A stretch of 64,000 bases of DNA from Zoogloeaceae bacterium (GTDB lineage: Bacteria > Pseudomonadota > Gammaproteobacteria > Burkholderiales > Rhodocyclaceae): NCBI GenBank assembly GCA_031256795.1, contig JAIRPW010000013.1, positions 21,039 through 85,038 on the forward strand, read 5' to 3'. Positions 1 to 64,000 of this stretch are shown here, piece after piece (positions within the stretch are counted from its first letter, which is position 1; each line of letters opens with the position of its first letter). The notes under the pieces are model-generated. The model did no database searches and had not been told where the DNA came from. It saw only the letters and a program-made list of their open reading frames with translations. The position numbers were made by a program, and so were the translations under genes.

Positions 1-1933
1 GCGCCGGAATCCCGCCGCCCTCCACGATGGTATAGGCGTCATTTTTATCCGTACCCTCAATGCCGCGCATATGGCACACCCCGTTTTTCAGGCGGCAGGA
101 AAGTCCCATCCTGCGATAGCCAAAATCTGAAAACATGCGCAACACACTGGATTGCATCGCCGCCATCGCGCCGCCGCCGGAAAGCGATGTGACGTTATCC
201 ACCGCCTTTTGACTGATACGGCGAGGGTAGGAACCAGAACTGCTCAGCACGCGCGCCTCAAAAGCCACAGGCCGCCAGTTGGAAATTTCCAGCGCGGAAA
301 GATCGGCGTCCACAAAGCCCGTAATCTGTCCAAAGGAAAAAGTGCGCGTGACCTGTTCCAGGTCGAGATGCCGCGCCTCCAAATCCGCCAAAATGCGCGG
401 ACGAGCGCCCAGGGGATCAATAAACCGCAGCTTGCGGCAATGCAGATAGCCATCAAATACCCGGATAACCAGCGATCCGTCCAGCGCGGCCTCGCGGCGC
501 TCGTAGCGAATCAAAGGCAAATCCGCAGAAAGCGCTCCGCCCATTTTGGGCAATTCCAGGCGCTCGGTCAGGGTTTCCAGTGAAATGGGCGTAATGGAAA
601 GCCCCAGCGCGCCTTCCCATTCGCTTTCCTGCCCCGCTTTTTCCGCCAGGCCCGCCGCAAGGTGACGCACGACAAGCGCGCCGTCCAAAAGCGGGATCGT
701 GACCGGCTGCCGCAGGGCAAAACTTTTCTGCGGCCAAATCACAAAGGGAAGAGTGAACGCGCCGCCCTCAACCCGTCCCAATGAAAATTGACCGACGGAA
801 AGCGCGCCCAGACTTTCCTTTTGCGCCTGCCAGCTTACTTCCCCGGAAACGTCGCGGAACGCAACCCGCCCGTCCTCCAAAGTCAGCCCCGCTTTTTTTG
901 GCTGAATCGCCGCTTCGCGCAATTCCCCGCCCTGCCATTTCGCGGAAAACGCCAGTTCTCCCTCCAGCTGCAAACGCGGCTTCCCCAAACTGGCAAGCAA
1001 AGGAGAAATCACCGAATCGCTGAAAGGACGCAGCATCAGCGCGGGCGCTTGCAGCGACAAATCCTCCAGCGCCGCAAAACTTCCGCTCCCCCGCGCCGTA
1101 ATTTCGCCGATGCGCGGCAAAGACAACGCGGCGTTTTCCAGACGCCATCCCGTATCGGAAATCACTCCCGCAGCCTCAACGCGCTGCCCTTCCCCTTTGA
1201 GCAGCAAGGGAGCGCTGTACATCTGTCCGCCCCGCCATTGGAGATCGCCTTTCACGCGCCACGCGCCGCCCGGCGTTTCTTTTTGCCCCCCCAGCAAGAG
1301 CGTCATGTCCAATTTTTCCGCCGCGTAATGGCCGTCCGGCGCGGCGTAGCCGCCCTCCTGTATGGCCAGGTCAGCGGAAAAACGCGCCTTGTCGTACCGC
1401 GCCTGACCTGTGACGAGCCCAGAAGGCTTCCAGGCCAACCCCTCCGCCAAGGACGGCAGCAAAGCGAACAGCAGAGCGGGATTCGCGTTGACAAGCTCCA
1501 GCCGCGCCGCGCCGTCCCCCTGCAAAAACAAACGCCAAACCTCGTCGGCGCGCGGAGTGAGCGTAAGCTGCCATTCCTCCGCGCGGCGCGCCAAATCAAA
1601 CGCGATGGGGGGCTGTTTTTCCAGGCGCAGCATCCCTTCTTCACAGCGAAAATTCCCCGCCGCGACACTGAGTCGCCCGCATGTAACGCTCGTTTTCCGA
1701 AAGCGCCGCCCGGAAAATTCCAACTCCTCAATGAACAGATTGCCGCCCCGCTCTCCCAGCGCGACGCGCGCGCCGCGCAAAGAAAAAAGCGCGTGCCGAA
1801 TTTCCCCAATCTCCAGGGAAAAAGCCATCCGCGCCGTTTCCGCCCGCGCCAAAGAAGCGCCGGAAAAACAAAACGGCGCGCACAGGAAAAAAAGAACCGG
1901 AAGCTTCCAAAACAAGGAACGGAACACGAACAT
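1..1933 (-). CDS. YdbH-like / AsmA-like intermembrane lipid-transfer (dicarboxylate-transport-domain) protein, 3' end runs off the window
   Basis: Absent from the ORF track because no stop lies in the window. ATG at 1933, 6 nt past the cysM stop, gives an N-terminal signal/anchor MFVFRSLFWKLPVLFFLCAPFCFS. The distal part reads ...RRISQKAVDNVTSLSGGG...FSDFGYRRMGLSCRLKNGVCHMRGI...YTIVEGGGIP, typical of this family. Confidence 0.65.
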   Translation of the reverse strand, partial: MFVFRSLFWKLPVLFFLCAPFCFSGASLARAETARMAFSLEIGEIRHALFSLRGARVALGERGGNLFIEELEFSGRRFRKTSVTCGRLSVAAGNFRCEEGMLRLEKQPPIAFDLARRAEEWQLTLTPRADEVWRLFLQGDGAARLELVNANPALLFALLPSLAEGLAWKPSGLVTGQARYDKARFSADLAIQEGGYAAPDGHYAAEKLDMTLLLGGQKETPGGAWRVKGDLQWRGGQMYSAPLLLKGEGQRVEAAGVISDTGWRLENAALSLPRIGEITARGSGSFAALEDLSLQAPALMLRPFSDSVISPLLASLGKPRLQLEGELAFSAKWQGGELREAAIQPKKAGLTLEDGRVAFRDVSGEVSWQAQKESLGALSVGQFSLGRVEGGAFTLPFVIWPQKSFALRQPVTIPLLDGALVVRHLAAGLAEKAGQESEWEGALGLSITPISLETLTERLELPKMGGALSADLPLIRYERREAALDGSLVIRVFDGYLHCRKLRFIDPLGARPRILADLEARHLDLEQVTRTFSFGQITGFVDADLSALEISNWRPVAFEARVLSSSGSYPRRISQKAVDNVTSLSGGGAMAAMQSSVLRMFSDFGYRRMGLSCRLKNGVCHMRGIEGTDKNDAYTIVEGGGIPA

Positions 1934-1938
1934 GGACG

Positions 1939-2853
1939 TCAGGCGGGGAAAAGCCCCGTGGAAAGATAGCGATCCCCTCGGTCACAAACGACGCTTACAA
2001 AAATCGCGTCCCGCGCCGTTTGCGCCACGCGCAGCGCCGCCACAAGCGCCCCCCCGGAAGATACTCCCGCGAAGACGCCCTCCTCCCGCGCCAGACGCCG
2101 GGTCATGTCTTCCGCCTCGGCGGCGGAAACCTCCTCGGTTTGATCAATCAGGCCGTCCTCATAAATTTTGGGAAGATAGGCGGGAGGCCATTTACGTATC
2201 CCCGCAATCTGACTGCAATCGTCCGGCTGGCAGCCAATCACGCGAATGGCGGAATTTTTTTCTTTCAGAAAGCGCGCGACGCCCATCAAAGTACCCGTCG
2301 TGCCCGTAGCGGAAACAAAGTGGGTGACGCGCCCCTGCGTATCGCGCCAGATTTCCGGCCCCGTCCCTTCATAATGCGCGCGCGGATTGTCCAAATTGGC
2401 GAACTGATCCAGCACAATGCCCTTGCCCTCTTCCTGCATCTTGCAAGCCAAATCGCGCGCAAGTTCCATGCCGCCCTCCCTGGGCGTAAGAAACAATTCC
2501 GCGCCAAAAGCGCGCATGACCTGCCGCCGCTCCCGGCTCTGATTCTCCGGCATGATGAGCAGCAACCGGTATCCGCGCAGCGCGGACAGCATGGCGAGCG
2601 CAATGCCGGTATTTCCAGAAGTCGCCTCAATCAGCGTGTCGCCGGGACGAATATCGCCCCGCGCCTCCGCTTGCCGGATCATGGAAAGCGCGGGACGATC
2701 CTTGACAGAGCCGGCGGGATTGCCGCCCTCCAGTTTCACCAGAAAAAGATTATTCCGCGCCGCGTTCTCCGCGCCGGGCAGACGCCGCAAACGCACAAGC
2801 GGCGTGCCGCCTACATAATCCTCCAACGTCTTGAATTCCGGCGTCGCAGTCAT
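1939..2853 (-). CDS. cysM: Cysteine synthase B
   Basis: [15 protein letters not shown] (PLP Lys), [20 protein letters not shown]; start refined to MTATPEF. Confidence 0.93.
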
Positions 2854-3854
2854 GCCCCTCCCCCCAGGATGGCCATATACCGCGCCACACCTTCTTCTAC
2901 GCTGGAAAAAGGCGCGGCGTAGCCCGCCGCGCGCAAACGGGAAATATCCGCCTCGGTAAAAGCCTGATACTTGCCTTTTAAAGCGTCTGGAAAAGGAACG
3001 TATTCCAAAAGCCCGCGCCGGACAATTTCCGCCAGTTCCAGCGGCGGCTCCCCCGACAGGGCGCGGCAACCGTTAATGGCGGAGACGGCAACCTCATTGA
3101 AACTCTGCGCCCGCCCGCTGCCCAGATTAAAAATCCCCGAACAAGCCGGATGATCCAGGAAAAAAAGATTGACCCGCGCGACGTCTCCCACCCAAACGAA
3201 ATCCCGCCGCTGCTCGCCAGAAGCGTAACCATGCGAACCTTCAAAAAGACGCACTTTTCCCGCTTCCCTGAATTGCGAAAAATGATGAAAAGCAACCGAC
3301 GCCATGCGCGCCTTATGCTGCTCACGCGGACCGTAAACGTTGAAATAGCGCAGCCCCACAACCTGGCTTGCCGCGTCCGGCAAACGTTGGCGCACAATCT
3401 GATCCAACAGAAACTTGGAATACCCATACACATTCAGCGGCGCCTCATATTCGCGCGCCTCCCGAAAAATTCCGCCGCCCCCATACGTCGCCGCGCTGGA
3501 AGCGTAAATCAGCGGAACTCCCCGCTCCAGACACCAATCCAGCAAGATGACGGAATAACGATAATTGTTCTCCATCATGTAACGGCCATTGGTCTCCATG
3601 GTGTCGGAACACGCGCCCTGATGCAGAATCGCCTCCACCCCGCCCTCGTAATGCCCGCTCTGAATCCGGCGGAGAAACTCTTCCTTATCCAGATAATCCG
3701 CGATCTCGCAATCTACGAGATTCTGGAATTTTTCCGCGCGGGAAAGGTTATCAACCGCGAGAATACGATCAACGCCTCGATCATTCAGGGCGCGCACGAG
3801 ATTTGAACCAATAAACCCGGCGGCGCCTGTGACAACAATGTATTTGGAAGACAT
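2850..3854 (-). CDS. hldD: ADP-L-glycero-D-manno-heptose 6-epimerase
   Basis: [44 protein letters not shown]. Confidence 0.95.
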
Positions 3855-3942
3855 AGGGAAAGAAACACAGGAAAATGAAGACGCTCAAATCGCAGTCTAC
3901 GCCTTTTTGCGCGCGTGAAACATCTTGCTTACAAACGTAAAC

Positions 3943-4818
3943 TCAACGCAGCAGCTCTCTGAGCAATCTACCGTTGATATGTGCCTGCGTCCGCTGCAAA
4001 TCAGGCAATTCTTCCGGCAAAACGGCGGGCTGGCCATCCAGCGCGCTCAGCCAGCGTTTCCAGCGGGCGCGGTAGCGGTACAAAGAAACCTCCCCGGTAA
4101 TGTCGCTGCCCGCCAGACAAGGACGGGCGGCGGTAATCACCGTCTGCAAATGCTCCGGGAAAAAACATCCCTGATCCCAGTTGGTGCGCGCCACGCGCGC
4201 GTCCAGCACGTCTTTGTCAATGGAAAGATAAAGGGGAGAGGTTTCGGCGGCAAGTTCCTCTTGCAACGCGGCAACGAGGCTTCCGGCGTCCGGGAACATT
4301 CGCGCCGCGCCGCCGCGCCGCGCGAATATCCGCGTCCAGCCTGCCTTGACCCCAATCGTCCAATAGCGAACGCGGCCGCGGGCAAGCCCTTCCAGGCAAT
4401 TTTCCCAGGCGCGCCCAAGGCTCGCGTCCGCAGAGCAAATGCCGACGACGTCAATGCGCGCAATTTGCGGCAACCGCGCAAGCCACGCGACCCAGGAACC
4501 GCAATGAACGCCAAAAGGGAAACGCATATTGTCAGGATGATTGTCGCAGACAAGAACGCGCAGCTTTCCATACCGCCTTGCCAGACGCGCGGCCAGCAGG
4601 GCGCTGATATGGTGAAAGTCCCCGCTGCCCAGTAACACAGGGCCATGTTTCTCCGGCAGAGAAGAAAGAAAGGCCGAAACATCGCGCCAGACACGCGGCG
4701 TACAGCTAAAACGAACGCGCTCCTGCCAGTCAGAAAGATCAATCCGCCAAAGATCCTGTCCATCCGCCCGGCAGGAGCCGTCAAAATCCAGCGCGACCGG
4801 GAGGGAATCGTCACTCAT
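3943..4818 (-). CDS. Arginase/ureohydrolase-fold metallohydrolase, function unknown
   Basis: GSGDFHH, CDNHPD (DxHxD) and SIDKDVLD motifs of the arginase fold; last gene of the eight-gene cluster. Confidence 0.65.
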   Translation of the reverse strand: MSDDSLPVALDFDGSCRADGQDLWRIDLSDWQERVRFSCTPRVWRDVSAFLSSLPEKHGPVLLGSGDFHHISALLAARLARRYGKLRVLVCDNHPDNMRFPFGVHCGSWVAWLARLPQIARIDVVGICSADASLGRAWENCLEGLARGRVRYWTIGVKAGWTRIFARRGGAARMFPDAGSLVAALQEELAAETSPLYLSIDKDVLDARVARTNWDQGCFFPEHLQTVITAARPCLAGSDITGEVSLYRYRARWKRWLSALDGQPAVLPEELPDLQRTQAHINGRLLRELLR

Positions 4819-5918
4819 CGCGGACTATCCAGCCACTGTTTGTCTGCTTCAAAGCATCCGGCGATACGCCGTAAAATGAAATGGAACAAAGGGTTTTTCC
4901 CATACACCGCATGGCGCGTGAGCGTAAATTTCGCTCCCAGCGCGGCTTTCACTTCCGGGTCTGTCCAGCCCGCGACATAGCAGCGCAAACCCTCGCGCCG
5001 CGCGTAGGCAAGATTTTCCATCCAGCTCACGAAATACAGGTTATTTTCCCGCGCCATCGGATAACGAAATCCAATGGTCTTGTCGACCAGCATTCCATCG
5101 TACACAAAACACAAATTGAAGCCGATGGGCAAATCCCCAAGAAAATACAGAAAAACGCGCCCGTTGAGAGTTTCATCCGCCAGCACCGCCTGAAAATAGG
5201 CGACCGTCAACCGGTCAAAATGCGTATCACTCTGCGCGAAAACCTCTACATATTGCGCGTAAATTTCCGCCAGCACTTCCGGACGCCGCAGGTAATCGTC
5301 GCCCGTAGCGTAAATCTCTATCCGCAGCCGCTCGCGGCGACGCAATTTTCGGCGAATATCACGGCGGCGGGCAGACGAAAGCCGCGCGAGGTACTCTTCC
5401 TCATTGGCAAAGTCAATGGGAACCCAGGCAAGCGCCATTCCTTCGACGATAAAAAATCCCGCCGCGCGGCAGGCGTCGGCCACACGATCCGCCAAACGGT
5501 TCGCCTCCGGGGAAAGAAACGGCGCGTTACAGGCAATGTCCTTGACTATCAACAAGGCGGACTCCCGGTTCCATGCCCGCAACATACTTTGTACGCTCTC
5601 TTCGGGCGGTTCAGACGGCAGCGGGCAAAACTCGCTGACTGTGCTGCCCAGAAAACAGGTTTGCCAGGAAAGCCCGCGCCGCCAAAATCGTTTTCCCGGC
5701 AATTTGGCAAGAAACTTCCGCGTTTTTCCATCCGCCGTCGTAAGTAAATCGTAATTCGCCCAAAAGCCGGGAATGCCGCAGGAACAAGTAAATGTCCGAA
5801 AATCTTCGGGAGGATGGCGCAAAAAATGCCCGACCAGAGCCGCCGACTCCGCGCCGCACAGCCAGGACGGCATTTTCACGGCAGACGAAAAATCGGAAAC
5901 ATCGGGCGGCGTATTCAT
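4815..5918 (-). CDS. FemAB-like / GNAT-fold transferase
   Basis: YLARLSSARRRDIRRKLR and GFRYPMARENNLYFVSWMENL...YVAGWTDPEVKAALGA are typical of FemAB-like GNAT proteins; 4-bp overlaps with both neighbours. Confidence 0.65.
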   Translation of the reverse strand: MNTPPDVSDFSSAVKMPSWLCGAESAALVGHFLRHPPEDFRTFTCSCGIPGFWANYDLLTTADGKTRKFLAKLPGKRFWRRGLSWQTCFLGSTVSEFCPLPSEPPEESVQSMLRAWNRESALLIVKDIACNAPFLSPEANRLADRVADACRAAGFFIVEGMALAWVPIDFANEEEYLARLSSARRRDIRRKLRRRERLRIEIYATGDDYLRRPEVLAEIYAQYVEVFAQSDTHFDRLTVAYFQAVLADETLNGRVFLYFLGDLPIGFNLCFVYDGMLVDKTIGFRYPMARENNLYFVSWMENLAYARREGLRCYVAGWTDPEVKAALGAKFTLTRHAVYGKNPLFHFILRRIAGCFEADKQWLDSPR

Positions 5919-7123
5919 CCGGCCAAACTCTCTTCAAGAACCGCCGTGATCCGTGAAAAACCGGCGTCCGAAAGCCATAAACTATTGGTCACGGTCAGAG
6001 ATCGCGCCGCAAGACTGCGGGCGCGGTCGCATCCGGCCTGCGCGATCTCCGGCGTCAAAGGACGCAGATATGCATAATCGGGCAGCGCGTGGATAAATAA
6101 GCGCGTAACGCCCAGGCCCGCTCCCCACAGAATTTTGAGGGCGTCGTCCCGCGTTTTTTCGTCCGGCAAGCGCAGCAAAAAAAACGGCCAGACGCCTTTT
6201 TCGCCCTCCCTGTCGCGGAATACGCGCACACCGGACAGCGCGTCCAGCGCGGCAAGGCGGCGTTTCGCCCGCTCTTCCGTTTGTCGCTGAAAATCTCGCA
6301 GACGAGCAAGCGCGCGGCATCCGATCCCCTGCCGCCATCGGCTTACACGATGAAGAGGAATAGCAGGCGAAAAAATATCGCCCGCCGCCGACAGGAAATC
6401 CCCTCTTTTCAGCGCGCGGCGCAGAGGCTGGCCATATACCCAGGGCAAAAGGGCGGGACGATAAAAAAGCATATACGCCATCAATTCAAGTCCGCGCCGA
6501 AATTCCATGCCGCCGTCTTGCGCAAGAAAATCCCCCGCTGTTCGTGAAAATTCCGCCGCCAGCGCCGCGTCCCGCGTCACCCATACACCGCCCTCGTACA
6601 AGCTCAAACCCTTGCCGACGGCAAAGCTAAAAAACCCGGCGTCGCCAGCAAGCCCGACGCTTTGGCCATTCCGCTTCGCGCCAAAGGCCTGCGCGGCGTC
6701 CTCAACAACAAACGCGCCGTGCTTTTGCGCGATTGTTCGCGCGCTATCCACATCCGCCGCGCGCCCCGCGAGATGCGTAGGCAAAAGAGCGAGCGTATCC
6801 GCGTCGCACAGTCTGGCGAGCGCCTCCGGGTCAAAGTCCAGGCCATCCTCCGCCAGATCGCAAAGGCGCAGAGAAAGCCCGCAACGCGCCACGGCCAACG
6901 CCACCAGAGGACAGGTCCAAGCCGGCGCGATGACCGTTCGCCGCCCGGAAAGACGATGGAGCGTCGTTAAAATCACGATCAGACACGCCGTGCCTGACGA
7001 GGCCAGACCGCCGCGCGGCGCGCCAAGAAACTCCCGCGCGGCAGCGGCAAAATCTCCGCCCGCGCCGAAAAAATCGCCCCACAGAAGGGGCAAACCCGCT
7101 GTGGGCGGCATTTCTGTTTTCAA
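5915..7123 (-). CDS. DegT/DnrJ/EryC1/StrS family PLP-dependent aminotransferase
   Basis: VVEDAAQAFG and GFFSFAVGKGLSLYEGG (PLP Lys retained). Confidence 0.85.
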   Translation of the reverse strand: MKTEMPPTAGLPLLWGDFFGAGGDFAAAAREFLGAPRGGLASSGTACLIVILTTLHRLSGRRTVIAPAWTCPLVALAVARCGLSLRLCDLAEDGLDFDPEALARLCDADTLALLPTHLAGRAADVDSARTIAQKHGAFVVEDAAQAFGAKRNGQSVGLAGDAGFFSFAVGKGLSLYEGGVWVTRDAALAAEFSRTAGDFLAQDGGMEFRRGLELMAYMLFYRPALLPWVYGQPLRRALKRGDFLSAAGDIFSPAIPLHRVSRWRQGIGCRALARLRDFQRQTEERAKRRLAALDALSGVRVFRDREGEKGVWPFFLLRLPDEKTRDDALKILWGAGLGVTRLFIHALPDYAYLRPLTPEIAQAGCDRARSLAARSLTVTNSLWLSDAGFSRITAVLEESLAG

Positions 7124-7515
7124 GGCTTTTCCTTCGCCGCTTCGGAAGTCTCGTCACGCGCCAGAAAAAACACCCCTCCCAGAATCAGCGCCGCGCCCAA
7201 ATACTGCACGCCAGACAACACTTCGCCGAATAGCGGAACAGAAACCACCATGACTCCAATGACCTCTAGATGCGAAGCGGCAAACGCGGGGCCGACCGGA
7301 ATATGACGCAAAAGAGTCATCCAGGTGACAAACGCGCCAAGGTAGCCAAAAATTGAGCAATACACCCAGGGCGTAGTCAAAGCGCGCAGCAGCCACGGCC
7401 AGTCAAACGTAAGCGGCGCGGCATGAATCGCCGTGAGCTTGAAGCATACCTGCGCGAAGGTATCAAACAGCAAAAGCGCCAAAAAACCGCTGAGGAAGAA
7501 AGCGCGCGGACTCAT
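7120..7515 (-). CDS. SMR/EamA (ArnE/F-like) small membrane transporter subunit
   Basis: 131 aa, four hydrophobic helices, AQVCFK and LFGE motifs; start refined to MSPRAFF. Confidence 0.75.
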   Translation of the reverse strand: MSPRAFFLSGFLALLLFDTFAQVCFKLTAIHAAPLTFDWPWLLRALTTPWVYCSIFGYLGAFVTWMTLLRHIPVGPAFAASHLEVIGVMVVSVPLFGEVLSGVQYLGAALILGGVFFLARDETSEAAKEKP

Positions 7516-7519
7516 CGCC

Positions 7520-7885
7520 TCATCCCCCCGCGCCCACCAGCGCCACGCCGGCCAAAATAAGACTGACGCCCGCAAGACGGCCGCGGGTAAAACGCTCACC
7601 GAACCACAGGCGTCCGCCCAGCATCACCGCGACAATCCCCGCCATGCCCAGCAAAACGCCAACCGCCAGCGGCACGGTAGAAAGAAACGCAAGCCAGGCG
7701 ATAAATTCCGCAACATACGCCAGCGCGCCCAAATAAATCCACGGGCGTCCCAGCATATGCCGCCAGTGCGCCCAGCCCCGCGCCTTGGTATTTTCAATGG
7801 CGGCTTTCTTAAACGCCAATTGGCCGCACGTGTCGGTGACAAGATTCACCGCCCAGAGCAAAAAGATGAGCGTGGCGTTTGTCAT
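7520..7885 (-). CDS. SMR/EamA (ArnE/F-like) small membrane transporter subunit
   Basis: 121 aa, four TM helices, GQLAFKKA and WFGERF; start refined to MTNATL. Confidence 0.75.
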   Translation of the reverse strand: MTNATLIFLLWAVNLVTDTCGQLAFKKAAIENTKARGWAHWRHMLGRPWIYLGALAYVAEFIAWLAFLSTVPLAVGVLLGMAGIVAVMLGGRLWFGERFTRGRLAGVSLILAGVALVGAGG

Positions 7886-7910
7886 TGCGCCGCTTCCGTC
7901 TTTCGCGCGC

Positions 7911-8750
7911 TCAAGAAAGCGCCGACTCCGCCGCTTTTTCGCGCGCCAGCACGCGCCGGAAAAAATCCGCCGAACGCGCGACAACGACCGTCTTTTCCTG
8001 ATCAACCGTAATCATGTGATAGCTGTTGGCAAGAATGACCGTTTCGACAGGCGCGCCCAAAGAACGCTGGATAAGAAACACGTTTTTCAGGCTCGCTACG
8101 TCATCCTCTCGCGCGTGCAGGGCAAGCGCGGGCGCGCGGACACGATGCAAATTCTTTTGCACGTCGCGGGAAAGCCGGAAAAATTGCTCCAGCGACGGCC
8201 AGGGATTGCCGGGCAAACCGGCTGCCCGCGCGTCTCCGGCGAGCATCTTGCCCGCAATGATCCTCCGCAGCCGCTCGTTTTTGACGCCGTATGGCTCGCT
8301 TTCCATGAAGACAAGATTTCGCCCAAACCCCAGCCGGACAAAAAACGCAAGCAGCGGCGTCAAGGACGTCCAATAGCGCGGAACGCTCCAGCCATCATAA
8401 AAAAAAGTGGCGCCGTACAGCCCCAGGCCGGAGGTCTTTTCAGGATGCTCAATGGCATACTTGATCGCCAGCACGGCGCCCATCGAAAGCCCCGCCACAA
8501 AAAGATGATCCACCCTCTGGCGCAAAACTTCGGCGGCCTCCTCAACGCTGGCAAACCAATCGCGCCAGCCTGTGGCAAGCAAATCCGCCTCGCTGCCGCA
8601 GTGCCCCGCCAGACGCACGCACTCCGTCTCAAAACCCTCCGCCATAAGACCGCGCGCCACAAAGCGCATTTCACTGGGCGTACCCGTCAAACCGTGAATC
8701 AGCAAGACGCCCGCGCGGCCAGAAGAAAGAATCGGAGGAGTTGATTTCAT
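7911..8750 (-). CDS. Alpha/beta hydrolase (carboxylesterase-like)
   Basis: LIHGLTG oxyanion loop, GLSMG nucleophile, HAREDD acid, SYHMIT His. Confidence 0.85.
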   Translation of the reverse strand: MKSTPPILSSGRAGVLLIHGLTGTPSEMRFVARGLMAEGFETECVRLAGHCGSEADLLATGWRDWFASVEEAAEVLRQRVDHLFVAGLSMGAVLAIKYAIEHPEKTSGLGLYGATFFYDGWSVPRYWTSLTPLLAFFVRLGFGRNLVFMESEPYGVKNERLRRIIAGKMLAGDARAAGLPGNPWPSLEQFFRLSRDVQKNLHRVRAPALALHAREDDVASLKNVFLIQRSLGAPVETVILANSYHMITVDQEKTVVVARSADFFRRVLAREKAAESALS

Positions 8751-8844
8751 GAGGATGTAATCGCCTTATCGGTTTTTGCCGCGAAAACACATTCCGGGTA
8801 TACGTAAAAAACCAAGAAAACCCTCCGAATCTCCGTCCTGCCGC

Positions 8845-10215
8845 TCATCCTCGTTTGGCGCGGACGAGAAGCTGGTCAAGCAACGCTATCGCCAGATCAA
8901 TTTCTTCCTCGCTAATATGTAGCGAAGGCGCAAAGGTGATGACATTCTTGTAATACCCGCCCACGTCCAACACAAGCCCCATGCGCTTGCCTTTATGCTC
9001 CAGCCCGCCCGCAAGGCCAATTCCCACCATTTTATCGAGCAGGGCCTTGTTGGGCGCAAACCCGTCCGCAGCGCAAATTTCGGCACGCAGCGCAAGGCCC
9101 AGGCCATCCACGTCGCCAATTTCAGGATGACGCTTTTGCAAATCACGCAACCCAGAGAGAAAACGCGCGCCCTTTTCCCTGACCATCGTTTCATAATCCG
9201 TCTCCGCCAGCATCCGCATGGTTTCCAAACCCACCGCCGTACCCAGCGGATTGGACGCGAAGGTCGAATGCGTGGAGCCGGGCGGGAAAATTTGCGGATG
9301 GATTAGCTCCTCGCGCGCCCACAGGCCCGCCAGCGGATTCAATCCGTTCGTCAGCGCCTTGCCGAACACCAGCACGTCCGGAGTCACGCCGAAGTGCTCA
9401 ATTGCCCAGAGTTTTCCGGTACGGTAAAACCCCATCTGAATTTCGTCGACTACAAGCAAAATATCGTATTGATCCAAGACACGCTTGAGGCCTTTGAAAA
9501 AATTGGACGGCGGAATCACGTAACCGCCCGTACCCTGAATCGGCTCAATATAAAACGCGGCATATTCCGACTGCTCCGCCTTTGGGTCCCACACTCCGTT
9601 GTATTCAGATTCAAAAAGACGCTCAAAGTAGCGCACGCATTCTTCGCCGTATTCTTCCTTGCCCATCCCCCTGGGGCCGCGAAAGTGGTAAGGAAACGGG
9701 ATGAAATAGGCGCGATCCCCGAAATGCCCGTAACGACGACGATAGCGATAGCTTGAGGTGATCGCCGAAGCGCCCAGCGTGCGTCCGTGATAGCCGCCCT
9801 CAAACGCAAACATCAGGCTTTTGCCCCCTTTGGCGTTGCGCACGAGTTTCAGCGAATCATCAATGGCTTGCGATCCGCCCACATTAAAATGAATGCGTCC
9901 GTCCAATCCCCATTTTTGCTTCGCGTCCTGCGCGATCCGTTTCGCCAATTCAATTTTTGTCGGATGCAGATATTGGCTCGCAACCTGCGGCAGGGTCTCA
10001 ATTTGCCGCTTGAGCGCGGCAGACAAACGCGGATTGGCATAGCCGAAATTGACGGCGGAATACCACATCTGCAAATCAAGAAAAGGAATGCCTTCCGCGT
10101 CAAATAAATAACTGCCTTCGCAACGCGCGAAAATCTTCGGCGGCTCCGTGTAGTGCACGGTATCGCCAAACGAGCAGTATCGCGCCTCGTCGGAAAGCAG
10201 GTCAGGGGAACTCAT
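8845..10215 (-). CDS. Class III PLP aminotransferase
   Basis: FEGGYHGRT, EPIQGTGG, DEIQMGFYRTG, FGKALTNG, HSTFASNP. Confidence 0.9.
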   Translation of the reverse strand: MSSPDLLSDEARYCSFGDTVHYTEPPKIFARCEGSYLFDAEGIPFLDLQMWYSAVNFGYANPRLSAALKRQIETLPQVASQYLHPTKIELAKRIAQDAKQKWGLDGRIHFNVGGSQAIDDSLKLVRNAKGGKSLMFAFEGGYHGRTLGASAITSSYRYRRRYGHFGDRAYFIPFPYHFRGPRGMGKEEYGEECVRYFERLFESEYNGVWDPKAEQSEYAAFYIEPIQGTGGYVIPPSNFFKGLKRVLDQYDILLVVDEIQMGFYRTGKLWAIEHFGVTPDVLVFGKALTNGLNPLAGLWAREELIHPQIFPPGSTHSTFASNPLGTAVGLETMRMLAETDYETMVREKGARFLSGLRDLQKRHPEIGDVDGLGLALRAEICAADGFAPNKALLDKMVGIGLAGGLEHKGKRMGLVLDVGGYYKNVITFAPSLHISEEEIDLAIALLDQLLVRAKRG

Positions 10216-10241
10216 GACAACGTACTCCAAAATCAGTTATT

Positions 10242-10898
10242 TTAGTTTATGCCGGGAATCGCGGGAAAAAAACTTAGGACGTCGGCAAAATCGGCGACGC
10301 GCCTGTGCGGAAATTGCTGGGCGGCGCAATGCTCCGCCAGCAGACCTTTGGCAAACACGAAATCCACATGACCGGACGCGCAAAAGTCCGACCGGCCATC
10401 CCCAATTAGCAGCGTTTTTTTGCCCATCGCGCGAGCGCGCCGCGCAATGGCGCATTTACAAAGCCCTGAAGCCGGGACGCAATCAATATCCGCATGGGGA
10501 AACTCCAGCCGCCAGCCGCGCGGCCCGTCCGGCACAAGATGACAGGCATACACGGGCAGGCCGGACAAATGATACCGGCGCAAAATACGCCGGATCGCGT
10601 AATCCAGGCCATCGCTCACAATGGAAAGTTCCCCGCCGCGCGTCCGCACAGCATCCGCGAAATCCGCAAAAGTCTCGTCAATCTCAATGCCGTCAAGGAC
10701 CGCGTCCAGCTCCTCTCCGGAAGCGTCAAGACAAGCGATCTGCCGCCGCATACACTCACGAGAACCAATACGCCCCGCGATCCACTCAGCCTCAAGCGTC
10801 CGCCACTCCGGTTTTCCGAAGACCTCCAGTAAACGGTCCGTCACATCGCCCTTTGAGATCGTGCCGTCAAAATCGCACAGTACGCTCCAAACCGCCAA
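10242..10898 (-). CDS. HAD-IB phosphatase (MtnX-like)
   Basis: CDFDGTI motif I, IVSDG motif II, GLCKC, IGDGRSD motif IV; TTG start. Confidence 0.85.
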   Translation of the reverse strand: MAVWSVLCDFDGTISKGDVTDRLLEVFGKPEWRTLEAEWIAGRIGSRECMRRQIACLDASGEELDAVLDGIEIDETFADFADAVRTRGGELSIVSDGLDYAIRRILRRYHLSGLPVYACHLVPDGPRGWRLEFPHADIDCVPASGLCKCAIARRARAMGKKTLLIGDGRSDFCASGHVDFVFAKGLLAEHCAAQQFPHRRVADFADVLSFFPAIPGIN

Positions 10899-10970
10899 AT
10901 TGCCTTCTCCCTGACGCGCCGATGAATATCCTAGTTTACATTTCCTTGCTGTCAGAAACCTGTCTGTTGT

Positions 10971-11618
10971 TCATGGTTTTTCACCCGCTTGCGCGCTTGC
11001 GGCCGGATTATCAGACTCCGCATCGCCTTTCCCGCGCGCCAAGGCGTCTTTTCTTCTTTTTTCGCGTTTCGCGCGCTTCTTTTCCGCCTTCATGGCTTTG
11101 TCCTGTTTTTTCCGGGCGGCGCGCGCCTCCTGTTCGGCGCGCTGTTTCGCAATAGTTTTGGCGCGACCGGCGTCTTCCGTCGCACGCTTTAGATTTTCCT
11201 TTTCGCGCTCTTCTTCCTGCGCCGCGCGCCGAGAAAGACGCCACCGACGTTCCAAAGCGCGGCCTTCCATTTCCATGCTGCGCGTTTTTTCCAGCGCCTC
11301 CAGATAACGCGCGCGCGCGGCATTCTTACAGTCGTTTACAAAAAAGCGCGTATCGCATTGCGCGGTTTCTTCCGCCAGAGAGTCCTCCATTGCGTCGCGC
11401 CGCCGTGCCGCTTCTTCCTGTAAGGCTTTTCCGCGCTCCAAAAGACTGTCATCGCCCTCCGCAAACGCCTCTTCGCGTACCTCTACTGCCTGCGGCGGAC
11501 TATCCGCAGAAGAAAAATCCGCGTTCTCCGCGCGAACCGCTGCGCAGAGTAGGAATAGACAGAAAAAACAGCCCGCGCGCGTTACGCAGGCTGCCAGGAT
11601 TTTGGATCGATTTTCCAT
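10971..11618 (-). CDS. Exported coiled-coil hypothetical protein
   Basis: Hydrophobic N-terminus ending AVRA, CDTRFFVNDC motif, long E/R/K/A-rich helix. Confidence 0.6.
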   Translation of the reverse strand: MENRSKILAACVTRAGCFFCLFLLCAAVRAENADFSSADSPPQAVEVREEAFAEGDDSLLERGKALQEEAARRRDAMEDSLAEETAQCDTRFFVNDCKNAARARYLEALEKTRSMEMEGRALERRWRLSRRAAQEEEREKENLKRATEDAGRAKTIAKQRAEQEARAARKKQDKAMKAEKKRAKREKRRKDALARGKGDAESDNPAASAQAGEKP

Positions 11619-12802
11619 CGTGAGAACTCTTCCTGTCCGACAATTCGGTCATGACTATTTGCAAGATCCATAATTTCAGGCTTGAGATATTGCATCTTAT
11701 GCGTGTGGTAAATCACCATCACAATCGGATGCAGCAAATTATTTGTATGCTGCTCGCGGATGACAGCCAGCCGCCCGCTGGAAAGACGCACCAAGGAACC
11801 CGTCGGATAAATGCCAATGGCGCGAATAAAACGATGCACCAGACGCGCCTCAAAATGATATTCGCTCCATTCCAGAAGTTTCCTCATCGCCTGGGAAGGC
11901 TGCAAACCCTTGTGATACACGCGATCAGAGGAAATGGCGTCATACACATCCACGATGGCGGCCATTTTCCCGTACATCGAAATGCCGTTGCCGCGCAGCC
12001 GGCCAGGATAGCCGCTGCCGTCATGACGCTCGTGATGCTGCGAAACCACCTGCATGGCAACCGCAGAAATACCGGACATGCCTTTCAGAATACTGACGCT
12101 ATGATTGACATGCTCTTTGATGCGCGTAAATTCCGCAGGCGTAAGTCTGCCCGGTTTATTCAAAATGGCGTCAGGAATTCGCATTTTGCCAAGGTCGTGC
12201 AACAACGCGCCCGTGGCAATCTCCCGAATCGCCTGACAAGACATGCCCAGATGCCGCGCAAAGGCTGTCATCAAAGCGGAAACCGCGACGCTGTGCTCGA
12301 ATGTGTAGGTATCGTGCTGTTTAAGCGCGGCGAGCGGCAAAAGCGCGTTTTGGTTGCGCAGGACGGAATCCACAATTTCTTCGACCAGCGGCTCCACGCG
12401 CTCTTGCTCAATTTGCGCCCCCATGCGCACATCGTGCATTAAACGCTGAACAATCTGGTTGGCCTCCGCGTGAATTTTGCGCGACTGCGGCGCTTCTTCA
12501 GAAAGGCTGACATGCGGAGGAAGCGGAATTTCTTCCGTGACGCCGACCGCAATATCTTCCATTTTCTGCCGCAGCGATTCGTCCACTTCCTCCAGGGTTT
12601 GCGCCCCCGGAACATCCAGCCCGCGCTCGGTATCAATATACAGGTCCTGAATGCCCAAACTGCGGATTTTCGCAATGCGCGCCTTGCCGTCTACCGGAAA
12701 GGCATTGGTCAGAAAAGGATGCTCCATCCAACCGCAGTTCAGGTCATGAACATACATGCCTGGAGTCAAATCGTCGATAGAGATTTTTTTAATCATGGGC
12801 AA
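11582..12802 (-). CDS. HD-GYP c-di-GMP phosphodiesterase with N-terminal DUF3391-like domain
   Basis: IKKISIDDLTPGMYV N-terminus; HSVAVS, LLHDLGK, HHERHDGSGYP, IVDVYDAI. Confidence 0.9.
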   Translation of the reverse strand: MPMIKKISIDDLTPGMYVHDLNCGWMEHPFLTNAFPVDGKARIAKIRSLGIQDLYIDTERGLDVPGAQTLEEVDESLRQKMEDIAVGVTEEIPLPPHVSLSEEAPQSRKIHAEANQIVQRLMHDVRMGAQIEQERVEPLVEEIVDSVLRNQNALLPLAALKQHDTYTFEHSVAVSALMTAFARHLGMSCQAIREIATGALLHDLGKMRIPDAILNKPGRLTPAEFTRIKEHVNHSVSILKGMSGISAVAMQVVSQHHERHDGSGYPGRLRGNGISMYGKMAAIVDVYDAISSDRVYHKGLQPSQAMRKLLEWSEYHFEARLVHRFIRAIGIYPTGSLVRLSSGRLAVIREQHTNNLLHPIVMVIYHTHKMQYLKPEIMDLANSHDRIVGQEEFSRWKIDPKSWQPA

Positions 12803-12923
12803 AAAAAGAAACCGCGCGCGAATGCGCCGCGCCCATATTTTACGCCGTGTTGCGCCTGCCGCTCATTTTCCGCTGCGCTTGTCTCAAGGAGACAGCCATT
12901 GATTTTCGACGCGGAAGTCTATC

Positions 12924-14066
12924 TTAACGCGCCGGGTTCTCCGCCCCTAAAATCCGGTAGCGTTCCGCTGGCAGCGCTTCCGCCGTCTCGCTCCAAAAGG
13001 GAAGCGTTGAAGGCAGCGTAAACGCTTCCGCAAGCGCAAAAGCCGCCCAATTCATTTCCCAAAACCCGAAAGAAAGGCGGCGCAGGGCGTCCGCTTCTTG
13101 CGTATCCGGCGCGAGCCGCCGCAAAGCGCGGCACACTCCCGCCGCATCCACAGCCACCCAGTTGTACCCTGGCGCATAGAATTCCGCGCGACAAAAAAAT
13201 TCGCAGGGATGCTTTCGCGCGGACAAAGAAGCATCCGAGGCCACCTCCATGTAGGAAGGAATCAGCCGCAAACCGGGAATCAAACGCGCGGGAAGCTCCA
13301 GGGCGCGCGCAAGCGCAACGAAAAGCCCGCAGATTTCCGCTGAACCGCCGCTGCATCGCCCGGTTTGCAGCTGCCGCGCCACGCTGGGCGCGACGTCGCG
13401 GACGCCGCCGTTTTCCAGTTCCGGCTGATACTGACTGTTTACCGCCACCCAGTCAAAAAGCGCGCGCGCGCGCGCGACAGGATCAACGATGCGCCCAACA
13501 ATCTCCCGCGCTTTCGTCCGCGCAAGTTCCTGAACGTCCCGCAAAGCGGAGTTATCCGCATACTGACGCAAAAGATCAGCGCGCTCCGGGGCAAAAGTCC
13601 GACGCGAGACGTCCAGAAAGCGCGGCGCGGTTTCAACCAAATATTCCAAATGCGCCGCAGACGTAACGCCATTCGGCCAAACAAGCGCAAGCGCGTCGCG
13701 CGCCCCTTCCGATTCCCGTGTCCAAGCAAAAGACGCAGCCCCCGAAAAATCAATTGCGCGAACGCGCTGCCATAAGAGCGGCGCGGGCGACGCGGCAAGC
13801 GGCAAAGGAAACGTGACAGAAGCGGCGCGCCCAGGAAAGTCTATGGCAAGCGACAGCGTAAACCGCCGCCATTTTTCAGGAAGCTCTGCAGCCCGGACTG
13901 GCGGCAGGCGATTCGCGGATAAATCAGAAAAATCAATGCTTTCCTGACCGACGCGCTTTCCGGAATGTTTCCCGGCTTTTGCGGGCGGTCTGCCCTTTTT
14001 TTTGGCGGCCCAGGCAGAAGAAGACGCGGCCAGCGCCGCACCCAGAAGAAAAGCCCTGCGTTTCAT
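12924..14066 (-). CDS. Tat-exported transglutaminase-like protein, catalytic triad degenerate
   Basis: MKRRAFLL twin-Arg signal; core GGSAEICGLFVALARALELPAR...FCRAEFY...WVAVD. Confidence 0.7.
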   Translation of the reverse strand: MKRRAFLLGAALAASSSAWAAKKKGRPPAKAGKHSGKRVGQESIDFSDLSANRLPPVRAAELPEKWRRFTLSLAIDFPGRAASVTFPLPLAASPAPLLWQRVRAIDFSGAASFAWTRESEGARDALALVWPNGVTSAAHLEYLVETAPRFLDVSRRTFAPERADLLRQYADNSALRDVQELARTKAREIVGRIVDPVARARALFDWVAVNSQYQPELENGGVRDVAPSVARQLQTGRCSGGSAEICGLFVALARALELPARLIPGLRLIPSYMEVASDASLSARKHPCEFFCRAEFYAPGYNWVAVDAAGVCRALRRLAPDTQEADALRRLSFGFWEMNWAAFALAEAFTLPSTLPFWSETAEALPAERYRILGAENPAR

Positions 14067-14266
14067 GGGGGCCTCTCTTCGCTCCCGGAAAGGGATTCCG
14101 TTTCCGGGAGACGATATTTTTCTTCCGCCCAATGTCCCAAATCAATGAGTTTGCAACGCTCCGAACAAAAAGGACGCCAGGAATTGGCTTTTTCCCAGCG
14201 CGTTTCCCGGCCACAGCGCGGACAATTGATGACGCGGGCGGCAATAGAATCTCTCGCTTCAGACAT
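14063..14266 (-). CDS. yacG: DNA gyrase inhibitor YacG
   Basis: CPRCG...RPFCSERCKLIDLGHWAEEKY. Confidence 0.9.
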   Translation of the reverse strand: MSEARDSIAARVINCPRCGRETRWEKANSWRPFCSERCKLIDLGHWAEEKYRLPETESLSGSEERPP

Positions 14267-14282
14267 TACAAATTCACTGAAT

Positions 14283-15047
14283 TCAGGCATTCAACGAACA
14301 AAAACTCAGGAAAAACTCAACGTTCTCACTCACGCACTGCGCCTTGGCTGCCGCTTCCGCAGGCAGAATAAAACGGATATTAAGCGCGTAACGATTGGCG
14401 CTGATTTCCGGGATGGCCTGCACATGATCTTCCAACTCTATCCGCGCTAGCTGAAAACTCGCGCCGTTGAGCGTTTGCTGATAAAGGCCTTCCTTTGCGA
14501 CAAGAGCGCTGCGCGCGCCAGAGGCGCGCAGTAACCGCAAAATCAGCTCTATCGCGCTTTGCGCCGGAAGAATATTTTTCTGCAGCTGTTCCAGAAAATT
14601 CTTCCGCACATGCGGCGGCATACTGAGCCAATAATGATAAAAGGGCAGGTCAAAACCACACGCGCCGCCGGGAAGAGTGGATTTATTCTTGAGCGACATC
14701 AGCCAGGCGTTGTCGCGCAACGCCTGCCCAAAACGGCCATTCAGCGCGATCAGCGCGGTTGTAGCCTGCTCTATTTCATACAGCGAGCCATTGAGGGCTT
14801 CTTCGGAAATTTTGGGATTATTGCGGAACTGCAAAAGCAACTGACGCTGACGCTCCAATTCCTGCACCAGAGATACTTTTGGATCAGATCGCCCAACGAC
14901 ATCCAGAATATCAAAAATCGCCTCTAGGGCAATATGATGATCCTGCCAATGTTCGCGGCGGGAAAAATAGCGCGCTTTGCCAAACAGCGTTTCCAAACGC
15001 AGCAAACACCGAATATGTTCATTACAAGGAAATTCGTAGACGATCAC
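14283..15047 (-). CDS. zapD: Cell division protein ZapD
   Basis: VIVYEFPCNEHIRCLLRLE start (GTG), PGGACGFDLPFYHYWL, PEISANRYALNIRF; precedes yacG. Confidence 0.9.
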   Translation of the reverse strand: MIVYEFPCNEHIRCLLRLETLFGKARYFSRREHWQDHHIALEAIFDILDVVGRSDPKVSLVQELERQRQLLLQFRNNPKISEEALNGSLYEIEQATTALIALNGRFGQALRDNAWLMSLKNKSTLPGGACGFDLPFYHYWLSMPPHVRKNFLEQLQKNILPAQSAIELILRLLRASGARSALVAKEGLYQQTLNGASFQLARIELEDHVQAIPEISANRYALNIRFILPAEAAAKAQCVSENVEFFLSFCSLNA

Positions 15048-15220
15048 GGTAGTCCACGCTCCAAAATATATCGGGTGATTATTCTGGCTTTTATCAATAT
15101 CTGCAAGCAATTTTTTTGCCAATTTTATGCTTTTGTCCGAAATTATTTGCGCGCCATGCCGCATTTTCCGCGCAATGCTATGATGCGTCCCGCGCGGCAG
15201 GCGATTCAAAAATATTTTTT

Positions 15221-16159
15221 ATGCACACTTCAAATACTCTGAACCGGCTGGAAAAATGGCTGTTGCGAAAAACCGGGCAAGCCATTGCCGATTATCAAAT
15301 GATCGCACCGGGCGATACGGTGCTGGTTTGTGTTTCTGGCGGCAAGGATTCCATGACCTTGCTTGCGCTCCTGCAACTGTTGCGCCGCCGCGCGCCGGTT
15401 GATTTTTCCCTGATTGCCATGAATCTGGATCAAAAGCAGCCCGGATTCCCGGCAGAAGTCCTGCCCGCCTGGTTTGCCGAGCGCGGCGTGAACTTTCGCG
15501 TAGTGGAGGCGGACACTTATTCCATTGTCCGCGAAAAAATTCCCGAAGGCAAAACGACTTGCTCGCTATGCTCCCGGCTGCGGCGAGGCATTATTTACCG
15601 TACCGCGCGGGAGGTAGGCGCGAACAAAATCGCGCTGGGACACCACCGCGACGATATGGCGCATACTCTTTTCCTTAACCTTTTTTTCGGCGGACGCTTA
15701 AAAGCCATGCCGCCCAAGCTCAAAACGGATGATGGCGCGCATATCGTCATTCGCCCCTTGGCCTATTGCGCCGAACACGATATTGCCCGATATGCGAAAG
15801 GCATGGGATTTCCCATTATTCCCTGCGGGCTATGCGGCGCGCAGGATCATTTGCAGCGGCAAAAAATCCGTTCCATGCTAAACGAATGGGAAGCCCGTTT
15901 TCCGGGACGCATAGAATCCGTGCTGCACGCGCTGCAAAATGTCGTGCCTTCGCACCTCGCGGACAGAACGCTTTTTGATTTTCAGAATTTGCGCGCGGAT
16001 ACGAAAAATACAAGTGAATCCATATCGGAGAATAAATCCGCGGCTTTTGCGTTTAAAGAGGACGAAATTCCCTCCGCTCAGCCATCGGAATTTTTGCCGC
16101 CAGATTTACGCCCCATCCGCATATTCCCCCCTTCCGTCAAAACAGAATCCGATTTTTAG
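15221..16159 (+). CDS. ttcA: tRNA 2-thiocytidine(32) synthetase
   Basis: SGGKDS PP-loop, [24 protein letters not shown]. Confidence 0.93.
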
Positions 16160-16203
16160 CGCATGGCAAGGCGAGCCGTGCGCATCATCCTCAATATTCG
16201 ACG

Positions 16204-17070
16204 CTAAAGCAGTTGATTCAGCCATTCGCCCAAACGAACGCCCGCATCAACGATCCGGGACCGGGCAATCGCTTTCGCGCGCGAATCAAACGCAAACGTC
16301 AAACGCCGAACCGGCGTTCCGGGAATCAAAGGCGGATAGGCATAACGGGCAAGTTCACGGCTCTCCCGCGCCCACAAAAGAACATCACCCGCGCGCGATT
16401 CCGATCCCGCGCCAGCGCGCGACGGCGGGAGAAACGGAATGCCGCCCCCAAAACGGCTGGGCAGCTGATCCCAATATTGGTGCAGCGTCAGCATAACCTT
16501 GCGGCGCGACGAAATGGAACGCTCAACTTTTGTCTGATTCCCGCCCCGGTCGCGCCGCCCGCCCAAATGCAACGGCTGATGCGCGTCTCCGACCAAATGC
16601 AAAATCCAGGGCAGGGCAAATGTCTGCTCCGCCTCGCTGCCCATAACAATAAGCCGCGCAAGTTCAGGTAACCGCCGCAGCAACTGTCCGCTTTCCTGAT
16701 CCTGGTAATGCCAATCCCCATGCCGCAAGCGATCAGGAAATCCCGGCCAAAGCGGATACCGGGACAAAGAATCGTCCCGCGCGACAAAGCGCGGATCATG
16801 CCGAATGTTATCCGCCCAAACCGACGCTTCCAAAAACACGCCATAGCCTACATCCCGTTCCCGCACGCGCCGCTCCCAGCGCGGATAATCCGGATGCCGG
16901 CGCAACAGCAGGATTGCCCGCGCCCGCGCCTCTGGCGTCATGACATGCCAGGCAATCGCGGCAACCTGCCGATGTCCTGTCGCATTCCAGGCCAGCGCGG
17001 CGACAGACCCCGCGCAGCACATAAACACAAAATACAGCCGCGCAATGCTTTTTACGCCCGTAAAAATCAC
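16204..17070 (-). CDS. Secreted S1/P1 nuclease
   Basis: Signal peptide then WNATGH; WADNIR; LHLVGDAHQPLH; LHQYWD zinc ligands. Confidence 0.85.
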   Translation of the reverse strand: MIFTGVKSIARLYFVFMCCAGSVAALAWNATGHRQVAAIAWHVMTPEARARAILLLRRHPDYPRWERRVRERDVGYGVFLEASVWADNIRHDPRFVARDDSLSRYPLWPGFPDRLRHGDWHYQDQESGQLLRRLPELARLIVMGSEAEQTFALPWILHLVGDAHQPLHLGGRRDRGGNQTKVERSISSRRKVMLTLHQYWDQLPSRFGGGIPFLPPSRAGAGSESRAGDVLLWARESRELARYAYPPLIPGTPVRRLTFAFDSRAKAIARSRIVDAGVRLGEWLNQLL

Positions 17071-17139
17071 GATACGTTTTCCCGGATTTCTAACACTTCC
17101 GCATACCCAACATCACCATATACAGCGCGCACCCCAGGC

Positions 17140-19674
17140 TTATTCGTCATCCTGACTGAGCATTCGGCTACGACGCAGCAAGCGACGAATGAACGGACGC
17201 TCGCGTTCGCGCGGAGGATGCAACGCCGCCGTCATATCCGCTAGAGCAGCCGCAATTCGCGCATTCAGGCTGCCGGACGGCAATTGCCCCTGCGCATCCG
17301 GCACGCCCGCAGAAATTCCTGTCAGCCGTTCCAGCGTTTCATCTACCGTGGCCACCGGATAAATATGAAAACGCCCTGCGCGCGCGGCTTCTACGACGTC
17401 CAGACGCAGCATCAGATGCGGTACGCTCGCGGCGGGAATCAACACCCCCTGCTCCCCCGTCAATCCGCGCGCGGCGCATAAATCATAAAACCCCTCAATC
17501 TTTTCATTCACGCCGCCGATCACCTGCACTTCCCCAAACTGATTGATGGAGCCTGTCAGCGCCAGCGACTGGCGAATGGGGGTTTGCGCCAACGCGGATA
17601 GCAGCGCGCACAATTCCGCCAGCGAAGCGGAATCCCCCTCTACCTCGCCATAAGACTGCTCAAAGACCAGGCTCGCGGATAGCGACAGCGGCTGATGCCG
17701 CGCATAGCGCGCGGCCAGAAACGCCGTCAAAATCAACACCCCCTTGGAATGAATCGCGCCGCCCAAATCCGTTTCCCGCTCAATGTCCACCACATCCCCA
17801 TCCCCCACTCGCACCGTCGCGGTCACGCGCGCCGCATGTCCATGCCGCTCCCCCGCTACCTCCACGACCACAAGCGCATTGGCTTGCCCAATTCGCTCGC
17901 CTTCTGTGGAAATCAGTGTGCTGCCTTCAAGAATATCTTCCAGTATTTCCCGCGGGTAACGCTCACAACGCCTCGCGCGCGCAAGAAGCGCGGCAGAAAT
18001 ATCCGCTTCCGTAATCAAGGCGGCATTTTCACGAGCGGAGCGGGCATAAAAATCCGCCTCGCGCAACACATCCCGCAAGTAGCGCGTATTGAGCGATAAA
18101 CGCCCCGCGTGATCTGCGTAACGCGCGGCTTCCTCAATCAGGCGCGCGACCGCAGGCGCGTCAGCAGGCAAAAGGCGCGGCGCGGACAAGGGCGAATATT
18201 CCGAAACGCAACAAAAATCGCGCCCATGTTCTATATCCAAATGCGCAATCAGGCGCGCAAAAAGACGCTCATTCTCTGGAATACGCGGCAAATCATCCGC
18301 AAAATCCGCCACTACTTTGAAAAGTTTTCTGAAATCCGGATCGTTCTCTGCCAGCATTTCATACAGACCGCGCTCACCAATCAAAACCACCTTGACCTGA
18401 CAAGGCGCGGCTTCCGGATTCAGAGAAGCCTGACTCATCCAACTCTGCGCCTCCGCTGGCGGATCCATGACAATCCGACCGCTTTTCAAAACGCGTTTCA
18501 AACCCTCCCATACATAGGATTGCGCCAGCAATTGCTGCGCGTCAATTACCAGATAACCACCATTCGCCCGATGCAACGCCCCCGCGCGAATCATGTCAAA
18601 CGATAGCGTTTGATTTTGCGGCAAGGGCATAGATTCAACCACGCCAAATAAATTTCCAAACCCAGGATTGTCCTCCATGACGATCGGCGCGCCCTGGGTT
18701 TTCCCATGATCCACAAGAAGATTGATTTGATACTGACGCAAAGCGTTTTTCACGCTGTCCGCGCGATCCTCTTCTCCACCCGCGCCACCGCATTCCCCTT
18801 CACGCTCGCCCTCCAGTGTCAGGCCGCTCACGGAAATTCGGCGCGTAATGTCTTCGCATATCGCGTCAATCAACGCAATTACCTCGGTAAAGTCGGCGTA
18901 ACGACGGCGTAAATCGCGCGTCAAGTGTTCCAGCACCGGGCGCAAGGCGCGCTGCTCCGCGCGCGCAACCGCATACGCCAATTCCTGGCGTTGCGCGGGA
19001 AGTTCGGCCAAAAGTTCTGCCAGCGCGTCATTCCAGCGCGCCGCTCGCTTCTCCCAGTTTTGCCGCGCCTCTTCCGATAGCGCCTCAAACGCATCTGGAG
19101 TTATAGGCGCGCCGTTTTCTTTCGGCGCTACAACAAAGCCGTCTGGCGTATTGATCAGACACAGACCATCCTCCGCACAGGACTTCTCCAATTCGGAAAG
19201 CGCGTCTTTTTCGTGTGTTCTATACTGATTTTCCAGCGTTTCAATGCGGTAGACATGATTTTCCGCATTCAGCGCCGCGCGAATTGCCAGCGGCAATTCG
19301 CGGCAGAAATCGCGTAAATCCGCCTTTAGCCGCGCCCCCAACCCTGAAGGCAAACGCATGAGCCTGGGAGACCGCGGATCGGAAAAATTATGCAGGTAGC
19401 ACAGGTCAGGCGGCACATTCCCCAAACGCGCCTTCTCCTGAATACAGCGTAGCGCGACTGCGCGACGCCCTTCTCCCGGCTCGCCCATGATGAACACGTG
19501 ATACCCAGGATGCGGCATGGCCAAACCAAAGGCTAACGCTTCCTCCGCGCGCGACTGCCCCAAAGCATACGGCAAAGGCGGCAAGTCCGCCGTACTGGAA
19601 AATCCCAGTGCGGCAGGATCGGTGCGACGGCGCAGCAGATCAGGCGCAAGCGACGAGAAAGTGGCAACGGTCAT
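17140..19674 (-). CDS. Lon-like (LonC/YcbZ-type) protease, AAA-like domain plus Lon_C
   Basis: GQSRAEEALAFG, GALHRANGGYL, HSKGVLIL, EGDSASLAE (Ser), IGGVNEKIEGF (Lys). Confidence 0.85.
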   Translation of the reverse strand: MTVATFSSLAPDLLRRRTDPAALGFSSTADLPPLPYALGQSRAEEALAFGLAMPHPGYHVFIMGEPGEGRRAVALRCIQEKARLGNVPPDLCYLHNFSDPRSPRLMRLPSGLGARLKADLRDFCRELPLAIRAALNAENHVYRIETLENQYRTHEKDALSELEKSCAEDGLCLINTPDGFVVAPKENGAPITPDAFEALSEEARQNWEKRAARWNDALAELLAELPAQRQELAYAVARAEQRALRPVLEHLTRDLRRRYADFTEVIALIDAICEDITRRISVSGLTLEGEREGECGGAGGEEDRADSVKNALRQYQINLLVDHGKTQGAPIVMEDNPGFGNLFGVVESMPLPQNQTLSFDMIRAGALHRANGGYLVIDAQQLLAQSYVWEGLKRVLKSGRIVMDPPAEAQSWMSQASLNPEAAPCQVKVVLIGERGLYEMLAENDPDFRKLFKVVADFADDLPRIPENERLFARLIAHLDIEHGRDFCCVSEYSPLSAPRLLPADAPAVARLIEEAARYADHAGRLSLNTRYLRDVLREADFYARSARENAALITEADISAALLARARRCERYPREILEDILEGSTLISTEGERIGQANALVVVEVAGERHGHAARVTATVRVGDGDVVDIERETDLGGAIHSKGVLILTAFLAARYARHQPLSLSASLVFEQSYGEVEGDSASLAELCALLSALAQTPIRQSLALTGSINQFGEVQVIGGVNEKIEGFYDLCAARGLTGEQGVLIPAASVPHLMLRLDVVEAARAGRFHIYPVATVDETLERLTGISAGVPDAQGQLPSGSLNARIAAALADMTAALHPPRERERPFIRRLLRRSRMLSQDDE

Positions 19675-19712
19675 AACGCCCCCGGAAAAGCAGAAAATCG
19701 TGTGAAAACCAA

Positions 19713-21206
19713 TTACATCAGCACAATATCGTACTGTTCGGTGGCGTAACTCGCTTCCGCTTGCAGGGAAATGGGCTTGCCGATTTCATCAGAAACGAGC
19801 GCGAGCGCAGGCGACTCTTCTTCCTGCAAGAGATCAATGATTGCCGGTCTCGCCAATACGCGGTACTCCCGCGCGTTAAATTGCCGCGCCTCACGCAGTA
19901 ATTCGCGCAAAATTTCATAGGCCATAGTACGCGCGGTTTTCACCTCGCCTCGCCCGCCACAGGCCGCGCACGCCTCGCACAACACATGCGCCAGTGACTC
20001 GCGGGTACGCTTCCGCGTCATTTCAACCAGACCCAGCGCGGTAAAGCCATTCACTGTCATCCGGGTATGATCTCCGGACAGCGCTTTGCTAAATTCCGCC
20101 AGCACCGCATTTCGATGTTCCACGTTGTCCATGTCGATAAAATCAATGACGATAATACCGCCCAAATTCCTGAGACGAAGCTGGCGGGCAATGGCTTGCG
20201 CGGCCTCCAGGTTGGTTTTAAAAATGGTATCGTCAAAATTGCGCACACCAACAAAACCACCGGTGTTGACATCAATGGTGGTCATCGCCTCGTTCTGATC
20301 CAGAATAAGATACCCGCCAGACTTGAGATCAACCCGGCGCTCCAGCGCCTTTTCAATCTCGTCTTCCACGCCATACAGATCGAAAAGCGGGCGCGGCCCC
20401 GCATAGGCTTCCAGAAGCGGCAACACCGCCGGCGTATATTCCTGCGCAAAGCCGCACAGCTGCGCGTAATCTTCAGCAGAATCACTGATGATGCGGGTAG
20501 TATCCGAATTGACCAGATCCCGTAGCACACGTTGCGCGAGACTCAATTCGCAATACAAAGCCGATGGCGCGCCAGCCGTTTTAGCGCGCTCACGAATGTC
20601 GCGCCAAAGTTTGCGCAAATAGGCGATGTCATTGGTCAATTCCTCATCGCTCGCGTTTTCCGCCATGGTGCGCACAATAAACCCGCCCTCTTCGTCTTCT
20701 GGAACCAGGGCGGTAAGCCGCGCGCGCAGAGATTCGCGCCCCGCCTCGCCTTCAATCCGCTGGGAAATGCCGATATGCTTTTCCTGCGGCAAATAGACCA
20801 GCATTCGTCCAGCCAGCGAAATTTGCGTAGAAAGCCGCGCGCCCTTGCTGCCTAAAGGGTCTTTGATAACCTGCACCAGCAAACTTTGCCCTTCGGAAAG
20901 TTTGCGTTCAATTGGACAAATTTCCGCCTTGACTTCGCGTCCATACTCGTTTCGCTCCCGCGCTTGCCAAATATCCACGACATGCAAAAACGCGGCGCGT
21001 TCCAGACCAATATCAATGAAAGCGGACTGCATTCCCGGAAGAATACGGTTCACATGCCCCAGATAAATATTGCCCACCAAGCCGCGGTTCGCCAAACGCT
21101 CAATATGGATTTCCTGCACCACGCCCTGCGCGAGAATCGCTACGCGCGTTTCTCTCGGCGCAAAATTGATTAAAATTGATTCGGTCATAAAAGGCGTGTC
21201 TGCCAT
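19713..21206 (-). CDS. rng: Ribonuclease G
   Basis: VGNIYLGHVNRILPGMQSAFIDIG, TTIDVNTG, IDFIDM, GLVEMTRKR. Confidence 0.95.
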   Translation of the reverse strand: MADTPFMTESILINFAPRETRVAILAQGVVQEIHIERLANRGLVGNIYLGHVNRILPGMQSAFIDIGLERAAFLHVVDIWQARERNEYGREVKAEICPIERKLSEGQSLLVQVIKDPLGSKGARLSTQISLAGRMLVYLPQEKHIGISQRIEGEAGRESLRARLTALVPEDEEGGFIVRTMAENASDEELTNDIAYLRKLWRDIRERAKTAGAPSALYCELSLAQRVLRDLVNSDTTRIISDSAEDYAQLCGFAQEYTPAVLPLLEAYAGPRPLFDLYGVEDEIEKALERRVDLKSGGYLILDQNEAMTTIDVNTGGFVGVRNFDDTIFKTNLEAAQAIARQLRLRNLGGIIVIDFIDMDNVEHRNAVLAEFSKALSGDHTRMTVNGFTALGLVEMTRKRTRESLAHVLCEACAACGGRGEVKTARTMAYEILRELLREARQFNAREYRVLARPAIIDLLQEEESPALALVSDEIGKPISLQAEASYATEQYDIVLM

Positions 21207-21220
21207 TCGTCAGGGTTATA

Positions 21221-21835
21221 TCAGACGCTCGCAAAAACCGCGTCTATCTCTTGCCGCAGCGCAGCGTAATCCCGCGTCACCGGAAGTTGCGGAAATTCTC
21301 GCGCCAGTTTTTCTGGCGGACAAAACAAAATACCGCCTTCTGCTTCACGCAGCATGGCAATGTCGTTATAGGAATCTCCCGCCGCCGCAACGCGAAAATT
21401 CAATTCCTTGAATCGTCGGACAGCCTCCTGTTTTTGATTCGGCATACGCAGCCGGTAATCGCTTACGAAACCCTCCGCATCGCATTCCAGGCTGTGACAA
21501 AACAAGGTTGGCCACCCCAGCCGCCGCATCAGGGGCTTGGCAAACTCGTAAAAAGTATCAGAAAGAATAATGACCTGATACGTTTCACGCAGCGCCGCAA
21601 GAAATTCTCCCGCCCCCGGAAACGGCGACATGCCCGCAATAACGTCTTGAATATCCGGCAAACCCAGGCGATGTTCTCGCAGAATGCGCAGCCGATATTG
21701 CATCAACTTGTCGTAATCCGGCTCATCACGTGTCGTCCGGCTTAACGCGGGTACGCCAACGCGCCGGGAAAATTCAATCCATATCTCCGGAACCAGCACT
21801 CCTTCCAAATCAAGACAAACCAAGCGCACGGGCAT
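21221..21835 (-). CDS. thrH: Phosphoserine phosphatase / homoserine phosphotransferase
   Basis: CLDLEGVLVPEIW, ILSDTFYEF, AAGDSYND. Confidence 0.92.
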   Translation of the reverse strand: MPVRLVCLDLEGVLVPEIWIEFSRRVGVPALSRTTRDEPDYDKLMQYRLRILREHRLGLPDIQDVIAGMSPFPGAGEFLAALRETYQVIILSDTFYEFAKPLMRRLGWPTLFCHSLECDAEGFVSDYRLRMPNQKQEAVRRFKELNFRVAAAGDSYNDIAMLREAEGGILFCPPEKLAREFPQLPVTRDYAALRQEIDAVFASV

Positions 21836-21924
21836 CCTTTCATTTCATAACAAAGCAGTCAGGACGTCATTTTACCTAATCTTTCCATTCTGTTCTGACG
21901 CTCTTGTCCGAAGAAAGCGTGAAA

Positions 21925-23136
21925 TTACCGGTATAACAAAAAGTCTGCGCGCGCCTCTGCCCACAATGCCTCATCCTTCACGGCCAGAGCATTCAAATCC
22001 CCAGGTTCGGATTCTGAATCGTCCACCCATTCCCTAAGGAGCGGGCTGCCATTGATAAGATCAATAGGTAACCGATCGGATTCATATTCGTAAACAAAAT
22101 CACGCCATAAAGGATATTCGGGGGATATGCGGCGCAAAGCCTTGAAAAAAAGCGCCAGCAAGCGCCAGGGATGAAAACGATCCGGATCAAGAAACGGCGG
22201 CTCCGCATGTATTTGCAAGCCCTGACACAGCCGTCCCGCGTGTTTATGAAAAACAGGCTCAAACCCGCATTCACGTAGCGCGCAACCTGTCATCCATTCC
22301 GGGGCAAGCCGCCGCATTTCATTAAGAATCGCCGTGACGTCCAAATCCGGCGCGCCGCACATTTCCAAAGGGCGCGTTGTTCCGCGCCCCTCGGAAAGCG
22401 TCGTACCTTCCAGAAGCACTGTACCCGCATATGCCCGCGCCATGGAAAGCGAGGCTGCGTTCGGACTGGGGTTCACCCAGATGCGATCTTCCACCGGCCA
22501 GCCATAGCCAGGCGCAAGCTCCGGCCTCCAGCCCTCCATGGGAATCACCTGATACTCCATTTTGAGACGCAAGGTCGCCACAAACCAATGCGTTAATTCT
22601 CCCAGAGTCAGGCCGTGCCGCATTGGCAGAGCGCCAGCGCCGACAAAGCTCTCCCACCCATCGCGCAATGTCAGACCTTCAATCGGTCTGCCTGCCGGAT
22701 TCGGGCGATCCAGCACCCATACCGCTTTTTGCCGCGACGCGCACGCTTCCAGCACATAGCGCAGCGTCGTGATAAAAGTGTAAATACGACAGCCTACGTC
22801 CTGTAAATCCACAAGCAGCACGTCAAAATGATCCAGCATTTCCGCCGTAAGCGTGCGCGTTTTCCCATATAGACTGAAAACCGGAATGCCGCGCCTCGCG
22901 TCAAAAAAGTCTTCCGACTCCCTCATGTTGTCCTGTTGGTCGCCCCTCAAGCCGTGTTGAGGGCCAAAAGCCGCTGTCAACTGGATTTCCGGCAGCGCCG
23001 CCAGCGCGTCTAGCGCGTGAGTCAATTCTTTTGTCACAGACGCCGGATGCGCCAGCAGGGCAACGGATCTCCCGGCCAAGGGACGCCGCAAATTTGCCTC
23101 GCGTAAGAGCCTATCCAGGCCAAAATAACATGTCAT
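21925..23136 (-). CDS. Exo-beta-N-acetylmuramidase NamZ family (DUF1343)
   Basis: FGPQHG, DLQDVGCRIYTF, LDRPNP, NPSPN, TTLSEGRGTTRPLE. Confidence 0.85.
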   Translation of the reverse strand: MTCYFGLDRLLREANLRRPLAGRSVALLAHPASVTKELTHALDALAALPEIQLTAAFGPQHGLRGDQQDNMRESEDFFDARRGIPVFSLYGKTRTLTAEMLDHFDVLLVDLQDVGCRIYTFITTLRYVLEACASRQKAVWVLDRPNPAGRPIEGLTLRDGWESFVGAGALPMRHGLTLGELTHWFVATLRLKMEYQVIPMEGWRPELAPGYGWPVEDRIWVNPSPNAASLSMARAYAGTVLLEGTTLSEGRGTTRPLEMCGAPDLDVTAILNEMRRLAPEWMTGCALRECGFEPVFHKHAGRLCQGLQIHAEPPFLDPDRFHPWRLLALFFKALRRISPEYPLWRDFVYEYESDRLPIDLINGSPLLREWVDDSESEPGDLNALAVKDEALWAEARADFLLYR

Positions 23137-23175
23137 TTTTGTGCGTTCTCGTGAACCGTAAAAATCAAAATGCTT

Positions 23176-23709
23176 TCAAGGAATGAAAAGGGAAAAACTT
23201 TTGGCATGATGAAAGTCCGGCGCGCCTGATTCAGGATGCTGCGCAGCATAATAAAGACAATGACCATCCGCGCGTTCCAGTACGGCAGACAGCGCCAAAC
23301 GAACCGGGAAACTCCCTCTCGGTAAAAGAAGCGTGGCGCGCAAAAGAAGACATTTCGCCGTGCGCGACCATTCCATATTCGGTACGACAGGAAAAGCCGC
23401 ACGCTCCTGCCGTTGCCGATACGCGGAAAAAGCGTATGCCGCCCACTGCCCAGAGGGAGAAAAATTGTATTCCCAATAAGAAGAACTTTCTTTGCGCCGC
23501 CAAAAAACCTCAAAGCAGCTATGCGCCCACAAACGATCCGCCTCCACCTGGTCAGCCGCACCGGGAATTCTGAGTACCGATAAATCGCCGAGAAGCTGAT
23601 AGGTCAGAGACAGCGCCTCACTTTCGCGCGCAACTTCAACGCGGATGCGCTGAATTTCCGCTTCGGCGTCTTGGTGTAGGCGCAAATCAATTACGCGCGA
23701 ATGTTTCAC
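23176..23709 (-). CDS. DOMON-like domain protein
   Basis: LWAHSCFEVF, YWEYNFSPSGQWAAYAFSAYR, PDFHH. Confidence 0.75.
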   Translation of the reverse strand: MKHSRVIDLRLHQDAEAEIQRIRVEVARESEALSLTYQLLGDLSVLRIPGAADQVEADRLWAHSCFEVFWRRKESSSYWEYNFSPSGQWAAYAFSAYRQRQERAAFPVVPNMEWSRTAKCLLLRATLLLPRGSFPVRLALSAVLERADGHCLYYAAQHPESGAPDFHHAKSFSLFIP

Positions 23710-23717
23710 ATGAAACC
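23702..23717. promoter_or_regulatory. parS site 1 (ParB-binding centromere)
   Basis: TGTTTCACATGAAACC versus consensus TGTTTCACGTGAAACA; overlaps the start codon of the DOMON gene. Confidence 0.75.
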
Positions 23718-23742
23718 TGTTTTTGCGGCATAACTGGACGAG

Positions 23743-23758
23743 GGTTTCACGTGAAACA
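23743..23758. promoter_or_regulatory. parS site 2
   Basis: GGTTTCACGTGAAACA contains the perfect 14-bp palindrome GTTTCACGTGAAAC. Confidence 0.85.
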
Positions 23759-23800
23759 ATCCTTTCTCTTGTCTCGCGCCGTGTTCGTATTCCTGCGCGG

Positions 23801-23809
23801 TGCTAGAAT
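23801..23809 (+). promoter_or_regulatory. Extended -10 promoter element for ilvE
   Basis: TGCTAGAAT (TGn+TANAAT); AGGAG RBS at 23861-23865. Confidence 0.5.
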
Positions 23810-23874
23810 TACAGCCTTGATTGACGATGAACATTCTGCCCATTTGTGGCAATTCGCGCAAGGAGAACACAACG

Positions 23875-24804
23875 ATGTCAATGTCCATAGCAGACCGTGA
23901 CGGCTTTATCTGGTACGACGGCCAATTGGTCCCGTGGCGCGAAGCCACCACCCATGTTCTGACACATTCACTGCATTATGGCATGGGCGTCTTTGAGGGC
24001 TTGCGCGCCTATCGGTCTGAATCCGGAAAAAGCGCTATCTTCCGCCTGGACGCACACACCAATCGTCTTTTTAATTCCGCCCGTATTTTCCAGATGGAAA
24101 TTCCCTGGTCGAAAGATATTGTCAATGAAGCGCACAAAGAAGTACTGCGCGCCAATCAACTGGTTGAAGGATATATTCGGCCACTGGTTTTTTATGGCTC
24201 AGAGAAAATGGGGGTTTCGCCGAAAGGCGCAAAAGTGCACCTCATTATTGCCGCATGGCCGTGGGGAGCATATCTTGGCGAGGAAGCGCTCACGCGCGGA
24301 ATCCGGGTCAAGATTTCCAGCTTTACCCGTCATCATGTCAATATTTCCATGGTACGCGCCAAAGCATCCGGGCATTACATCAACTCCATTCTCGCCAATA
24401 ACGAGGTGCTGGCCGCCGGCTATGATGAAGCCATGCTGCTGGACCCAGAGGGCTATGTAGCCGAAGGTTCCGGGGAAAATCTCTTTATCGTTAAAAATGG
24501 CGTGCTTTATACCCCAGAATTAACCGCCTGTTTGGAAGGCATCACGCGCGATACTATTATGAATCTGGCGCTCGAAGCGGGAATTCCTATACGGGAAAAA
24601 CGTATCACCCGCGATGAAGTTTACGGCGCGGATGAGGCTTTTTTTACCGGAACCGCCGCAGAAGTCACGCCAATCCGCGAACTCGACAACCGCGCTATCG
24701 CGGATGGAACGCGCGGCCCCATTACTGAACGGCTGCAATCTATGTATTTTGACGTGGTCTATGGGCGCGCGCCCGCGCGCCAAAATTGGCTCGCCTGGGT
24801 CTGA
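23875..24804 (+). CDS. ilvE: Branched-chain amino acid aminotransferase
   Basis: HSLHYGMGVFEGLRAY, KASGHYINS, EGSGEN, TGTAAEVTP. Confidence 0.95.
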   Translation: MSMSIADRDGFIWYDGQLVPWREATTHVLTHSLHYGMGVFEGLRAYRSESGKSAIFRLDAHTNRLFNSARIFQMEIPWSKDIVNEAHKEVLRANQLVEGYIRPLVFYGSEKMGVSPKGAKVHLIIAAWPWGAYLGEEALTRGIRVKISSFTRHHVNISMVRAKASGHYINSILANNEVLAAGYDEAMLLDPEGYVAEGSGENLFIVKNGVLYTPELTACLEGITRDTIMNLALEAGIPIREKRITRDEVYGADEAFFTGTAAEVTPIRELDNRAIADGTRGPITERLQSMYFDVVYGRAPARQNWLAWV

Positions 24805-24827
24805 ACGTATTTCCAGCCTGATTTTCC

Positions 24828-25853
24828 ATGCGCGTCCTGATGATCGCGCCTGCGTGGATTGGCGACGCCATCATGGCGCAACCATTATTTGCGCGGCTTC
24901 TGCAAAAAAACCCGGATATATGTCTGGAAGCGCTCGCGCCCGCATGGGTTGCGCCCGCGCTCTCGCGTATGCGGGAAATTTCGCATGTGCGTCTTTCCCC
25001 TTTCGCGCACGGCGAACTGGCGTGGACAAGGCGGCGGCAGCTGGCGCGTGAATTAAAGCAGCGCGCCTATACCCGCGCCTATGTTTTGCCCAATTCCTTA
25101 AAGTCCGCGCTGATCCCCTTTTTTGCGGGTATTCCTGAACGCGTCGGCTTTACGGGAGAGGCTCGTTTTGGTTTATTGAATATCCGGCATCCTCTTGACA
25201 AGAAAAAACTGCCGCTGATTGTTGAGCGTTACGCGCAATTGGCGGAAGAACCAGGAGCGCCGCTTCCCAGGCCTGTTCCCGCGCCAGTTTTACGATCAAC
25301 GCCAGAAGAGCAATCCGCCACTTTACAAGCGCTTTCGCTAACCCGCCCTGATTCCGCCATAGCGCTTTGCCCTGGCGCGGAATATGGCTCCGCCAAGCGC
25401 TGGCCGGCGGAGCATTTTGCCGCTCTTGCGCGCGCATTGATCAAAGATGGCCACGCGCTTTTGCTTTTAGGTTCAGGAAAGGACCGCCCTATTGCAGATT
25501 CCATTCTGGCAACGCTGGAAAAAAGCGAGCAAGCACGTTGTCAAAATCTTTGCGGCCTGACGAGCATTCCACAGGCTATTGATTTGCTTGCGCTTGCGCG
25601 TCTGGTCGTTTGCAACGATTCCGGCCTGATGCACATTGCTGCCGCGCTGAATCGCCCGACGCTCGCGCTGTTTGGCTCCTCTTCTCCGGAAGTTACTCCG
25701 CCGCTGTCTGCTTTGGCGCGCGCCATTCATTTGCGCTTGCCTTGCAGCCCCTGCTTTCGGCGTATTTGTCCTTTGGGGCATCTGGATTGCCTGAACAAAA
25801 TCCGCCCGGAGCAAATCTCCGCGCTCTGCCGTACCCAGCTGGATAAAACATGA
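24828..25853 (+). CDS. waaF: LPS heptosyltransferase II
   Basis: PAWIGDAIM, LPNSLKSA, CPGAEYGSAKRWP, NDSGLMHIAAA. Confidence 0.93.
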   Translation: MRVLMIAPAWIGDAIMAQPLFARLLQKNPDICLEALAPAWVAPALSRMREISHVRLSPFAHGELAWTRRRQLARELKQRAYTRAYVLPNSLKSALIPFFAGIPERVGFTGEARFGLLNIRHPLDKKKLPLIVERYAQLAEEPGAPLPRPVPAPVLRSTPEEQSATLQALSLTRPDSAIALCPGAEYGSAKRWPAEHFAALARALIKDGHALLLLGSGKDRPIADSILATLEKSEQARCQNLCGLTSIPQAIDLLALARLVVCNDSGLMHIAAALNRPTLALFGSSSPEVTPPLSALARAIHLRLPCSPCFRRICPLGHLDCLNKIRPEQISALCRTQLDKT

Positions 25854-26308
25854 CGCTTTCCGTACATACATTTGCGACGCCGCACGACGCCGAAATGGCT
25901 TTTTACGCAGCGATTAGACAGCGGAATTTGGATGCGCTAATCGCCGTTTGGAGCGATGAAGAAGAAGTGCTTTGTATGCATCCCGGCATCCCTCCGCTTG
26001 TTTCTCTGGACAGTATACGAAAAGCCTGGCAGGAAATTTTTCGCCGCGTAAACCATATTCAGCTGGACGTCCGGCATTTTGCGCACTGGCAGGGATCTCT
26101 AATGAGCGCGCACCAATTGACGGAAATTTTACGAACCCGCGCGGGAAAAGAAGTCCGGGAAAGCACCTACCGCGTTACGCATCTTTACATTCGCGGCGGA
26201 CATGGCTGGCGACTGGTATGCCGCCACATTTCCTCAACCCAAAATGGGGAGGCTGCCGACATCCCCAGTGAAAAAGCCATGTCGGCGCTGCCGCGCATTT
26301 TGCATTGA
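25850..26308 (+). CDS. NTF2-like (SnoaL/DUF4440) protein
   Basis: AEMAFYAA...WSDEEEVLCMHPG...GWRLVCRHIS. Confidence 0.75.
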   Translation: MTLSVHTFATPHDAEMAFYAAIRQRNLDALIAVWSDEEEVLCMHPGIPPLVSLDSIRKAWQEIFRRVNHIQLDVRHFAHWQGSLMSAHQLTEILRTRAGKEVRESTYRVTHLYIRGGHGWRLVCRHISSTQNGEAADIPSEKAMSALPRILH

Positions 26309-26332
26309 GCGGCGGCGTACAATCCCTTTGCT

Positions 26333-26983
26333 ATGTTTCGCTGGAATATTCTTGCTCCCGCCGCATGGCGCGAACTTGTTTGCGGCGCGGAAGTCCTGGA
26401 AGAGGACGGCTCTGGCGTCAAGGTGCTGCGCCTTCCCGATCAGACAATTGTCAAACTTTTCCGCCGCAAACGCTTGCTGTCTTCCGCTCTTTTTTATCCT
26501 TACGCGCGGCGCTTTGCGGATAACGCCCTTTTGCTTGCCGAACGCGGAATTCCCTGCCCGACGGTGCTGACCCTTGCGCGCGTTCCTTCCATTGTCCGCG
26601 ACGTCGTGCGCTATCAGCCGCTTCCTGGAAACACGCTGCGCGAAGAACTCGCGCGCCCGACGAATGTCCCCGAAAACGCCAGAGCAACCCTAACGGCCTT
26701 TGGTGTGTTTGTCGCGCACCTACACGAAAAGGGAATTTATTTCCGTTCCCTGCATTTGGGCAATGTAGTGCATACCGCGGAAGGTATGTTTGGCCTGATT
26801 GATTTTGCTGACCTTTCCTGCCGCTCTCGTCCATTGGGCGTTTCTTTGCGGCGGCGCAATTTTCGTCACCTTTTCCGCTTGCCGAAAGACCGCGCTCTTT
26901 TGCTTTCTGATGACGGAGCGGCTTTTTCCGCCGGATATATCAGCGCCAGCCAAAATTTTGTGCCGCGCATTCCCATACGTTAA
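26333..26983 (+). CDS. Kdo/WaaP-like LPS kinase-fold protein (toluene-tolerance type)
   Basis: VKLFRRK, LHEKGIYFRSLHLGN, LIDFADL. Confidence 0.7.
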   Translation: MFRWNILAPAAWRELVCGAEVLEEDGSGVKVLRLPDQTIVKLFRRKRLLSSALFYPYARRFADNALLLAERGIPCPTVLTLARVPSIVRDVVRYQPLPGNTLREELARPTNVPENARATLTAFGVFVAHLHEKGIYFRSLHLGNVVHTAEGMFGLIDFADLSCRSRPLGVSLRRRNFRHLFRLPKDRALLLSDDGAAFSAGYISASQNFVPRIPIR

Positions 26984-27582
26984 ACACCTCCGATTCCATA
27001 TTCAAGTATTTGTTTTGAAATTTCCATTTTTGATTTCCCTTGTCGCAATTTTTTAGCCCAATTTCTACCAGGATGGATAGTATCCCATGATGAAATTTGC
27101 TGGTTGTATCTGCCACTACCAGGGTCGTGGTTTCCAAACCCATCAACAATAATATTCCAAAGTGGTTTTGTTCTTTCAATGAGTAAAGACTCGCCTAACG
27201 GGATCCAAATGTCATCAACAACTAAAAAGCGGCAATAAAAATTGTCAATACTTAAGTTTTCAGCCGCTTCAATAGATTTTCTATGCTCATTAAGCCGCTT
27301 GTAAAGATATTCACCGACAGGTATATCTAATTCAAGACCACCTTTGCGTCCGCCTTCTGGTATAGCTTTTCCTGCATAAATAGGTTGGACAAAATCTTTT
27401 TTATTTTTCTCGCTTATATTTTTGTAAAGTGGAAAATCGCCTTTATAATAAATGGCATAAATTCCAGCGCCGTTAAAAGACGGTAATTCCCTTAACGGAA
27501 AAACCTCTTTCTTGAAAATAGCGTCCGCGATGCTTACACCAAGGTTACGTTTGTCTAACGGGTTAAAAACTTCCGTGTCCAT
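26980..27582 (-). CDS. Eco29kI-family GIY-YIG restriction endonuclease
   Basis: [38 protein letters not shown]...DGFGNHDPGSGRYNQ; low GC. Confidence 0.85.
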   Translation of the reverse strand: MDTEVFNPLDKRNLGVSIADAIFKKEVFPLRELPSFNGAGIYAIYYKGDFPLYKNISEKNKKDFVQPIYAGKAIPEGGRKGGLELDIPVGEYLYKRLNEHRKSIEAAENLSIDNFYCRFLVVDDIWIPLGESLLIERTKPLWNIIVDGFGNHDPGSGRYNQQISSWDTIHPGRNWAKKLRQGKSKMEISKQILEYGIGGV

Positions 27583-28726
27583 AGTTTTTCCTTTTTGAAA
27601 AATATAAAGTCTTTCTAACAGAATCGGCAACAATAGCGCCGAGTTTCACCGGAACGGCATTGCCAATTTGCCGCATACTTTCTGTCCATGAGCAAGGGAA
27701 AAAGTAATCGTCGGGAAACGTTTGTATACGCGCCGCTTCCCGGATAGTTAAATAGCGGACAGCGCCATTATCCAGCACAATCATATTTTCACCGCCGGGG
27801 ACACCATGCGCTCCCGCCTTTATTGTTTTTGCGGGTTCGTCCATTGTGCTACCGGTGTGTCCGGGATAGACTTTTGCGCCATATTGAAATCTATGATTGT
27901 AATAATCATTGATCTCCATTGGGTTTGGTAAATCATGTATCGCGTCCCGCACTGTTACCCACGGTTTTTTTTCCGGCTGGTCAAACAGCGAAACATTAAC
28001 AGAATCAATTTTATGATGAAATTTAATGCTGTGTTTTTCCCAATATTCTTTAGTAATAAATTGGGTGTAATACAATGCTTCTGATGAATGTGTCGCGATG
28101 GGAAAAGTCCAGTTTCCGTTTATGTCGTTTCTGAAACCTACTATAAGCACACGCTCTCTTTTTTGCGGAACGCCGTAGTCGGCGGCATTTACTAAACGAA
28201 ACACAACATTATAAAAAAGACCCTTTTCATTTGCGCTTGTATGATATTTTTCAAGACGCGCCAAGTGGTCAATCCATTTTTCATTTTCTTTTTTCGTAAT
28301 TTCAGGATAGGTTAATTGCAAAATAATATATCCAAAATATTTTGAAAAACTTTTCCGTAATAGTCCACGGACGTTTTCAAAAATAAAAGCCTTAGGACGG
28401 ATTTCCGCAAGCGTCCGTGTCGCCTCAGAAAACAAATCGCGTTTGTCGTTATAGGCTTTATGCTTCCCGCCTATGGAAAATGGCTGACAGGGAGGGCCAC
28501 CGGAAAGCAAATCAATTTTATCCTGATAAGTGATAAAAGAAATATTATGAATATCATCATTAAATATCCATTCTTTTTTGTTATCAAACCCGAATTGTTT
28601 ATGATTATGGTGAAGCGTTTTTGCGGAATCCGCATCCCATTCAATAAGTTTGGTATGGGAAAAACCCGCATCGGCTACGCCCAACGCAAGTCCGCCGCCG
28701 CCCGCAAAAATTTCCAATGATTTCAC
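27563..28726 (-). CDS. C5-cytosine DNA methyltransferase (Eco29kI-type partner)
   Basis: [36 protein letters not shown]; low GC; GTG start overlaps the gatB TGA. Confidence 0.93.
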
Positions 28727-30186
28727 TTCTCCCCCCCTTCCAGTCTTTGTTTTAACAACTGGTGCACTTGCTGCGGATTGGCCTTGCCTTTTGCGGCTTT
28801 CATCACTTGTCCCACCAGCGCGTGAAAGGCTTTTTCCTTTCCCGCTTTATATTCCGCGACATTGGCCGCGTTGGCGGACAAAACTTCCTCCACCAGCTTT
28901 TCTATCACCCCCGTATCCGTAATCTGCCTTAATCCCTTTGCCGCAATAATGGCGTCGGCGTTTTCGCCATCGCCCAGCCACAACGCTTCAAATACTTTCT
29001 TGCCGATAGCGTTGGAAATTGTCGCGTCCGCGATACGGCAAACCAAGCCGCCCAGTTGCGCGGCGGAAACCGGAGACTGCGCAATTTCCAGACCTTCACG
29101 ATTTAAACGCGCGGCCAAATCCACCATAATCCAGTTGGCGCAGGATTTCGCGTTCGCGTTATTATTTCCCGCCGCTGCCAGCGCGGCCTCAAAATAATCC
29201 GCCGTTTCCAGCGTAACCGTCAGCATTGCCGCCGCATAAGCGGAAAGCCCATAATCCCGGATAAACCGCTGCCGCTTCGCCTCCGGCAATTCCGGCAAGG
29301 CCATCCGTGTCTGTTCCAGCCAATCCCTTGCTACCGCGAGCGGTAAAAGATCCGGATCAGGAAAATAACGGTAATCATGCGCGTCCTCTTTGGAGCGCAT
29401 CGTGCGCGTCTCCCCCGTCGCGGGGTCAAAAAGCACCGTGGCCTGCTGAATTACGCCGCCGTCTTCCAGTATCTCAATCTGCCTTTTTACCTCGTATTCA
29501 ATCGCCTCCTTCAAGTACCGGAAGGAATTCAGATTCTTGATTTCCCGCCGGGTTCCCAGAGGCTCGCCTGTCCGGCGCACCGAAACATTGGCGTCACAGC
29601 GAAAAGAGCCTTCCTGCATATTGCCGTCACAAATGCCGATCCAGCGCACCAGCGCGTGCAGCGCCTTCGCGTACGCAACCGCCTCTTCGGCGGAGCGCAT
29701 ATCCGGCTCAGAAACAATTTCCAAAAGCGGCGTTCCCGCGCGGTTCAAATCAATGCCAGTCTTGCCGTGAATGTCCTCATGCAAGGATTTTCCGGCGTCT
29801 TCTTCCAAATGCGCGCGGGTCAGGCGCACCCGCTTTTCATGGCACTCTTCCCCTTGCCCCGCCACAATATCAATATGACCGCCTTCTACAATCGGCAAGT
29901 CAAATTGACTAATCTGATAGCCCTTGGGCAAATCTGGATAAAAATAATTTTTCCGCGCGAATACAGATTTTTCCGCGATTTTTCCGCCTACGGAAAGACC
30001 GAACCGAAGCGCGCATTCCACCGCGCCCCGGTTCAAAGTCGGCAAAACTCCAGGCAAAGCCAAATCCACCGGGGAAGCCTGCGTATTGGCCAACGCGCCA
30101 AAGCGCGTGGACGCGCCGGAAAAAATTTTGGAACACGTAGCCAACTGCACATGCGTTTCCAGGCCAATCACGACTTCCCAGGTCAT
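28723..30186 (-). CDS. gatB: Asp/Glu-tRNA amidotransferase subunit B
   Basis: [37 protein letters not shown]. Confidence 0.97.
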
Positions 30187-30806
30187 TATGCTTTTTCCAA
30201 AGCCAACGCCCGCGTCACAGTCGGACGCGCCGCGATCCGAACACGGAATGCCGCGATATTTTCCAGGCCGCCCAGATCAACCCGCGCGAATTCCGTCCAG
30301 GAAAGCACCGTGAAAAGATAGGCGTCCGCAACGGTAAACCCACTGGCAAATTGGTATTCCCGCCCCTGCAATTCCCGGTCAAGCCAGGCAAACAGCTCCC
30401 GCAAGCGCTGACGCGCCGCGTCTTTGCTTGGTTCAGGAGCGCCCACGAAAAGCGGCACAAACCCTTTGTGAACTTCACTGGAAATAAAACAGAGCCGCTC
30501 CAGCACCTTGGCGCGCGCAAACCCGTTATCCGGTGACGGCGCAAGATTTTTCCCCGGCGCATGATCCGCGATATATAAAAGAATCGCGGGATTCTCAAAT
30601 AGCCGCCGACCATCCTCAAGCTCCAAAACCGGCACATAGCCCAAAGGGCTGACCGCGCGAAAATCCGATCCGTCCGGCAAGCTCTGGCGTACGGCATTCC
30701 CTGTTCTTTCGCAGACCACCCGCGCGGCTTCATAAGCCACGCCGGATTCCTCCAGCGCAATGCGCGAAGCCAATGAGCAGGTTCCGCTTTGATGATAGAG
30801 TTTCAT
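30186..30806 (-). CDS. Glutathione S-transferase
   Basis: [50 protein letters not shown]; start refined. Confidence 0.9.
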
Positions 30807-30822
30807 CGAGTTTTCCTCCTTC

Positions 30823-32283
30823 TTACAAATTACATGCCGGATGGCGCGTATGCCAATCCGTCGCTCGCTGAAAAACATGCGCGATGGCGAGTACTCTCGC
30901 CTCGTCAAAATAATTGCCAATAAGCTGCAATCCGATCGGCAGACCCTTGGCGTCAAAACCGCAGGGCAGCGACAAAGCCGGCAAGCCCGCCAGATTGACC
31001 GCAATCGTGTAAATGTCCGAAAGATACATCTCGACCGGATCGGCGCGCTTTTCGCCCAGCGCGAAGGCCGTGCCGGGACTGGTTGGACCCAAAAGCACGT
31101 CGCAGCGCTTGAAGGCTTCCGCGAAATCATTGGCAATCAAGCGGCGCGCCCGCTGCGCCTGCAAATAGTAGGCGTCATAGTACCCATGCGAAAGCACATA
31201 GGTTCCAATCAAAATGCGGCGTTTTACTTCCGCGCCAAATCCCTGCGCACGGCTTTTCTCGTACATCTCCGTGAGATTCGCGTATTCCGGCGCGCGGTAG
31301 CCATAGCGCACCCCGTCAAAGCGGGAAAGGTTGGAACTCGCTTCCGCCGGAGCGATTACATAATAGGCAGGCACGGAAAGCCGCATATTGGGCAAGGTCA
31401 CTTCTACGGTTTTCGCGCCCAGTTTTTGATATTCGGCAAGAGCGGCCTGAACCGCCGTCATCACTTCCGCGTCACAACCCTCGCTGAAAAACTCTTTCGG
31501 CAAACCAATCGTCAGACCAGCAAATGGCGCGTCCATAAGACGGCTATAGTCCTCTGCGGGACGTTCCAGCGACGTGGAATCCTTTTCGTCAAAACCCGCC
31601 ATCGCGGAAAGCACAAGGGCACAATCTTCAGCTGTGCGCCCGATGACCCCGCCCTGATCCAGCGAAGAGGCAAAGGCAATCATTCCGTAGCGAGAAACAA
31701 TGCCATATGTCGGCTTGACTCCCGTAAGACCGCAAAGCGCCGCAGGCTGGCGAATGGACCCCCCGGTATCCGTACCGGTGGCTACCGGCGTCAATCCCGC
31801 CGCCACCGCCGCCGCCGAACCTCCAGAAGAACCGCCCGGAACGCGCGCCTCATCCCAGGGATTTTTTACCGCGCCGAAATAAGAGGTTTCATTGGACGAC
31901 CCCATCGCGAATTCGTCCATATTGGTTTTGCCTAGCGATACCATTCCCGCTTCCCGCTCAAGTTTCGTGACCACGGTAGCGTCGTAGGGCGCGATAAAGT
32001 TCTCCAGCATTCTGGAGGCGCAGGTCGTGCGCCATCCCTGGGCGCAAAAAATATCCTTCTGCGCAAGCGGAATCCCGGTAAGCGGCGAGGCATTCCCTGC
32101 CGCAAGGCGGGCGTCGGCTTCTGTAGCCGCAGCCAGGGTTTTTTCCTCGTCTACTGTAATAAAAGCGTTGATCCGCGCGTTCATCCGCGCAATGCGATCA
32201 AGAAATAGCCGGGCAAGCTCAACACTGGAAATTTTTTTTGCGGCGAGCGCCGCGCGAAGCGTTGATAAAGAAGCGTAAATCAT
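30823..32283 (-). CDS. gatA: Asp/Glu-tRNA amidotransferase subunit A
   Basis: [36 protein letters not shown]. Confidence 0.97.
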
Positions 32284-32579
32284 TCAATGACTCTAGGAAC
32301 AAGGTAAAGCCCCGCTTCGACTTCCGGCGCGATGGATTGAAAAAGATCGCGCTGCGCCGCGTCGGAATCCGTATATGTCACGGCGTCCTCGCGCAGGCGT
32401 TGAAAGACGTCCTGCGCGTGCGCCATCGGCGCAACCCCTTGCGTATCAGCGGTTTGCAAAATTTCAATCAGAGAAAAAATATCATTGAGCTGCTGACGCG
32501 CGGTTCCACTTGCGTCCGGCGTCATTTCAAGACGCGCCAGAGCCGCGATGCGTTCAACTTCCAAAACAGTGAGCGGCAT
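32280..32579 (-). CDS. gatC: Asp/Glu-tRNA amidotransferase subunit C
   Basis: IAALARL...RLREDAVT...YLVPRVIE; precedes gatA. Confidence 0.92.
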
Positions 32580-32629
32580 GCGCATACTTCCATGCAGATG
32601 TGTAGACAAGACAAGAACAAAAAACGTAA

Positions 32630-33784
<1,155 letters not shown>

Positions 33785-33863
33785 TGGTTACCGGGCAGCC
33801 GCCAATTTTCCTTGTAACTGGACGCGCCTGGGCATGGACTAGCGCGCGGAAGCGGCCAGCGTT

Positions 33864-34748
33864 GTGAGCGAAAAATATCCGCCGCCACTTTTTCAGCACG
33901 GCCCAATGCCGTTGACGGTTCTGTTTTTTTATATTGCGCTTGCTGTCGCGCTCTTTGTGCTGGATTTCCGCTTTCATGCGATTGGTTTTTTGCGCCAGGG
34001 GATTTTTGTGCTGACGGTTCCCTTGCAGCGTTTGTCGCAAGTTCCCAAAAATTTTTTACTGGAGAGCAAGCGTTATTTTTATACTCTGGACAGCGCGCGA
34101 ACGGAAACTGAACGTCTGAAAGCTGCCGCGCTGGTTGCCGCCCTTGATCTCAATCGTGTCACGCAATTGAAATCAGAGAATGACAATTTGCGCGCGCTTT
34201 TGGAGTTACGGAGACGTGAGAAAGTCGGCGGTCAGGCGGCCAATGTGCTATATACCGCGCGCGATCCTTTTTCCCGGCGAGTGTACATTGACAAAGGAAG
34301 TCAGCAAGGCATACGAGAAGGATTACCGGTCATTGACAGCAAAGGCATTATCGGCCAGATTACGTTTACTTTCCCCTTTTCTTCGGAAGTCACTCTGCTC
34401 ACGGACAAAAGTCAGGCCATTCCGGTGCAAATTGAGCGCACCGGTCAGCGTTCAATTACCTTTGGTCTGGGCAACGGTCAAGTAGAATTACGGTATATGC
34501 CCAGCAATGCCGACGTTGTCATTGGTGATATTCTGCATACATCTGGCCTGGACGGTATCTATCCAGCAGGCTTTCAGGTTGCCCGCGTCACGCAGGTTGC
34601 GCGTGATAACGCTTATGCTTTTGCGCGCATCGTCGCAATGCCGCTGGCGGACGTAGAAGGGCATAATCTTGTAATGGTGCTGGATATTCAGGAAAAATCA
34701 CCGCTTCCGGTAGAGCAAAAAAATGCCGAAAATCGGGAGGATTATTAA
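33864..34748 (+). CDS. mreC: Rod shape-determining protein MreC
   Basis: ENDNLRALL, GDILHTSGLDGIYPAG; position after mreB. Confidence 0.92.
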   Translation: MSEKYPPPLFQHGPMPLTVLFFYIALAVALFVLDFRFHAIGFLRQGIFVLTVPLQRLSQVPKNFLLESKRYFYTLDSARTETERLKAAALVAALDLNRVTQLKSENDNLRALLELRRREKVGGQAANVLYTARDPFSRRVYIDKGSQQGIREGLPVIDSKGIIGQITFTFPFSSEVTLLTDKSQAIPVQIERTGQRSITFGLGNGQVELRYMPSNADVVIGDILHTSGLDGIYPAGFQVARVTQVARDNAYAFARIVAMPLADVEGHNLVMVLDIQEKSPLPVEQKNAENREDY

Positions 34749-34750
34749 CT

Positions 34751-35275
34751 ATGCAAACTCCCAATCATCAATCCAACCGAATTTTGCGCCCGGTACGCCC
34801 CTGGTTTATTGTACTGAGTATTCTGATTGCGCTTCTGCTCAATATGCTTCCGCCCCGGCAATGGCTCTTTATGCCGGATTGGGTATTGCTGACGTTGTGC
34901 TTTTGGAGTATCCGCGAGGGACAAAAAATCGGTATGGGCGTTGCTTTTTGCCTGGGGCTGTTTATGGATGTTGCCGATAGCGCGGCGCTAGGCCAACATG
35001 CGCTGGCCTACGTTATTGCCAGTTATACCGCCAGTGCTTTTTCCAAGCGGATTCTCTGGTTTTCTCTTCCGCTGCAGGCGCTGCATGTTTTCCCTATCTT
35101 TCTGGCGACCTCTGCGCTGCAAATTTTTATCCAACTTGTCGCGGGAAAGGATTTCCCTGGTTTTGCGCAATTTCTCCCTTCCTTTGTTGCCGCCGCGCTT
35201 TGGCCGCTGCTCAGTTTTTTTCTTTTATTGCCGCAATATCAGCCGGAATTCCGGGATGAAACCCGGCCTATTTAG
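34751..35275 (+). CDS. mreD: Rod shape-determining protein MreD
   Basis: PDWVLL, GLFMDV...LGQHALAY. Confidence 0.9.
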   Translation: MQTPNHQSNRILRPVRPWFIVLSILIALLLNMLPPRQWLFMPDWVLLTLCFWSIREGQKIGMGVAFCLGLFMDVADSAALGQHALAYVIASYTASAFSKRILWFSLPLQALHVFPIFLATSALQIFIQLVAGKDFPGFAQFLPSFVAAALWPLLSFFLLLPQYQPEFRDETRPI

Positions 35276-35301
35276 TCTGCTGTTTTTAATGGGATCGTTC
35301 C

Positions 35302-37248
35302 ATGAATGATTTTCATCATAAGCAGCGGGAGTTGGAGCGCTTTCGCAGACGGCTTTTATTGGCGCTGGCCTTTATTTTTTCCCTTTTTTGCGCGCTTTTT
35401 TCCAAATTATTTTATCTGCAAGTCTTGCGGCACGATCATTACACCACGCTTGCGGAAAGTAATCGTATTTCGCTGATCCCTATTATTCCAAATCGCGGGA
35501 ATATTTTAGACCGTAATGGCGTGATACTTGCGCGGAATTATTCCGCTTTTACCCTAGAAATTACGCCCTCTCAAATAGAAAATATAGATAAAACCATTGC
35601 GGCGCTTTCAGAAATCATAAAAATTGAGCCCAAGGACAGGAGGCGGTTTAATCGGCTTTTGCAGGAATCCAGAAACTTTGATTCCATCCCTATCCGCACG
35701 CAATTGTCGGATGAAGAGGTCGCCAGTTTCTCCGCTCGCCGCTATCGTTTCCCTGGTGTTGATATCAAGGCGCGCCTGTTTCGGGAATATCCCGAAGGGA
35801 ATGCTGCCGCACATGTTATTGGTTATATCGGGCGCATCAATCAAAAGGATGAGGAGTGGATCCGCGCGGAGTACCAAGAAAGCAATTATAAGGGGACGGA
35901 GCATATTGGTAAAATTGGTGTTGAACAGTTTTATGAATTTGAATTGCATGGGACTACGGGTTATGCGCAGTTAGAAATTGACGCCAATGGTCGCGCGGTG
36001 CAGATTTTAAGCAGTACCTCTGCCGTCCCTGGAAATAATTTGAAGTTAACTTTGGATATGGGATTGCAAAAAGTTGCGGAAAGCGCTTTCATAGATCGTC
36101 GAGGCGCGCTGGTAGCTTTAGATCCTAGAAACGGCGCCATTCTGGCTATGGTTTCCGCACCGACCTTTGACCCTAACCTTTTTGTGGATGGTATTCGCTC
36201 GGACGATTGGGAAGAACTGAATAATAATATTGATAAACCCATGCTGAATCGCGCTATTTACAGCGCTTATCCTCCAGGATCAACCTTTAAACCTATGATG
36301 GCAATGGCCGCCTTGACAGAAAAGAAAAGAACCCCGCAGCAAACCATTTATGATCCTGGTTACTTTATTTTTGGTAATCATCGTTTTTTGGATGACAAGC
36401 CTGGCGGACATGGTATTGTAGATATGATGACTTCCATTGTTGTGTCTTGCAATACTTATTACTACCAGCTTGCCGCAGATATGGGTATTGATTTAATAGC
36501 CCGTTTCATGGGAGGTCTTGGTTTAGGAAAGCGCACTGGAATTGATATTCCCGGAGAAAGTGACGGAATTTTACCTTCCCCGGAATGGAAGGAAAAACGC
36601 TTTAAGAAACCTGAACAACAAAAATGGTATGCGGGAGAAACTATTTCAGTAGGAATTGGGCAAGGATATAATGCGTATACGCCGTTGCAAATGGCGCACG
36701 CTTATGCCAACATATTAAATTATGGTAAAGTGTTTCGTCCGCATTTAGTTGATAGCATCAATAATCCCAGCACAAATGAAACGCGCACGCTTGAATATCC
36801 AATAACACGTCAAATCGCGCTTGATCCAAAGCATGTAGATTTCATTAAAAAAGCGATGGCGGGTGTTAATAAACAAGGCACTGGCGCGCGCGCGTTTGCC
36901 AATGCGCCCTATGAATCCGGAGGAAAAACAGGAACTGCTCAAGTTTTCAGTTTGCGCGGACAAAAATATGTTTCTGGGCGTTTGCGGGAGCGGTTGCGTG
37001 ACCATGCCTGGTTTATTGCGTTTGCGCCATTGGAAAACCCGACGATTGTAGCGGCAATACTGGTTGAAAACAGCGGATTTGGCGCGCAATATGCCGCGCC
37101 TATCGCCCGCCGGATTTTTGATTATTATCTTGCAGGAAAAGCTCCAGAAGGGGCGCTTGTGCCTGTAGAACCAGAAGAGGAAACTTTAGAAGGCGAAGCA
37201 GAAAAACACAATTCAGGAGAAAATCCTCATGCGCCCTCGCCGAATTAA
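35302..37248 (+). CDS. mrdA: Penicillin-binding protein 2
   Basis: PNRGNILDRNG, YPPGSTFK, SCN, GKTGTAQV. Confidence 0.95.
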   Translation: MNDFHHKQRELERFRRRLLLALAFIFSLFCALFSKLFYLQVLRHDHYTTLAESNRISLIPIIPNRGNILDRNGVILARNYSAFTLEITPSQIENIDKTIAALSEIIKIEPKDRRRFNRLLQESRNFDSIPIRTQLSDEEVASFSARRYRFPGVDIKARLFREYPEGNAAAHVIGYIGRINQKDEEWIRAEYQESNYKGTEHIGKIGVEQFYEFELHGTTGYAQLEIDANGRAVQILSSTSAVPGNNLKLTLDMGLQKVAESAFIDRRGALVALDPRNGAILAMVSAPTFDPNLFVDGIRSDDWEELNNNIDKPMLNRAIYSAYPPGSTFKPMMAMAALTEKKRTPQQTIYDPGYFIFGNHRFLDDKPGGHGIVDMMTSIVVSCNTYYYQLAADMGIDLIARFMGGLGLGKRTGIDIPGESDGILPSPEWKEKRFKKPEQQKWYAGETISVGIGQGYNAYTPLQMAHAYANILNYGKVFRPHLVDSINNPSTNETRTLEYPITRQIALDPKHVDFIKKAMAGVNKQGTGARAFANAPYESGGKTGTAQVFSLRGQKYVSGRLRERLRDHAWFIAFAPLENPTIVAAILVENSGFGAQYAAPIARRIFDYYLAGKAPEGALVPVEPEEETLEGEAEKHNSGENPHAPSPN

Positions 37249-38338
37249 ACTTTTTTTCTTCAGAATCGCCGCGCATCTTGATCCGGCCTTGATACTCATT
37301 GTTTTGTTTCTAATGAGTGTTGGTTTAGTTTGCGTATATTCAGCCAGTTATCCGGACAATATTACGCGCTTTAATAGCCAGATTATCAATATGATTCTAG
37401 CTTTTCTTCTGATGATTCTGGTCGCGCAAATTTCGCCACACAAGCTTATGCGTCTCGCGCCAATCTTTTATCTTGCGGGATTTATTTTACTCATAGCAGT
37501 AGATCGCTTTGGTGTTGTAGTCAATGGGTCAAGGCGCTGGATTTCCCTTTTTGGCATTATCCGCATTCAGCCTTCTGAGATTATGAAAATTGCTATGCCG
37601 ATGATTTTAGCCTGGTATTTTCATAAAAATGAATCTACGCTTACCTTAAAAACTTTTATTGTTTCCGGGATTTTGCTTATTTTACCTATTATATTTATTT
37701 TGAAACAGCCAGACTTGGGAACTTCTTTGTTGGTTGGCGCTGCGGGATTTTCTGTTATTTTTTTCGCGGGTTTGTCCTGGAAGATAATAATGGGATTTTG
37801 CGCTGGCGGATTGGCTATATTACCTTTTGTTTGGGAACGAATGCATGATTATCAGCGACGCCGGGTTTTGACTTTGTTCGATCCTTCTTCGGACCCTTTA
37901 GGCGCGGGGTATCATATTATTCAGTCGACAATCGCCATTGGCTCTGGAGGAGTTTTCGGCAAAGGTTGGCTGCATGGAACGCAAACGCACCTAAAATTTA
38001 TCCCTGAAAAGCATACTGATTTTATATTTGCCGTATTGGCGGAAGAATGGGGGATTATAGGATCAATTGTTCTATTATTCCTATTCTTCTGTTTAATTGT
38101 GCGCGGCTTGATGATTTCCTCTACCGCAACAACTTTATTTTCTCGCTTGCTGGCCGCTTCTATTTCCATGGTATTTTTTATTTATGCTTTTGTAAATATC
38201 GGCATGGTTTCCGGTTTTTTGCCTGTTGTAGGTGTTCCGCTTCCCTTTATTAGCTATGGCGGAACAGCATTGTTAACGCTTATGCTGGGCGTTGGCATTT
38301 TAATGAGCATCCAGACACACCGCACTTTGACAAAATGA
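37229..38338 (+). CDS. rodA: Rod shape-determining SEDS protein RodA
   Basis: IQPSEIMK, QPDLGT, PEKHTDFIF, GVPLPFISYGGT. Confidence 0.95.
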   Translation: MRPRRIKLFFFRIAAHLDPALILIVLFLMSVGLVCVYSASYPDNITRFNSQIINMILAFLLMILVAQISPHKLMRLAPIFYLAGFILLIAVDRFGVVVNGSRRWISLFGIIRIQPSEIMKIAMPMILAWYFHKNESTLTLKTFIVSGILLILPIIFILKQPDLGTSLLVGAAGFSVIFFAGLSWKIIMGFCAGGLAILPFVWERMHDYQRRRVLTLFDPSSDPLGAGYHIIQSTIAIGSGGVFGKGWLHGTQTHLKFIPEKHTDFIFAVLAEEWGIIGSIVLLFLFFCLIVRGLMISSTATTLFSRLLAASISMVFFIYAFVNIGMVSGFLPVVGVPLPFISYGGTALLTLMLGVGILMSIQTHRTLTK

Positions 38339-39306
38339 AAAAAATCATTCTTTTCAACCTTGCTTTTTTTCTTTGTTTCTGGCTTTCTGGATGTTCCGTC
38401 TTTTCGGGACGAGCGCCTTCTGGAAAGGTAGTGACGACTTCCGGTAGTTCCATAAAAGGCGGCGGCGGATATTATAAAGATGATGGTCCAGGAGATATAA
38501 TTCCCGAACAATTACAACTTATTCCTGACGCTATACCGCGTGTGGAGCCGCTGCATAAAGGCGCAAGCCGTCCTTATGTTGTTTTGGGAAAACAGTATGT
38601 CCCACAAACCCGCATTCAAAATTTTCGCCAGCAAGGGATTGCAAGCTGGTATGGAAAAAAATTTCATGGACAAAAAACGTCTATTGGCGAAACTTATGAC
38701 ATGTTTGCCATGACGGCGGCTCATCCAACGCTTGCTTTACCTTCCTATGCGCGCGTAACTAATCCGGCCAATGGGAAAAGTGTTGTTGTGCGCGTAAATG
38801 ACCGCGGTCCTTTTCACGCGGGGCGTATCATGGACCTTTCTTATACTGCTGCTTATAAACTGGGCTATATTGAAAATGGCAGTGGCTTGGTCATTGTGGA
38901 AAGTTTGCTTCCTGGCAGTCCGCTTTTTGAACGACTGGCTGCTGCGTCTTCTGTTTCCGCGCCTGTTTCTGCCGCGCCGGAACCTGATCGCGCCGCTTTG
39001 GACGCGCTTGCTCTGGAGTTACAGCGAGAAGAAATCCAGGATGCAGCTGCTTTTGCTTCTTCTTCAATAAAATCCAGAGGAATTTTTCTTCAACTGGGCG
39101 CCTTTTCACAATCCGAAAATGCGGAAAATTTAAAAAAATACCTGTTGCGCAATTTGGATTGGTTATCCGATCCTCTTTTTATTTATGCGGCGGATCAACT
39201 CTACCGCTTACAAATGGGACCTTATTCGGACCGTTTCACCGCGCAGTCCGTAGCTGAACGCATTCGAGATACTTTGGGTTACGCTCCTACATTCGTAACA
39301 CGCTGA
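38335..39306 (+). CDS. rlpA: Septal ring lytic transglycosylase lipoprotein RlpA (DPBB + SPOR)
   Basis: Lipobox LSGC, GIASWYG, TAAHPTL, VNDRGPF, C-terminal LQLGAFS SPOR domain. Confidence 0.92.
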   Translation: MKKIILFNLAFFLCFWLSGCSVFSGRAPSGKVVTTSGSSIKGGGGYYKDDGPGDIIPEQLQLIPDAIPRVEPLHKGASRPYVVLGKQYVPQTRIQNFRQQGIASWYGKKFHGQKTSIGETYDMFAMTAAHPTLALPSYARVTNPANGKSVVVRVNDRGPFHAGRIMDLSYTAAYKLGYIENGSGLVIVESLLPGSPLFERLAAASSVSAPVSAAPEPDRAALDALALELQREEIQDAAAFASSSIKSRGIFLQLGAFSQSENAENLKKYLLRNLDWLSDPLFIYAADQLYRLQMGPYSDRFTAQSVAERIRDTLGYAPTFVTR

Positions 39307-39309
39307 AAT

Positions 39310-40275
39310 TCAATGCGTTAAAAATTCAAATAGCGGCACAATAAGCGCGCCTGAAAACATGAATGTAAATTGTTTACCAAAGCATCGTGATTGTTTTTTA
39401 TGACCGGTTAAAATTACGTTTTGTGCCTTAGTATGAAGAAAATCCTGTCCATGCGCGCATTCCTCTCCATGACGCAGCATAGGAATTAAATCGGCAAGCG
39501 CGATATAAATAAAACTTGCGGCAGCGATTACCAAAATATAAGGCATAGAATTTTCCGCGTCCGCCATAAAAAAATAACCAAAAACTCCACCCAGTGCCGC
39601 TGTTAAACTGGAAAGCGCATTGGCAATAAACGCTTTCAGGCGTGAAAGACCACCATGTAACAATATAATAAAATCCCCCAATTCTTGCGGAATTTCATGC
39701 GCCATAATCGCAAAAGTAGCTGTAATACCTAAAAGCGGGCTTGCCAAAAAAGAAGCCGCAATTAAAATTCCATCCACAAAATTATGAAAACCATCTCCAA
39801 CCAAAATCAGAGGTACTACAGAGCTGACGCGCCTTGCAACCTCTTTTCCTTGCGAACTTTCCTCATTTTCCTCTTCCGTATGCGCATGTCGCCACAGCGC
39901 GAAGTGTTCCAGAATAAAAAAACTTAAAATTCCGACAAATAAAGTTACAAATAACGGATAAAGCCCGCCTCCATGCGTTTTTTCTGCTGCGCCTTCGCCC
40001 CTGTGTTCATGTGAAATATTTTGTTCACCAGCTTCCGCGCTCGCAAAAAAATCTGCGTTCACTTCCCTTGCTTCCAGAAAATGTTCCGCCGCTTCCGGCA
40101 AAATGTCCAGACAGGCGGTGGAGAGCATCACTCCCGCCGCAAAAGCAACCATTGCTGAACGAGCCGTCTGAGAAAGGCGAAAAGCAAGCAGCGCGGCTAA
40201 AGAAATGCTCAGCAAACCCGCGAGAAACGTTGCCAGCATGATCATGGAAAAAACAGACATATCGTTAAGCCACAT
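39310..40275 (-). CDS. ZIP-family zinc/metal permease
   Basis: AFAAGVML, His-containing loop, GDGFHNFVDG, HEIPQELGDF. Confidence 0.9.
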   Translation of the reverse strand: MWLNDMSVFSMIMLATFLAGLLSISLAALLAFRLSQTARSAMVAFAAGVMLSTACLDILPEAAEHFLEAREVNADFFASAEAGEQNISHEHRGEGAAEKTHGGGLYPLFVTLFVGILSFFILEHFALWRHAHTEEENEESSQGKEVARRVSSVVPLILVGDGFHNFVDGILIAASFLASPLLGITATFAIMAHEIPQELGDFIILLHGGLSRLKAFIANALSSLTAALGGVFGYFFMADAENSMPYILVIAAASFIYIALADLIPMLRHGEECAHGQDFLHTKAQNVILTGHKKQSRCFGKQFTFMFSGALIVPLFEFLTH

Positions 40276-40389
40276 GAAAACCTCCAAAAGTTAAACGGCT
40301 ATCCAGATCACACAAAAAATCTCGTTGCGGCAAAATGGCGAAACCATGAAGAAAGCCAGCGTTGCGCTGCTTTTATGCACAACGCTGGC

Positions 40390-40407
40390 AGGATGTTATA
40401 ACATTAC
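40390..40407. promoter_or_regulatory. Zur-box-like palindrome between the divergent ZIP and zur genes
   Basis: AGGATGTTATAACATTAC with perfect core palindrome ATGTTATAACAT (40393-40404). Confidence 0.65.
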
Positions 40408-40444
40408 AAATCAAAAGGCAATCCGTTTCAAGAAAGGAAGCAAA

Positions 40445-40933
40445 ATGTCAACGGAAAACAACGATTTTTTTGAACACAAGAAAAAAATACATATAAAAAA
40501 CAAAAAGTTAGAACACTATATTGAAGAAATTGACGCGCGCGCCAAAACGCAGAACGCAGCGCTAACCCCTGTTCGTCGGGCAGTACTTACGCTTCTCTTT
40601 TTACACCCGCAAGGACTGAAAGCTTATGAATTGCTAGAGAAAATCAAGGAAGAGCGCAGTAACGCCAAGCCAACTACCGTTTACCGGGCCCTGGATTTTC
40701 TGATGGCGCAAGGATTCGCGCACAAAATTGGGCGTAACAATCTTTTTGTGGCATGCCATCATGTCTCTCATTATTTGCCCAGCCTTTTTTTGGTATGCCC
40801 GAAATGCCGAACCGTTACCGAACTTTCCGCCATACCGTTAATGCAAATGCTGAAAACCGAAGTTGGGAACGCGGGATTTCAGCTTACCAGTCCCGAGGTG
40901 GAGATCAGCGCGCTTTGCCCTGCTTGCGCCTGA
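40445..40933 (+). CDS. zur: Fur-family regulator, Zur type
   Basis: LTPVRRAVL, AYELL, PTTVYRALDFL, CxxC pairs (CPKC, CPAC); divergent from the ZIP permease. Confidence 0.75.
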   Translation: MSTENNDFFEHKKKIHIKNKKLEHYIEEIDARAKTQNAALTPVRRAVLTLLFLHPQGLKAYELLEKIKEERSNAKPTTVYRALDFLMAQGFAHKIGRNNLFVACHHVSHYLPSLFLVCPKCRTVTELSAIPLMQMLKTEVGNAGFQLTSPEVEISALCPACA

Positions 40934-41240
40934 CGTCCTAATAGTATTGAGTATAAAAAATAAAAACGTAAACAATAAGGAAGAGAACTCTGTGGAAAAC
41001 TTTAAAACATTACTAAAAACATAGAGTTATGCTTACTTTGAAACGAGGAAAAGGAATAGAAAAAGCTGTGGAGAAAAAAGGGATACTTTTCGTTTTTCTT
41101 TTTTTCTCTAACTTACCCGCATTTTTTACAGAAATTTTCTATACGTTGTCCACAAGCGGAACGGAGATGAAATAGAACCCGCTGGAAAGAGACGGGCATG
41201 TGACTAGCGAGTTTCCGAGCATTTGCGGCGTCATACAAAC
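40934..41240. other. Candidate chromosomal replication origin (oriC)
   Basis: AT-rich gene-free gap; DnaA-box matches TGTGGAAAA 40991-40999, TGTGGAGAA 41067-41075, TTGTCCACA 41146-41154; GC-skew sign change across the region. Confidence 0.55.
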
Positions 41241-41242
41241 AA

Positions 41243-41270
41243 AAAACCCGCAGACAACGCTGCGGGTTTT
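41243..41270. terminator. Intrinsic (bidirectional-type) terminator
   Basis: AAAACCCGCAG-acaacg-CTGCGGGTTTT hairpin just downstream of the 41292-41738 gene. Confidence 0.8.
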
Positions 41271-41291
41271 GAAAATTGGTCCTTGCTGCGC

Positions 41292-41738
41292 TTAATCTTG
41301 GCGCTTGCTGCGTTTGATGGCTTCATCTACGTTAACTTCCTGGACAGGAGGTTTGTTGGGAAGCGCTTTTTTTGCGGGAGGAACTTTGGTTTCCTCTTCA
41401 TTTTTTTTGCGAACCAACGCTTCAACCCACAGGGAATCTCCGCCGTTCCAGGGCATGAAAATGCGCATGGAGACCCGCGCGGCTTCTTCCAGAAAGGGTT
41501 CTATATTGGCTTCAACCCGGGGCATCCAGGGGGAAAAAATGGACAACCAGTTTTTCCCGAATAGAGAAAGCGCGTCTTTTCCAGAATCGTCCGCTTTATT
41601 CATCGGCAGAGAAAACGCGGAAAACATGGAGGAAGACAACGGAGAAGACAAGGAAGAAAGCCAAAATTGGTTCATTTCCAGCCATGACTTTTGCAGGAGG
41701 CCAAAATAACCGCTCCAGATATTTTCCTCATTTTGCAT
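41292..41738 (-). CDS. Hypothetical protein
   Basis: 148-aa ORF filling the gap after queC, followed by a terminator; Trp/Ser-rich N-terminus and K/P-rich tail. Confidence 0.6.
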   Translation of the reverse strand: MQNEENIWSGYFGLLQKSWLEMNQFWLSSLSSPLSSSMFSAFSLPMNKADDSGKDALSLFGKNWLSIFSPWMPRVEANIEPFLEEAARVSMRIFMPWNGGDSLWVEALVRKKNEEETKVPPAKKALPNKPPVQEVNVDEAIKRSKRQD

Positions 41739-41857
41739 TTTTGTCTCCTGTGTAAAATTGGACGGACCAAGGATAGATGGCTAGTCTCCTGCATTGTAAC
41801 GCCCGTGTTGAATCTGAATGTGATTTTTTTACAATTGCCGTGGAAAAACCGTAAAAC

Positions 41858-42550
41858 TTATAACATAGACAACGTTACGTAAGATGTTGGGTCTGGGATT
41901 CCAGCGCGCAAAAAACCTTCGCGGCGTAAGCGACAAGCGTCACAAAGTCCGCATGCCTTGCCTGCTTCATCCGCCTGGTAGCAGGAAACGGCGATTTGAT
42001 AGTCTATGCCAAGTTCATACCCCTTACGGATAATATCTGCCTTGGAAAGGTGCAGAAGCGGCGCGTGAATGGTAATTTTTTTGCCCTCAACGCCTGCTTT
42101 GGTGGCCAAGTTGGCCAGACGTTCAAAAGCCGCGATATATTCAGGGCGGCAATCTGGGTAACCAGAGTAGTCAACGGCATTGACGCCGATAAAAATATCC
42201 CGGCAGTCCAGAGTTTCCGCCCAGGCCAGCGCGAAAGAAAGCAAGATGGTGTTGCGGGCGGGAACGTAAGTAGAAGGAATGCCTGCGCTTAAACCGTCTA
42301 TGGGTACGGAAAGCGCGCTGTCTGTGAGCGCGGAACCGCCGAACTGCGCGACGTCAATCACGAGAATTTTGTGTTGTGCCGCGCCATTTTTCATCGCGAT
42401 TTGCCTTGCGGCAGAAAGCTCAGCGCGATGCCGCTGCCCATAATCAAACGACAGGCAATGGAGGGAAAATCCGCTTTTCCGGGCAAGCGCGAGGCAGGTG
42501 GCGGAATCAAGGCCGCCGGAAAGCAAAATCACCGCTTTTTTCTGGCTCAT
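41858..42550 (-). CDS. queC: 7-cyano-7-deazaguanine synthase
   Basis: [26 protein letters not shown]...CGLCDAC. Confidence 0.95.
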
Positions 42551-42942
42551 ACGGAACGTTCCAGAGACTCAAATTCACGGAACAGCGCGGACTCGTCGCC
42601 AAGATTAAGTTCAACAACGCGGCGCAGCTGGGTAATGCTGTCCAGGTCAATTTCAGTACATTTCAAGCCAATATCCTGTCCGTTAACATGCGCGACTTCC
42701 ATCTGCATGAGAATTCCGGAGAATTCTTCCTCGTTTCCACTTTCTACTTCCCCGGAAAGATCAAGCGCAAGAGAGCAGGCCATACCGGGTTTTATGGAGG
42801 CGGCAGGCTCTGTGATTTGCACCAGAGCGCCCTGTAAGGAAATATCCAAAACTCGCGCGGCAAAGAGAGTTCCTTCCTGCAAACTTAATTCAGCCAGAGT
42901 ATCAAACTGAATGCGGGTAAAGCGGCGGCGATTGTTTTCCAT
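42547..42942 (-). CDS. Stand-alone PilZ-domain c-di-GMP receptor
   Basis: RRRFTRI (RxxxR) and DISLQG (DxSxxG); [11 protein letters not shown] tail. Confidence 0.85.
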
Positions 42943-42992
42943 ATTGTCCTCGAATCATGCGAATGGATTTTGCGCGGCGTTTGGGGAGGGAA

Positions 42993-43652
42993 TTATTTTC
43001 CGCGCATGTTACCCCATAGTACTTTGTGCAGTTGTATTTGCAGACGGGCAGACAGCCCGTCGGCCAGAATCCACTCTGCCAGCGTGCGGGCGTCCTGTCC
43101 GGGTTCTGCCGGGGAGAACCAAACCGGGCAGCGCCGGACAAGCGCCGGATAATCATGCAGAACCGCGCGCGCCCATTCGTAATCCGCGCGGTCGGCGATA
43201 ATGATTTTGACTTCGTCCTGGCTGTTGAGCGAGTCCAGATTTTCCCAGAGGTTTTTGTCCGCTTCTCCAGAAGAGGGCGGCTTTATATCCACGATGCGGG
43301 AAACGCGGGGATCAACCGCGTGAATAGGCAGGGCGCCGGATGTTTCCAGCGCCACTTCATAGCCCGCGTCCGCGAGCGAGGTCATCAAGGGAAAAGCGCT
43401 TTTTTGCGCGAGAGGCTCCCCGCCAGTCAGGCAAACCTGCCGGGTAGGATAAGGGCGGAGAGCGGCGAGAATTGCCTCAATGGACATGGGAGCGCCCCCA
43501 GTAAAAGCGTATGCGCTGTCACACCAACGGCAACGTAAAGGGCAGCCGGTCAACCGAATAAAGGCGGTCGGCTTGCCCATGCGAGAGGCTTCGCCCTGAA
43601 GCGAGAAAAAAATCTCGCTGACCTTGAGCGGCAAAACGCACATGCTGAACAA
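42993..43652 (-). CDS. queE: 7-carboxy-7-deazaguanine synthase (radical SAM)
   Basis: SEIFFSLQGE, GCPLRCRWCD, TGGEP, QLHKVLW. Confidence 0.93.
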   Translation of the reverse strand: MFSMCVLPLKVSEIFFSLQGEASRMGKPTAFIRLTGCPLRCRWCDSAYAFTGGAPMSIEAILAALRPYPTRQVCLTGGEPLAQKSAFPLMTSLADAGYEVALETSGALPIHAVDPRVSRIVDIKPPSSGEADKNLWENLDSLNSQDEVKIIIADRADYEWARAVLHDYPALVRRCPVWFSPAEPGQDARTLAEWILADGLSARLQIQLHKVLWGNMRGK

Positions 43653-43679
43653 TACGGGAGAGGTATACGGAAGACGCCG

Positions 43680-44447
43680 TTACTGACCGGCCAAACGCTT
43701 TTTAGCTTCTTTGGCCGCTTCTGAGGCGGGATATTTTTCCATAACTGTAGAAAGCGTTTTCCGGGCGGCGGCGGCATTGCCTAATTTTTGCTGACAGCTT
43801 GCGGCGGCAAGCAGGGCGTCTGGCGCGCGCGGCGCGTCTGGCCAGTTGCGCGCGACCGTCAATTGCGCGTCAATCGCCTCTTTGCATTTTCCTTGCGCAT
43901 ACCAGCTGTTTCCCAGCCAATACTGGGCGCTGGCGGCAATTTCGCTGTCTGGATAATCACGCGCGAGAATAGCGAAAGCCGCGCCGGCCTCCTTGTATTT
44001 TTGTTCCTTAAATTGCTGAATCGCCGCATCGTAGGCGCGGCCTATGGCGGAAAAATCCGCAGCGGAAATTGGTTTGGCGGGAAGAATGCCGTCTTTATCG
44101 TCGGCAGGCGCGCCAGAAGCGCCAGACGGATTCTCAAAACGCGCCAGACGGCTGTCCAGATCAAGATACAAATCCTGCTGACGTTTCTGCGCCTGGGCGT
44201 TTTCGTAGTGCAGTGTTTCAATTTCACCGCGCAGACGGGCGATTTCTTCCTTGAGTCCGATAATTTGGGTAGCCAATTCCAACTGCGCATTGCTCAAGGC
44301 GGAAATTTTCTGCTCGTAATCCTGTTTTATGGCGGTAATTTGCGCGCGCGCTTCATTGTCGTCAAAAAGCCCTGCCCGCGCGGGCAGGGGAAGGAAAACA
44401 AGCGCAAAAAAGCAGGCGGCAAGAACCGGAAAAACGGCGCGCGACAT
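43680..44447 (-). CDS. cpoB: Tol-Pal system protein CpoB/YbgF
   Basis: Signal peptide, coiled coil, TPRs (AQYWLGNSWY, APDALL); follows pal. Confidence 0.9.
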   Translation of the reverse strand: MSRAVFPVLAACFFALVFLPLPARAGLFDDNEARAQITAIKQDYEQKISALSNAQLELATQIIGLKEEIARLRGEIETLHYENAQAQKRQQDLYLDLDSRLARFENPSGASGAPADDKDGILPAKPISAADFSAIGRAYDAAIQQFKEQKYKEAGAAFAILARDYPDSEIAASAQYWLGNSWYAQGKCKEAIDAQLTVARNWPDAPRAPDALLAAASCQQKLGNAAAARKTLSTVMEKYPASEAAKEAKKRLAGQ

Positions 44448-44986
44448 CAAAATTCTCCAGAATACAAAAGGTCGGCGCGGCGATTTTCCGCCCAAGCGGC
44501 TTCATCGTGGCCTTCCGCGCGGGGCTTTTCCTCTCCCAGACTGACGGCCTCGATCTGGGATTCCTGCGCGCCCAGAAGCATCAGCATTTGCTTGACCGCT
44601 TCCGCGCGTTTTTGCCCCAAAGAAAGGTTATATTCGCGGCTGCCCCGCTCATCGGTGTTGCCCTGAATCAGGGTTTTGAATTGCGGGTTGGCGATGAGGA
44701 ACCGGGCGTGCGCGGTAACAAGCTCGCGGTATTCCTCCGCAATGTCGTAGCGGTCAAGCGCGAAGTAAATGCTGCGCCGTGAAAGCGGGCTGGAAGGGTC
44801 GGTCAGCGCCGAGGGCAATGTGGAAGAATTTATGCCGGAAGTCTCAATGGGCGCGATCTGCGCGCGGTCTTCCACAGGCGCTCCGGAAGTTTCAGCGGGC
44901 GCGCCGGTCGTTCCGCATCCAGATAAAAGGAAGAGGGAAAACGCGGCGGAAAGAAAGAAAAACAAAAAACGGGAAAATTTTTTCAT
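44447..44986 (-). CDS. pal: Peptidoglycan-associated lipoprotein
   Basis: Lipobox LSGC; GNTDERGSREYNLSLGQKRA; ENRRA. Confidence 0.95.
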   Translation of the reverse strand: MKKFSRFLFFFLSAAFSLFLLSGCGTTGAPAETSGAPVEDRAQIAPIETSGINSSTLPSALTDPSSPLSRRSIYFALDRYDIAEEYRELVTAHARFLIANPQFKTLIQGNTDERGSREYNLSLGQKRAEAVKQMLMLLGAQESQIEAVSLGEEKPRAEGHDEAAWAENRRADLLYSGEF

Positions 44987-45015
44987 CGTAAATACTCCGA
45001 AAATGGAGGGAAAAA

Positions 45016-46329
45016 CTAACGCGGGAAAGGGCTCCAGGCAGGCTCGCGCACGTCGCCCGCCGGAACGGAAAGCCGCTGGCGCACGCGCCCGTCAATGGAG
45101 ACGACGGAAAGCGTTCCGCGCCCGCCCATTTCCGTAGCCAGCACGATCATACGGCTGTTGGGCGCGAAGCTGGGGGATTCATCCTTACTGGAATCCGAGA
45201 GAATCTGTGTTTGGCGGCTGGCGAGATCCATGACTGCCAGACGGAAAGCGCCGTCTTGCCGGGTGATAAAGGCCAGGTTTTTCCCGTCCGGAGAAAGCGA
45301 CGGGGAGACGTTGTAATTTCCGGTGAAGGTGATGCGTTCCGCCATGCCGCCCTGCGCGGCGACACGGTAAATCTGCGGACTGCCGCCCCGGTCGGAGGTG
45401 AAGTAAATAAAAGCGTCGTCCGCAGAAAACTGCGGTTCAGTATCAATACCGGCGGAGTTGGAAAGGCGCGTCAGCCCGCCGCCATTCGCGTTGATCAGAT
45501 AAATTTGCGAATGCCCGTCGCGGGAGAGTACCAGCGCGATCCGGGTTCCGTCTGGCGACCAGGCGGGCGCGGAGTTGGAGCCTTTGAAATTGGCGAGCAC
45601 CTGTCGGGTTCCGGTGAGCAGGGAGTGTGAAAAGATGATCGGTTTTTTGTTTTCAAAGGAAACGTAAGCGATCCGGGTTCCGTCTGGCGACCAGGCGGGC
45701 GAAATGACGGGTTCGGAGGAAATCAGCGCGGTTTGCGCGTTATGGCCGTCGGCGTCGGCGATTTGCAGATGATAGCGTCCGGCTGTTTTCAGAACATACG
45801 CGATGCGCGTGGAAAATACGCCGCGCTCGCCGGTCAGCGTTTCATAAATGGTATCCGCGACGCGGTGTCCGGCGGCGCGAAGATGCGCGACGTCTGTCAA
45901 AAAGGCCGCGCCGGTAAGAGGCGCTTGGCGGGTGACGTCGTAAAGGCGAAAGCGGGCTTCAATTCGTCCAGAGGCGAGCGAAAGACTGCCGCCCGCAAAA
46001 GCGTCCGCGCCGCGTTCTTTCCACAGGGCATACTCAACCGGGGAGGATTCATCGGAGCGGACGCCTTCCGCGTTCACGACGCGAAAAAGGCCGCTTTGTT
46101 CCAGATCGCGGCGCGCGACGTCGGCGAGCGCCGCCCCTTGTTCAGCGCTTCCAGAAAGGACGCTGAAATCGGCGATGGCGACAGGAATTTGCCGCGCGCC
46201 CGATCCGGTGACTTCAATGGAAAGCTGTGCCTGAGCGGCGGGCGTCAGAAGGAGGATTCCCGCGCCCAGCCACAGCGGCGCGGCGCGAAGGAGGCGGAGA
46301 GCGGAAAAGACGGCGGCAAAACGGAGCAT
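45016..46329 (-). CDS. tolB: Tol-Pal beta-propeller protein TolB
   Basis: STRIAYV, PAWSPDG repeats, EPAWSP C-terminus. Confidence 0.95.
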   Translation of the reverse strand: MLRFAAVFSALRLLRAAPLWLGAGILLLTPAAQAQLSIEVTGSGARQIPVAIADFSVLSGSAEQGAALADVARRDLEQSGLFRVVNAEGVRSDESSPVEYALWKERGADAFAGGSLSLASGRIEARFRLYDVTRQAPLTGAAFLTDVAHLRAAGHRVADTIYETLTGERGVFSTRIAYVLKTAGRYHLQIADADGHNAQTALISSEPVISPAWSPDGTRIAYVSFENKKPIIFSHSLLTGTRQVLANFKGSNSAPAWSPDGTRIALVLSRDGHSQIYLINANGGGLTRLSNSAGIDTEPQFSADDAFIYFTSDRGGSPQIYRVAAQGGMAERITFTGNYNVSPSLSPDGKNLAFITRQDGAFRLAVMDLASRQTQILSDSSKDESPSFAPNSRMIVLATEMGGRGTLSVVSIDGRVRQRLSVPAGDVREPAWSPFPR

Positions 46330-46450
46330 GTAAGGGGCAAGCGGAGAAAAATATGGAATGGCAAATTATATATGATGCGAAATTCAGCTACGCTTACGTT
46401 GAATGCCGGATACGCTAAAATTTCCGCCGTGTGCAAAGGAGAGTATCCGC

Positions 46451-46789
46451 ATGGTAAAAATTTATGGCATAAAAAATTGCGGCACGGTGAAAAAAGCGTT
46501 GCGCTGGCTGGAGGAGGCAGGATGCGAGTATGAGTTCATTGCATACAAAAACGCGGCGGTGCTGGACGCAAGGCTGAAGGAATGGCTGATTCGGGCGGGC
46601 TGGCAAACGCTTCTAAATACGCGCGGTCTGACGTGGAAAAAACTTGAGGCGGCGGAGCGCGAAAAACTTGACGCGGAAAAAGCCGAACAACTCATGCGTC
46701 GCTATCCGACGCTGATCAAGCGTCCGATTCTGGAAAGGGACGGAGAGATTATCGTCGGCTTTGACGCGGAACGGTACGCGGGAAAATGA
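46451..46789 (+). CDS. ArsC/Spx/MgsR (YffB-like) family protein
   Basis: IYGIKNCGTVKKA, LLNTRGLTWKKL, PTLIKRPIL. Confidence 0.88.
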   Translation: MVKIYGIKNCGTVKKALRWLEEAGCEYEFIAYKNAAVLDARLKEWLIRAGWQTLLNTRGLTWKKLEAAEREKLDAEKAEQLMRRYPTLIKRPILERDGEIIVGFDAERYAGK

Positions 46790-47733
46790 TCATGCGGGAT
46801 GACGGCGTAACCCGGTTTTTGTTTCCGCGCCTTGATATTCGCGGCGCGGCCGCGCGGCTTTCCGGTACCTGGCAAAAAATGCAAAGCGGGCATGATTATC
46901 CGCCCGCCATTACGCGCTTGCTGGGCGAGCTTTCCGTAACGGCAGCCTTGATTGCCGCGCAGCTGAAAACGCCGGGGCGCTTGACGTTGCAGCTGCGCGG
47001 CACAGGATTGGTTTCTCTATTGCTGGCGGATTGTCTGCCCGCCGAGGCGGAAAATGGGACAGAAAGCCAGACATGTCTGGCTTTGCGCGGAATCGCGCGT
47101 TTCGAGGCTTTGCCGGAAAACGCGGGGCAGACACGGCTTTTGGGCGTAAAAAAACGCGGCGGGGCGGAGGGACAACTGACGCTCACGCTGGATTTGCCGG
47201 AATCCAGACTGCCCTATCAAAGCGTTGTGCCGCTGACGGGCGAGACGCTCGCGGAGATTTTTACGCATTACCTCGCGCAGTCTGAGCAGCAGGAGGCGCG
47301 GCTCTTTCTCGCGGCGGACGCGCAAAACGCCGCCGCGCTCTTTCTGCAAAAAATGCCGGACGCGGATCAGAAAGACGCGGATGGCTGGACGCGCTTGACA
47401 AGCCTCGCGGCAACCGCGCGTCCGGAGGAATTACTGCGCCTTGTCCCGGAAGAATTGCTGCGCCGTCTTTTCCCGGAAGATAGCGCGGCGCGGGAAGACG
47501 CGCACGGCGGCGAACCCGGATTGCTTCTTTTCCCCGCGCGGCCTGTGGGTTGGCATAACCCGGACAACCGGGAAAAACTCGCGGCGCTGATTCGTTCCTG
47601 GGGGCGAAAAGAAGCGGAGACTATGCTCGCGGAACAGGGAGGAGAAATCGTGATACGCGATGAAATCGGCGCGCGCGCGTATCGCTTTGACCGCGCCGCC
47701 GTCGAGGAAATTTTCCGCGTTACGGTTCAGTAG
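46786..47733 (+). CDS. hslO: Hsp33 family chaperone lacking the C-terminal Zn/redox cysteines
   Basis: LDIRGAAARL, GRLTLQLRG, YQSVVPL, HYLAQSEQ, LFLQKMP. Confidence 0.82.
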   Translation: MIMRDDGVTRFLFPRLDIRGAAARLSGTWQKMQSGHDYPPAITRLLGELSVTAALIAAQLKTPGRLTLQLRGTGLVSLLLADCLPAEAENGTESQTCLALRGIARFEALPENAGQTRLLGVKKRGGAEGQLTLTLDLPESRLPYQSVVPLTGETLAEIFTHYLAQSEQQEARLFLAADAQNAAALFLQKMPDADQKDADGWTRLTSLAATARPEELLRLVPEELLRRLFPEDSAAREDAHGGEPGLLLFPARPVGWHNPDNREKLAALIRSWGRKEAETMLAEQGGEIVIRDEIGARAYRFDRAAVEEIFRVTVQ

Positions 47734-47748
47734 CCGCGCTTTGGCGCG

Positions 47749-48372
47749 TCATTGGGACGCCGATGATCGTAGCGCGCGGATTGCGGCTTTGATTACCGCA
47801 ATCGCGGACGCCAGAAATATGCCCGCGATGATCATGCCGACAAGGATGTCCGGCCAGCGCGAAGTCAAAAGAAAACCGGCGGCCGCCGCGAACAGCACGC
47901 CCAGGTTGGCGAATAAATCATTGCGGGAGCATAGCCATGTCGAACTCATGTTCAGATTGTCGCTCCGGTGGCGGTAAAGCAGAGCGAAACAGACGACATT
48001 GGCGGCAAGCGCCAGACTGCCAATCACGCCCATTGTTTCCACAACGGGCGTCACAGGGTTGAATATTTTCAAGACGGCCTCCGCCAAAACACCAAGGCCA
48101 AACAACAGCATAAAAACGCCTTTGGCCGCCGCCGCTCCGGCTTGCCAGCGCGCGGAACGGTCTAGCGCAAAGAGGCTGAAGCCGTAAACGAGAGAATCCC
48201 CCAGCATATCCAGGGCGTCCGCCAGAAGGCTGGTTGAGTGGGCAAGAAGACCGGCGGCGCCTTCAATAAAAAACATGGCGGCGTTGATTGCAAGCACAAT
48301 CCACAGCACGCGCGCATGCGAACCGCGCAGCGCGGCAATTTCACAGCTTTTATTTTCGCAGCAGCTCGCCAT
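47749..48372 (-). CDS. Short cation diffusion facilitator (CDF) metal efflux protein
   Basis: SLLADALDMLGD, STWLCSRND, WPDILVG; Cys-rich N-terminus MASCCENKSC; no cytoplasmic CTD. Confidence 0.82.
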   Translation of the reverse strand: MASCCENKSCEIAALRGSHARVLWIVLAINAAMFFIEGAAGLLAHSTSLLADALDMLGDSLVYGFSLFALDRSARWQAGAAAAKGVFMLLFGLGVLAEAVLKIFNPVTPVVETMGVIGSLALAANVVCFALLYRHRSDNLNMSSTWLCSRNDLFANLGVLFAAAAGFLLTSRWPDILVGMIIAGIFLASAIAVIKAAIRALRSSASQ

Positions 48373-48429
48373 AATTTGCGTTTCCCGGATTTGCCCAATG
48401 CGCAAAATTTTCCGCGCCTATTTTCCGGC

Positions 48430-48485
48430 TGGCGGAAGCGGTGAGATTCGAACTCACGGACCATTGCTGATCGGCGGTTTTCAAG
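48430..48485 (-). pseudogene. 3' half of the original (split) tRNA-Ser(UGA)
   Basis: Minus strand: CTTGAAAACCGCCGATCAGCAATGGTCCGTGAGTTCGAATCTCACCGCTTCCGCCA (anticodon loop to CCA). Confidence 0.9.
48477..48485. repeat. 9-bp att core, copy 1
   Basis: GTTTTCAAG (+), identical to 50833-50841; equals tRNA anticodon-loop sequence CTTGAAAAC. Confidence 0.85.
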
Positions 48486-48681
48486 TAATTCATAGGTTGA
48501 CTTTACCCTGCTTTTAGTGGCTTGGGTACTTGGGGCGCAATGCTACGTAGCCGATGGCGGTTTGCGCGCCTGCGGGCAGGGAACGGGTAAGGCTGAATTT
48601 GGCGGGCTTGCCGGCTAACCGGCTGCTGCCCTTGTGGTTAGGTCGGTTCAGCTGGCAAGGCATAAGCCCAGCGTAAGAAAG

Positions 48682-49533
48682 TCAGACGGGACGGAACAGC
48701 GTAGCGGGCGAAATCTTGGCCTGAAGCGTGGCAATGATCTGCTCCAGTTCGATGCGCGCCTCGGCTTGCAGGCCAAGGCATGTAGCAATGCCATCCGCAT
48801 CCGTGCTTAGCCGAGAAGCCATTGTCAGGCGGAAGTTTCCATCGTCAGCACGCGCCATCCGATAGGAATGGAGGTGCATCGAGTCACCGACAGCCGCAGG
48901 ATTCTTGACATGGTCGAACTTGAATTCCTTCGTCATGTAGGCGAGGAACTTGTCTTGCACCACGAGGACGAGCTTTCGATTGACGTGCTCGAACGTCTGC
49001 ACCTTGTGGTGCATCTGGACGAGGATCGTCTTTGCGGTCATCTTCCAGTTCATGCCAAAGGACTTATCGGACTCTTCGCCGTTGTCTCCGCGCGCGACTC
49101 CCAGCTCTTTCAGCAGGCGTTGACGTTCGGGCCATACAGTGCCCGTCGTGTCGAGCGTTTGCAGTTCGATACCCACAAAGTCCCGAACCTTGCCTTCCTT
49201 CGCAGACACGAGCACATAGTCGATGCTTCCGCCGGGCACCGTGACCTCGGACACCAAGTGCAGCTCGTTCCCCGGTTCATGGCTGGTCAGCAGGTGCAAG
49301 CAGTCCGTGAAGATTTGCCCGTGCTGAATAAGGCGCGTGGGGCAGATGATGATCGGCTCTGGCTCCCGGCCATAGAGAACCGTACAGGAGCCAATCGAAA
49401 TCTCGGGATTGGACTTCCGAACTTTGTAGCAGCGCTTGCCAAGGAAGGGGCACTGCTGTTTCCCGATTACCCCCTGCCAGTCAATACCCGGCGCGTCGGC
49501 GGCTTTGCCGAACAGTTCGACAACTTTGCTCAT
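48682..49533 (-). CDS. NotI-family type II restriction endonuclease
   Basis: Cys4 pattern CPF..C..GSC..ICP and IDYVL...GIELQTLDTTG core as in the NotI family; ATG overlaps the MTase TGA. Confidence 0.75.
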   Translation of the reverse strand: MSKVVELFGKAADAPGIDWQGVIGKQQCPFLGKRCYKVRKSNPEISIGSCTVLYGREPEPIIICPTRLIQHGQIFTDCLHLLTSHEPGNELHLVSEVTVPGGSIDYVLVSAKEGKVRDFVGIELQTLDTTGTVWPERQRLLKELGVARGDNGEESDKSFGMNWKMTAKTILVQMHHKVQTFEHVNRKLVLVVQDKFLAYMTKEFKFDHVKNPAAVGDSMHLHSYRMARADDGNFRLTMASRLSTDADGIATCLGLQAEARIELEQIIATLQAKISPATLFRPV

Positions 49534-50696
49534 AGAAGACCATCGCACCTTTCTTGCGAGAGTTCGAGATAGTGGCGCGATATGTCGATGCCCACTGACT
49601 TGAGGCCAAGATTACGGGCAACAAGCAGAGTTGTGCCAGTCCCGCAGAAGGGGTCAAGCACTATGCCGCCGGGCGGGCATGTGGCAAGGAGAGGTCTTCG
49701 ACAAAGATCTAGAGGATACGGGGCGAAGTGCGCGCCGCGTCGCTGCGTGTCCTCGGGAATGATGTCCCACACGTCACCCGGCTTACTGCCGTTGGGGTGG
49801 TACTTGAGGAAGTAAAAGCCCTTGTCTCGAAGCTCTTTCGCTCGACCTGAAACCTTCTCACTATCCGAATGCGTGGCGCGTTGCTGACCACGAATAATCA
49901 TGCGGAAATCCGAGACGTTGCCCGCTGCCACGTCGGCAAGCATGCGGTCAAGCGCAGCGAAGGCAGCCTTCTTCTCGTTCTCGTCGAGGGCCGTGGAAAG
50001 CTCAAGCTGCCTCTTGTAGCGGACGCCGGAAACGCCAGTAGCTGAAATGACTGCGCCGTTGACGACTTTCGCCTCGCGCGGTTTCGACCGAATAGCGTCA
50101 GCGTTGTAGTAGTACCCCTTCGGCTGCTTCACGAAGTGAAAGAGATTCTCGTGGACGTTGGCTAGGCGATCTTTGCTGTTGTCCATGCCGCCCTTCAACT
50201 TGTTCCAGACGATGCTATTCCGCATCGTCCAGCCTTGGACGTCAGTCAACTCGAAAGCAATCCTCCACGGAATCCCGAGCAAGCTCTTGCCGTTGTAGGT
50301 GTCGCCGATATTGAGCCAGAACGACCCCGTAGGCTTTAGAACCCGCTTCAGCTCCAAGAAGATGGCAGCCAAGTCCTTTACGAAGTCCCGGTAGTCGGCC
50401 TCAAGGCCGATGCCCCCGTTCTCGTACTCACGCTTCCCCCAATACGGCGGGGAAGTCATGGCGAAGTCGATGCACTCGTCTGGTAGGGACTTGAGAACGG
50501 CGAGCGCATCGCCGTTGAGCAGCAGCGGGCGCAGCGCTGCTTCCCGCTGGTAGGCAGCGAATGCGCGCCCGTAGTCCTTCGAGACGATATGTGGTGACGA
50601 CTGGTCGCTATCGCTTACGGTCTGCTTACGGTGGGTTGCGCCGCTCACTGCCTCGATGCTCCCGTCAATCACTGAAATCCTCTCGTTTTGCAGCAC
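49530..50696 (-). CDS. Beta-class amino (probably N4-cytosine) DNA methyltransferase
   Basis: NGDALAVL, TSPPY, NIGD, HFAPYP, DPFCGTGTT; catalytic motif precedes the SAM motif. Exact start uncertain. Confidence 0.9.
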   Translation of the reverse strand: MLQNERISVIDGSIEAVSGATHRKQTVSDSDQSSPHIVSKDYGRAFAAYQREAALRPLLLNGDALAVLKSLPDECIDFAMTSPPYWGKREYENGGIGLEADYRDFVKDLAAIFLELKRVLKPTGSFWLNIGDTYNGKSLLGIPWRIAFELTDVQGWTMRNSIVWNKLKGGMDNSKDRLANVHENLFHFVKQPKGYYYNADAIRSKPREAKVVNGAVISATGVSGVRYKRQLELSTALDENEKKAAFAALDRMLADVAAGNVSDFRMIIRGQQRATHSDSEKVSGRAKELRDKGFYFLKYHPNGSKPGDVWDIIPEDTQRRGAHFAPYPLDLCRRPLLATCPPGGIVLDPFCGTGTTLLVARNLGLKSVGIDISRHYLELSQERCDGLL

Positions 50697-50737
50697 TCCC
50701 TAGCGACGTGGAATCTCGCGTAAGTGCTTGTTTTTAC

Positions 50738-50825
50738 TGGCGGAAGCGGTGAGATTCGAACTCACGAACGGTTGCCCGTTGCCGGTTTTCAAGACCGGTG
50801 CAATCGACCACTCTGCCACGCTTCC
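50738..50825 (-). tRNA. tRNA-Ser(UGA), complete, carried by the cassette
   Basis: GGAAGCG TG GCA GAGTGGTCGAT TGC A CCGGT CTTGAAA ACCGG CAACGGGCAACCGTTC GTGAG TTCGAAT CTCAC CGCTTCC GCCA: 88 nt, long variable arm, G73, encoded CCA. Confidence 0.95.
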
Positions 50826-50832
50826 TACAACT

Positions 50833-50841
50833 GTTTTCAAG
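50833..50841. repeat. 9-bp att core, copy 2
   Basis: GTTTTCAAG (+). Confidence 0.85.
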
Positions 50842-50873
50842 ACCGCTGGGTTAAACCACTCCCCCACGCTTCC
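50833..50873 (-). pseudogene. 5' half of the original (split) tRNA-Ser(UGA)
   Basis: Minus strand: GGAAGCGTGGGGGAGTGGTTTAACCCAGCGGTCTTGAAAAC. Its anticodon-stem strand GCGGT pairs with ACCGC of the 48430-48485 half. Confidence 0.9.
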
Positions 50874-50886
50874 TCTTTCCTGGGCA

Positions 50887-50895
50887 ATTCTAGCA
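50887..50895 (-). promoter_or_regulatory. Extended -10 promoter of the tRNA-Ser locus
   Basis: TGCTAGAAT on the minus strand, 13 nt upstream of the tRNA 5' half. Confidence 0.55.
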
Positions 50896-50964
50896 CGCGC
50901 GGCAGTCTGTTTTTTTCAGAGCGCGGCGGGACGTCCTCTTTCCCGTTCTGGCCGCTTTTGCGGC

Positions 50965-52350
50965 TTATGCCGTAAAAAGCGCGATGGATTCTACATGCGC
51001 CGTGTGCGGGAACATATTCATTATTCCGGCGGCTTTGAGCGCGTAGCCCTTTTGCGACGTCAAAATTGCCGCGTCCCGCGCCAGCGTAGCGGGATTACAG
51101 GAAACATACACAATCCGCTCGGGGCGCGTTTCCGGCGGCAAACTCTTGACGACTTTCAGCGCGCCTTCACGCGGCGGATCAAGAATGAGTTTATTCGCGC
51201 GTCCAAAACCAAGCGTCAGTTCCCGCCAAAAATCTGGCGTTACGGTAAACAAATCCCGGCTCAGAAATTCCGCCCGCCCCTCCAGCTGATGCGCGCGCGC
51301 GTTTTCCCGCGCGCGCCCGGTAAGCGCGGGATTGCCCTCAATGCCCAATATTTTCGCGCCCTGCCCTGCCAGCGTTTTGGCGATCGGCAGCGTGAAATTT
51401 CCCAATCCGCAAAATAAATCAACGACGCGGTCCTGCGGGGAAAGTTCCAGTAAAGTCAGCGCGCGACGAATCAGCGCGCGGTTCATGGAATGATTGGCCT
51501 GCGTAAAATCTGTCGGACAAAACGTCATGCGCAAATTCTGTTCCGGAAGAAGATAGGCCAGTTCCTGATTTTTCTCCAAAGGCGGTTCAGGATGAAAAAG
51601 AGTTGCGGATTCAGGCCCGCCTTTTTGCAAATAAAGCAGCGTGTCCCATGTTTGGGCAAAAGCGCGGATTGCCATTTTGTCCGCCGCGCTTGCGGGTTTG
51701 AGAATACGCAATACCAGAGCCGCGCGCTCTTCGCCGACCGCGATTTCCACCTGCGGCAGACGATCCCGCACGGACAAGCCGCCAATCAGCTCGCGCAAAG
51801 GCGCGAGAAGCCGCGCCGCCAGCGGATGCAGCACCGGACAGACACGCACATCGGCGATATAACTGCTTTTGCGCGCGCGGAATCCCAAAAGCACAGCGTT
51901 CCGCACAAAACGCGCGCCCAGCCGCGCCCGATGGCGGTATCCCCAGGCTGGACCATGAATGGGCGTGAGCGGCGTTTCCGCCCTGACGCGGCCAACGTGC
52001 CAGAGCGTATCTTCCAGAATCCGCGCCTTGACCGCGACTTGCGCCGTCGCGTCCAGATGCTGCATGACGCAGCCGCCGCATACGCCAAAATGCGGGCAAC
52101 GTGCCGCGACACGCTGGAAAGAGGACGACAAAAGGGCGCGTAGACGCGCTTGTTCGTAGCGCGGTTTAACGCAAAAACTTTCGTACTCCACCCGTTCGCC
52201 CGGCAAAGCGTCTTCCACAAAAATGACCTTGCCTTTCGCGCGCGCGATTCCGCGCGCTTCGTGATCCAGCGCTTCAATCAGTCCAACTCCGATTTGCCGT
52301 TCCGGTGTTTTTTCCGCGGCGTCCTCTAAAGGCATCAACAAATCTTTCAT
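50965..52350 (-). CDS. rlmD: 23S rRNA m5U1939 methyltransferase
   Basis: TRAM domain, CPHFGVCGGCVMQH, DLFCGLGNF, LDPPREG, YVSCNPATLARD, MFPHTAHVES. Confidence 0.93.
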   Translation of the reverse strand: MKDLLMPLEDAAEKTPERQIGVGLIEALDHEARGIARAKGKVIFVEDALPGERVEYESFCVKPRYEQARLRALLSSSFQRVAARCPHFGVCGGCVMQHLDATAQVAVKARILEDTLWHVGRVRAETPLTPIHGPAWGYRHRARLGARFVRNAVLLGFRARKSSYIADVRVCPVLHPLAARLLAPLRELIGGLSVRDRLPQVEIAVGEERAALVLRILKPASAADKMAIRAFAQTWDTLLYLQKGGPESATLFHPEPPLEKNQELAYLLPEQNLRMTFCPTDFTQANHSMNRALIRRALTLLELSPQDRVVDLFCGLGNFTLPIAKTLAGQGAKILGIEGNPALTGRARENARAHQLEGRAEFLSRDLFTVTPDFWRELTLGFGRANKLILDPPREGALKVVKSLPPETRPERIVYVSCNPATLARDAAILTSQKGYALKAAGIMNMFPHTAHVESIALFTA

Positions 52351-52393
52351 AAAAGATTATGATTCTGGCAAACTCAAAATCAGAGATTGCCGT

Positions 52394-52870
52394 ATGAACG
52401 AGAACCTCATTGAATCTTGGGCGGAGCATTATGATGCTTTCACGCAGGTTTTGACAGGCGCGGAACGGCGGATCTGCGTTCTGGACGACGATTTGACGCG
52501 CCTTGGCCTGCACCAGCCTGAAAATGTGGAGATATTGCGCCTTCTTTTGCTGAATCATTTCGGGGTTTCCGTGCGTTTCGCGTTGCGCGACGCCTCTCAT
52601 TTACGGGAGACGCATCCGCGCCTGATGCCGCTTTTGCGTACCTACGGGCATTTATTCCATATTCGCGTGTTTCCTGATCTGTTTGCGGAAACGCGCGAGA
52701 GTTTTTTTCTCGCGGACTCGGAGCGAGCGCTGGTGCGCTTTGATTTGGAACTGCCGCGCGGCAAGCTGGTCTGGGACAACGCGCGGGAAGCCGCGCCGTA
52801 TCATTTGCGGTTTGAGGAAATTTGGGAAATGCCCGCGCAGATTTTTCTGCCGGATACATTGGGACTTTAA
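52394..52870 (+). CDS. Conserved hypothetical protein
   Basis: 158-aa globular ORF divergent from rlmD (RICVLDDDL, FFLADSE, FEEIWE); resembles a common proteobacterial hypothetical family. Confidence 0.65.
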   Translation: MNENLIESWAEHYDAFTQVLTGAERRICVLDDDLTRLGLHQPENVEILRLLLLNHFGVSVRFALRDASHLRETHPRLMPLLRTYGHLFHIRVFPDLFAETRESFFLADSERALVRFDLELPRGKLVWDNAREAAPYHLRFEEIWEMPAQIFLPDTLGL

Positions 52871-53028
52871 AAGAATTTATTTCAATGGCTTAAGACGCTG
52901 ATTTTATTTTTTTGGAATTCATTTTTTCCCGTTGCGGCAGTGCAACATTTTATTTTCATGGTTATAATCAGAATTGTCCGGTCTTCCGGTCAAGATTTTG
53001 TCAAGATTTTTTTATTAAGGGATCAAAC

Positions 53029-53286
53029 ATGAAGCATTCTTTCCTCGTTGCCAGTCTGCTGGCGTTTGCTGTTTCTGCCTGTACCGCTGAAGAAGCCGCT
53101 CCTCCTGAAGCCGCTCCGGAAACTCCTGCCGTAGTGGAACCCGCGCCTGAGCCGACTCCCGTTGCGGAAGAAGCCGCTCCGGCGGAAGAAGCCGCCCCGG
53201 CGGAAGAGGCCGCTCCGGCGGAAGAAGCCGCCCCGGCGGAAGAAGCCGCCCCGGCGGAAGCTGCCGCTCCGGCCGCCGCGCAGTAA
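53029..53286 (+). CDS. Small Ala/Glu/Pro-rich repeat lipoprotein
   Basis: MKHSFLVASLLAFAVSAC lipobox, AAGGGA RBS, AEEAAP repeats, followed by a terminator. Confidence 0.8.
   Translation: MKHSFLVASLLAFAVSACTAEEAAPPEAAPETPAVVEPAPEPTPVAEEAAPAEEAAPAEEAAPAEEAAPAEEAAPAEAAAPAAAQ
53164..53271 (+). repeat. Six tandem 18-bp coding repeats (AEEAAP)
   Basis: GCGGAAGAAGCCGC(T/C)CCG x6 with minor variants. Confidence 0.95.
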
Positions 53287-53323
53287 ACGACTTCAAATTC
53301 GGCAACCTTACGGAAATTTTCGT

Positions 53324-53356
53324 AAAAAAAGCAGCGTGTTCACACGCTGCTTTTTT
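53324..53356. terminator. Bidirectional intrinsic terminator
   Basis: AAAAAAAGCAGCGTG-ttca-CACGCTGCTTTTTT between convergent genes. Confidence 0.9.
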
Positions 53357-53426
53357 ATTTCCGGTGTATTTTTCCTTGCCGCGCTCCGCGAGAAGCGGCA
53401 TGGCGGCAAACGCGCCCGCTCCTCTT

Positions 53427-54575
53427 TTAGCGAAGCTGCTCAAAGAGCAGTTTCAGAATTTTCTTCGCGGTTTCTGATGTATCCACGCCGCCTTCCGCTG
53501 AACGGATTTGGATCAGGGTGCGATCATTGGCCGCGCGCAGGTAAACACGGTATTGCGCCTGCGGAGTTTCCTGTTTTTTGCCCCAGAACGTTAGACGAGA
53601 CAAAAAGCCGCCGTCTTTCTTTTGCGTTTCCGCTTCTGGATCAACATAACGCACAAAATATATTCCGCGGCTGCGATCTCGGTCCTCTACGGTAAATCCA
53701 ACACGATCCAGCGCCAGTCCCACGCGCCGCCAGACACGGTCAAAGCGCTCTTCCACTTCCAATAAATTTGCGCCTTCCTGGTTGGCGAGCGTTGCCCGTT
53801 CTTCCGTTGGCGCGGCGGCAATGGCCGCTTCAGCGCGGCGCTCGTCGCTGCCCAGACGCAGCATCAGGCGACGCAGCATTTCCGCTTCCAGGCCAGGATC
53901 AGAAGGCGCGGGCTGCCAGCGGGTTTCACTTTTATTCGCGGAAGAATACACCTCTTCCAAACGCCGGTGGCTGATGAAAATATCCGTGGTTCCCTGCTCT
54001 TCGCCAGGCTCAAACCGGGTGCGGAATTTATCGCGCTCCCCGGTGGAATACAGCGAATCAAACAAGCGGCCTATGGTATTGCGAATGAAATCCTGCGGGA
54101 TATTGGCTCGGTTTTCCGCCCAGTCCGTTTCCATGATGCCCGCTTCCGGGGCTTCCGTCGCAATGATGAAGCCCATTTCCTGCCAGAAATCCTTGACCGA
54201 ATTCCAAAGGTTTTCACTGGGTATTCGCGCGACCAGCCAGCGCTGATTGCTGTCGCGCACGATGCTCAAATTGGCAATGTCCGGAAGCACGGTGGAATTT
54301 TGCGCCAGCGCGACCGGATCGCGCTCAGCGGTGTATTCACTGAAACTCGCTCCGCCTTTTCCGGAAAAATCCGGAACCGCGAACCGATCGTCGCGGGAAA
54401 GCTGCGTTAAGTCTGGGGGCACTTCCAGCGTAGGCACACGGCGGCTCGCGGATTTGTAATCAATTTTCTTGGTTTCGGGGATCAAATCGGCGCATGCGGA
54501 AAGCGTCAGAGCCAGGGCTGCCGCCGTCACGGACGCAGAACGACAAGAAGAGGATAAAAGTGAGTTTCGACGCAT
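53427..54575 (-). CDS. bamC: Outer-membrane assembly lipoprotein BamC
   Basis: Lipobox LSAC, LEVPPDL, GIMETDWAENRA, GLALDRVGFTVEDRDRS; downstream of dapA. Confidence 0.9.
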   Translation of the reverse strand: MRRNSLLSSSCRSASVTAAALALTLSACADLIPETKKIDYKSASRRVPTLEVPPDLTQLSRDDRFAVPDFSGKGGASFSEYTAERDPVALAQNSTVLPDIANLSIVRDSNQRWLVARIPSENLWNSVKDFWQEMGFIIATEAPEAGIMETDWAENRANIPQDFIRNTIGRLFDSLYSTGERDKFRTRFEPGEEQGTTDIFISHRRLEEVYSSANKSETRWQPAPSDPGLEAEMLRRLMLRLGSDERRAEAAIAAAPTEERATLANQEGANLLEVEERFDRVWRRVGLALDRVGFTVEDRDRSRGIYFVRYVDPEAETQKKDGGFLSRLTFWGKKQETPQAQYRVYLRAANDRTLIQIRSAEGGVDTSETAKKILKLLFEQLR

Positions 54576-54594
54576 GACGTGCCGCGCTCCTCGT

Positions 54595-55497
54595 TCAGAT
54601 TGCAAGAGTTTGAATGCCCGCCTGCCGCAAGGCTGCGGTGACTTTGGCTTGATTGGAAACGGAGAGCGGCGTGAGCGGCAAACGAATGCCGCCCTCAATC
54701 AGTCCTATTTGCTGCGCCGCCCACTTTACGGGGATAGGATTGGCTTCGCAGAATAAATCACGATGCAGACCGTTCAGGCGGAAATGCAGTTCCCGCGCGT
54801 CCGCGAGGTTTCCGGCGCGCGCGGCGGCGCACATTTTGCGCATCATGCGCGGCGCGATGTTGGCCGTGACGGAGATTACGCCGTGAAATCCCATAAAAAG
54901 ACTGGCCAGAGCCGTAGCGTCGTCCCCGCTGTAGAGCGCGAATTCTTTTTTGTCCGCGAGATCGCGGACGCCCTCCACAAGGTCGCAGGCGCGCGCGATA
55001 TTGCCGGTCGCGTCCTTGAGGCCGATCACATTGGGCAATTGCGCCAGGCGCAACGCGGTTTCGTTGGACATGTCCGCGCCGGTGCGCCCCGGCACGTTAT
55101 AGAGAATGAGGCCAATATCTGTTTTGTCCGCGATGGTTGCGAAGTGCCGGTAAATCCCTTCCTGGCCAGGTTTGTTGTAATAAGGCACGACGGAAAGTGT
55201 AGCGGAAGCGCCCGCGCTTTTGGCGAAGCGGGCAAGCGCAATGGCTTCATCGGTTGCGTTCGCGCCCGTGCCGGCAATAACCGGAATGCGTCCTGCCGCG
55301 TATTCCACGCAGCGCGCGATGAGCGCGTGATGCTCTTCCGTATTGACGGTAGGGGATTCTCCGGTTGTGCCAACAATCACAATGGCGTCGCTTTGCTCCG
55401 TCACATGAAACTCAACCAGACGCCGCAGGGCGGGAAAATCCAGTTTGCCGTCCGGAAGCATGGGCGTAACGAGCGCGACAAGGGAGCCGTAAATCAT
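54595..55497 (-). CDS. dapA: 4-hydroxy-tetrahydrodipicolinate synthase
   Basis: GTTGES, PYYNKP, LYNVPGRT, GLKDATG, EANPIPVK. Confidence 0.96.
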   Translation of the reverse strand: MIYGSLVALVTPMLPDGKLDFPALRRLVEFHVTEQSDAIVIVGTTGESPTVNTEEHHALIARCVEYAAGRIPVIAGTGANATDEAIALARFAKSAGASATLSVVPYYNKPGQEGIYRHFATIADKTDIGLILYNVPGRTGADMSNETALRLAQLPNVIGLKDATGNIARACDLVEGVRDLADKKEFALYSGDDATALASLFMGFHGVISVTANIAPRMMRKMCAAARAGNLADARELHFRLNGLHRDLFCEANPIPVKWAAQQIGLIEGGIRLPLTPLSVSNQAKVTAALRQAGIQTLAI

Positions 55498-55616
55498 AAG
55501 GAGGAATAGGGCGCGTAAAAATTAAAGGAGAATTGTACCTGAATGTCCCGCAGGGAAACTTCCTGCGCGAGCGAGTATAATCCAGAAATTTTTCGGTTCA
55601 TCTGGTTTCCTTGTCC

Positions 55617-56579
55617 ATGCGGGTTTTTCGCGGCTTTCATCGTCCTGTATCCCGGCGTCCCGCCGTCGTGTCCATCGGGAATTTTGACGGGGTGCATCGC
55701 GGGCACGCGGCGCTGATCGCCGAGCTTGTCTCCGCCGCGCGCCTGACGGATCGCGCGGCGGTTGTCATGACGTTTGAGCCGCATCCGCGCGAGTTTTTTT
55801 CCCCCTCTGCCGCGCCCGCGCGGCTTTCTACCTTGCGGGAAAAGCTGATCGCTCTCTTCGCCTTGGGCGTGGACGAAGTCTCTGTGGTGCATTTTAACGC
55901 GGCATTTGCCGGTTATTCCATGAGTCGCTTTGCCGAGGAAGTTTTGCGCGACGGATTGAAGGCCAAAGAGGTGCGCGTCGGCCATGATTTTCGCTTTGGC
56001 GCGGAGCGCGCGGGCGATTGCGAAAGTCTGGCGCGGGAAGGGGAACGGCTGGGATTTTCTGTGCGCGCCATTCCCAAGATTTGCCTGTCGGATGTGCGCG
56101 TTTCCAGTTCGGCTGTGCGCGCCGCGCTCAAGGCGGGAGACCTTGCCTGGGCGGAAACCTTGCTGGGGCGTCCGTACAGCGTGTCTGGCCGCGTTGGGCG
56201 CGGGCAGCGGCTGGGGCGGTCGCTGGGTTTTGCTACGGCCAATATTGTTTTGCGCCATATTCCTCTGCCGCTTTCCGGCGTGTTTGTCGCGCTGGTTCGG
56301 CTGCCGGACGGATCCTTGCGGGAGGCGGTTGTCAATGTAGGGGTGCGCCCGACTCTGGGCGCGGCGGCGCGCCCTTTGCTGGAAGCGCATCTTATTGATT
56401 TTCAGGGCGATCTTTATGGCGTCTTGCTCACGGTTGAATTTATTCAAAAACTCCGCGAGGAAATGAAATTTTCCGATTTGGCCGCGCTCAAGGCGCGGAT
56501 TGCTCAAGATGTTTGTCACGCGCGGGATTTTTTTGCCGCGAAGCGTTATTTACCAACCCAGGACGCCTGCAGGCCATGA
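55617..56579 (+). CDS. ribF: Bifunctional riboflavin kinase / FAD synthetase
   Basis: [36 protein letters not shown]. Confidence 0.95.
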
Positions 56580-59371
56580 CCGATTACAAAAAAACCCTGA
56601 ATATGCCCGATACAACGTTTCCTATGCGCGGCGAGCTGCCGAAGCGCGAGCCTGCCTGGGTTGCCGACTGGCAGAAAAAAGACCTGTACGGGAAAATCCG
56701 CGCGGTTTCTGCGGGGCGTCCCCGGTTCATTCTGCATGACGGTCCGCCCTACGCGAACGGCAAGCTGCATTTGGGACACGCGCTCAACAAAATCCTGAAA
56801 GACGTCATTGTGCGCTCGAAAACTCTGGCGGGATTCGACGCTCCGTATGTGCCCGGCTGGGATTGCCATGGGCTGCCTATTGAACACAAGATAGAGGTCG
56901 CGCACGGAAAAGAGCTTTCGGCGGACCGGGTGCGCGAGTTGTGCCGCGCGTATGCCGCCGAGCAGGTGGAATTACAGAAGGCGGACTTTATTCGCCTAGG
57001 CGTTTTGGGAGACTGGGCGAATCCGTATCTGACCATGCGGTATGTCAATGAGGCGAATGAAATCCGCGCCCTGGCGGAGATCGTTCGGCGCGGTTATGTC
57101 TTTAATGGCCTGAAGCCGGTAAATTGGTGTTTTGACTGCGGCTCCGCTCTTGCGGAAGCGGAGGTTGAGTACGCCGACAAGTCTTCTGCGGCCATTGACG
57201 TCGCCTTTCCGCTGGATCCTGACCATGTCGCCGCGCTGGCAAAGGCTTTCGGGCTTTCCGCGATCGGCAAACCGGCTGCGGCGGTGATTTGGACGACTAC
57301 GCCCTGGACGATCCCGCTCAATCAGGCGCTGAACGTGCATCCTGATCTGGAATACGCGCTTGTGGATGTTGGCGCGCGTCTATTGGTACTGGCGCGCGAT
57401 CTTGCCGAAACGGCGCTTGCGCGCTATGGCTTTGCGGGGAAAATGATTGCCGGTACGAAAGGCGCGGCGCTGTCGGGGATCGTGTTCCGGCATCCTTTCT
57501 ATGATCGTTTGTCGCCGGTGTATCCCGCCGCGTATGTTGGGAGCGATACGGGTACGGGCGTGGTGCATTCCGCGCCGGCGCATGGCGTGGAGGACTTCAA
57601 TACCTGGATTGCCGCCGGAAGGCGGCGGGAAGAAATTTTGTCTTTCGTGCAGGGAGACGGCTCTTACGCGGCGGATATGCCGTTTTTTGGCGGCATGAAT
57701 CTCTGGAAAGCCAATTCCGCCATTATCGGCAAATTGGCGGAAGTGGGCGCTCTGCTTTCGCAAGACAGGATTACGCATAGCTACATGCACTGCTGGCGGC
57801 ACAAAACGCCGCTGATTTACCGCGCCACGCGGCAGTGGTTTATTGGCATGGACAATCGGGCGGCGGATGGTTCCACGCTGCGTGAGCGCGCTTTGCGGGG
57901 GGTGGAAGAAACCGCTTTTTTCCCGGCCTGGGGGCAGGCGCGCCTGCGCGCGATGATCGCCGGCCGCCCTGACTGGTGTATTTCTCGCCAGCGGCATTGG
58001 GGAGTGCCGATTCCGTTTTTCCTGCACAAAAAAACCGGGGATCTGCATCCGCGCACGGCAGAATTGATGGAAACCGTGGCGCGGAAGGTGGAAAAAGAAG
58101 GGGTGGAGGCCTGGTTTAGGCTGGACGCGACCGAACTGCTGGGCGAGGAAGAAGCGGCGCAGTACGAGAAAATCCGCGATACGCTGGACGTGTGGTTCGA
58201 TTCTGGAACGACGCATTGGCACGTGTTGCGCGGCTCGCATCCGTGCGCGCACAAGACGGGGCCGGCGGCGGACCTGTATCTTGAAGGATCTGACCAGCAC
58301 CGCGGCTGGTTTCATTCCTCGCTGCTCGCGGGCGCGGCCATGGACGGACGTCCGCCCTACCGCGCTTTGCTGACCCACGGATTTACGGTGGACGGGCAAG
58401 GGCGAAAAATGAGCAAATCGCTGAATAACGTTGTTTCGCCGCAGGAGATTTCGGATAAATACGGCGCGGAAATTCTGCGTCTTTGGGTAGCCTCGACGGA
58501 CTATTCCGGTGAATTGGCGCTTTCCGATGAGATCTTGAAGCGCGTGATAGAGGCGTACCGCCGCATTCGGAATACGCTGCGCTTTCTGTTGGCCAATCTC
58601 GCGGATTTCGACGCGAAAACCGATCTTTTGCCGCCGGAAAAATGGCTGGAAATTGATCGCTACGCGCTGGCGTTTACCCGTCGTTTTCAGGCGGGGATAA
58701 TCGAGGACTACGCGCGTTATGAGTTTCACCGTGTGGCGCAGTCTTTGCAGACATTTTGTTCGGAGGACCTGGGCGCTTTCTATCTGGATGTGCTGAAGGA
58801 CCGGCTTTACACGACGGCGGAGAATTCCCGCGCCCGCCGTTCTGCCCAGAGCGCGCTTTGGCATATTACCCAGGCGTTGACTCGGCTGATGGCGCCGGTG
58901 CTGGCCTTTACCGCAGAGGAGGTATGGCAGACCCTTACGGGGGACGCGCAGGATTCCGTGATGCTGCAAGTTTGGCATGAGCTTCCCGCCGCGCCGGATG
59001 AGGAGGTTTTGCTGGCGCGCTGGGCGCAAATTCTTGCGGCGCGCGCCGAAGTGCAAAGGGCGCTGGAAGCGGTGCGCGAGGAAGGAAAAATCGGCGCTTC
59101 CTTGCAGGCGCGGGTATCGCTTTTTGCGGAGGGCGAGCGTTATGCCGCGCTCGCCGCGCTGGGTGAGGATTTGAAATTCGTTTTTATTACTTCCGCCGCG
59201 CGGGTGACGGAAGGCAGCGGCGCTTTGTCTGTCCTGCCCGCGCCGGGGAAGAAATGCGGACGTTGCTGGCATGTGCGCGAGGACGTCGGCCAGAGTGCGG
59301 AGCATCCTGAACTTTGCGGGCGCTGCGTGGAGAATCTGTTTGGCGCGGGAGAGGCGCGGATGTATGCCTGA
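56576..59371 (+). CDS. ileS: Isoleucyl-tRNA synthetase (type 1)
   Basis: [18 protein letters not shown]-terminal Zn finger CGRCW...CGRC. Confidence 0.97.
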
Positions 59372-59882
59372 GGATTTTGTTTCTTTGCGAAAACGCGCGG
59401 CGTTTGCCCGCTGGCTGCTGCTGGCGGCTGGAATTGCCGCGCTGGATCAGTGGAGCAAGGGCGCGATTCTCGCGCGGTTTTTTTACGGCGAGCGGGTGGT
59501 TGTCACGGAATTTTTTAATCTGGTGCTGGTGTGGAATCCGGGCGCGTCTTTTAGTCTGCTGGCGGGCGCGGGGGGATGGCAGCGTTGGTTTTTCATCGCG
59601 CTTGCCGTCCTGGTTTCTCTTTGGATTCTGCGCGTATTGTGGGCGACGCCGGAAAGGCGCTTGCAGAGCGCGGCGTTATCCGCGATTTTGGGCGGCGCGC
59701 TGGGCAATGTGATGGATCGTTTTCGCCACGGCGCGGTGGTTGACTTTCTGGACGTGCATTTGGCGGACTGGCACTGGCCGGCATTCAACGTAGCGGATTG
59801 CGCCGTGACTCTGGGGGCGGCGCTTTTTATTCTTTGCGCCTGGCGAGAGGACGGCGCGGAACGGAACGGCAATGTCTCCTGA
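59364..59882 (+). CDS. lspA: Lipoprotein signal peptidase II
   Basis: [29 protein letters not shown]. Confidence 0.95.
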
Positions 59883-60336
59883 CACGGACGCCGCTTTGCC
59901 AAGGACGGTGCGTTCCGACAGCTTCCTGACCTTGCATTATCAATTGGCGCGGCAGGAAACGGGGGAAATCTTCGTGTCGACTTTTGGGTTTTCTCCCGCC
60001 ACTTTGCAGATGGGCAGCGGACAATTGGCGGAGGGTTTGGAGCGTTGTCTGCTGGGGTTGGCCGAAGGCGCGAAAGAATCCTTTACGCTTCCGCCGGAGG
60101 CGGCGTTTGGCGCGGTGAATCCGCGTTTGCTGGAATGGGTCGCGCTTTCCGCCTTGCCCGCCGAATTGCTGCCTACCCTGCGGGAAAACGCGCTGGTGGA
60201 ATTTACCGCGCCGGAAGGCCAGAAGTTTTCCGGGTTTTTGCGCGAGCGTTCCGATACCCGCGCGCTGTTTGATTTCAATCATCCTCTGGCGGGGCGGCGC
60301 GTGCGTTTCGAGGTAGAGATCGTCGCCATCCTCTGA
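59872..60336 (+). CDS. fkpB: FKBP-type peptidyl-prolyl isomerase (SlpA)
   Basis: LTLHYQL, PEAAFG, DFNHPLAG; sits between lspA and ispH. Confidence 0.9.
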   Translation: MSPDTDAALPRTVRSDSFLTLHYQLARQETGEIFVSTFGFSPATLQMGSGQLAEGLERCLLGLAEGAKESFTLPPEAAFGAVNPRLLEWVALSALPAELLPTLRENALVEFTAPEGQKFSGFLRERSDTRALFDFNHPLAGRRVRFEVEIVAIL

Positions 60337-60345
60337 AAGGCTTTT

Positions 60346-61281
60346 GTGGATATTCTGCTTGCCAATCCGCGCGGTTTTTGCGCGGGAGTTACGCGCGCCA
60401 TCACGATTGTGGAACACGCGCTGAAAAAATATGGAGCGCCGATTTATGTGCGGCATGAGGTTGTGCATAACCGCTTTGTCTGCGACGCCTTGCGCGCCCA
60501 GGGCGCGGTATTTATTGATCAGCTTTCGGAAGCCCCGGAAGGCAGCGTGCTTGTTTTCAGCGCGCATGGCGTTTCCAGGGCGGTGCGCGAAAAAGCGGCG
60601 GCGCGCAAATTCAGGGTGCTGGACGCGACTTGTCCTTTGGTAACCAAGGTGCATTCGGAAGTAGGGAAAATGCGCGGACAGGGGCGAGAGGTTGTGATGA
60701 TTGGCCATCGCGGGCATCCAGAAGTGGAAGGCACGATGGGACAGAGCGAGACGGGGATTTATCTTGTCGAAAAGGCCGCAGACGTGGAGACGCTGCGGAT
60801 CGCGGACGCGGAACGTTTGTCTTTTGTCACGCAAACGACTTTGTCTATTGATGAGGCGCGGGAAACGGTGGCCGCGTTGCGCCGACGTTTTCCTTCCATC
60901 GTCGGCCCCGCGAAGAACGATATTTGTTACGCGACACAGAACCGGCAGGACGCGGTCAAAGAGCTGACGGCGCGTTGCGACGTGGTCATTGTGGTGGGAT
61001 CGCCGAAGAGTTCCAATTCCAGAAGACTGCGGGAAGTGGCGGCAAGCATACGGCGCGAGGCGTATCTGGTGGATTGCGCGGATGAATTGAATCCGTCCTG
61101 GTTTTTGGGCGCGCGGCGCGTGGGCGTGACGGCGGGCGCGTCCGCGCCGGAAGCGCTGGTGGCGCGGGTGATCGAGCGGATGAAGGAAATAGCGCGGCCA
61201 GAGACCGTCGCGATAGAGGAATTGTCCGGGGCGGAAGAGCGCATTACTTTTGCCCTGCCCCGCGAATTGCAGGAAGAATGA
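60346..61281 (+). CDS. ispH: HMBPP reductase
   Basis: [39 protein letters not shown]. Confidence 0.96.
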
Positions 61282-61323
61282 CAAGAACCGCGGAAGATCG
61301 GCGCGCCTGCGGTCGGGTTTAGT

Positions 61324-62268
61324 TTAGAGTTCTTCGTCCAGGCCCAGGGCTTGTTGCTGGCGGGACATGAACTCCTGCATACTGTCTATTCCGCGCATTT
61401 GCAAAATGGTATTGCGCACCGCCGCTTCAATCAGCACGGCAAGGTTGCGTCCCGCTACTACGGGAATGACTACTTTGCGAATAGGCACTTCCAGAATTTC
61501 CTGCGTCTGCGCGTCCAGCGGCAGACGCGGCATATCAATGCTGCTGACAGGCTTTTGCAAGTAGACGATCAGCTTTAGTTTCATTTTTCGGCGCGAAGCC
61601 GTTTCGCCAAAAATGGAGCGAATATTGAGCAGACCCAGACCGCGCACTTCCAGGTAGTCTTGCAGCATTCCCGGACAGCGCCCCTCCAGGGTCGTCGGCG
61701 CGATTCGCGCGAATTCCACTACGTCATCGGCAATCAGGCCGTGTCCGCGCGAAATGAGTTCCAGCGCCAGTTCTGATTTCCCTACGCCGGAATCTCCGGT
61801 AATCAGCACGCCCATGCTGAGCACGTCCATAAACACCCCATGCACGGAAGTGCTATCCGCCAGACGCCGCGCCAGGTAAATCCGCAGAATGTCAATGACC
61901 GCCGCGCAGGCGCGCGCCGAAGTAAAAAGCGGCGTTTGTGTGCGCTCACAGATTTCACGCAGCGCATCCGGTACGGGCAACCCGTCGGAAACAATGAGCG
62001 CGGGCGGCAAAGCCGCGATCAAATCGCCAATTTGCTTGACAAACTGCGCGGGGGAAGCGCGTCCCAGCCAGGCGATTTCCGCGGGGCCAATGACCTGTAA
62101 GCGTTCAGGATGCACAAGGTTCATATGCCCGATGACGTCCGCGCCGTAATTGCCGCTTTCCTTCAGGCTCACGCGCCGCTTCACGCCGACGCCGACTTCC
62201 CAGGTCAGAGCCAGCCGATCGCGGTGATCCTCAAATAACTGGCTCAGGCTGATTTCCTGCTCGCTCAT
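61324..62268 (-). CDS. hprK: HPr kinase/phosphorylase
   Basis: HGVFMDV, GDSGVGKSE, ADD, EVRGLG, GRNLA. Confidence 0.95.
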   Translation of the reverse strand: MSEQEISLSQLFEDHRDRLALTWEVGVGVKRRVSLKESGNYGADVIGHMNLVHPERLQVIGPAEIAWLGRASPAQFVKQIGDLIAALPPALIVSDGLPVPDALREICERTQTPLFTSARACAAVIDILRIYLARRLADSTSVHGVFMDVLSMGVLITGDSGVGKSELALELISRGHGLIADDVVEFARIAPTTLEGRCPGMLQDYLEVRGLGLLNIRSIFGETASRRKMKLKLIVYLQKPVSSIDMPRLPLDAQTQEILEVPIRKVVIPVVAGRNLAVLIEAAVRNTILQMRGIDSMQEFMSRQQQALGLDEEL

Positions 62269-62286
62269 CGGATTTTCCCGCGCGTT

Positions 62287-62742
62287 TTACGCCGATACGT
62301 TCGCAAAAAGCGCCCGCGCGGCGGGAGCGTCCGGCGCGGAGGTCAAGTCTTCCCGAAACGCGCGCTCGGCAAAGCAAGTAGCCAGCGCGGCGAGTATCTG
62401 CAAGGACGTCTCGCTGTCCTGCTCCGACGCCAGAAGGACAAATACCAGAGATACCGGCTTTTTGTCCGGCGCGTCAAATTCAACCGGCGTGGCCAGACGG
62501 ACAAAAGCGCCCGCGGCTTCCCGCAAACCTTTAATGCGGCCATGCGGGATGGCGACGCCTTGACCGAGGCCGGTGCTTCCCAGCTGCTCCCGCGCCCAGA
62601 GGTTTTCAAAGATTTTTTGCGCGTCAAGGTTCAGTGTCTGCGCGAAAAGCCGCGCGGCCTCCTCCAGCAAGCGCTTTTTGCCGCTTACAGAGACGTCCAG
62701 AAGAACGCGCTCATCCGGAAGGATGTTTACGATCGGGTTCAT
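62287..62742 (-). CDS. ptsN: PTS IIA-Ntr protein
   Basis: REQLGSTGLGQGVAIPHGR, FDAPDKKPV. Confidence 0.93.
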   Translation of the reverse strand: MNPIVNILPDERVLLDVSVSGKKRLLEEAARLFAQTLNLDAQKIFENLWAREQLGSTGLGQGVAIPHGRIKGLREAAGAFVRLATPVEFDAPDKKPVSLVFVLLASEQDSETSLQILAALATCFAERAFREDLTSAPDAPAARALFANVSA

Positions 62743-62828
62743 GATAGAAAGGAAAAAAGAAGCGCCGCTTTTCAATCGCTGCCCGTCAAAAACGGCGGAC
62801 GGCAAAATAACGGCGCTTTTGGGAGAAT

Positions 62829-63152
62829 TTAGCCCGCGAGGTGTCCGGCGACTTTGTCTCCGCGGTGATGATCACTGATTTTCTGCTTGTGTTTTTGTAC
62901 CTGACGGTTCAGTTTGTCGCACATGCTGTCAATAGCGGCGTATAAGTCGCTATCTACGCTTTCCACAAAAATTTCCTTGCCGGGCACATGCACCGTCACT
63001 TCCGCTTTCTGCGCCAGCTTGTCGACAGAAAGGATGACGGTGATGCCAGTGACGCGCTCAAAATGATTGAGCACCGGCTCCAGCTTGCTTTCCACATAGT
63101 CGCGCAATGCCGCCGTCACTTCAATATGATGCCCGCTGATTTGCAGATTCAT
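62829..63152 (-). CDS. hpf: Ribosome hibernation promoting factor
   Basis: ISGHHIEVTAALRDYV, DLYAAID; follows rpoN. Confidence 0.93.
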   Translation of the reverse strand: MNLQISGHHIEVTAALRDYVESKLEPVLNHFERVTGITVILSVDKLAQKAEVTVHVPGKEIFVESVDSDLYAAIDSMCDKLNRQVQKHKQKISDHHRGDKVAGHLAG

Positions 63153-63177
63153 TTTTTTCTCCTGGGTTCAGGTTATT

Positions 63178-64000
63178 TTACAAGGTTCTTCGCTGACTGA
63201 CCGACGGGATCCCGCAGGCTTCCCGGTATTTTGCCACGGTACGTCGGGCAACTACGATTCCCTGTTGCCCTAGTATTTCGGATATTCGACCATCCGACAA
63301 GGGTTTTTTGCCATTCTCGCCGCCGACCATTTGTTTGATCAGGGCGCGAATCGCCGTGGCGGAACAGGCGCCGCCCGTATCTGTAGCGACATGGCTGCCA
63401 AAAAAATATTTCAACTCAAAAATGCCGCGCGGCGTCGACATATATTTTTGACTGGTCACGCGCGAAACCGTGGATTCATGCAGCTCCACCTCGTCCGCGA
63501 TTTCGCGCAAAACCAGCGGGCGCATTCCTACTTCGCCGTGTTCAAAGAATTGCTCTTGACGATCCACGATCGCCTGGGTTACGCGGCAAATTGTATCAAA
63601 GCGCTGCCGGACGTTTTTGATCAGCCAGCGCGCTTCCTGTAATTGCGCGGACAGCGCGCTTTCCCCCCGTCGCTGCCGCGTGAGAATATCCGCGTACAGC
63701 CGATTGACCCGCAGACGCGGAAAGGCGTCGGGATTGATTTGCGCCGCCCAGCGCCCGCGCGCCTTTCTGACCAGCACGTCGGGGATGATATAGCGCGTGT
63801 CCAGCGCGGCAAAACGCGCGCCGGGACGCGGCTCCAGGGAGACAATCAGCTGATGCGCCTCCCGGAAAAGCGCCTCGTCACAGGAAATTTGCTTGCGAAT
63901 TTTGCCAAAGTCCCGGCTTGCCAAAAGCTCCAGATGCCGGTCTATGATGCGCAGCGCCAGCGCGCGCACTTTGGCTTCCCGCGCGGCGTCGTTTCCCGCG
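63178..64000 (-). CDS. rpoN: RNA polymerase sigma-54 factor, 5' end outside the window
   Basis: [18 protein letters not shown] RpoN box. Confidence 0.96.

Follow-up and report, generated by a model that had tools for sequence, protein, structure and literature searches.

A conserved proteobacterial gene cluster as a candidate pathway for modification of an amine-bearing envelope lipid

What do eight adjacent genes of a Zoogloeaceae bacterium, none of which encodes a glycosyltransferase, make together, and where does the product go? The genes occupy positions 3943-10898 of the window, a 64,000 nt stretch of contig JAIRPW010000013.1. The original prediction had described them as an envelope-modification pathway with Arn-like logic. 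We recovered all eight ORFs (G1 to G8) at the coordinates given there, on the minus strand in one orientation and mostly overlapping or closely packed, and assigned their products to families with Pfam and NCBIfam profiles. Overlaps of 4 bp join G5 to G6, G6 to G7, and G7 to G8; the gaps are 4 bp (G4-G5), 25 bp (G3-G4), 26 bp (G1-G2), and 94 bp (G2-G3), so the tight packing described earlier holds. A weak sigma-70-like promoter candidate upstream of G1 (10928-10955, minus strand; CTGACA, 16 nt spacer, TAGGAT; 9 of 12 positions fitting in a consensus scan) is a candidate operon start. As predicted, G8 ends 88 bp before hldD (2850-3854). A heptosyltransferase gene lies 14 kb from the cluster within the window. 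Full-text literature searches returned no paper that assigns a product to this gene set, in agreement with the earlier statement that no characterized product was known for it.

The genes had been expected to occur together elsewhere, and they do. A tblastn search for the same set around G7 homologs in other genomes yielded 47 scored loci, and the set recurs in about 45 loci with shuffled order and orientation. Its carriers are beta-, gamma-, and alpha-Proteobacteria together with metagenome-assembled genomes (MAGs) labeled Nitrospira, some of the taxon labels being those of MAG bins; the set is also annotated in replicons of Xanthomonas sacchari, Agrobacterium, Rhizobium, Roseomonas, and Bartonella sp. 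Out of 47 loci, the counts of partners around the G7 homologs are 43 for G8, 38 each for G4 and G5, 37 for G3, 36 for G2, 34 for G1, and 32 for G6. The beta/gamma, X. sacchari, and Bartonella loci have G8 immediately after G7, and in most loci the two are neighbors on one strand; in the Rhizobium/Agrobacterium operons G8 comes after G2 instead. The G7-G8 pair is the invariant core. G6 went undetected in 15 of 47 loci, some of them truncated contigs, and is absent from complete annotated clusters too (all Rhizobium/Agrobacterium versions and Bartonella sp.), which makes it an accessory member. Adjacency to hldD was found in 0 of 46 other loci, so that link is local only. The eight genes are a conserved functional unit, far beyond chance juxtaposition.

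Several of these proteins bear on the Arn comparison. G4 (7520-7885, 121 aa from ATG) and G5 (7120-7515, 131 aa from ATG) are half-size, 4-TM DMT/EamA-like subunits that are invariably paired across the scored loci. Against the Pfam EamA family, G4 scores 23.7 bits, under the 28.2 cut-off, and G5 scores 29.2 bits, over it; G5 reaches 19.7 bits against SMR (PF00893; cut-off 23.7). The top NCBIfam models for G4 are ArnE (24.4 bits, cut-off 92) and ArnF, and G5 scores 35 bits against ArnF (cut-off 99). The two share a TM1 motif, D-T-x-x-Q-x-x-F-K, whose Asp is retained in at least 90% of 44 homologs. The pair had been called SMR-type; two different 4-TM subunits are indeed present, but both fail the SMR and ArnE/F cut-offs, and EamA-half or ArnE/F-like would be the better term, with the EamA cut-off reached by G5 alone. 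G6 (5915-7123, 402 aa) is a divergent DegT/DnrJ/EryC1-family PLP aminotransferase that matches PF01041 over its N-terminal half only (4.2e-38). By sequence it comes nearest, within the PDB, to 2-deoxy-scyllo-inosose aminotransferase and perosamine synthase (about 1e-21 to 1e-20), it keeps the motifs EDAAQ and AVGK including the lysine, and it scores 77 bits against the ArnB model, whose cut-off is 631.

In an Arn-type account, a DegT-made amino sugar on polyprenyl-phosphate would be flipped by the ArnE/F-like pair, and enzymes encoded elsewhere would use it to modify lipid A. The best NCBIfam models of G4 and G5, the family membership of G6, a PmrA-like two-component system in relatives, and the nearby hldD and heptosyltransferase genes all fit such a scheme. 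We nonetheless consider it highly improbable. The ArnB, ArnE, and ArnF models remain far under their cut-offs, the DegT enzyme is dispensable in many versions, hldD is a neighbor only here, and no equivalent of ArnA, ArnC, ArnD, or ArnT occurs in the cluster, among its recurrent neighbor families, or beside the plasmid copies. The cluster further differs from Arn in having no sugar-nucleotide or glycosyltransferase genes, the latter as originally noted, and in that G8 has a ureohydrolase fold whereas ArnD is a deformylase. The Arn-like logic is thus not upheld; the conserved unit is, and an envelope-related, exported product fits its conserved neighbors.

A different analogy is suggested by G7 (4815-5918, 367 aa), a tandem-GNAT transferase of the FemAB_like/Acetyltransf_6 type that scores 40.1 bits against PF13480 (cut-off 22) and 30.1 bits against PF04339 (cut-off 27). 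Weak matches to the C-terminal domain of arginyl-tRNA-protein transferase (ATE_C, PF04377) were found for 26 of 32 G7 family members, the best with an E value of 1e-5. Although a sequence-level search of the PDB gave no match, the AF2 model (pLDDT 90) has aminoacyl-tRNA-dependent transferases as all 19 of its best 19 Foldseek PDB matches, namely Sba18/Sbb17, FemX, and the MprF/aaPGS synthase domain (E 7e-11 to 2e-9), with TM values of 0.46-0.65 and 10-16% identity that mark a likeness at the level of fold only. An acetyl-CoA-binding tandem GNAT of the clavulanate pathway also matches the model (5e-8). In this structural comparison, then, G7 appears to resemble the aminoacyl-tRNA-dependent transferases most. 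Some of its relatives are fused to a 4-TM cytochrome b561, and the Roseomonas version is fused to a sensor kinase.

The same protein invites a second account, which we regard as rather unlikely, in which G7 is an acyl-ACP- or acyl-CoA-dependent N-acyltransferase acting on an amine that G1, G2, and G6 produce, to give an ornithine-lipid-like or ceramide-like N-acyl amino-lipid. G8 would then trim the head group and G3 remodel the acyl chains, while G4/G5 and an ABC-TolC system would bring the lipid to the outer membrane. PF13480 is an acyltransferase-type GNAT family, and the top NCBIfam match of G2 is an acetylornithine-aminotransferase family. The nearest structures of G7, however, depend on tRNA rather than on acyl-CoA or acyl-ACP, most family members weakly match ATE_C, and the CoA-binding motif Q/R-x-x-G-x-G/A was not seen in the second GNAT domain on unsystematic inspection by eye. 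The routes given in a 2026 review of ornithine and related amino lipids are OlsBA, OlsF, and OlsH only, and a term search of that review found no mention of an aminotransferase, an arginase, or FemAB (PMC12971839).

G8 (3943-4818, 291 aa), the partner of G7, is a divergent ureohydrolase (arginase-fold) metallohydrolase of the binuclear-metal type, with 32.3 bits against PF00491 (cut-off 22). The window protein carries GDFHH, DNHPD, and SIDKD; the motifs invariant in the family, GSGD-x-HH, DNHPDNM, S-x-D-K-D, and NWDQG, align in the profile search with the arginase metal-ligand motifs GDHS, DAHPD, and SIDVD. The Foldseek matches nearest to its AF2 model (pLDDT 88) are proclavaminate amidinohydrolase, arginases, agmatinase, guanidinase, and metformin hydrolase, with E values of about 1e-6 to 1e-7, TM values of 0.41-0.58, and 11-17% identity, a divergence at which homology does not fix the substrate class.

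The first three genes encode soluble-looking enzymes. G1 (10242-10898, 218 aa, TTG start) is a HAD-IB phosphatase of the MtnX-like subfamily; it matches PF12710, passes TIGR01489 (92 bits, cut-off 81.55), stays below the MtnX equivalog models (95.5 bits of 292 required), and bears the motifs DFDGT, SDG, and GDGRSD. Its nearest PDB sequence is MtnX (2fea, 2.4e-16), followed by phosphoserine phosphatase (4e-5). G1 adjoins G2 in almost every locus. G2 (8845-10215, 456 aa from ATG; the ORF extends to 10230) is a class-III-fold PLP enzyme (PF00202, 7.7e-75) with the motifs DEIQMG and FGKA, the latter containing the PLP lysine. It reaches no NCBIfam cut-off, its top model being PRK05769, an archaeal acetylornithine-aminotransferase family, and its top PDB sequences are a Pyrococcus alanine/serine racemase (6.6e-59) and GABA aminotransferases. 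Because the nearest solved relatives include amino-acid racemases, the aminotransferase label is uncertain, and G2 is a transaminase or possibly a racemase. Its conservation is unusually high: in the Rhizobium/Agrobacterium, Bartonella sp., and X. sacchari loci it is 71-81% identical to the window protein, unlike G7, which is just 26-50% identical there. G3 (7911-8750, 279 aa) is a cytoplasmic alpha/beta-hydrolase-fold serine esterase/lipase (PF12146 Hydrolase_4, 2.6e-18) with a GLSMG nucleophile elbow and candidate acid and histidine sites in HARED and SYH. Its earlier description as an esterase needs refinement, since the closest relatives among PDB sequences are LipS and a bacterial monoacylglycerol lipase (1e-30 to 1e-28). 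The catalytic motifs predicted to be intact are present in G1, G2, G3, G6, and G8.

What surrounds the cluster in other genomes, usually a sensor system of the envelope-stress type with outer-membrane proteins and lipid exporters, bears on the kind of product. A PmrAB/QseBC-like two-component system is recurrent (regulator best matching PmrA, 7.5e-65; kinase best matching QseC and PmrB), as is a DevBCA/MacAB-type ABC exporter (DevA/DevC/MacB) with a membrane-fusion protein and TolC. A MipA/OmpV outer-membrane protein occurs in 17 genome-scan loci, and annotations place it next to the Agrobacterium and Rhizobium clusters as well. A FabF-like ketoacyl synthase (KAS) is present in 13 loci, with an acyl carrier protein (ACP) annotated alongside in X. 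sacchari; the Rhizobium operon contains a fatty-acid desaturase and a CMAS methyltransferase; in Extensimonas an AMP-binding enzyme and an SDR adjoin G7-G8; and in Bartonella sp. an MBOAT and AlgX-like SGNH pair (Dlt/Pat-like) replaces the 4-TM pair. The window holds no two-component system, MipA, KAS, or ABC neighbors, and in this termite-gut Rhodocyclales-like genome the cluster has neither the regulator nor the exporter genes nearby; the envelope context is therefore borrowed from other genomes. These neighbors suggest that the product is a membrane lipid or part of the envelope, and they fit the original proposal that the product crosses the membrane. The dedicated KAS and ACP of the gamma-proteobacterial versions, the Extensimonas AMP-binding enzyme and SDR, and the Rhizobium desaturase and CMAS would also suit an N-acyl amino-lipid.

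The neighbors are harder to reconcile with a soluble cationic metabolite (polyamine-like, an aminoacylated amine, or a small natural product) secreted by the SMR-like pair, as by MdtJI, together with ABC-TolC. For such a product speak the six enzymes, which appear soluble, with no signal peptide or TM segment seen by eye in their sequences; the soluble aminoglycoside-type amine used by Sba18 and Sbb17, the top structures of G7; enzyme families (ureohydrolase, class-III aminotransferase, HAD) that typically serve in the metabolism of polyamines and amino acids; and a TM1 acidic residue in G4/G5 reminiscent of the site at which SMR exporters bind cations. It leaves KAS and ACP, the membrane desaturase, CMAS, the monoacylglycerol-lipase-like G3, MipA/OmpV, the MBOAT/AlgX pair, and the membrane-domain fusions of G7 relatives hard to account for, and we judge it improbable. 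Of the small molecule or lipid headgroup originally proposed, a lipid is the more probable product.

Still less probable, indeed very unlikely, is an island under two-component control that senses, detoxifies, and expels an exogenous cationic compound, with the GNAT, phosphatase, esterase, and amidinohydrolase as modifying enzymes and SMR and MacAB-TolC for efflux. The two-component system, the MacB-like ABC transporter with TolC, the SMR-like pair, and the guanidine and metformin hydrolases among the ureohydrolase relatives would be expected of it. Against it, the conservation of G2 (71-90% identity) suits a fixed endogenous substrate, KAS and ACP, desaturase, and CMAS are biosynthetic partners, and six enzymes so closely coupled in translation are what a pathway would more typically show.

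The reading we favor is an MprF/Dlt-like pathway for modification of an envelope lipid, MprF or Dlt being a closer analogy than Arn because the likeness of G7 is to aminoacyl-tRNA-dependent transferases, the MprF synthase domain among them. In the cytoplasm, G1 and G2, optionally with G6, would provide an amino head-group precursor or adapt it, and G7 would place an aminoacyl group on an acceptor, either a lipid or lipid-linked, at the inner membrane face. Its donor would most likely be an aminoacyl-tRNA, as for MprF, FemX, and Sba18, which G7 resembles in the fold of its model, and possibly arginyl-tRNA; the alternative chemistry is transfer of an acyl group from acyl-ACP. An aminoacyl-tRNA donor alone leaves the need for a phosphatase and one or two PLP enzymes unexplained. 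G8 might strip a guanidino or amidino group, for example converting arginyl to ornithyl with release of urea. Hydrolases that accompany aminoacyl-phosphatidylglycerol synthases serve in editing or turnover of the ester-linked product, and G3, monoacylglycerol-lipase-like, may do the same here. The G4/G5 heterodimer, with a conserved TM1 Asp in each subunit, would flip or export the cationic product. We tentatively propose, at somewhat less than even confidence, that the operon makes or modifies an amine-bearing (cationic or zwitterionic) membrane lipid or lipid-linked envelope substituent and moves it from the cytoplasmic leaflet.

Pfam and NCBIfam searches recovered all eight co-oriented genes of the cluster on the minus strand, in the families that the original prediction had named. 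From G1 to G8 they encode a HAD-IB phosphatase of the MtnX-like subfamily (G1, 10242-10898), which reaches the TIGR01489 subfamily cut-off (92 versus 81.55) and misses the MtnX equivalog cut-off (95.5 versus 292); a class-III-fold PLP enzyme (G2, 8845-10215; PF00202 at 7.7e-75); an alpha/beta hydrolase (G3, 7911-8750); two different 4-TM half-size DMT proteins (G4, 7520-7885; G5, 7120-7515); a DegT-family enzyme (G6, 5915-7123); a FemAB_like/Acetyltransf_6 tandem GNAT (G7, 4815-5918); and an arginase-fold protein (G8, 3943-4818). The junction distances bore out the tight, operon-like packing that had been described: there is a 4-bp overlap at three junctions, a spacing of 4 to 26 bp at three more and one 94-bp gap, and hldD lies 88 bp beyond the G8 end. 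Likewise, the catalytic motifs taken to be intact are all present, with HAD motifs I to IV in G1 (DFDGT, SDG, GDGRSD), DEIQMG and FGKA in G2, GLSMG in G3, EDAAQ and AVGK in G6, and GDFHH, DNHPD and SIDKD in G8. Except for its compact single-operon form, the copy in the window adds nothing unusual.

No riboswitch or other known RNA element was found at E <= 1 in 2500-13000, and none of relevance was found in seven related loci. Terminator-like hairpins in the same interval number 41, about double the count in shuffled sequence (20.7 +/- 4.6); since they fall mostly within minus-strand coding regions, the excess is probably an effect of composition or codon use and not of real terminators. Directly upstream of the cluster, 10971-12802 (minus strand) encodes a 215-aa, highly charged protein, rich in Glu, Arg, Lys and Ala, with a hydrophobic N terminus and no Pfam match, along with a 406-aa ORF whose translation appears HD-GYP-like; neither is kept beside the cluster in other loci. 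The cluster sequence was located only in DNA metagenome runs, from termite gut, and in no RNA run.

We scanned species-representative genomes with G7, which gave 41 loci, and searched their neighborhoods by tblastn with all window proteins. With annotated plasmid and chromid records included, 47 loci were counted, in which many absences correspond to truncated contigs: around G7, G8 was present in 43 of the 47, G4 and G5 in 38 each, G3 in 37, G2 in 36, G1 in 34 and G6 in 32. Gene order and orientation vary among lineages. A single co-oriented string occurs in the window and its closest relatives, which are termite-gut MAGs labeled Accumulibacter, Azonexus, Azoarcus and Betaproteobacteria (the window itself derives from a termite-gut metagenome); two or three divergent modules occur in Uliginosibacterium, Dyella, Paracidovorax and MAGs labeled Nitrospira. 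Three modules recur. The first is G7-G8, adjoining on the same strand in beta- and gamma-proteobacterial, Xanthomonas sacchari and Bartonella loci; in Rhizobium and Agrobacterium operons G8 instead comes after G2. The second is G4-G5 with or without G6, and the third is G1-G2 with or without G3. Extensimonas retains G7-G8 alone of the cluster genes, Bartonella sp. carries a reduced form, and the DegT gene G6 is missing from alpha-proteobacterial operons. Annotated carriers are X. sacchari, Agrobacterium larrymoorei, A. fabrum, Rhizobium ruizarguesonis and Roseomonas mucosa. Chance juxtaposition is ruled out, since the genes occur together across 47 loci while their order is rearranged. The gene set thus recurs around G7 homologues, as expected if the cluster is a functional unit, and G1-G8 are a real conserved unit with a modular structure. 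A functional tie to hldD or the LPS core was ruled out as well: hldD and cysM lie beside the cluster only in the window and in L001, a further 13 kb contig of that metagenome run, with an identical G6-G8-hldD-cysM stretch.

G7 passes the Pfam gathering thresholds of PF13480 (40.1 versus 22) and PF04339 (30.1 versus 27), and its family comprises about 1,500 clusters at 90% identity. All 32 aligned G7 relatives match PF04339, and 26 of the 32 family members weakly match PF04377 (ATE_C, the arginyl-tRNA-protein transferase C terminus; best E 1e-5). These were the only Pfam families in G7 and 31 relatives, with no MprF synthase-domain family among them, and PDB sequence and profile searches with G7 gave no match, MprF chains included. 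With an AF2 model of G7 (pLDDT 90), the best Foldseek matches in the PDB, 19 in a run, are all aminoacyl-tRNA-dependent tandem-GNAT transferases, at E 7e-11 to 2e-9, TMq 0.46-0.54, TMt up to 0.65 and 10-16% identity. They include FemX, Sba18 and Sbb17, the latter two being peptide synthases with streptothrisamine as substrate, and the synthase domain of MprF and Lys/Ala-PG synthases (5vrv, 4v36, 6lv0, 4v34/35 and 7duw), on which the model aligns with TMq 0.49-0.54, TMt of at most 0.61 and E 3e-10 to 5e-9. The model further matches a tandem GNAT that binds acetyl-CoA, at 5e-8. The likeness of G7 to tRNA-dependent transferases thus consists of fold-level and weak-profile signals, and is suggestive rather than proof. 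Although Sba18/Sbb17 and FemX are the top structural matches and the ATE_C profile adds a weak likeness to ATE/Bpt, all of these share only 10-16% identity with G7, and their systems have no ureohydrolase partner, 4-TM pair, or two-component or outer-membrane context.

The 367-aa G7 has no TM region in its model; with no fused flippase domain, membrane crossing would fall to G4/G5. Some homologues carry an N-terminal cytochrome b561 (PF01292) 4-TM domain, and in Roseomonas mucosa the annotated G7 CDS extends into a C-terminal HAMP-HisKA-HATPase sensor kinase and is followed by a sigma-54 activator. The fusion records are the homologues P0004, P0010, P0012 and P0093, together with loci L040 (about 9480-11056) and L048 (6461-9346).

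G8 scores 32.3 against PF00491 (gathering threshold 22) and belongs to a family of 2,261 clusters at 90% identity. In a profile search its motifs GDFHH, DNHPD and SIDKD, invariant in 32 relatives, align to GDHS, DAHPD and SIDVD of arginase, and all six binuclear-metal ligands (H; D-x-H-x-D; D-x-D) are present. The wider family invariants are GSGD-x-HH, DNHPDNM, S-x-D-K-D, NWDQG and HCGSW. PDB sequence searches gave weak arginase matches only. An AF2 model (pLDDT 88) matched, in Foldseek, proclavaminate amidinohydrolase (top), arginases, agmatinase, guanidinase and metformin hydrolase, with TM 0.41-0.58 and 11-17% identity. The metal motifs and the fold match mark G8 as a divergent ureohydrolase of the binuclear-metal type that is probably active. 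Proclavaminate amidinohydrolase trims the guanidino group from an arginine-derived intermediate, and G8 shares the fold and complete ligand set of that enzyme, agmatinase and guanidinase. However, G8 forms a separate family, with the extra invariants HCGSW and NWDQG, and always sits in a lipid-type gene context. We set aside a RocF/RocD-like role of G8 and G2 in canonical arginine catabolism because true arginases are only distantly related to G8 and the G8-G2 pair lies in a lipid and transport context. Guanidinase and metformin hydrolase among the matches might also bring to mind a detoxification island, a reading that we regard as improbable beside that same context.

The remaining proteins differ in how closely they are conserved. 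In alpha-, beta- and gamma-proteobacterial copies, including L043-L047, G2 is 71-81% identical to the window protein, whereas the GNAT, ureohydrolase and 4-TM genes of the same copies reach 24-55%; in alpha- and gamma-proteobacterial loci with high G2 identity, G7 is merely 26-50% identical. The nearest solved relatives of G2 are archaeal amino-acid racemases and omega-aminotransferases, those of G3 are LipS and bacterial monoacylglycerol lipases (about 1e-30), and the best PDB relatives of G6 are inosose and perosamine aminotransferases. G5 falls below the SMR threshold (PF00893, 19.7 versus 23.7), for which G4 has no match; for EamA (PF00892, threshold 28.2) G5 passes at 29.2 and G4 fails at 23.7. 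Both retain the TM1 Asp within a D-T-x-x-Q-x-x-F-K motif, a feature that fits a cationic substrate.

The original prediction had seen an Arn-like logic without a glycosyltransferase. The components behind it stand: the cluster has a DegT-family aminotransferase and a small 4-TM DMT-like pair for which ArnE and ArnF are the best model matches, and in other genomes it forms an envelope-charge-type operon tied to a PmrA-like regulator. The scores, however, are too low. G6 reaches 77.4 bits against the ArnB model NF008658 (cut-off 631), G4 reaches 24.4 against ArnE (cut-off 92) and G5 reaches 35.0 against ArnF (cut-off 99); moreover, DegT is a dispensable accessory, and the cluster hydrolase has an arginase fold where that of Arn has a polysaccharide-deacetylase fold. 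The missing glycosyltransferase was upheld, with no ArnC (GT2) or ArnT (GT-C) family among the eight cluster proteins; nor are ArnA and the deformylase ArnD found there, and all four are absent from the recurrent neighbor families of the genome scan and from beside the annotated plasmid copies. The operon therefore resembles Arn only superficially, and a true Arn-type route is highly improbable.

Recurrent partners were identified by clustering the non-cluster ORFs across loci, followed by family scans. A MipA/OmpV outer-membrane protein occurs in 17 genome-scan loci, and the clusters of Agrobacterium and Rhizobium likewise have one annotated next to them. About 20 loci contain a 2CSK_N sensor kinase, with QseC and PmrB as top matches, and an OmpR-type regulator with PmrA as top match (7.5e-65), both below the equivalog cut-offs. 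A tripartite exporter also recurs, in which a DevA/DevC/MacB-type ABC transporter is combined with a membrane-fusion protein and, at some loci, with TolC. Thirteen loci have a FabF-like ketoacyl synthase, with an ACP annotated alongside in X. sacchari, and the Rhizobium operon includes a membrane fatty-acid desaturase together with a CMAS-type methyltransferase. In a minimal variant from Extensimonas vulgaris (L017, 8887-18847), MipA comes first and G7-G8 second, and after them stand a PF12261 'thermostable hemolysin' family protein, an AMP-binding enzyme, a Haem_oxygenas_2 iron redox enzyme, an SDR and a TPR protein; the last two genes are those of a response regulator and a 2CSK_N kinase. 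Taken together, the partner genes in relatives represent lipid- and envelope-handling functions under envelope-type two-component control. The exporter might instead serve a soluble metabolite, and Sba18 and Sbb17 stand among the matches to G7; set against the lipid-handling partners, such a product seems unlikely.

MipA, the two-component system, the ketoacyl synthase and the ABC transporter were all absent from the 64 kb window (tblastn, E 1e-5), the remainder of which is housekeeping (gatCAB, mreBCD-PBP2-rodA, tolB, bamC and a heptosyltransferase). Amid these genes lie two DNA methyltransferase genes on the minus strand (27563-28726 and 49530-50696), one of the C5-cytosine and one of the N6/N4 type. 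Between gatB (28723-30186) and the amidase gene gatA (30823-32283) sits a GST-like ORF (30186-31136, minus strand) that probably begins at an internal start, given that its 5' end as annotated runs into gatA. Two long minus-strand ORFs, 57380-59305 (641 aa) and 59827-61284 (485 aa), gave no Pfam match at 1e-5; the former shares sequence with a 952-aa ORF in the opposite orientation (56513-59371), which makes the coding strand there uncertain.

The MprF system offers a closer comparison than Arn. Aminoacyl-phosphatidylglycerol synthases have partner hydrolases, for example PA0919, AcvB and AhyD. The G7 model superposes on the MprF synthase domain, and with the separate translocator G4/G5 and the esterase G3 the set would match a synthase-flippase-hydrolase logic, accompanied in relatives by a PmrAB-like regulator. 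In contrast to MprF, G7 has neither a sequence-level MprF match nor the N-terminal multi-TM flippase domain, and the cluster contains enzymes foreign to MprF systems, namely a ureohydrolase, a HAD phosphatase and one or two PLP enzymes. By analogy, the operon resembles an MprF system divided into parts, but it is not a member.

A second comparison comes from a reduced variant on a plasmid of Bartonella sp. HY328 (L044, 8451-14500), in which G2-G7-G8 adjoin an MBOAT O-acyltransferase and an AlgX-like SGNH protein. This locus has no 4-TM pair, HAD or esterase gene, and the MBOAT and SGNH genes occupy the 4-TM position. Because they replace the 4-TM pair, the variant suggests that a group made by the G2-G7-G8 trio is handed across the membrane to an extracytoplasmic acceptor, and points to a Dlt/Pat-like alternative for membrane crossing. 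The window cluster differs from Dlt/Pat/Alg systems in having no MBOAT, SGNH or DltA-type ligase, and a carrier protein accompanies some gamma-proteobacterial versions only. A cycA D-Ser/D-Ala/Gly transporter gene lies just upstream of the Bartonella trio.

We tentatively favor, at somewhat less than an even chance, a pathway that makes or modifies, on the cytoplasmic side, a membrane lipid carrying an amine, or else a lipid-linked envelope substituent, and then translocates the product. G1, G2 and G6 would supply the head-group precursor, G7 would transfer an aminoacyl group (tRNA-dependent, possibly arginyl) or an acyl group, and G8 would remove a guanidino or amidino group. G3 may act in editing and G4/G5 may flip the product, with MipA or the ABC-TolC system, where present, as candidates for onward delivery. 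The FabF-like synthase and the ACP of X. sacchari speak for the acyl option, in which G7 would form an amino lipid from acyl-ACP; we consider this a possible but doubtful alternative, and judge tRNA-dependent transfer, to which the run of structural matches points, somewhat more likely. A more specific version of the favored lipid pathway would be an MprF-independent, tRNA-dependent pathway yielding a new cationic envelope lipid: with Arg-tRNA as donor, G7 would arginylate a lipid or a lipid-linked amine, G8 would convert arginyl to ornithyl on the lipid, the 4-TM heterodimer would flip it, and MipA/OmpV or DevBCA-TolC would carry it on to the outer membrane, with control by a PmrAB-like system. 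Specified to this degree, the scheme is rather unlikely; if true, conversion of arginyl to ornithyl on the lipid would sidestep the absence of ornithyl-tRNA.

A full-text literature search returned no product or phenotype for this gene set, and the public annotations of its genes are generic. The known routes to amino lipids, through OlsBA, OlsF and OlsH, do not use the families of this cluster, and a term search of a 2026 review of them (PMC12971839) returned no mention of aminotransferase, arginase or FemAB. We classify the cluster, which is widespread, coherent and uncharacterized, as a two-component-linked envelope/lipid modification operon with a new enzyme set. If this reading is right, a widespread pathway awaits characterization. 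Its carriers include plant pathogens (Xanthomonas translucens and X. sacchari, Paracidovorax and Agrobacterium), the symbiont Rhizobium, the skin commensal Roseomonas mucosa, and wastewater and termite-gut Rhodocyclales; several can be grown in culture and manipulated genetically, which makes the question directly testable. The pathway would modify envelope lipids to the same purpose as Arn, MprF and Dlt but with different enzymes, and it pairs, unusually, a tandem GNAT resembling tRNA-dependent enzymes with a dedicated ureohydrolase. Its study could assign functions to two large families (about 1,500 clusters for G7 and 2,260 for G8, at 90% identity), and might uncover a new membrane lipid as well as a new resistance determinant against cationic peptides or polymyxins.

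Follow-up and report, generated by a model that had tools for sequence, protein, structure and literature searches.

A candidate chromosomal replication origin set apart from dnaA in an uncultured betaproteobacterium of the Zoogloeaceae

The window analyzed here is a stretch of 64,000 nucleotides, positions 21039-85038 of the 98-kb contig C9 of a Zoogloeaceae bacterium (G000) whose draft genome of 2.11 Mb (57% GC, 99% complete) is divided into 51 contigs. The best matches of its QueC protein, at ~70% identity, come from Rhodocyclaceae-type betaproteobacteria. Genes were called by a simple codon model. From the left, gatB, gatA, and gatC on the minus strand are followed by mreB, mreC, mreD, a PBP2-like gene, rodA, and rlpA on the plus strand (mreC, mreD, and the PBP2-like gene being named from operon position alone) and then by a ZIP zinc transporter gene (-) and zur (+), after which an intergenic gap opens. 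To the right of the gap lie a gene for a 148-aa protein, queC, a PilZ gene, queE, ybgF, pal, and tolB, all on the minus strand. Since zur and the 148-aa gene both face the gap, it is convergent. The AT-rich gap that a first-pass annotation of this DNA had placed between zur and a small gene is present, and its gene names waaF, gatB, tolB, ileS, and zur are confirmed; zur was identified correctly but starts at 40445, not at 40325. The small gene, which has no Pfam match, was taken for an orphan, yet homologues with 29 to 50% identity occur in 14 of 18 congeners. Its intrinsic terminator, at the right edge of the gap, is outside the origin core described below. A separate assembly, made from one sequencing run (SRR14710896), agrees at 100% identity with window positions 37908-45565, that is, across the gap junction, where misassembly had been named as a possible source of the signal; therefore, the join is no artifact of coassembly or binning, which argues against a chimeric join.

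About 210 bp of the gap are 65 to 82% AT. Three single-mismatch DnaA boxes, two reverse and one forward, had been reported to flank a T-rich run in it, and the sequence and a pattern search return exactly these (B1, B2, and B5 in Table 1). All three are of the form TTNTCCACA and fall within 164 bp, whereas the perfect consensus box, TTATCCACA, is absent from the G000 gap. Genome-wide, 9-mers of the TTNTCCACA type number 80, and the gap is one of three 400-bp stretches in the whole genome with at least three boxes; another is the C34 cluster (Table 1), and the third falls within an rpoD-like gene, so named by eye. Dinucleotide-preserving shuffles of the gap contain 0.053 boxes on average, and none of 20,000 shuffles has three or more. 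A further box position, B4, lies directly upstream of B5 and is degenerate or lost in G000. Judged from base composition and position, the AT-richest stretch, beside B1, would most likely be the DNA-unwinding element; the T-rich tract between the two box arrays, whose T run is conserved in an alignment of 18 species, could be the place of unwinding instead. The gap yielded no significant Rfam match, no IHF consensus, and, on direct reading, no GATC, and the single-stranded DNA folding of the region is unremarkable (z = -0.52). Triplets resembling a DnaA-trio (AAC AAC AAG) stand beside B1; no claim is made for them.

Table 1. Features of the candidate origin region and related elements of the G000 genome. 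Coordinates are window positions unless a contig is given.
Feature	Coordinates	Strand	Description
parS-like pair, TGTTTCACATGAAACC and GGTTTCACGTGAAACA	23702-23717 and 23743-23758		17 kb from the gap
zur	40445..40933	+	Left neighbor of the gap, transcribed toward it; NCBIfam Zur match; 162-aa call from an independent contig
Candidate oriC region (intergenic gap)	40934..41291		358 bp, 38% GC versus 57% for the genome; from the ORF map and sequence
AT-richest stretch	40936..40985		Up to 82% AT (40940-40979), beside B1; includes conserved block ACGnnAACnAAnAAG
Conserved oriC core (candidate)	40965..41169	+	~190-205 nt; five DnaA-box positions in two inward-facing arrays
DnaA box B1, TTTTCCACA	40991..40999	-	One mismatch; genus consensus TTATCCACA
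DnaA box B2, TTCTCCACA	41067-41075	-	One mismatch; with conserved extension, 41065..41091, GCTGTGGAGAAAAAAGGGATACTTTTC on the + strand
T-rich tract	41087..41110		Between the box arrays
DnaA-box position B3, TTACCCGCA	41113..41121	+	Degenerate, 2 mismatches; genus consensus TTATCCACA/TTATCCAGA
DnaA box B5, TTGTCCACA	41146..41154	+	One mismatch; congeners have TTTTTCACA or TTTTCCACA
Intrinsic terminator of the 148-aa gene	41243..41270	-	Right gap edge; 11-bp perfect stem, 6-nt loop, T run
148-aa genus-restricted gene	41292..41738	-	Right neighbor of the gap, transcribed toward it
DARS-like core	C34:10343-10377		TTATCCACA, 5 bp, TGTGGATAA, 3 bp, TGTGGACAA; upstream of a priA-like gene (by eye)
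Second DARS-like core	C35:82962-82996		Upstream of an xseA-like gene (by eye)

The contig also switches composition here. The first-pass annotation had counted G and C by hand in four 60-nucleotide samples from waaF, gatB, tolB, and ileS; its counts are exact and give skews of -0.278, -0.135, +0.125, and +0.444, respectively. Gene-wise GC skew in G000 is approximately 0.06 times the coding strand plus 0.06 times the replication direction, and subtracting the coding term places the best change point of C9 at 40933|41292, that is, at the gap, with a posterior of 0.70 in a Gaussian change-point model. At four-fold-degenerate sites, where leading genes have a skew of +0.21 and lagging genes one of -0.03, the posterior is divided between 40287|40325 (0.45) and 40933|41292 (0.37). 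By both measures, about 95% of the posterior lies within 39.3 to 41.9 kb in a model that treats genes as independent; because orthologue comparisons reveal gene-specific offsets, the true interval is somewhat wider. The claim that the flip holds regardless of coding strand is thus sustained by both the strand-corrected and the four-fold-site analysis. The expected cumulative minimum near 41 kb fared less simply: the raw cumulative-skew minimum of C9 is at ~33.1 kb of the window, where gatC and mreB diverge, and it moves to the gap once the coding-strand term is removed. Octamers with strand bias flip between 32 and 44 kb, a coarse result that agrees with the gap. Compared to a model with no switch, the log-likelihood rises by 30.5 for C9 and by no more than 12.3 for each of the other contigs, making this the strongest origin-type skew switch among the 51 contigs, and the 62 kb to its left and the 36 kb to its right each behave as one replichore, with four-fold-site skew fully developed on both sides.

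Weaker origin-type switches occur elsewhere in the genome. Those on C50 (~10 kb), C17 (~22.5 kb), C6, and C47 are without DnaA boxes and are probably boundaries of rearrangements or genomic islands. C34 is likewise among the contigs with a weaker switch of this type.

Is the gap conserved? A direct nucleotide search of relatives with the gap gave no useful match, a search with a 21-nt motif at 3 mismatches returned matches at background level only, and a Zur protein search of the JGI metagenomes found nothing. Synteny gave no direct answer, the gene order round the gap being scrambled among congeners. When the genus was searched for box pairs with the spacing seen in the gap, a locus in a congener (G014:C70) emerged that is colinear with it: 107 of 203 columns are identical, gaps occur in only 3 columns, and the box spacings are 76 nt in G000 and 77 nt in G014 and, from B2 to B3, 46 nt in both. 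Among the bases flanking B2, which were outside the search pattern, 14 of 17 are identical. A sequence-only profile built from these two sequences (profile R1) has one significant match in G000, at C9:62003-62207 in contig coordinates (E value of 1.6e-47), and near-full-length matches in 20 of 22 congeners (E values of 2.6e-19 to 4.5e-5), single in most of them. An alignment of 18 species (A5) is colinear over ~190 nt with five conserved box positions. In the genus consensus, B1 (TGTGGATAA) and B2 (TGTGGATGA) have one orientation and B3 (TTATCCACA or TTATCCAGA), B4 (TTGTGCACA), and B5 (TTTTTCACA) the opposite one. Two copies of the core lie on one contig in two congeners, ~1.4 kb apart in G008 (C48:103-286 and 1476-1662) and ~0.3 kb apart in G013 (C10:69819-70007 and 70147-70343).

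A gap of this kind might be nothing but an AT-rich spacer that arose by chance, or what is left of a DNA insertion, with functionless box-like 9-mers. AT-rich motifs are favored in AT-rich DNA, the region is inside an 8-kb GC trough, and zip-zur is missing from the two closest congeners; but shuffles that keep the gap's own composition never reach three boxes, relatives that bear zip-zur have no gap after zur, and conservation of the core in 20 of 22 congeners already contradicts this explanation, to which we assign a negligible probability. Because the zip-zur-bearing relatives lack such a gap, it does not travel with these two genes, and the idea that it is part of a zip-zur cassette was rejected on the contexts of the closest Zur homologues, none of which shows a gap after zur. 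The two closest congeners have a terminator and then other genes after the 148-aa gene, with no gap at the syntenic place, meaning that the site is also a synteny breakpoint.

The immediate neighbors of the core differ from species to species. It is directly downstream of gyrB in G012 and G031, beside an MTAP-like gene in G014, beside zur in G000, and ~6 kb past gyrB in G013, where the dnaA-dnaN-gyrB cluster is intact. Profile R1 finds no match in the first 304 bp past gyrB of G000, the place that the core occupies in G012 and G031. In congeners with enough sequence on both flanks, GC skew, raw and uncorrected for gene strand, turns at the core. In G031, all five 4-kb bins to its left are negative and all five to its right positive; G013 and G014 also turn from negative to positive at the core, G012 does so with more noise, and G009 is negative to the left and mixed to the right. 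These agreements are meaningful because an origin-type switch keeps its sign on either strand of a contig. In both G000 and G031, the switch lies within ~1 kb of the core.

Beyond the genus, a second profile (R2), made from the core sequences of 18 species, matches 22 of 61 genomes of the same order, and in three of them (G065, G078, and G046) the match fills the spacer between confirmed dnaA and dnaN genes. The matches in dnaA-dnaN spacers indicate that the core of the gap and the canonical origin region of the order are orthologous, the former having moved away from its usual neighbors. In a near-complete genome of the order (G030), the skew minimum falls in the dnaA-dnaN spacer, which holds five boxes; profile R2 gave no match on 400 kb of this genome, although its origin is evident from skew and boxes. 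Since the three-box pattern of the gap is not specific to relatives, it was used for calibration only. The three-box syntax of the gap is shared by 80 metagenome loci; dnaA or dnaN is within 1.5 kb in 51 of them and in 17 of the 22 that extend for 3 kb or more on each side. Origins are therefore predicted well by this syntax. These loci have a median of 10 boxes and a minimum of 4, compared to 3 in the G000 gap, none of them perfect. A perfect box is absent from 8 of the 80 loci, and 4 of those 8 adjoin dnaA or dnaN.

Where are the usual landmarks of an origin in G000? The first-pass annotation had noted that dnaA, dnaN, and gidA are missing from the window, and none of them is found on the whole of contig C9 either. 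The dnaA gene is on C45, between glyS-like and ettA-like genes, and dnaN-gyrB is on C36, beside a typA-like gene (these neighbors were named by eye from translations); parAB is on C13 and mnmG on C20. The candidate origin is accordingly linked to none of dnaA, dnaN, gyrB, parAB, and mnmG. Linkage to such indicator genes is a usual association of oriC and is not required. The surroundings of dnaA and dnaN, where a skew switch would have spoken for an origin at dnaA, have no DnaA boxes and no switch, and their upstream regions are GC-rich. Upstream of dnaN, dnaA is kept in 4 of 19 congener loci and absent from 15 (16 of 20 species when G000 is counted).

A pair of parS-like sites is found on the same contig as the candidate origin (Table 1). 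No other 16-mers of the genome that come within 1 to 2 mismatches of parS occur as a pair, and these two are its only good parS-like sites; by simple arithmetic, ~0.02 sites would be expected by chance at a maximum of 1 mismatch. The sites, 41 bp apart, are flanked by a gene of unknown function encoding 177 aa (-) and by ilvE (+), and parAB is far away on C13. Because the origin domain is where parS sites are normally found (PMC7022226), the pair, read from its sequence, would mark C9 as origin-proximal.

The skew switch could in principle be the breakpoint of a large rearrangement, the core being a relic or a nonfiring copy and the active origin residing elsewhere, either on a different contig or in a gap of the assembly. 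We consider this improbable, given that profile R1 gives one significant copy in G000 and none in the 304 bp past gyrB, that four-fold-site skew is fully developed over 62 kb and 36 kb, that the same core marks the switch in four other species, and that the parS-like pair is nearby. These observations have to be set against a break in gene order at the gap relative to the two closest congeners, the degenerate boxes of the G000 copy, the several weaker origin-type switches on other contigs, and an assembly in 51 pieces.

Other clusters of DnaA boxes exist in G000, and they bear on whether the core might be a locus that titrates or regulates DnaA (datA-like or DARS-like) and is merely near the true origin. 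The clusters with perfect boxes on C34 and C35 are built as the core of DARS1 and DARS2 of Escherichia coli, where 5 bp separate the oppositely oriented boxes I and II and box III points the same way as box II (PMC6868365). This DARS-like core is 90 to 100% conserved across the genus and the order, with approximately two copies per genome. The equivalent of the C34 cluster in G030 lies 45 kb from a skew minimum that is itself in the dnaA-dnaN spacer; therefore, the C34 cluster is DARS-like and not an origin. Both clusters were rejected as origins on these grounds (syntax, copy number, and distance from the skew minimum in G030). Two more box clusters were discarded: the one on C4 is inside an rpoD-like gene (recognized by eye) and was put down to chance, and the one on C14 is inside an AT-rich coding island that the gene caller had missed. 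The conserved cores suggest that DnaA-reactivating sequences exist in betaproteobacteria. In G030, eight DnaA boxes on one strand with a period of ~177 bp start at a DARS-like core (C2:588840-590100, loci L174 and L188), 45 kb from the skew minimum, and may form a datA-like titration array; several congeners have weaker arrays, with one box at +177.

Non-origin box clusters thus do occur in this lineage, as the three-box cores on C34 and C35 and the eight-box cluster of G030 illustrate. Still, distances of 67 and 70 nt separate the three boxes of the gap, unlike the 5-bp spacer of the DARS core (PMC6868365), no IHF consensus is found in the gap, the core occupies the dnaA-dnaN spacer in related families, and the skew switch coincides with it, to ~1 kb, in both G000 and G031. 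A titrating or regulating role of the core, with the origin somewhere near, is on these counts very unlikely. DARS1 and DARS2 resemble the gap in being noncoding clusters of DnaA boxes, but their syntax is met at C34 and C35 and not in the gap.

The interpretation that we favor, with a probability of roughly 0.87, is that the gap is the chromosomal, DnaA-dependent oriC of G000 and that its core is the relocated orthologue of the dnaA-dnaN spacer element. An oriC had been suggested by the first-pass annotation, and the suggestion gains support from the genus-wide single-copy core, from skew minima in other species, and from homology to dnaA-dnaN spacers. During its history, the core would have been separated from dnaA within the genus and in G000 from dnaN-gyrB as well, so as to lie now between the 3' ends of zur and the small gene. 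DnaA would bind the two facing box arrays (B1 and B2 versus B3 to B5), oligomerize, and open AT-rich DNA next to them, most probably the segment of 82% AT to the left of B1, and two forks would then depart from the gap in opposite directions. As a counterpoint, the mreB-rlpA and tolB-queC operons are transcribed toward the gap and hence head-on to the forks expected from such an origin.

How does this candidate compare to known origins? [quoted passage not shown] It differs from the canonical form in being unlinked to indicator genes, in occupying a convergent gap, and in having three good boxes, none of them perfect. The oriC of E. coli is at the gidA-mioC locus, ~42 kb from dnaA, and resembles the gap in being unlinked to dnaA and in its compactness, the last box being ~220 bp away from the AT-rich edge. 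In both, an AT-rich segment stands beside a box in the TGTGGAnAA orientation and the boxes at the far end are opposite, as are the E. coli boxes R1 and R4. The G000 gap differs from E. coli oriC by the lack of GATC, of an IHF consensus, and of recognizable 13-mer repeats and by fewer boxes and other neighbors. Origins beside hemE in Caulobacter and the Rickettsiales and beside hemB in the Chlamydiae also lie away from dnaA and are recognizable by skew and boxes (PMC4009838). Those placements are stable across whole classes, whereas the neighbors of the core in the genus of G000 vary by species. Since dnaA-unlinked origins are well known, the novelty here is modest: it would be a usual DnaA-dependent oriC in an unusual place. 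The changing neighborhood of one core within a genus is the part worth following.

The core is found in varied neighborhoods, and skew is arranged round it in each species examined, which suggests that the origin could be a portable module in this genus, either through repeated relocation of a functional oriC or through repeated reshuffling at the origin, over short evolutionary distances. We offer this reading tentatively, as possible but rather doubtful. The genus would in any case provide a natural series for how origins change place while the chromosome stays viable. For G000 itself, the analysis would fix the origin of an uncultured betaproteobacterium in which dnaA, dnaN, gidA, and parAB all mislead, and the core profile would locate the origin in 20 further draft genomes. 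Without the position of the origin, automatic origin prediction, coverage-based estimates of growth rate, and replichore-aware analyses of the genus would go wrong.

Several minor features of the window were recorded. In the divergent promoter of zip-zur, a Zur-box-like palindrome (ATGTTATAACAT, 40393-40404), a motif also present in two related MAGs, lies 12 bp downstream of a TTATGCACA box (40373-40381). A DNA cytosine-5 methyltransferase gene (27563-28726) is in an island of 41% GC between LPS core genes and gatB, which is probably acquired DNA. The GC trough of 8 kb (window positions 34500-42000), with 42 to 47% GC against 57% for the genome, spans the PBP2-like gene, rodA, and rlpA and abuts the candidate origin. 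Its genes have a third-codon-position GC of 0.37 to 0.41, compared to 0.6 to 0.9 in congeners; since their pairwise identities are normal within the genus, they are vertically inherited rather than foreign, and AT enrichment over mrdA-rodA-rlpA may be the mutational footprint of a new origin.

Follow-up and report, generated by a model that had tools for sequence, protein, structure and literature searches.

A restriction-modification cassette that splits a tRNA-Ser(UGA) gene, probably the deletion remnant of an integrase island carrying its own replacement tRNA

The tRNA-Ser(UGA) gene behind rlmD in the window (the whole 64-kb stretch of DNA analysed here) is divided by a 2,356-bp element, which brings a complete tRNA-Ser(UGA) of its own and a restriction-modification (R-M) pair. 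Most probably, the locus is an internally deleted and probably immobile remnant of an integrase-driven island that integrates into the tRNA-Ser(UGA) anticodon loop. The element is a remnant of a member of the tRNA-targeting tyrosine-integrase islands and not a complete member, the R-M pair is stranded cargo, and the tRNA-Ser(UGA) now at the locus is of foreign origin. The attP of these islands replaces the target tRNA instead of repairing it, contrary to what is canonical for islands that target tRNA genes.

On the minus strand, the locus runs from the host tRNA-Ser(UGA) 5' half through AGTTGTA, a complete tRNA-Ser(UGA), a methyltransferase and a NotI-family endonuclease to about 200 nt of further sequence, CTTGAAAAC and the host 3' half (Table 1). 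Positions 50873-50833 (-) read GGAAGCGTGGGGGAGTGGTTTAACCCAGCGGT and then CTTGAAAAC, 50832-50826 are AGTTGTA, and 48485-48430 (-) read CTTGAAAAC and then CGCCGATCAGCAATGGTCCGTGAGTTCGAATCTCACCGCTTCCGCCA. The att-core direct repeats CTTGAAAAC, at 50841-50833 and 48485-48477, both cover the tRNA anticodon loop. ARAGORN found a single tRNA in the window, a tRNA-Ser(tga) at 50738-50825 (-), and Rfam found the same lone tRNA in 48000-51200 (59.4 bits). After the host 5' half stands AGTTGTA instead of the 3' half, and neither program reports a tRNA there. When the host halves are fused at the 9-bp repeat, ARAGORN recognises an 88-nt tRNA-Ser(tga) with all stems paired, both alone and in the genomic context. 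The anatomy given in the preliminary description (halves, spacer, whole tRNA, R-M pair and a valid rejoined tRNA) is borne out by ARAGORN, Rfam, Pfam and the sequence, and its expectation that precise excision would restore the host tRNA agrees with rejoined halves that form a valid tRNA-Ser(tga). By base composition, the cassette does not stand out (GC 0.56-0.60 within it vs 0.55-0.64 around it).

Table 1. Features of the split tRNA-Ser(UGA) locus and its flanks (window coordinates).
Feature	Position	Strand	Basis
Host gene rlmD (23S rRNA U1939 methyltransferase)	50965..52350	-	Pfam PF05958 and TRAM; homologues named RlmD, best 63% identical
Probable host promoter, extended -10 TGCTAGAAT, 13 nt upstream of host tRNA 5' end	50887..50895	-	Inferred from conservation
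Displaced host tRNA-Ser(UGA) 5' part: acceptor strand, D arm, 5' anticodon stem	50842..50873	-	Fuses with 48485-48430 into a valid tRNA-Ser(tga)
attL crossover core CTTGAAAAC (anticodon loop CTTGAAA + AC)	50833..50841	-	Sequence, attL/attR comparison
Island left end AGTTGTA	50826..50832	-	Junction comparison, 26 loci
Island-borne complete tRNA-Ser(UGA), predicted functional replacement	50738..50825	-	ARAGORN, Rfam, identical copies elsewhere
Conserved block GTAAAAACAAGCACTTACGCGAG 3' of island tRNA, holding the probable arm-type integrase site GCACTTACGCG	50715..50737	-	Function inferred
DNA methyltransferase	49530..50672	-	PF01555, E=1e-46
NotI-family restriction endonuclease, 283 aa	48682..49533	-	PF12183, E=7e-11
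Island-backbone remnant, segment bordering the right side of the cargo slot	48520..48681	-	Homology to other islands
Integrase-side (P) arm remnant of attP, ending ...GTAAAGTCAACCTATGAATTA	48486..48519	-	Alignment with L013, L118
attR: core CTTGAAAAC (48485-48477) and displaced host tRNA-Ser(UGA) 3' part	48430..48485	-	Sequence, attL/attR comparison
Host gene, cation-efflux (CDF) family	47749..48405	-	PF01545, E=8e-21

The host 5' half has kept its native position. Empty sites, for which the preliminary description had proposed a search, are represented by two distant relatives (L116 and L117) that carry an intact tRNA-Ser(UGA) directly after rlmD, where the 5' half sits in the window. A TGnTAGAAT element is also found upstream of the intact gene in both. 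A simple consensus promoter scan left the extended -10 at 50887..50895 unflagged because a good -35 is absent. The displaced host 5' half and the island tRNA have an identical acceptor strand in the window's host. In the predicted lowest-energy precursor fold, the acceptor strand of the host 5' half pairs with the 3' end of the island tRNA, so that correct tRNA processing is only assumed.

The same architecture with other cargo, which the preliminary description had suggested looking for, was found repeatedly: 26 loci share the order host 5' half, CTTGAAAAC, AGTTGTA and complete tRNA-Ser(UGA), and together they show 19 distinct host halves, nine island tRNA variants and varied defence cargo. 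The complete separate tRNA is present in 26/26 junction loci, and AGTTGTA directly follows the core in 25 of them, L008 having AGATATA; in L014, L092, L096 and L110, an extra 10 nt (GGATGAATTT) stands between AGTTGTA and the tRNA. The taxa include Pseudoxanthomonas mexicana (a complete genome), a Lysobacteraceae genome and an Accumulibacter MAG, and the host tRNAs of the family come from both Beta- and Gammaproteobacteria. Five islands could be followed to both ends (2,356, 2,743, 6,477, 8,937 and 8,962 bp), and in all of them the joined host halves give a valid tRNA-Ser(tga). The block of identity between attL and attR is only 8-9 bp in 5/5, close to the 9 bp claimed earlier, and the 19 distinct host halves support, for the family, the proposal that a self-supplied tRNA lowers the need for target identity to about 9 bp. 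The slot holds ScaI-type and other R-M pairs, DarT/NADAR with TIR and, in L097, large genes that are defence-type by appearance. Viral contigs scanned for the attL junction and the right-end motif gave no match, and the family is absent from catalogued viral contigs; complete genomes of E. coli contain no copy of the junction with the island tRNA, and plasmids matched only at the level of the tRNA-Ser gene. Two metagenome matches to a 19-mer (L095 and L103) were discarded as unrelated, as they have no tRNA context.

An insert between 9-bp direct repeats might also be read as a transposon-like insertion with a 9-bp target-site duplication, a common length for DDE transposons. This reading is already contradicted, and we regard it as highly improbable. 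Neither the sequence of the repeat nor its place in the tRNA varies among the 26 loci, and in L013, where attL and attR agree over 8 bp, the ninth base differs between the two sides, which fits a recombination core and not a duplication. No transposase was found among the ORFs or by Pfam, no terminal inverted repeats were apparent when the ends were read by eye, and the intact relatives encode a tyrosine integrase.

The recurrence also bears on the assembly. With three copies of the tRNA arms in 2.4 kb, assemblers can go astray, and Logan contigs are indeed interrupted at the 30-nt repeat formed by T arm and acceptor; an assembly chimera, or a local tandem tRNA duplication with an unrelated later R-M insertion, could be suspected on these grounds. 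Nevertheless, an independent contig (L115, Logan, from a termite-gut metagenome run) spans the host half, spacer and island tRNA, Logan contigs show an even depth of 15-17x over both flanks and the cassette, and the junction is seen in a complete genome and 24 other loci with differing host halves and cargo. The inner tRNA, moreover, has compensated changes against the host tRNA and is identical to tRNAs in other hosts. This explanation is therefore contradicted already and hardly credible; with the independent contig, the even depth and the 25 other loci, the arrangement is neither chance nor an assembly chimera. A contig joining 48435 to 51126 (54.7x, 22 nt on the shorter side) was rejected as an empty site and is probably from another organism. 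The source run gave no circle or empty-site contig, a result that reads only on common forms, as contigs cannot show rare ones.

The island tRNA has a history of its own. The window's copy is identical in L102, L107, L112 and L119, behind four other, different host halves (L102/L107, L112, L119), and the earlier view of the inner tRNA as a distinct, element-owned allele is upheld by these copies. Its differences from the host tRNA are compensated. Among the nine island tRNA variants, 225/225 cells are paired and 14/25 pairs show compensatory changes (0/500 shuffles), a pattern of covariation which indicates that the island tRNAs are under structural selection.

Four relatives (L098, L100, L118 and L119) have a tyrosine integrase with PF00589 and PF13356 beside attR, so the general statement that tRNA-targeting islands usually encode such an enzyme is true of the window's family too; L119 combines the integrase with a tRNA identical to that of the window. 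The L118 and L119 integrases are divided into two ORFs in those assemblies. A search with the 81-residue L013 fragment returned only short proteins, and an arm-domain-only protein was considered and rejected: in L118 and L119 the catalytic-domain ORF directly follows the short ORF, so the integrase there is split or frameshifted. The L013 integrase fragment (P. mexicana SDU_PSEU2) was seen on 20 contigs. Among nine proteins of the L098 and L100 islands, Pfam recognised only integrase, HTH_17, AAA_25 and R-M domains, and three had no match. The block GTAAAAACAAGCACTTACGCGAG that follows the tRNA is conserved across islands with unrelated cargo, and forward and reverse copies of its motif GCACTTACGCG are also present in the integrase-side arms of L013, L118 and L119, which makes the motif a probable arm-type integrase site. 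No integrase was detected in the 64-kb window by tblastn or in the 2,356-bp element by ORF and Pfam analysis; the lack of a recombinase in the 2.36-kb element that had been noted at first is thus confirmed and extends to the whole window.

The cause of this absence can be read from the right side of the element. The segment 48681-48520, part of the 165 nt of island backbone that directly follow the endonuclease, is 69-79% identical to the segment that follows the unrelated R-M modules of L094, L093, L012, L100, L092 and L014, and shorter matches in L001, L098, L110 and L013 reach 77-82%. The next 34 nt or so (48519-48486) show modest similarity to the arm that lies upstream of the integrase gene in L013 and L118, at its end nearest the core, and the integrase-side arm of L119 ends similarly (...gtaaaagctgatcgctgaata directly before CTTGAAAAC). 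Because the island backbone runs straight into about 34 nt of the integrase-side arm, the missing recombinase is the result of an internal deletion. L013 has a deletion with other end points, in which only 81 integrase codons are kept, so the two remnants arose separately from larger islands. Elements of the ICESt1 type, known as cis-mobilisable elements, are att-flanked remnants of integrative elements that have no recombinase. The window element and L013 resemble such cis-mobilisable or decayed islands in having lost the integrase while keeping attL and attR at their ends, and the window element has both att sites, lacks the recombination module and derives from a deletion, as an integrase-less remnant does. 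Unlike cis-mobilisable elements, it has its integrase-side arm almost wholly gone.

The preliminary description had instead seen a minimal circular cassette mobilised in trans. This view is not supported: relatives that share the junction span 6.5-9 kb and encode a tyrosine integrase of their own next to attR. Applied to the window element, it would mean that a self-contained cassette of core, tRNA and R-M genes circularises and is moved by an integrase acting in trans, in the manner of cis- or trans-mobilisable elements. Both att cores are intact, excision would restore the host tRNA, and P. mexicana has another small version without an integrase; the island tRNA may even offer a fresh attB to an intact island, perhaps followed by co-excision with the remnant. 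We nonetheless consider this unlikely, since the internal deletion end points of the window element and L013 differ, and near-identical R-M cassettes in three other runs diverge from the window at 48568, none of them having the internal junction. Only about 34 nt of the integrase-side arm is left, whereas the family integrases carry the arm-binding domain PF13356, and a related integrase is absent from the 64 kb. Arm-binding enzymes, as established for lambda-type integrases, generally require arm sites on each side in order to excise.

For the deletion remnant that we favour, the following course of events is proposed. Intact members of the family, 6.5-9 kb long, encode a tyrosine integrase with an N-terminal arm-binding domain adjoining attR, to which those of 9 kb add an AAA_25 replication-type ATPase and an excisionase-like HTH_17 protein; the attP of intact members is ordered as integrase-side arm, core CTTGAAAA(C), AGTTGTA, complete tRNA-Ser(UGA), probable arm-type site and variable defence slot. 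Crossover inside the 8-9 bp core would split the host tRNA without repair. Only 7 nt would then lie between the displaced host 5' half and the island tRNA behind it, so that this tRNA would be transcribed from the host tRNA promoter, with RNase P trimming off the leader. A later deletion then took everything from 165 nt past the endonuclease to about 34 nt before the core; it spared the tRNA (the copy presumably now serving the locus), the R-M pair and the two att cores, but no integrase and hardly any of the integrase-side arm. The remnant is probably fixed in place; the need for its tRNA, and the post-segregational killing that would punish loss of the R-M pair, may account for its retention. 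Such dependence of the host, together with defence or R-M cargo, would explain how remnants persist after the integrase is lost. A host that relies on the island tRNA would tolerate only precise excision, and remnants would therefore keep the tRNA.

It has been a working rule for more than thirty years that an element which inserts into a tRNA gene brings a matching piece of that gene and rebuilds the tRNA. Canonical tRNA-targeting islands with an anticodon-centred attP are said to have been described by Reiter in 1989 and by Williams in 2002. In canonical islands, the attP holds a fragment of the tRNA gene and integration regenerates the target (PMC4383910). Like the anticodon-centred ones among them, the present islands have the integrase beside one att site (in intact relatives) and a crossover in the 7-nt anticodon loop (PMC4383910), as well as short flanking direct repeats, a displaced 3' tRNA fragment and variable cargo. 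They differ in that AGTTGTA after the core leaves the gene unrepaired, fragments of its 5' and 3' sides both stay in place, the element brings a complete tRNA gene as a substitute, and attP and attB are identical over only 8-9 bp. P4-like satellites and P2-like prophages also combine Arm-DNA-bind_3 with Phage_integrase and have a slot of interchangeable anti-phage systems with conserved borders (PMC9122126), but their target and attP design differ. None of the P4 hallmark genes (psu, sid, delta, alpha primase) was noticed among the island ORFs, and the nearest integrases in a phage collection are about 31% identical. The tycheposons of Prochlorococcus, which are described as having a complete host tRNA and partial copies at their flanks (bioRxiv 10.1101/2020.12.28.424599), are likewise tyrosine-recombinase elements with tRNA targets including tRNA-Ser(TGA) and with defence or nutrient cargo; however, they follow the canonical repair design, and a replacement tRNA behind a split host gene is not described for them. 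A limited literature search returned the canonical rule and several tRNA-Ser islands, and no full replacement tRNA behind a split host gene.

These islands may represent an undescribed replace-not-repair design, a suggestion on which we lean very slightly towards doubt, in which a full tRNA-Ser(UGA) lies in attP between the core and an arm-type site, so that the island could enter any genome with the CTTGAAAA anticodon loop in its tRNA-Ser(UGA), irrespective of the remaining tRNA sequence, borrow the host promoter and make the host dependent. With regard to host range, the island part need not pair with the host 5' half, which agrees with the 19 different host tRNAs observed. Island-finding software such as Islander rests on the repair signature; as the 5' halves are invisible to tRNA finders, the island boundary would fall at the wrong tRNA. 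An integrase with a universal target of 8-9 bp forms a compact natural system and is a candidate for a broad-host-range integration tool.

The R-M pair has both proteins at full length when compared with homologues, and the genes are adjacent, in a type II arrangement. The likeliest start of the methyltransferase is GTG at 50672 (380 aa, as in homologues), while the longest ORF begins at 50696; that of the endonuclease is ATG at 49533 (283 aa), which overlaps the methyltransferase stop by 4 nt. Type II R-M gene pairs have reportedly been viewed by Kobayashi and colleagues as selfish, horizontally mobile units. Like such units, the window has a methyltransferase and endonuclease pair with overlapping genes; unlike them, the pair is cargo in the slot of an integrase island and not the mobile agent. 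With NCBIfam, the endonuclease had no match, and those of the methyltransferase and the integrase stayed below the cut-off; among solved structures, no sequence match to the endonuclease was found. In the 64 kb, CGGCCG is found 7 times where 21.6 would be expected, but depletion is stronger for many other palindromes, and palindrome avoidance was set aside as uninformative for identifying the recognition site. The methyltransferase is 86-96% identical to those of L001, L006/L007, L008, L011, L012-L014, L015 and L026. The window endonuclease agrees with all invariant columns of a 28-member family alignment, by definition, as it is itself one of the 28. It has 4,635 homologues, and its family is found, at 64-98% identity, across many phyla and in unrelated contexts. 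In Burkholderia glumae, a relative of the endonuclease is located between IS elements.

The host tRNA-Ser(UGA) gene, lying between rlmD and a cation-efflux gene, is split by an insert of 2,356 bp that brings its own complete tRNA-Ser(UGA) and a restriction-modification (R-M) pair, whose two genes overlap by 4 nt. ARAGORN detected only one tRNA in the 64-kb window, the inner one, which was also the only Rfam match within 48000-51200. After in-context removal of the 2,356 bp, ARAGORN again called tRNA-Ser(tga), and the host halves fused at the repeat give an 88-nt tRNA-Ser(tga) with all stems paired. Between the inner and the reconstructed host tRNA, D stem, anticodon stem and variable arm differ, each with compensated changes. 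The split tRNA-Ser, the complete inner tRNA and the R-M pair noted in the preliminary description are borne out by ARAGORN, Rfam, Pfam and reading of the sequence, while its interpretation is upheld only in part: the idea of a minimal circular cassette of core, tRNA and R-M genes mobilised in trans is disfavoured.

Features of the split tRNA locus in the window, and three two-ended islands of the family
Feature	Position or length	Strand	Evidence or remark
Host tRNA 5' part, 32 nt	50873-50842	minus	sequence read
Core, attL side, CTTGAAAAC	50841-50833	minus	sequence read
Spacer AGTTGTA	50832-50826	minus	sequence read
Complete inner tRNA-Ser(tga)	50825-50738	minus	ARAGORN, Rfam
Conserved block after the tRNA	50737-50715		present in all islands
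Methyltransferase, downstream of inner tRNA		minus	PF01555, E=1e-46
NotI-family endonuclease, after methyltransferase		minus	PF12183, E=7e-11
Between endonuclease gene and right-hand core	~200 nt	minus	sequence read
Post-cargo segment, the 165 nt that follow the endonuclease stop	48684-48520	minus	non-coding
Arm remnant, ~34 nt	48519-48486		ends ...GTAAAGTCAACCTATGAATTA
Right-hand CTTGAAAAC and host tRNA 3' part	48485-48430	minus	sequence read
L098, two-ended island	8,962 bp		
L100, two-ended island	8,937 bp		R-M pair of ScaI type
L119, island	6,477 bp		window's exact tRNA; DarT/NADAR and TIR genes; L013-subtype integrase beside attR

The sequence comes from a divergent Rhodocyclales-like betaproteobacterium, whose best RlmD homologues share only 63% identity; the named ones belong to Zoogloeaceae, Azonexus, Propionivibrio or Betaproteobacteria. 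The two nearest relatives (L116 and L117) have an intact tRNA-Ser(UGA) directly after rlmD, preceded by the element TGnTAGAAT that also precedes the 5' half in the window, which indicates that this half occupies the native tRNA position. Conservation alone points to TGnTAGAAT as probably the native host tRNA promoter; a simple consensus promoter scan did not flag it.

An assembly artefact is very unlikely, because an independent Logan contig from a termite-gut metagenome run (L115) runs across rlmD and through the 5' half and spacer into the inner tRNA, and the contigs of that run cover flanks and cassette at an even 15-17x. A chimera or a local duplication is contradicted by these independent contigs and their depth, and also by the recurrence of the architecture in a complete genome. 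A contig of the source run (54.7x) joins window positions 48435 and 51126, its shorter side being just 22 nt; this joint differs from the empty site to be expected, and the contig is probably from another organism.

Homologues of the endonuclease number in the thousands (64-98% identity, many phyla), and a tRNA-Ser(UGA) stands immediately upstream of the methyltransferase only where the endonuclease is at least 90% identical (80 genome loci and individual contigs). Four loci (L008, L012, L013 and L014) repeat the window design, each with a different tRNA-Ser 5' half followed by a complete tRNA-Ser(UGA). Core and spacer are CTTGAAAAC and AGTTGTA in the last three, and TTAAAAAAC and AGATATA in L008. 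In L013, from the complete genome of Pseudoxanthomonas mexicana, the right end is also present and reads ...TGAATA, CTTGAAAA and then the matching host 3' half. Scanning metagenomes for CTTGAAAACAGTTGTAGGA gave 23 loci, 21 of them with the same junction, and the cargo behind the tRNA was mostly other than the R-M system of the window. In total, the architecture was found at 26 junction loci, which comprise 19 distinct full-length host halves and only nine inner tRNA variants. A 17-nt spacer (AGTTGTAGGATGAATTT) replaces the 7-nt one in L014, L092, L096 and L110, which share one island tRNA variant.

The inner tRNA of the window is identical to those of L102, L107, L112 and L119, each behind another host half, which indicates that the tRNA moves with the element. 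The island tRNAs read as functional genes under selection; all nine variants form a perfect cloverleaf (225/225 cells paired), two-sided changes occur at 14 of the 25 pairs, and none of 500 shuffles reached these pairing and compensation values. In an Accumulibacter MAG (L012, 3661-3692), the displaced host 5' half has an island-type D arm (GGCAGAGTGGTCGATTGCA), so that either the native tRNA there belongs to the lineage from which the island tRNA came, or an island entered the tRNA of an earlier one. A complete tRNA-Ser(UGA) followed by the same R-M pair, with no displaced 5' half upstream, is seen in a Herbaspirillum MAG (L026, 3709-3796) and in Magnetococcus (L011, 4714-4801). The endonuclease alignment of the former stops early, which suggests a frameshift, and both loci may be further decay states or reflect a different mode of acquisition. 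On Burkholderia glumae chromosomes (L002-L005), the same pair (endonuclease 89% identical) lies between IS elements, with a decayed tRNA-Ser pseudogene ~120-35 nt upstream of the methyltransferase alignment start (L002, ~4723-4806). The pseudogene is conserved over the first two thirds, with degradation in the T arm (alignment score 66 vs a shuffle maximum of 38); apparently the tRNA travelled along with the R-M genes and, not being needed here, decayed.

In the five two-ended islands, the joined host halves form tRNA-Ser(tga) in every case (5/5), and attL and attR share only 8-9 bp. L098 and L100 carry, in order, the tRNA, an R-M pair, conserved backbone genes, an AAA_25 ATPase, an HTH_17 protein and a tyrosine integrase of 409-410 aa (PF00589 with the arm-binding domain PF13356) directly inside attR. 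Elsewhere the cargo slot holds further R-M pairs (L093, L098), a DarT-like pair (L110) or large defence-type genes recognised by eye (L097). The nearest integrases in the phage collection searched are ~31% identical. The ninth core base differs between attL and attR in L013, and exchange is therefore placed within CTTGAAAA. A transposon producing a 9-bp duplication is contradicted by this identity of only 8 bp, by the invariant target sequence and by the integrase of the relatives; there is no transposase, and inverted ends were not apparent on inspection. An AlpA-family gene just beyond attR of L119 (5511-5726) may point to a neighbouring second element arranged in tandem.

The attP of the family consists of the integrase-side arm, CTTGAAAA(C), AGTTGTA and a whole tRNA, and insertion leaves the host gene as 5' and 3' fragments that are not rebuilt. 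The motif GCACTTACGCG of the conserved block, 13 nt past the island tRNA, is found again, in both orientations, near the integrase start in the integrase-side arms of L013, L118 and L119. These copies are probably arm-type integrase binding sites, in which case the tRNA gene would lie inside attP, between core and arm site. Strand exchange would occur within the 7-nt anticodon loop, as at other anticodon-centred sites of tyrosine integrases, and the island tRNA, separated from the host fragment by 7 nt, would be transcribed from the host tRNA promoter and freed by RNase P. With both tRNA halves supplied by the island, no match to the acceptor, D or anticodon stems of the host would be needed, a freedom that fits the 19 different host halves, which come from at least Beta- and Gammaproteobacteria. 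Once the island is in place, the host would depend on the island tRNA at this locus, so that imprecise loss would be penalised. The window 5' half and island tRNA have the same acceptor strand, and in the lowest-energy predicted precursor fold that of the 5' half pairs with the 3' end of the island tRNA; correct maturation in this host is assumed.

No integrase was found by tblastn in the 64-kb window. The post-cargo segment is homologous to a conserved one in L094, L093, L012, L100, L092 and others, so the right border of the cargo slot is present. It contains a stem-loop CTAACC...GGTTAG, is conserved beside unrelated cargo and has no Rfam match; candidate roles are those of recombination border, terminator and small RNA. 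The arm remnant can be aligned with the core-proximal end of the arm preceding the integrase gene of L013 and of L118; the arm of L119 has the same ending. Missing between 48520 and 48519 are the backbone genes, the integrase and most of the integrase-side arm. L013 has a separate deletion with other end points, which spared 81 codons at the start of the integrase gene. In three other runs, near-identical R-M cassettes fit the window as far as 48568 and differ beyond it, and none contains its internal junction. A minimal cassette mobilised in trans would accord with both cores being intact, and the host genome is viewed only through the 64-kb window; the independent deletion end points, the almost complete loss of the arm and the failure to find this deletion variant elsewhere make it rather improbable. 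Most simply, the locus is read as the integration site of an L119/L012-type island that later lost its interior, and the element as a decayed island, an ordinary outcome of an unusual family. R-M pairs are known for post-segregational killing, and this, together with tRNA dependence, would explain how the tRNA and R-M genes outlasted the deletion that removed the integrase.

The family resembles classical tyrosine-integrase islands in its anticodon-loop site and mode of working. However, the attP of classical islands carries a target fragment that regenerates the target, as is explicit in the Islander paper (PMC4383910), and the family lacks this defining feature. Tycheposons also use tRNA-Ser(TGA) and are described with canonical full and partial tRNA flanks (bioRxiv 10.1101/2020.12.28.424599). 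In its exchangeable defence cargo, the slot is similar to hotspots in P4-like satellites (PMC9122126), but P4 hallmark genes were not recognised on inspection of the island ORFs. The element in the window is comparable to remnants of integrative elements that are flanked by att sites and lack a recombinase. A limited literature search, which may have missed a prior description, found none of a replacement-tRNA design, and this attP design is recurrent and apparently undescribed. Though a relic, the window element reveals a design that is directly testable and that clearly matters for host range and for the stability and annotation of islands.

At the unoccupied site of L117, 12 tandem 21-nt palindromic units (5486-5744) lie ~70 nt downstream of the intact tRNA-Ser(UGA). 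Some contain ACGGAAGCCTCGT, which is also present in the integrase-side arm of L013, and L119 has the near-identical ACCGAAGCCTCGT. Furthermore, the small protein encoded by a plus-strand ORF of the window (52912-53286) has a signal-like N-terminus and AEEAAP repeats.
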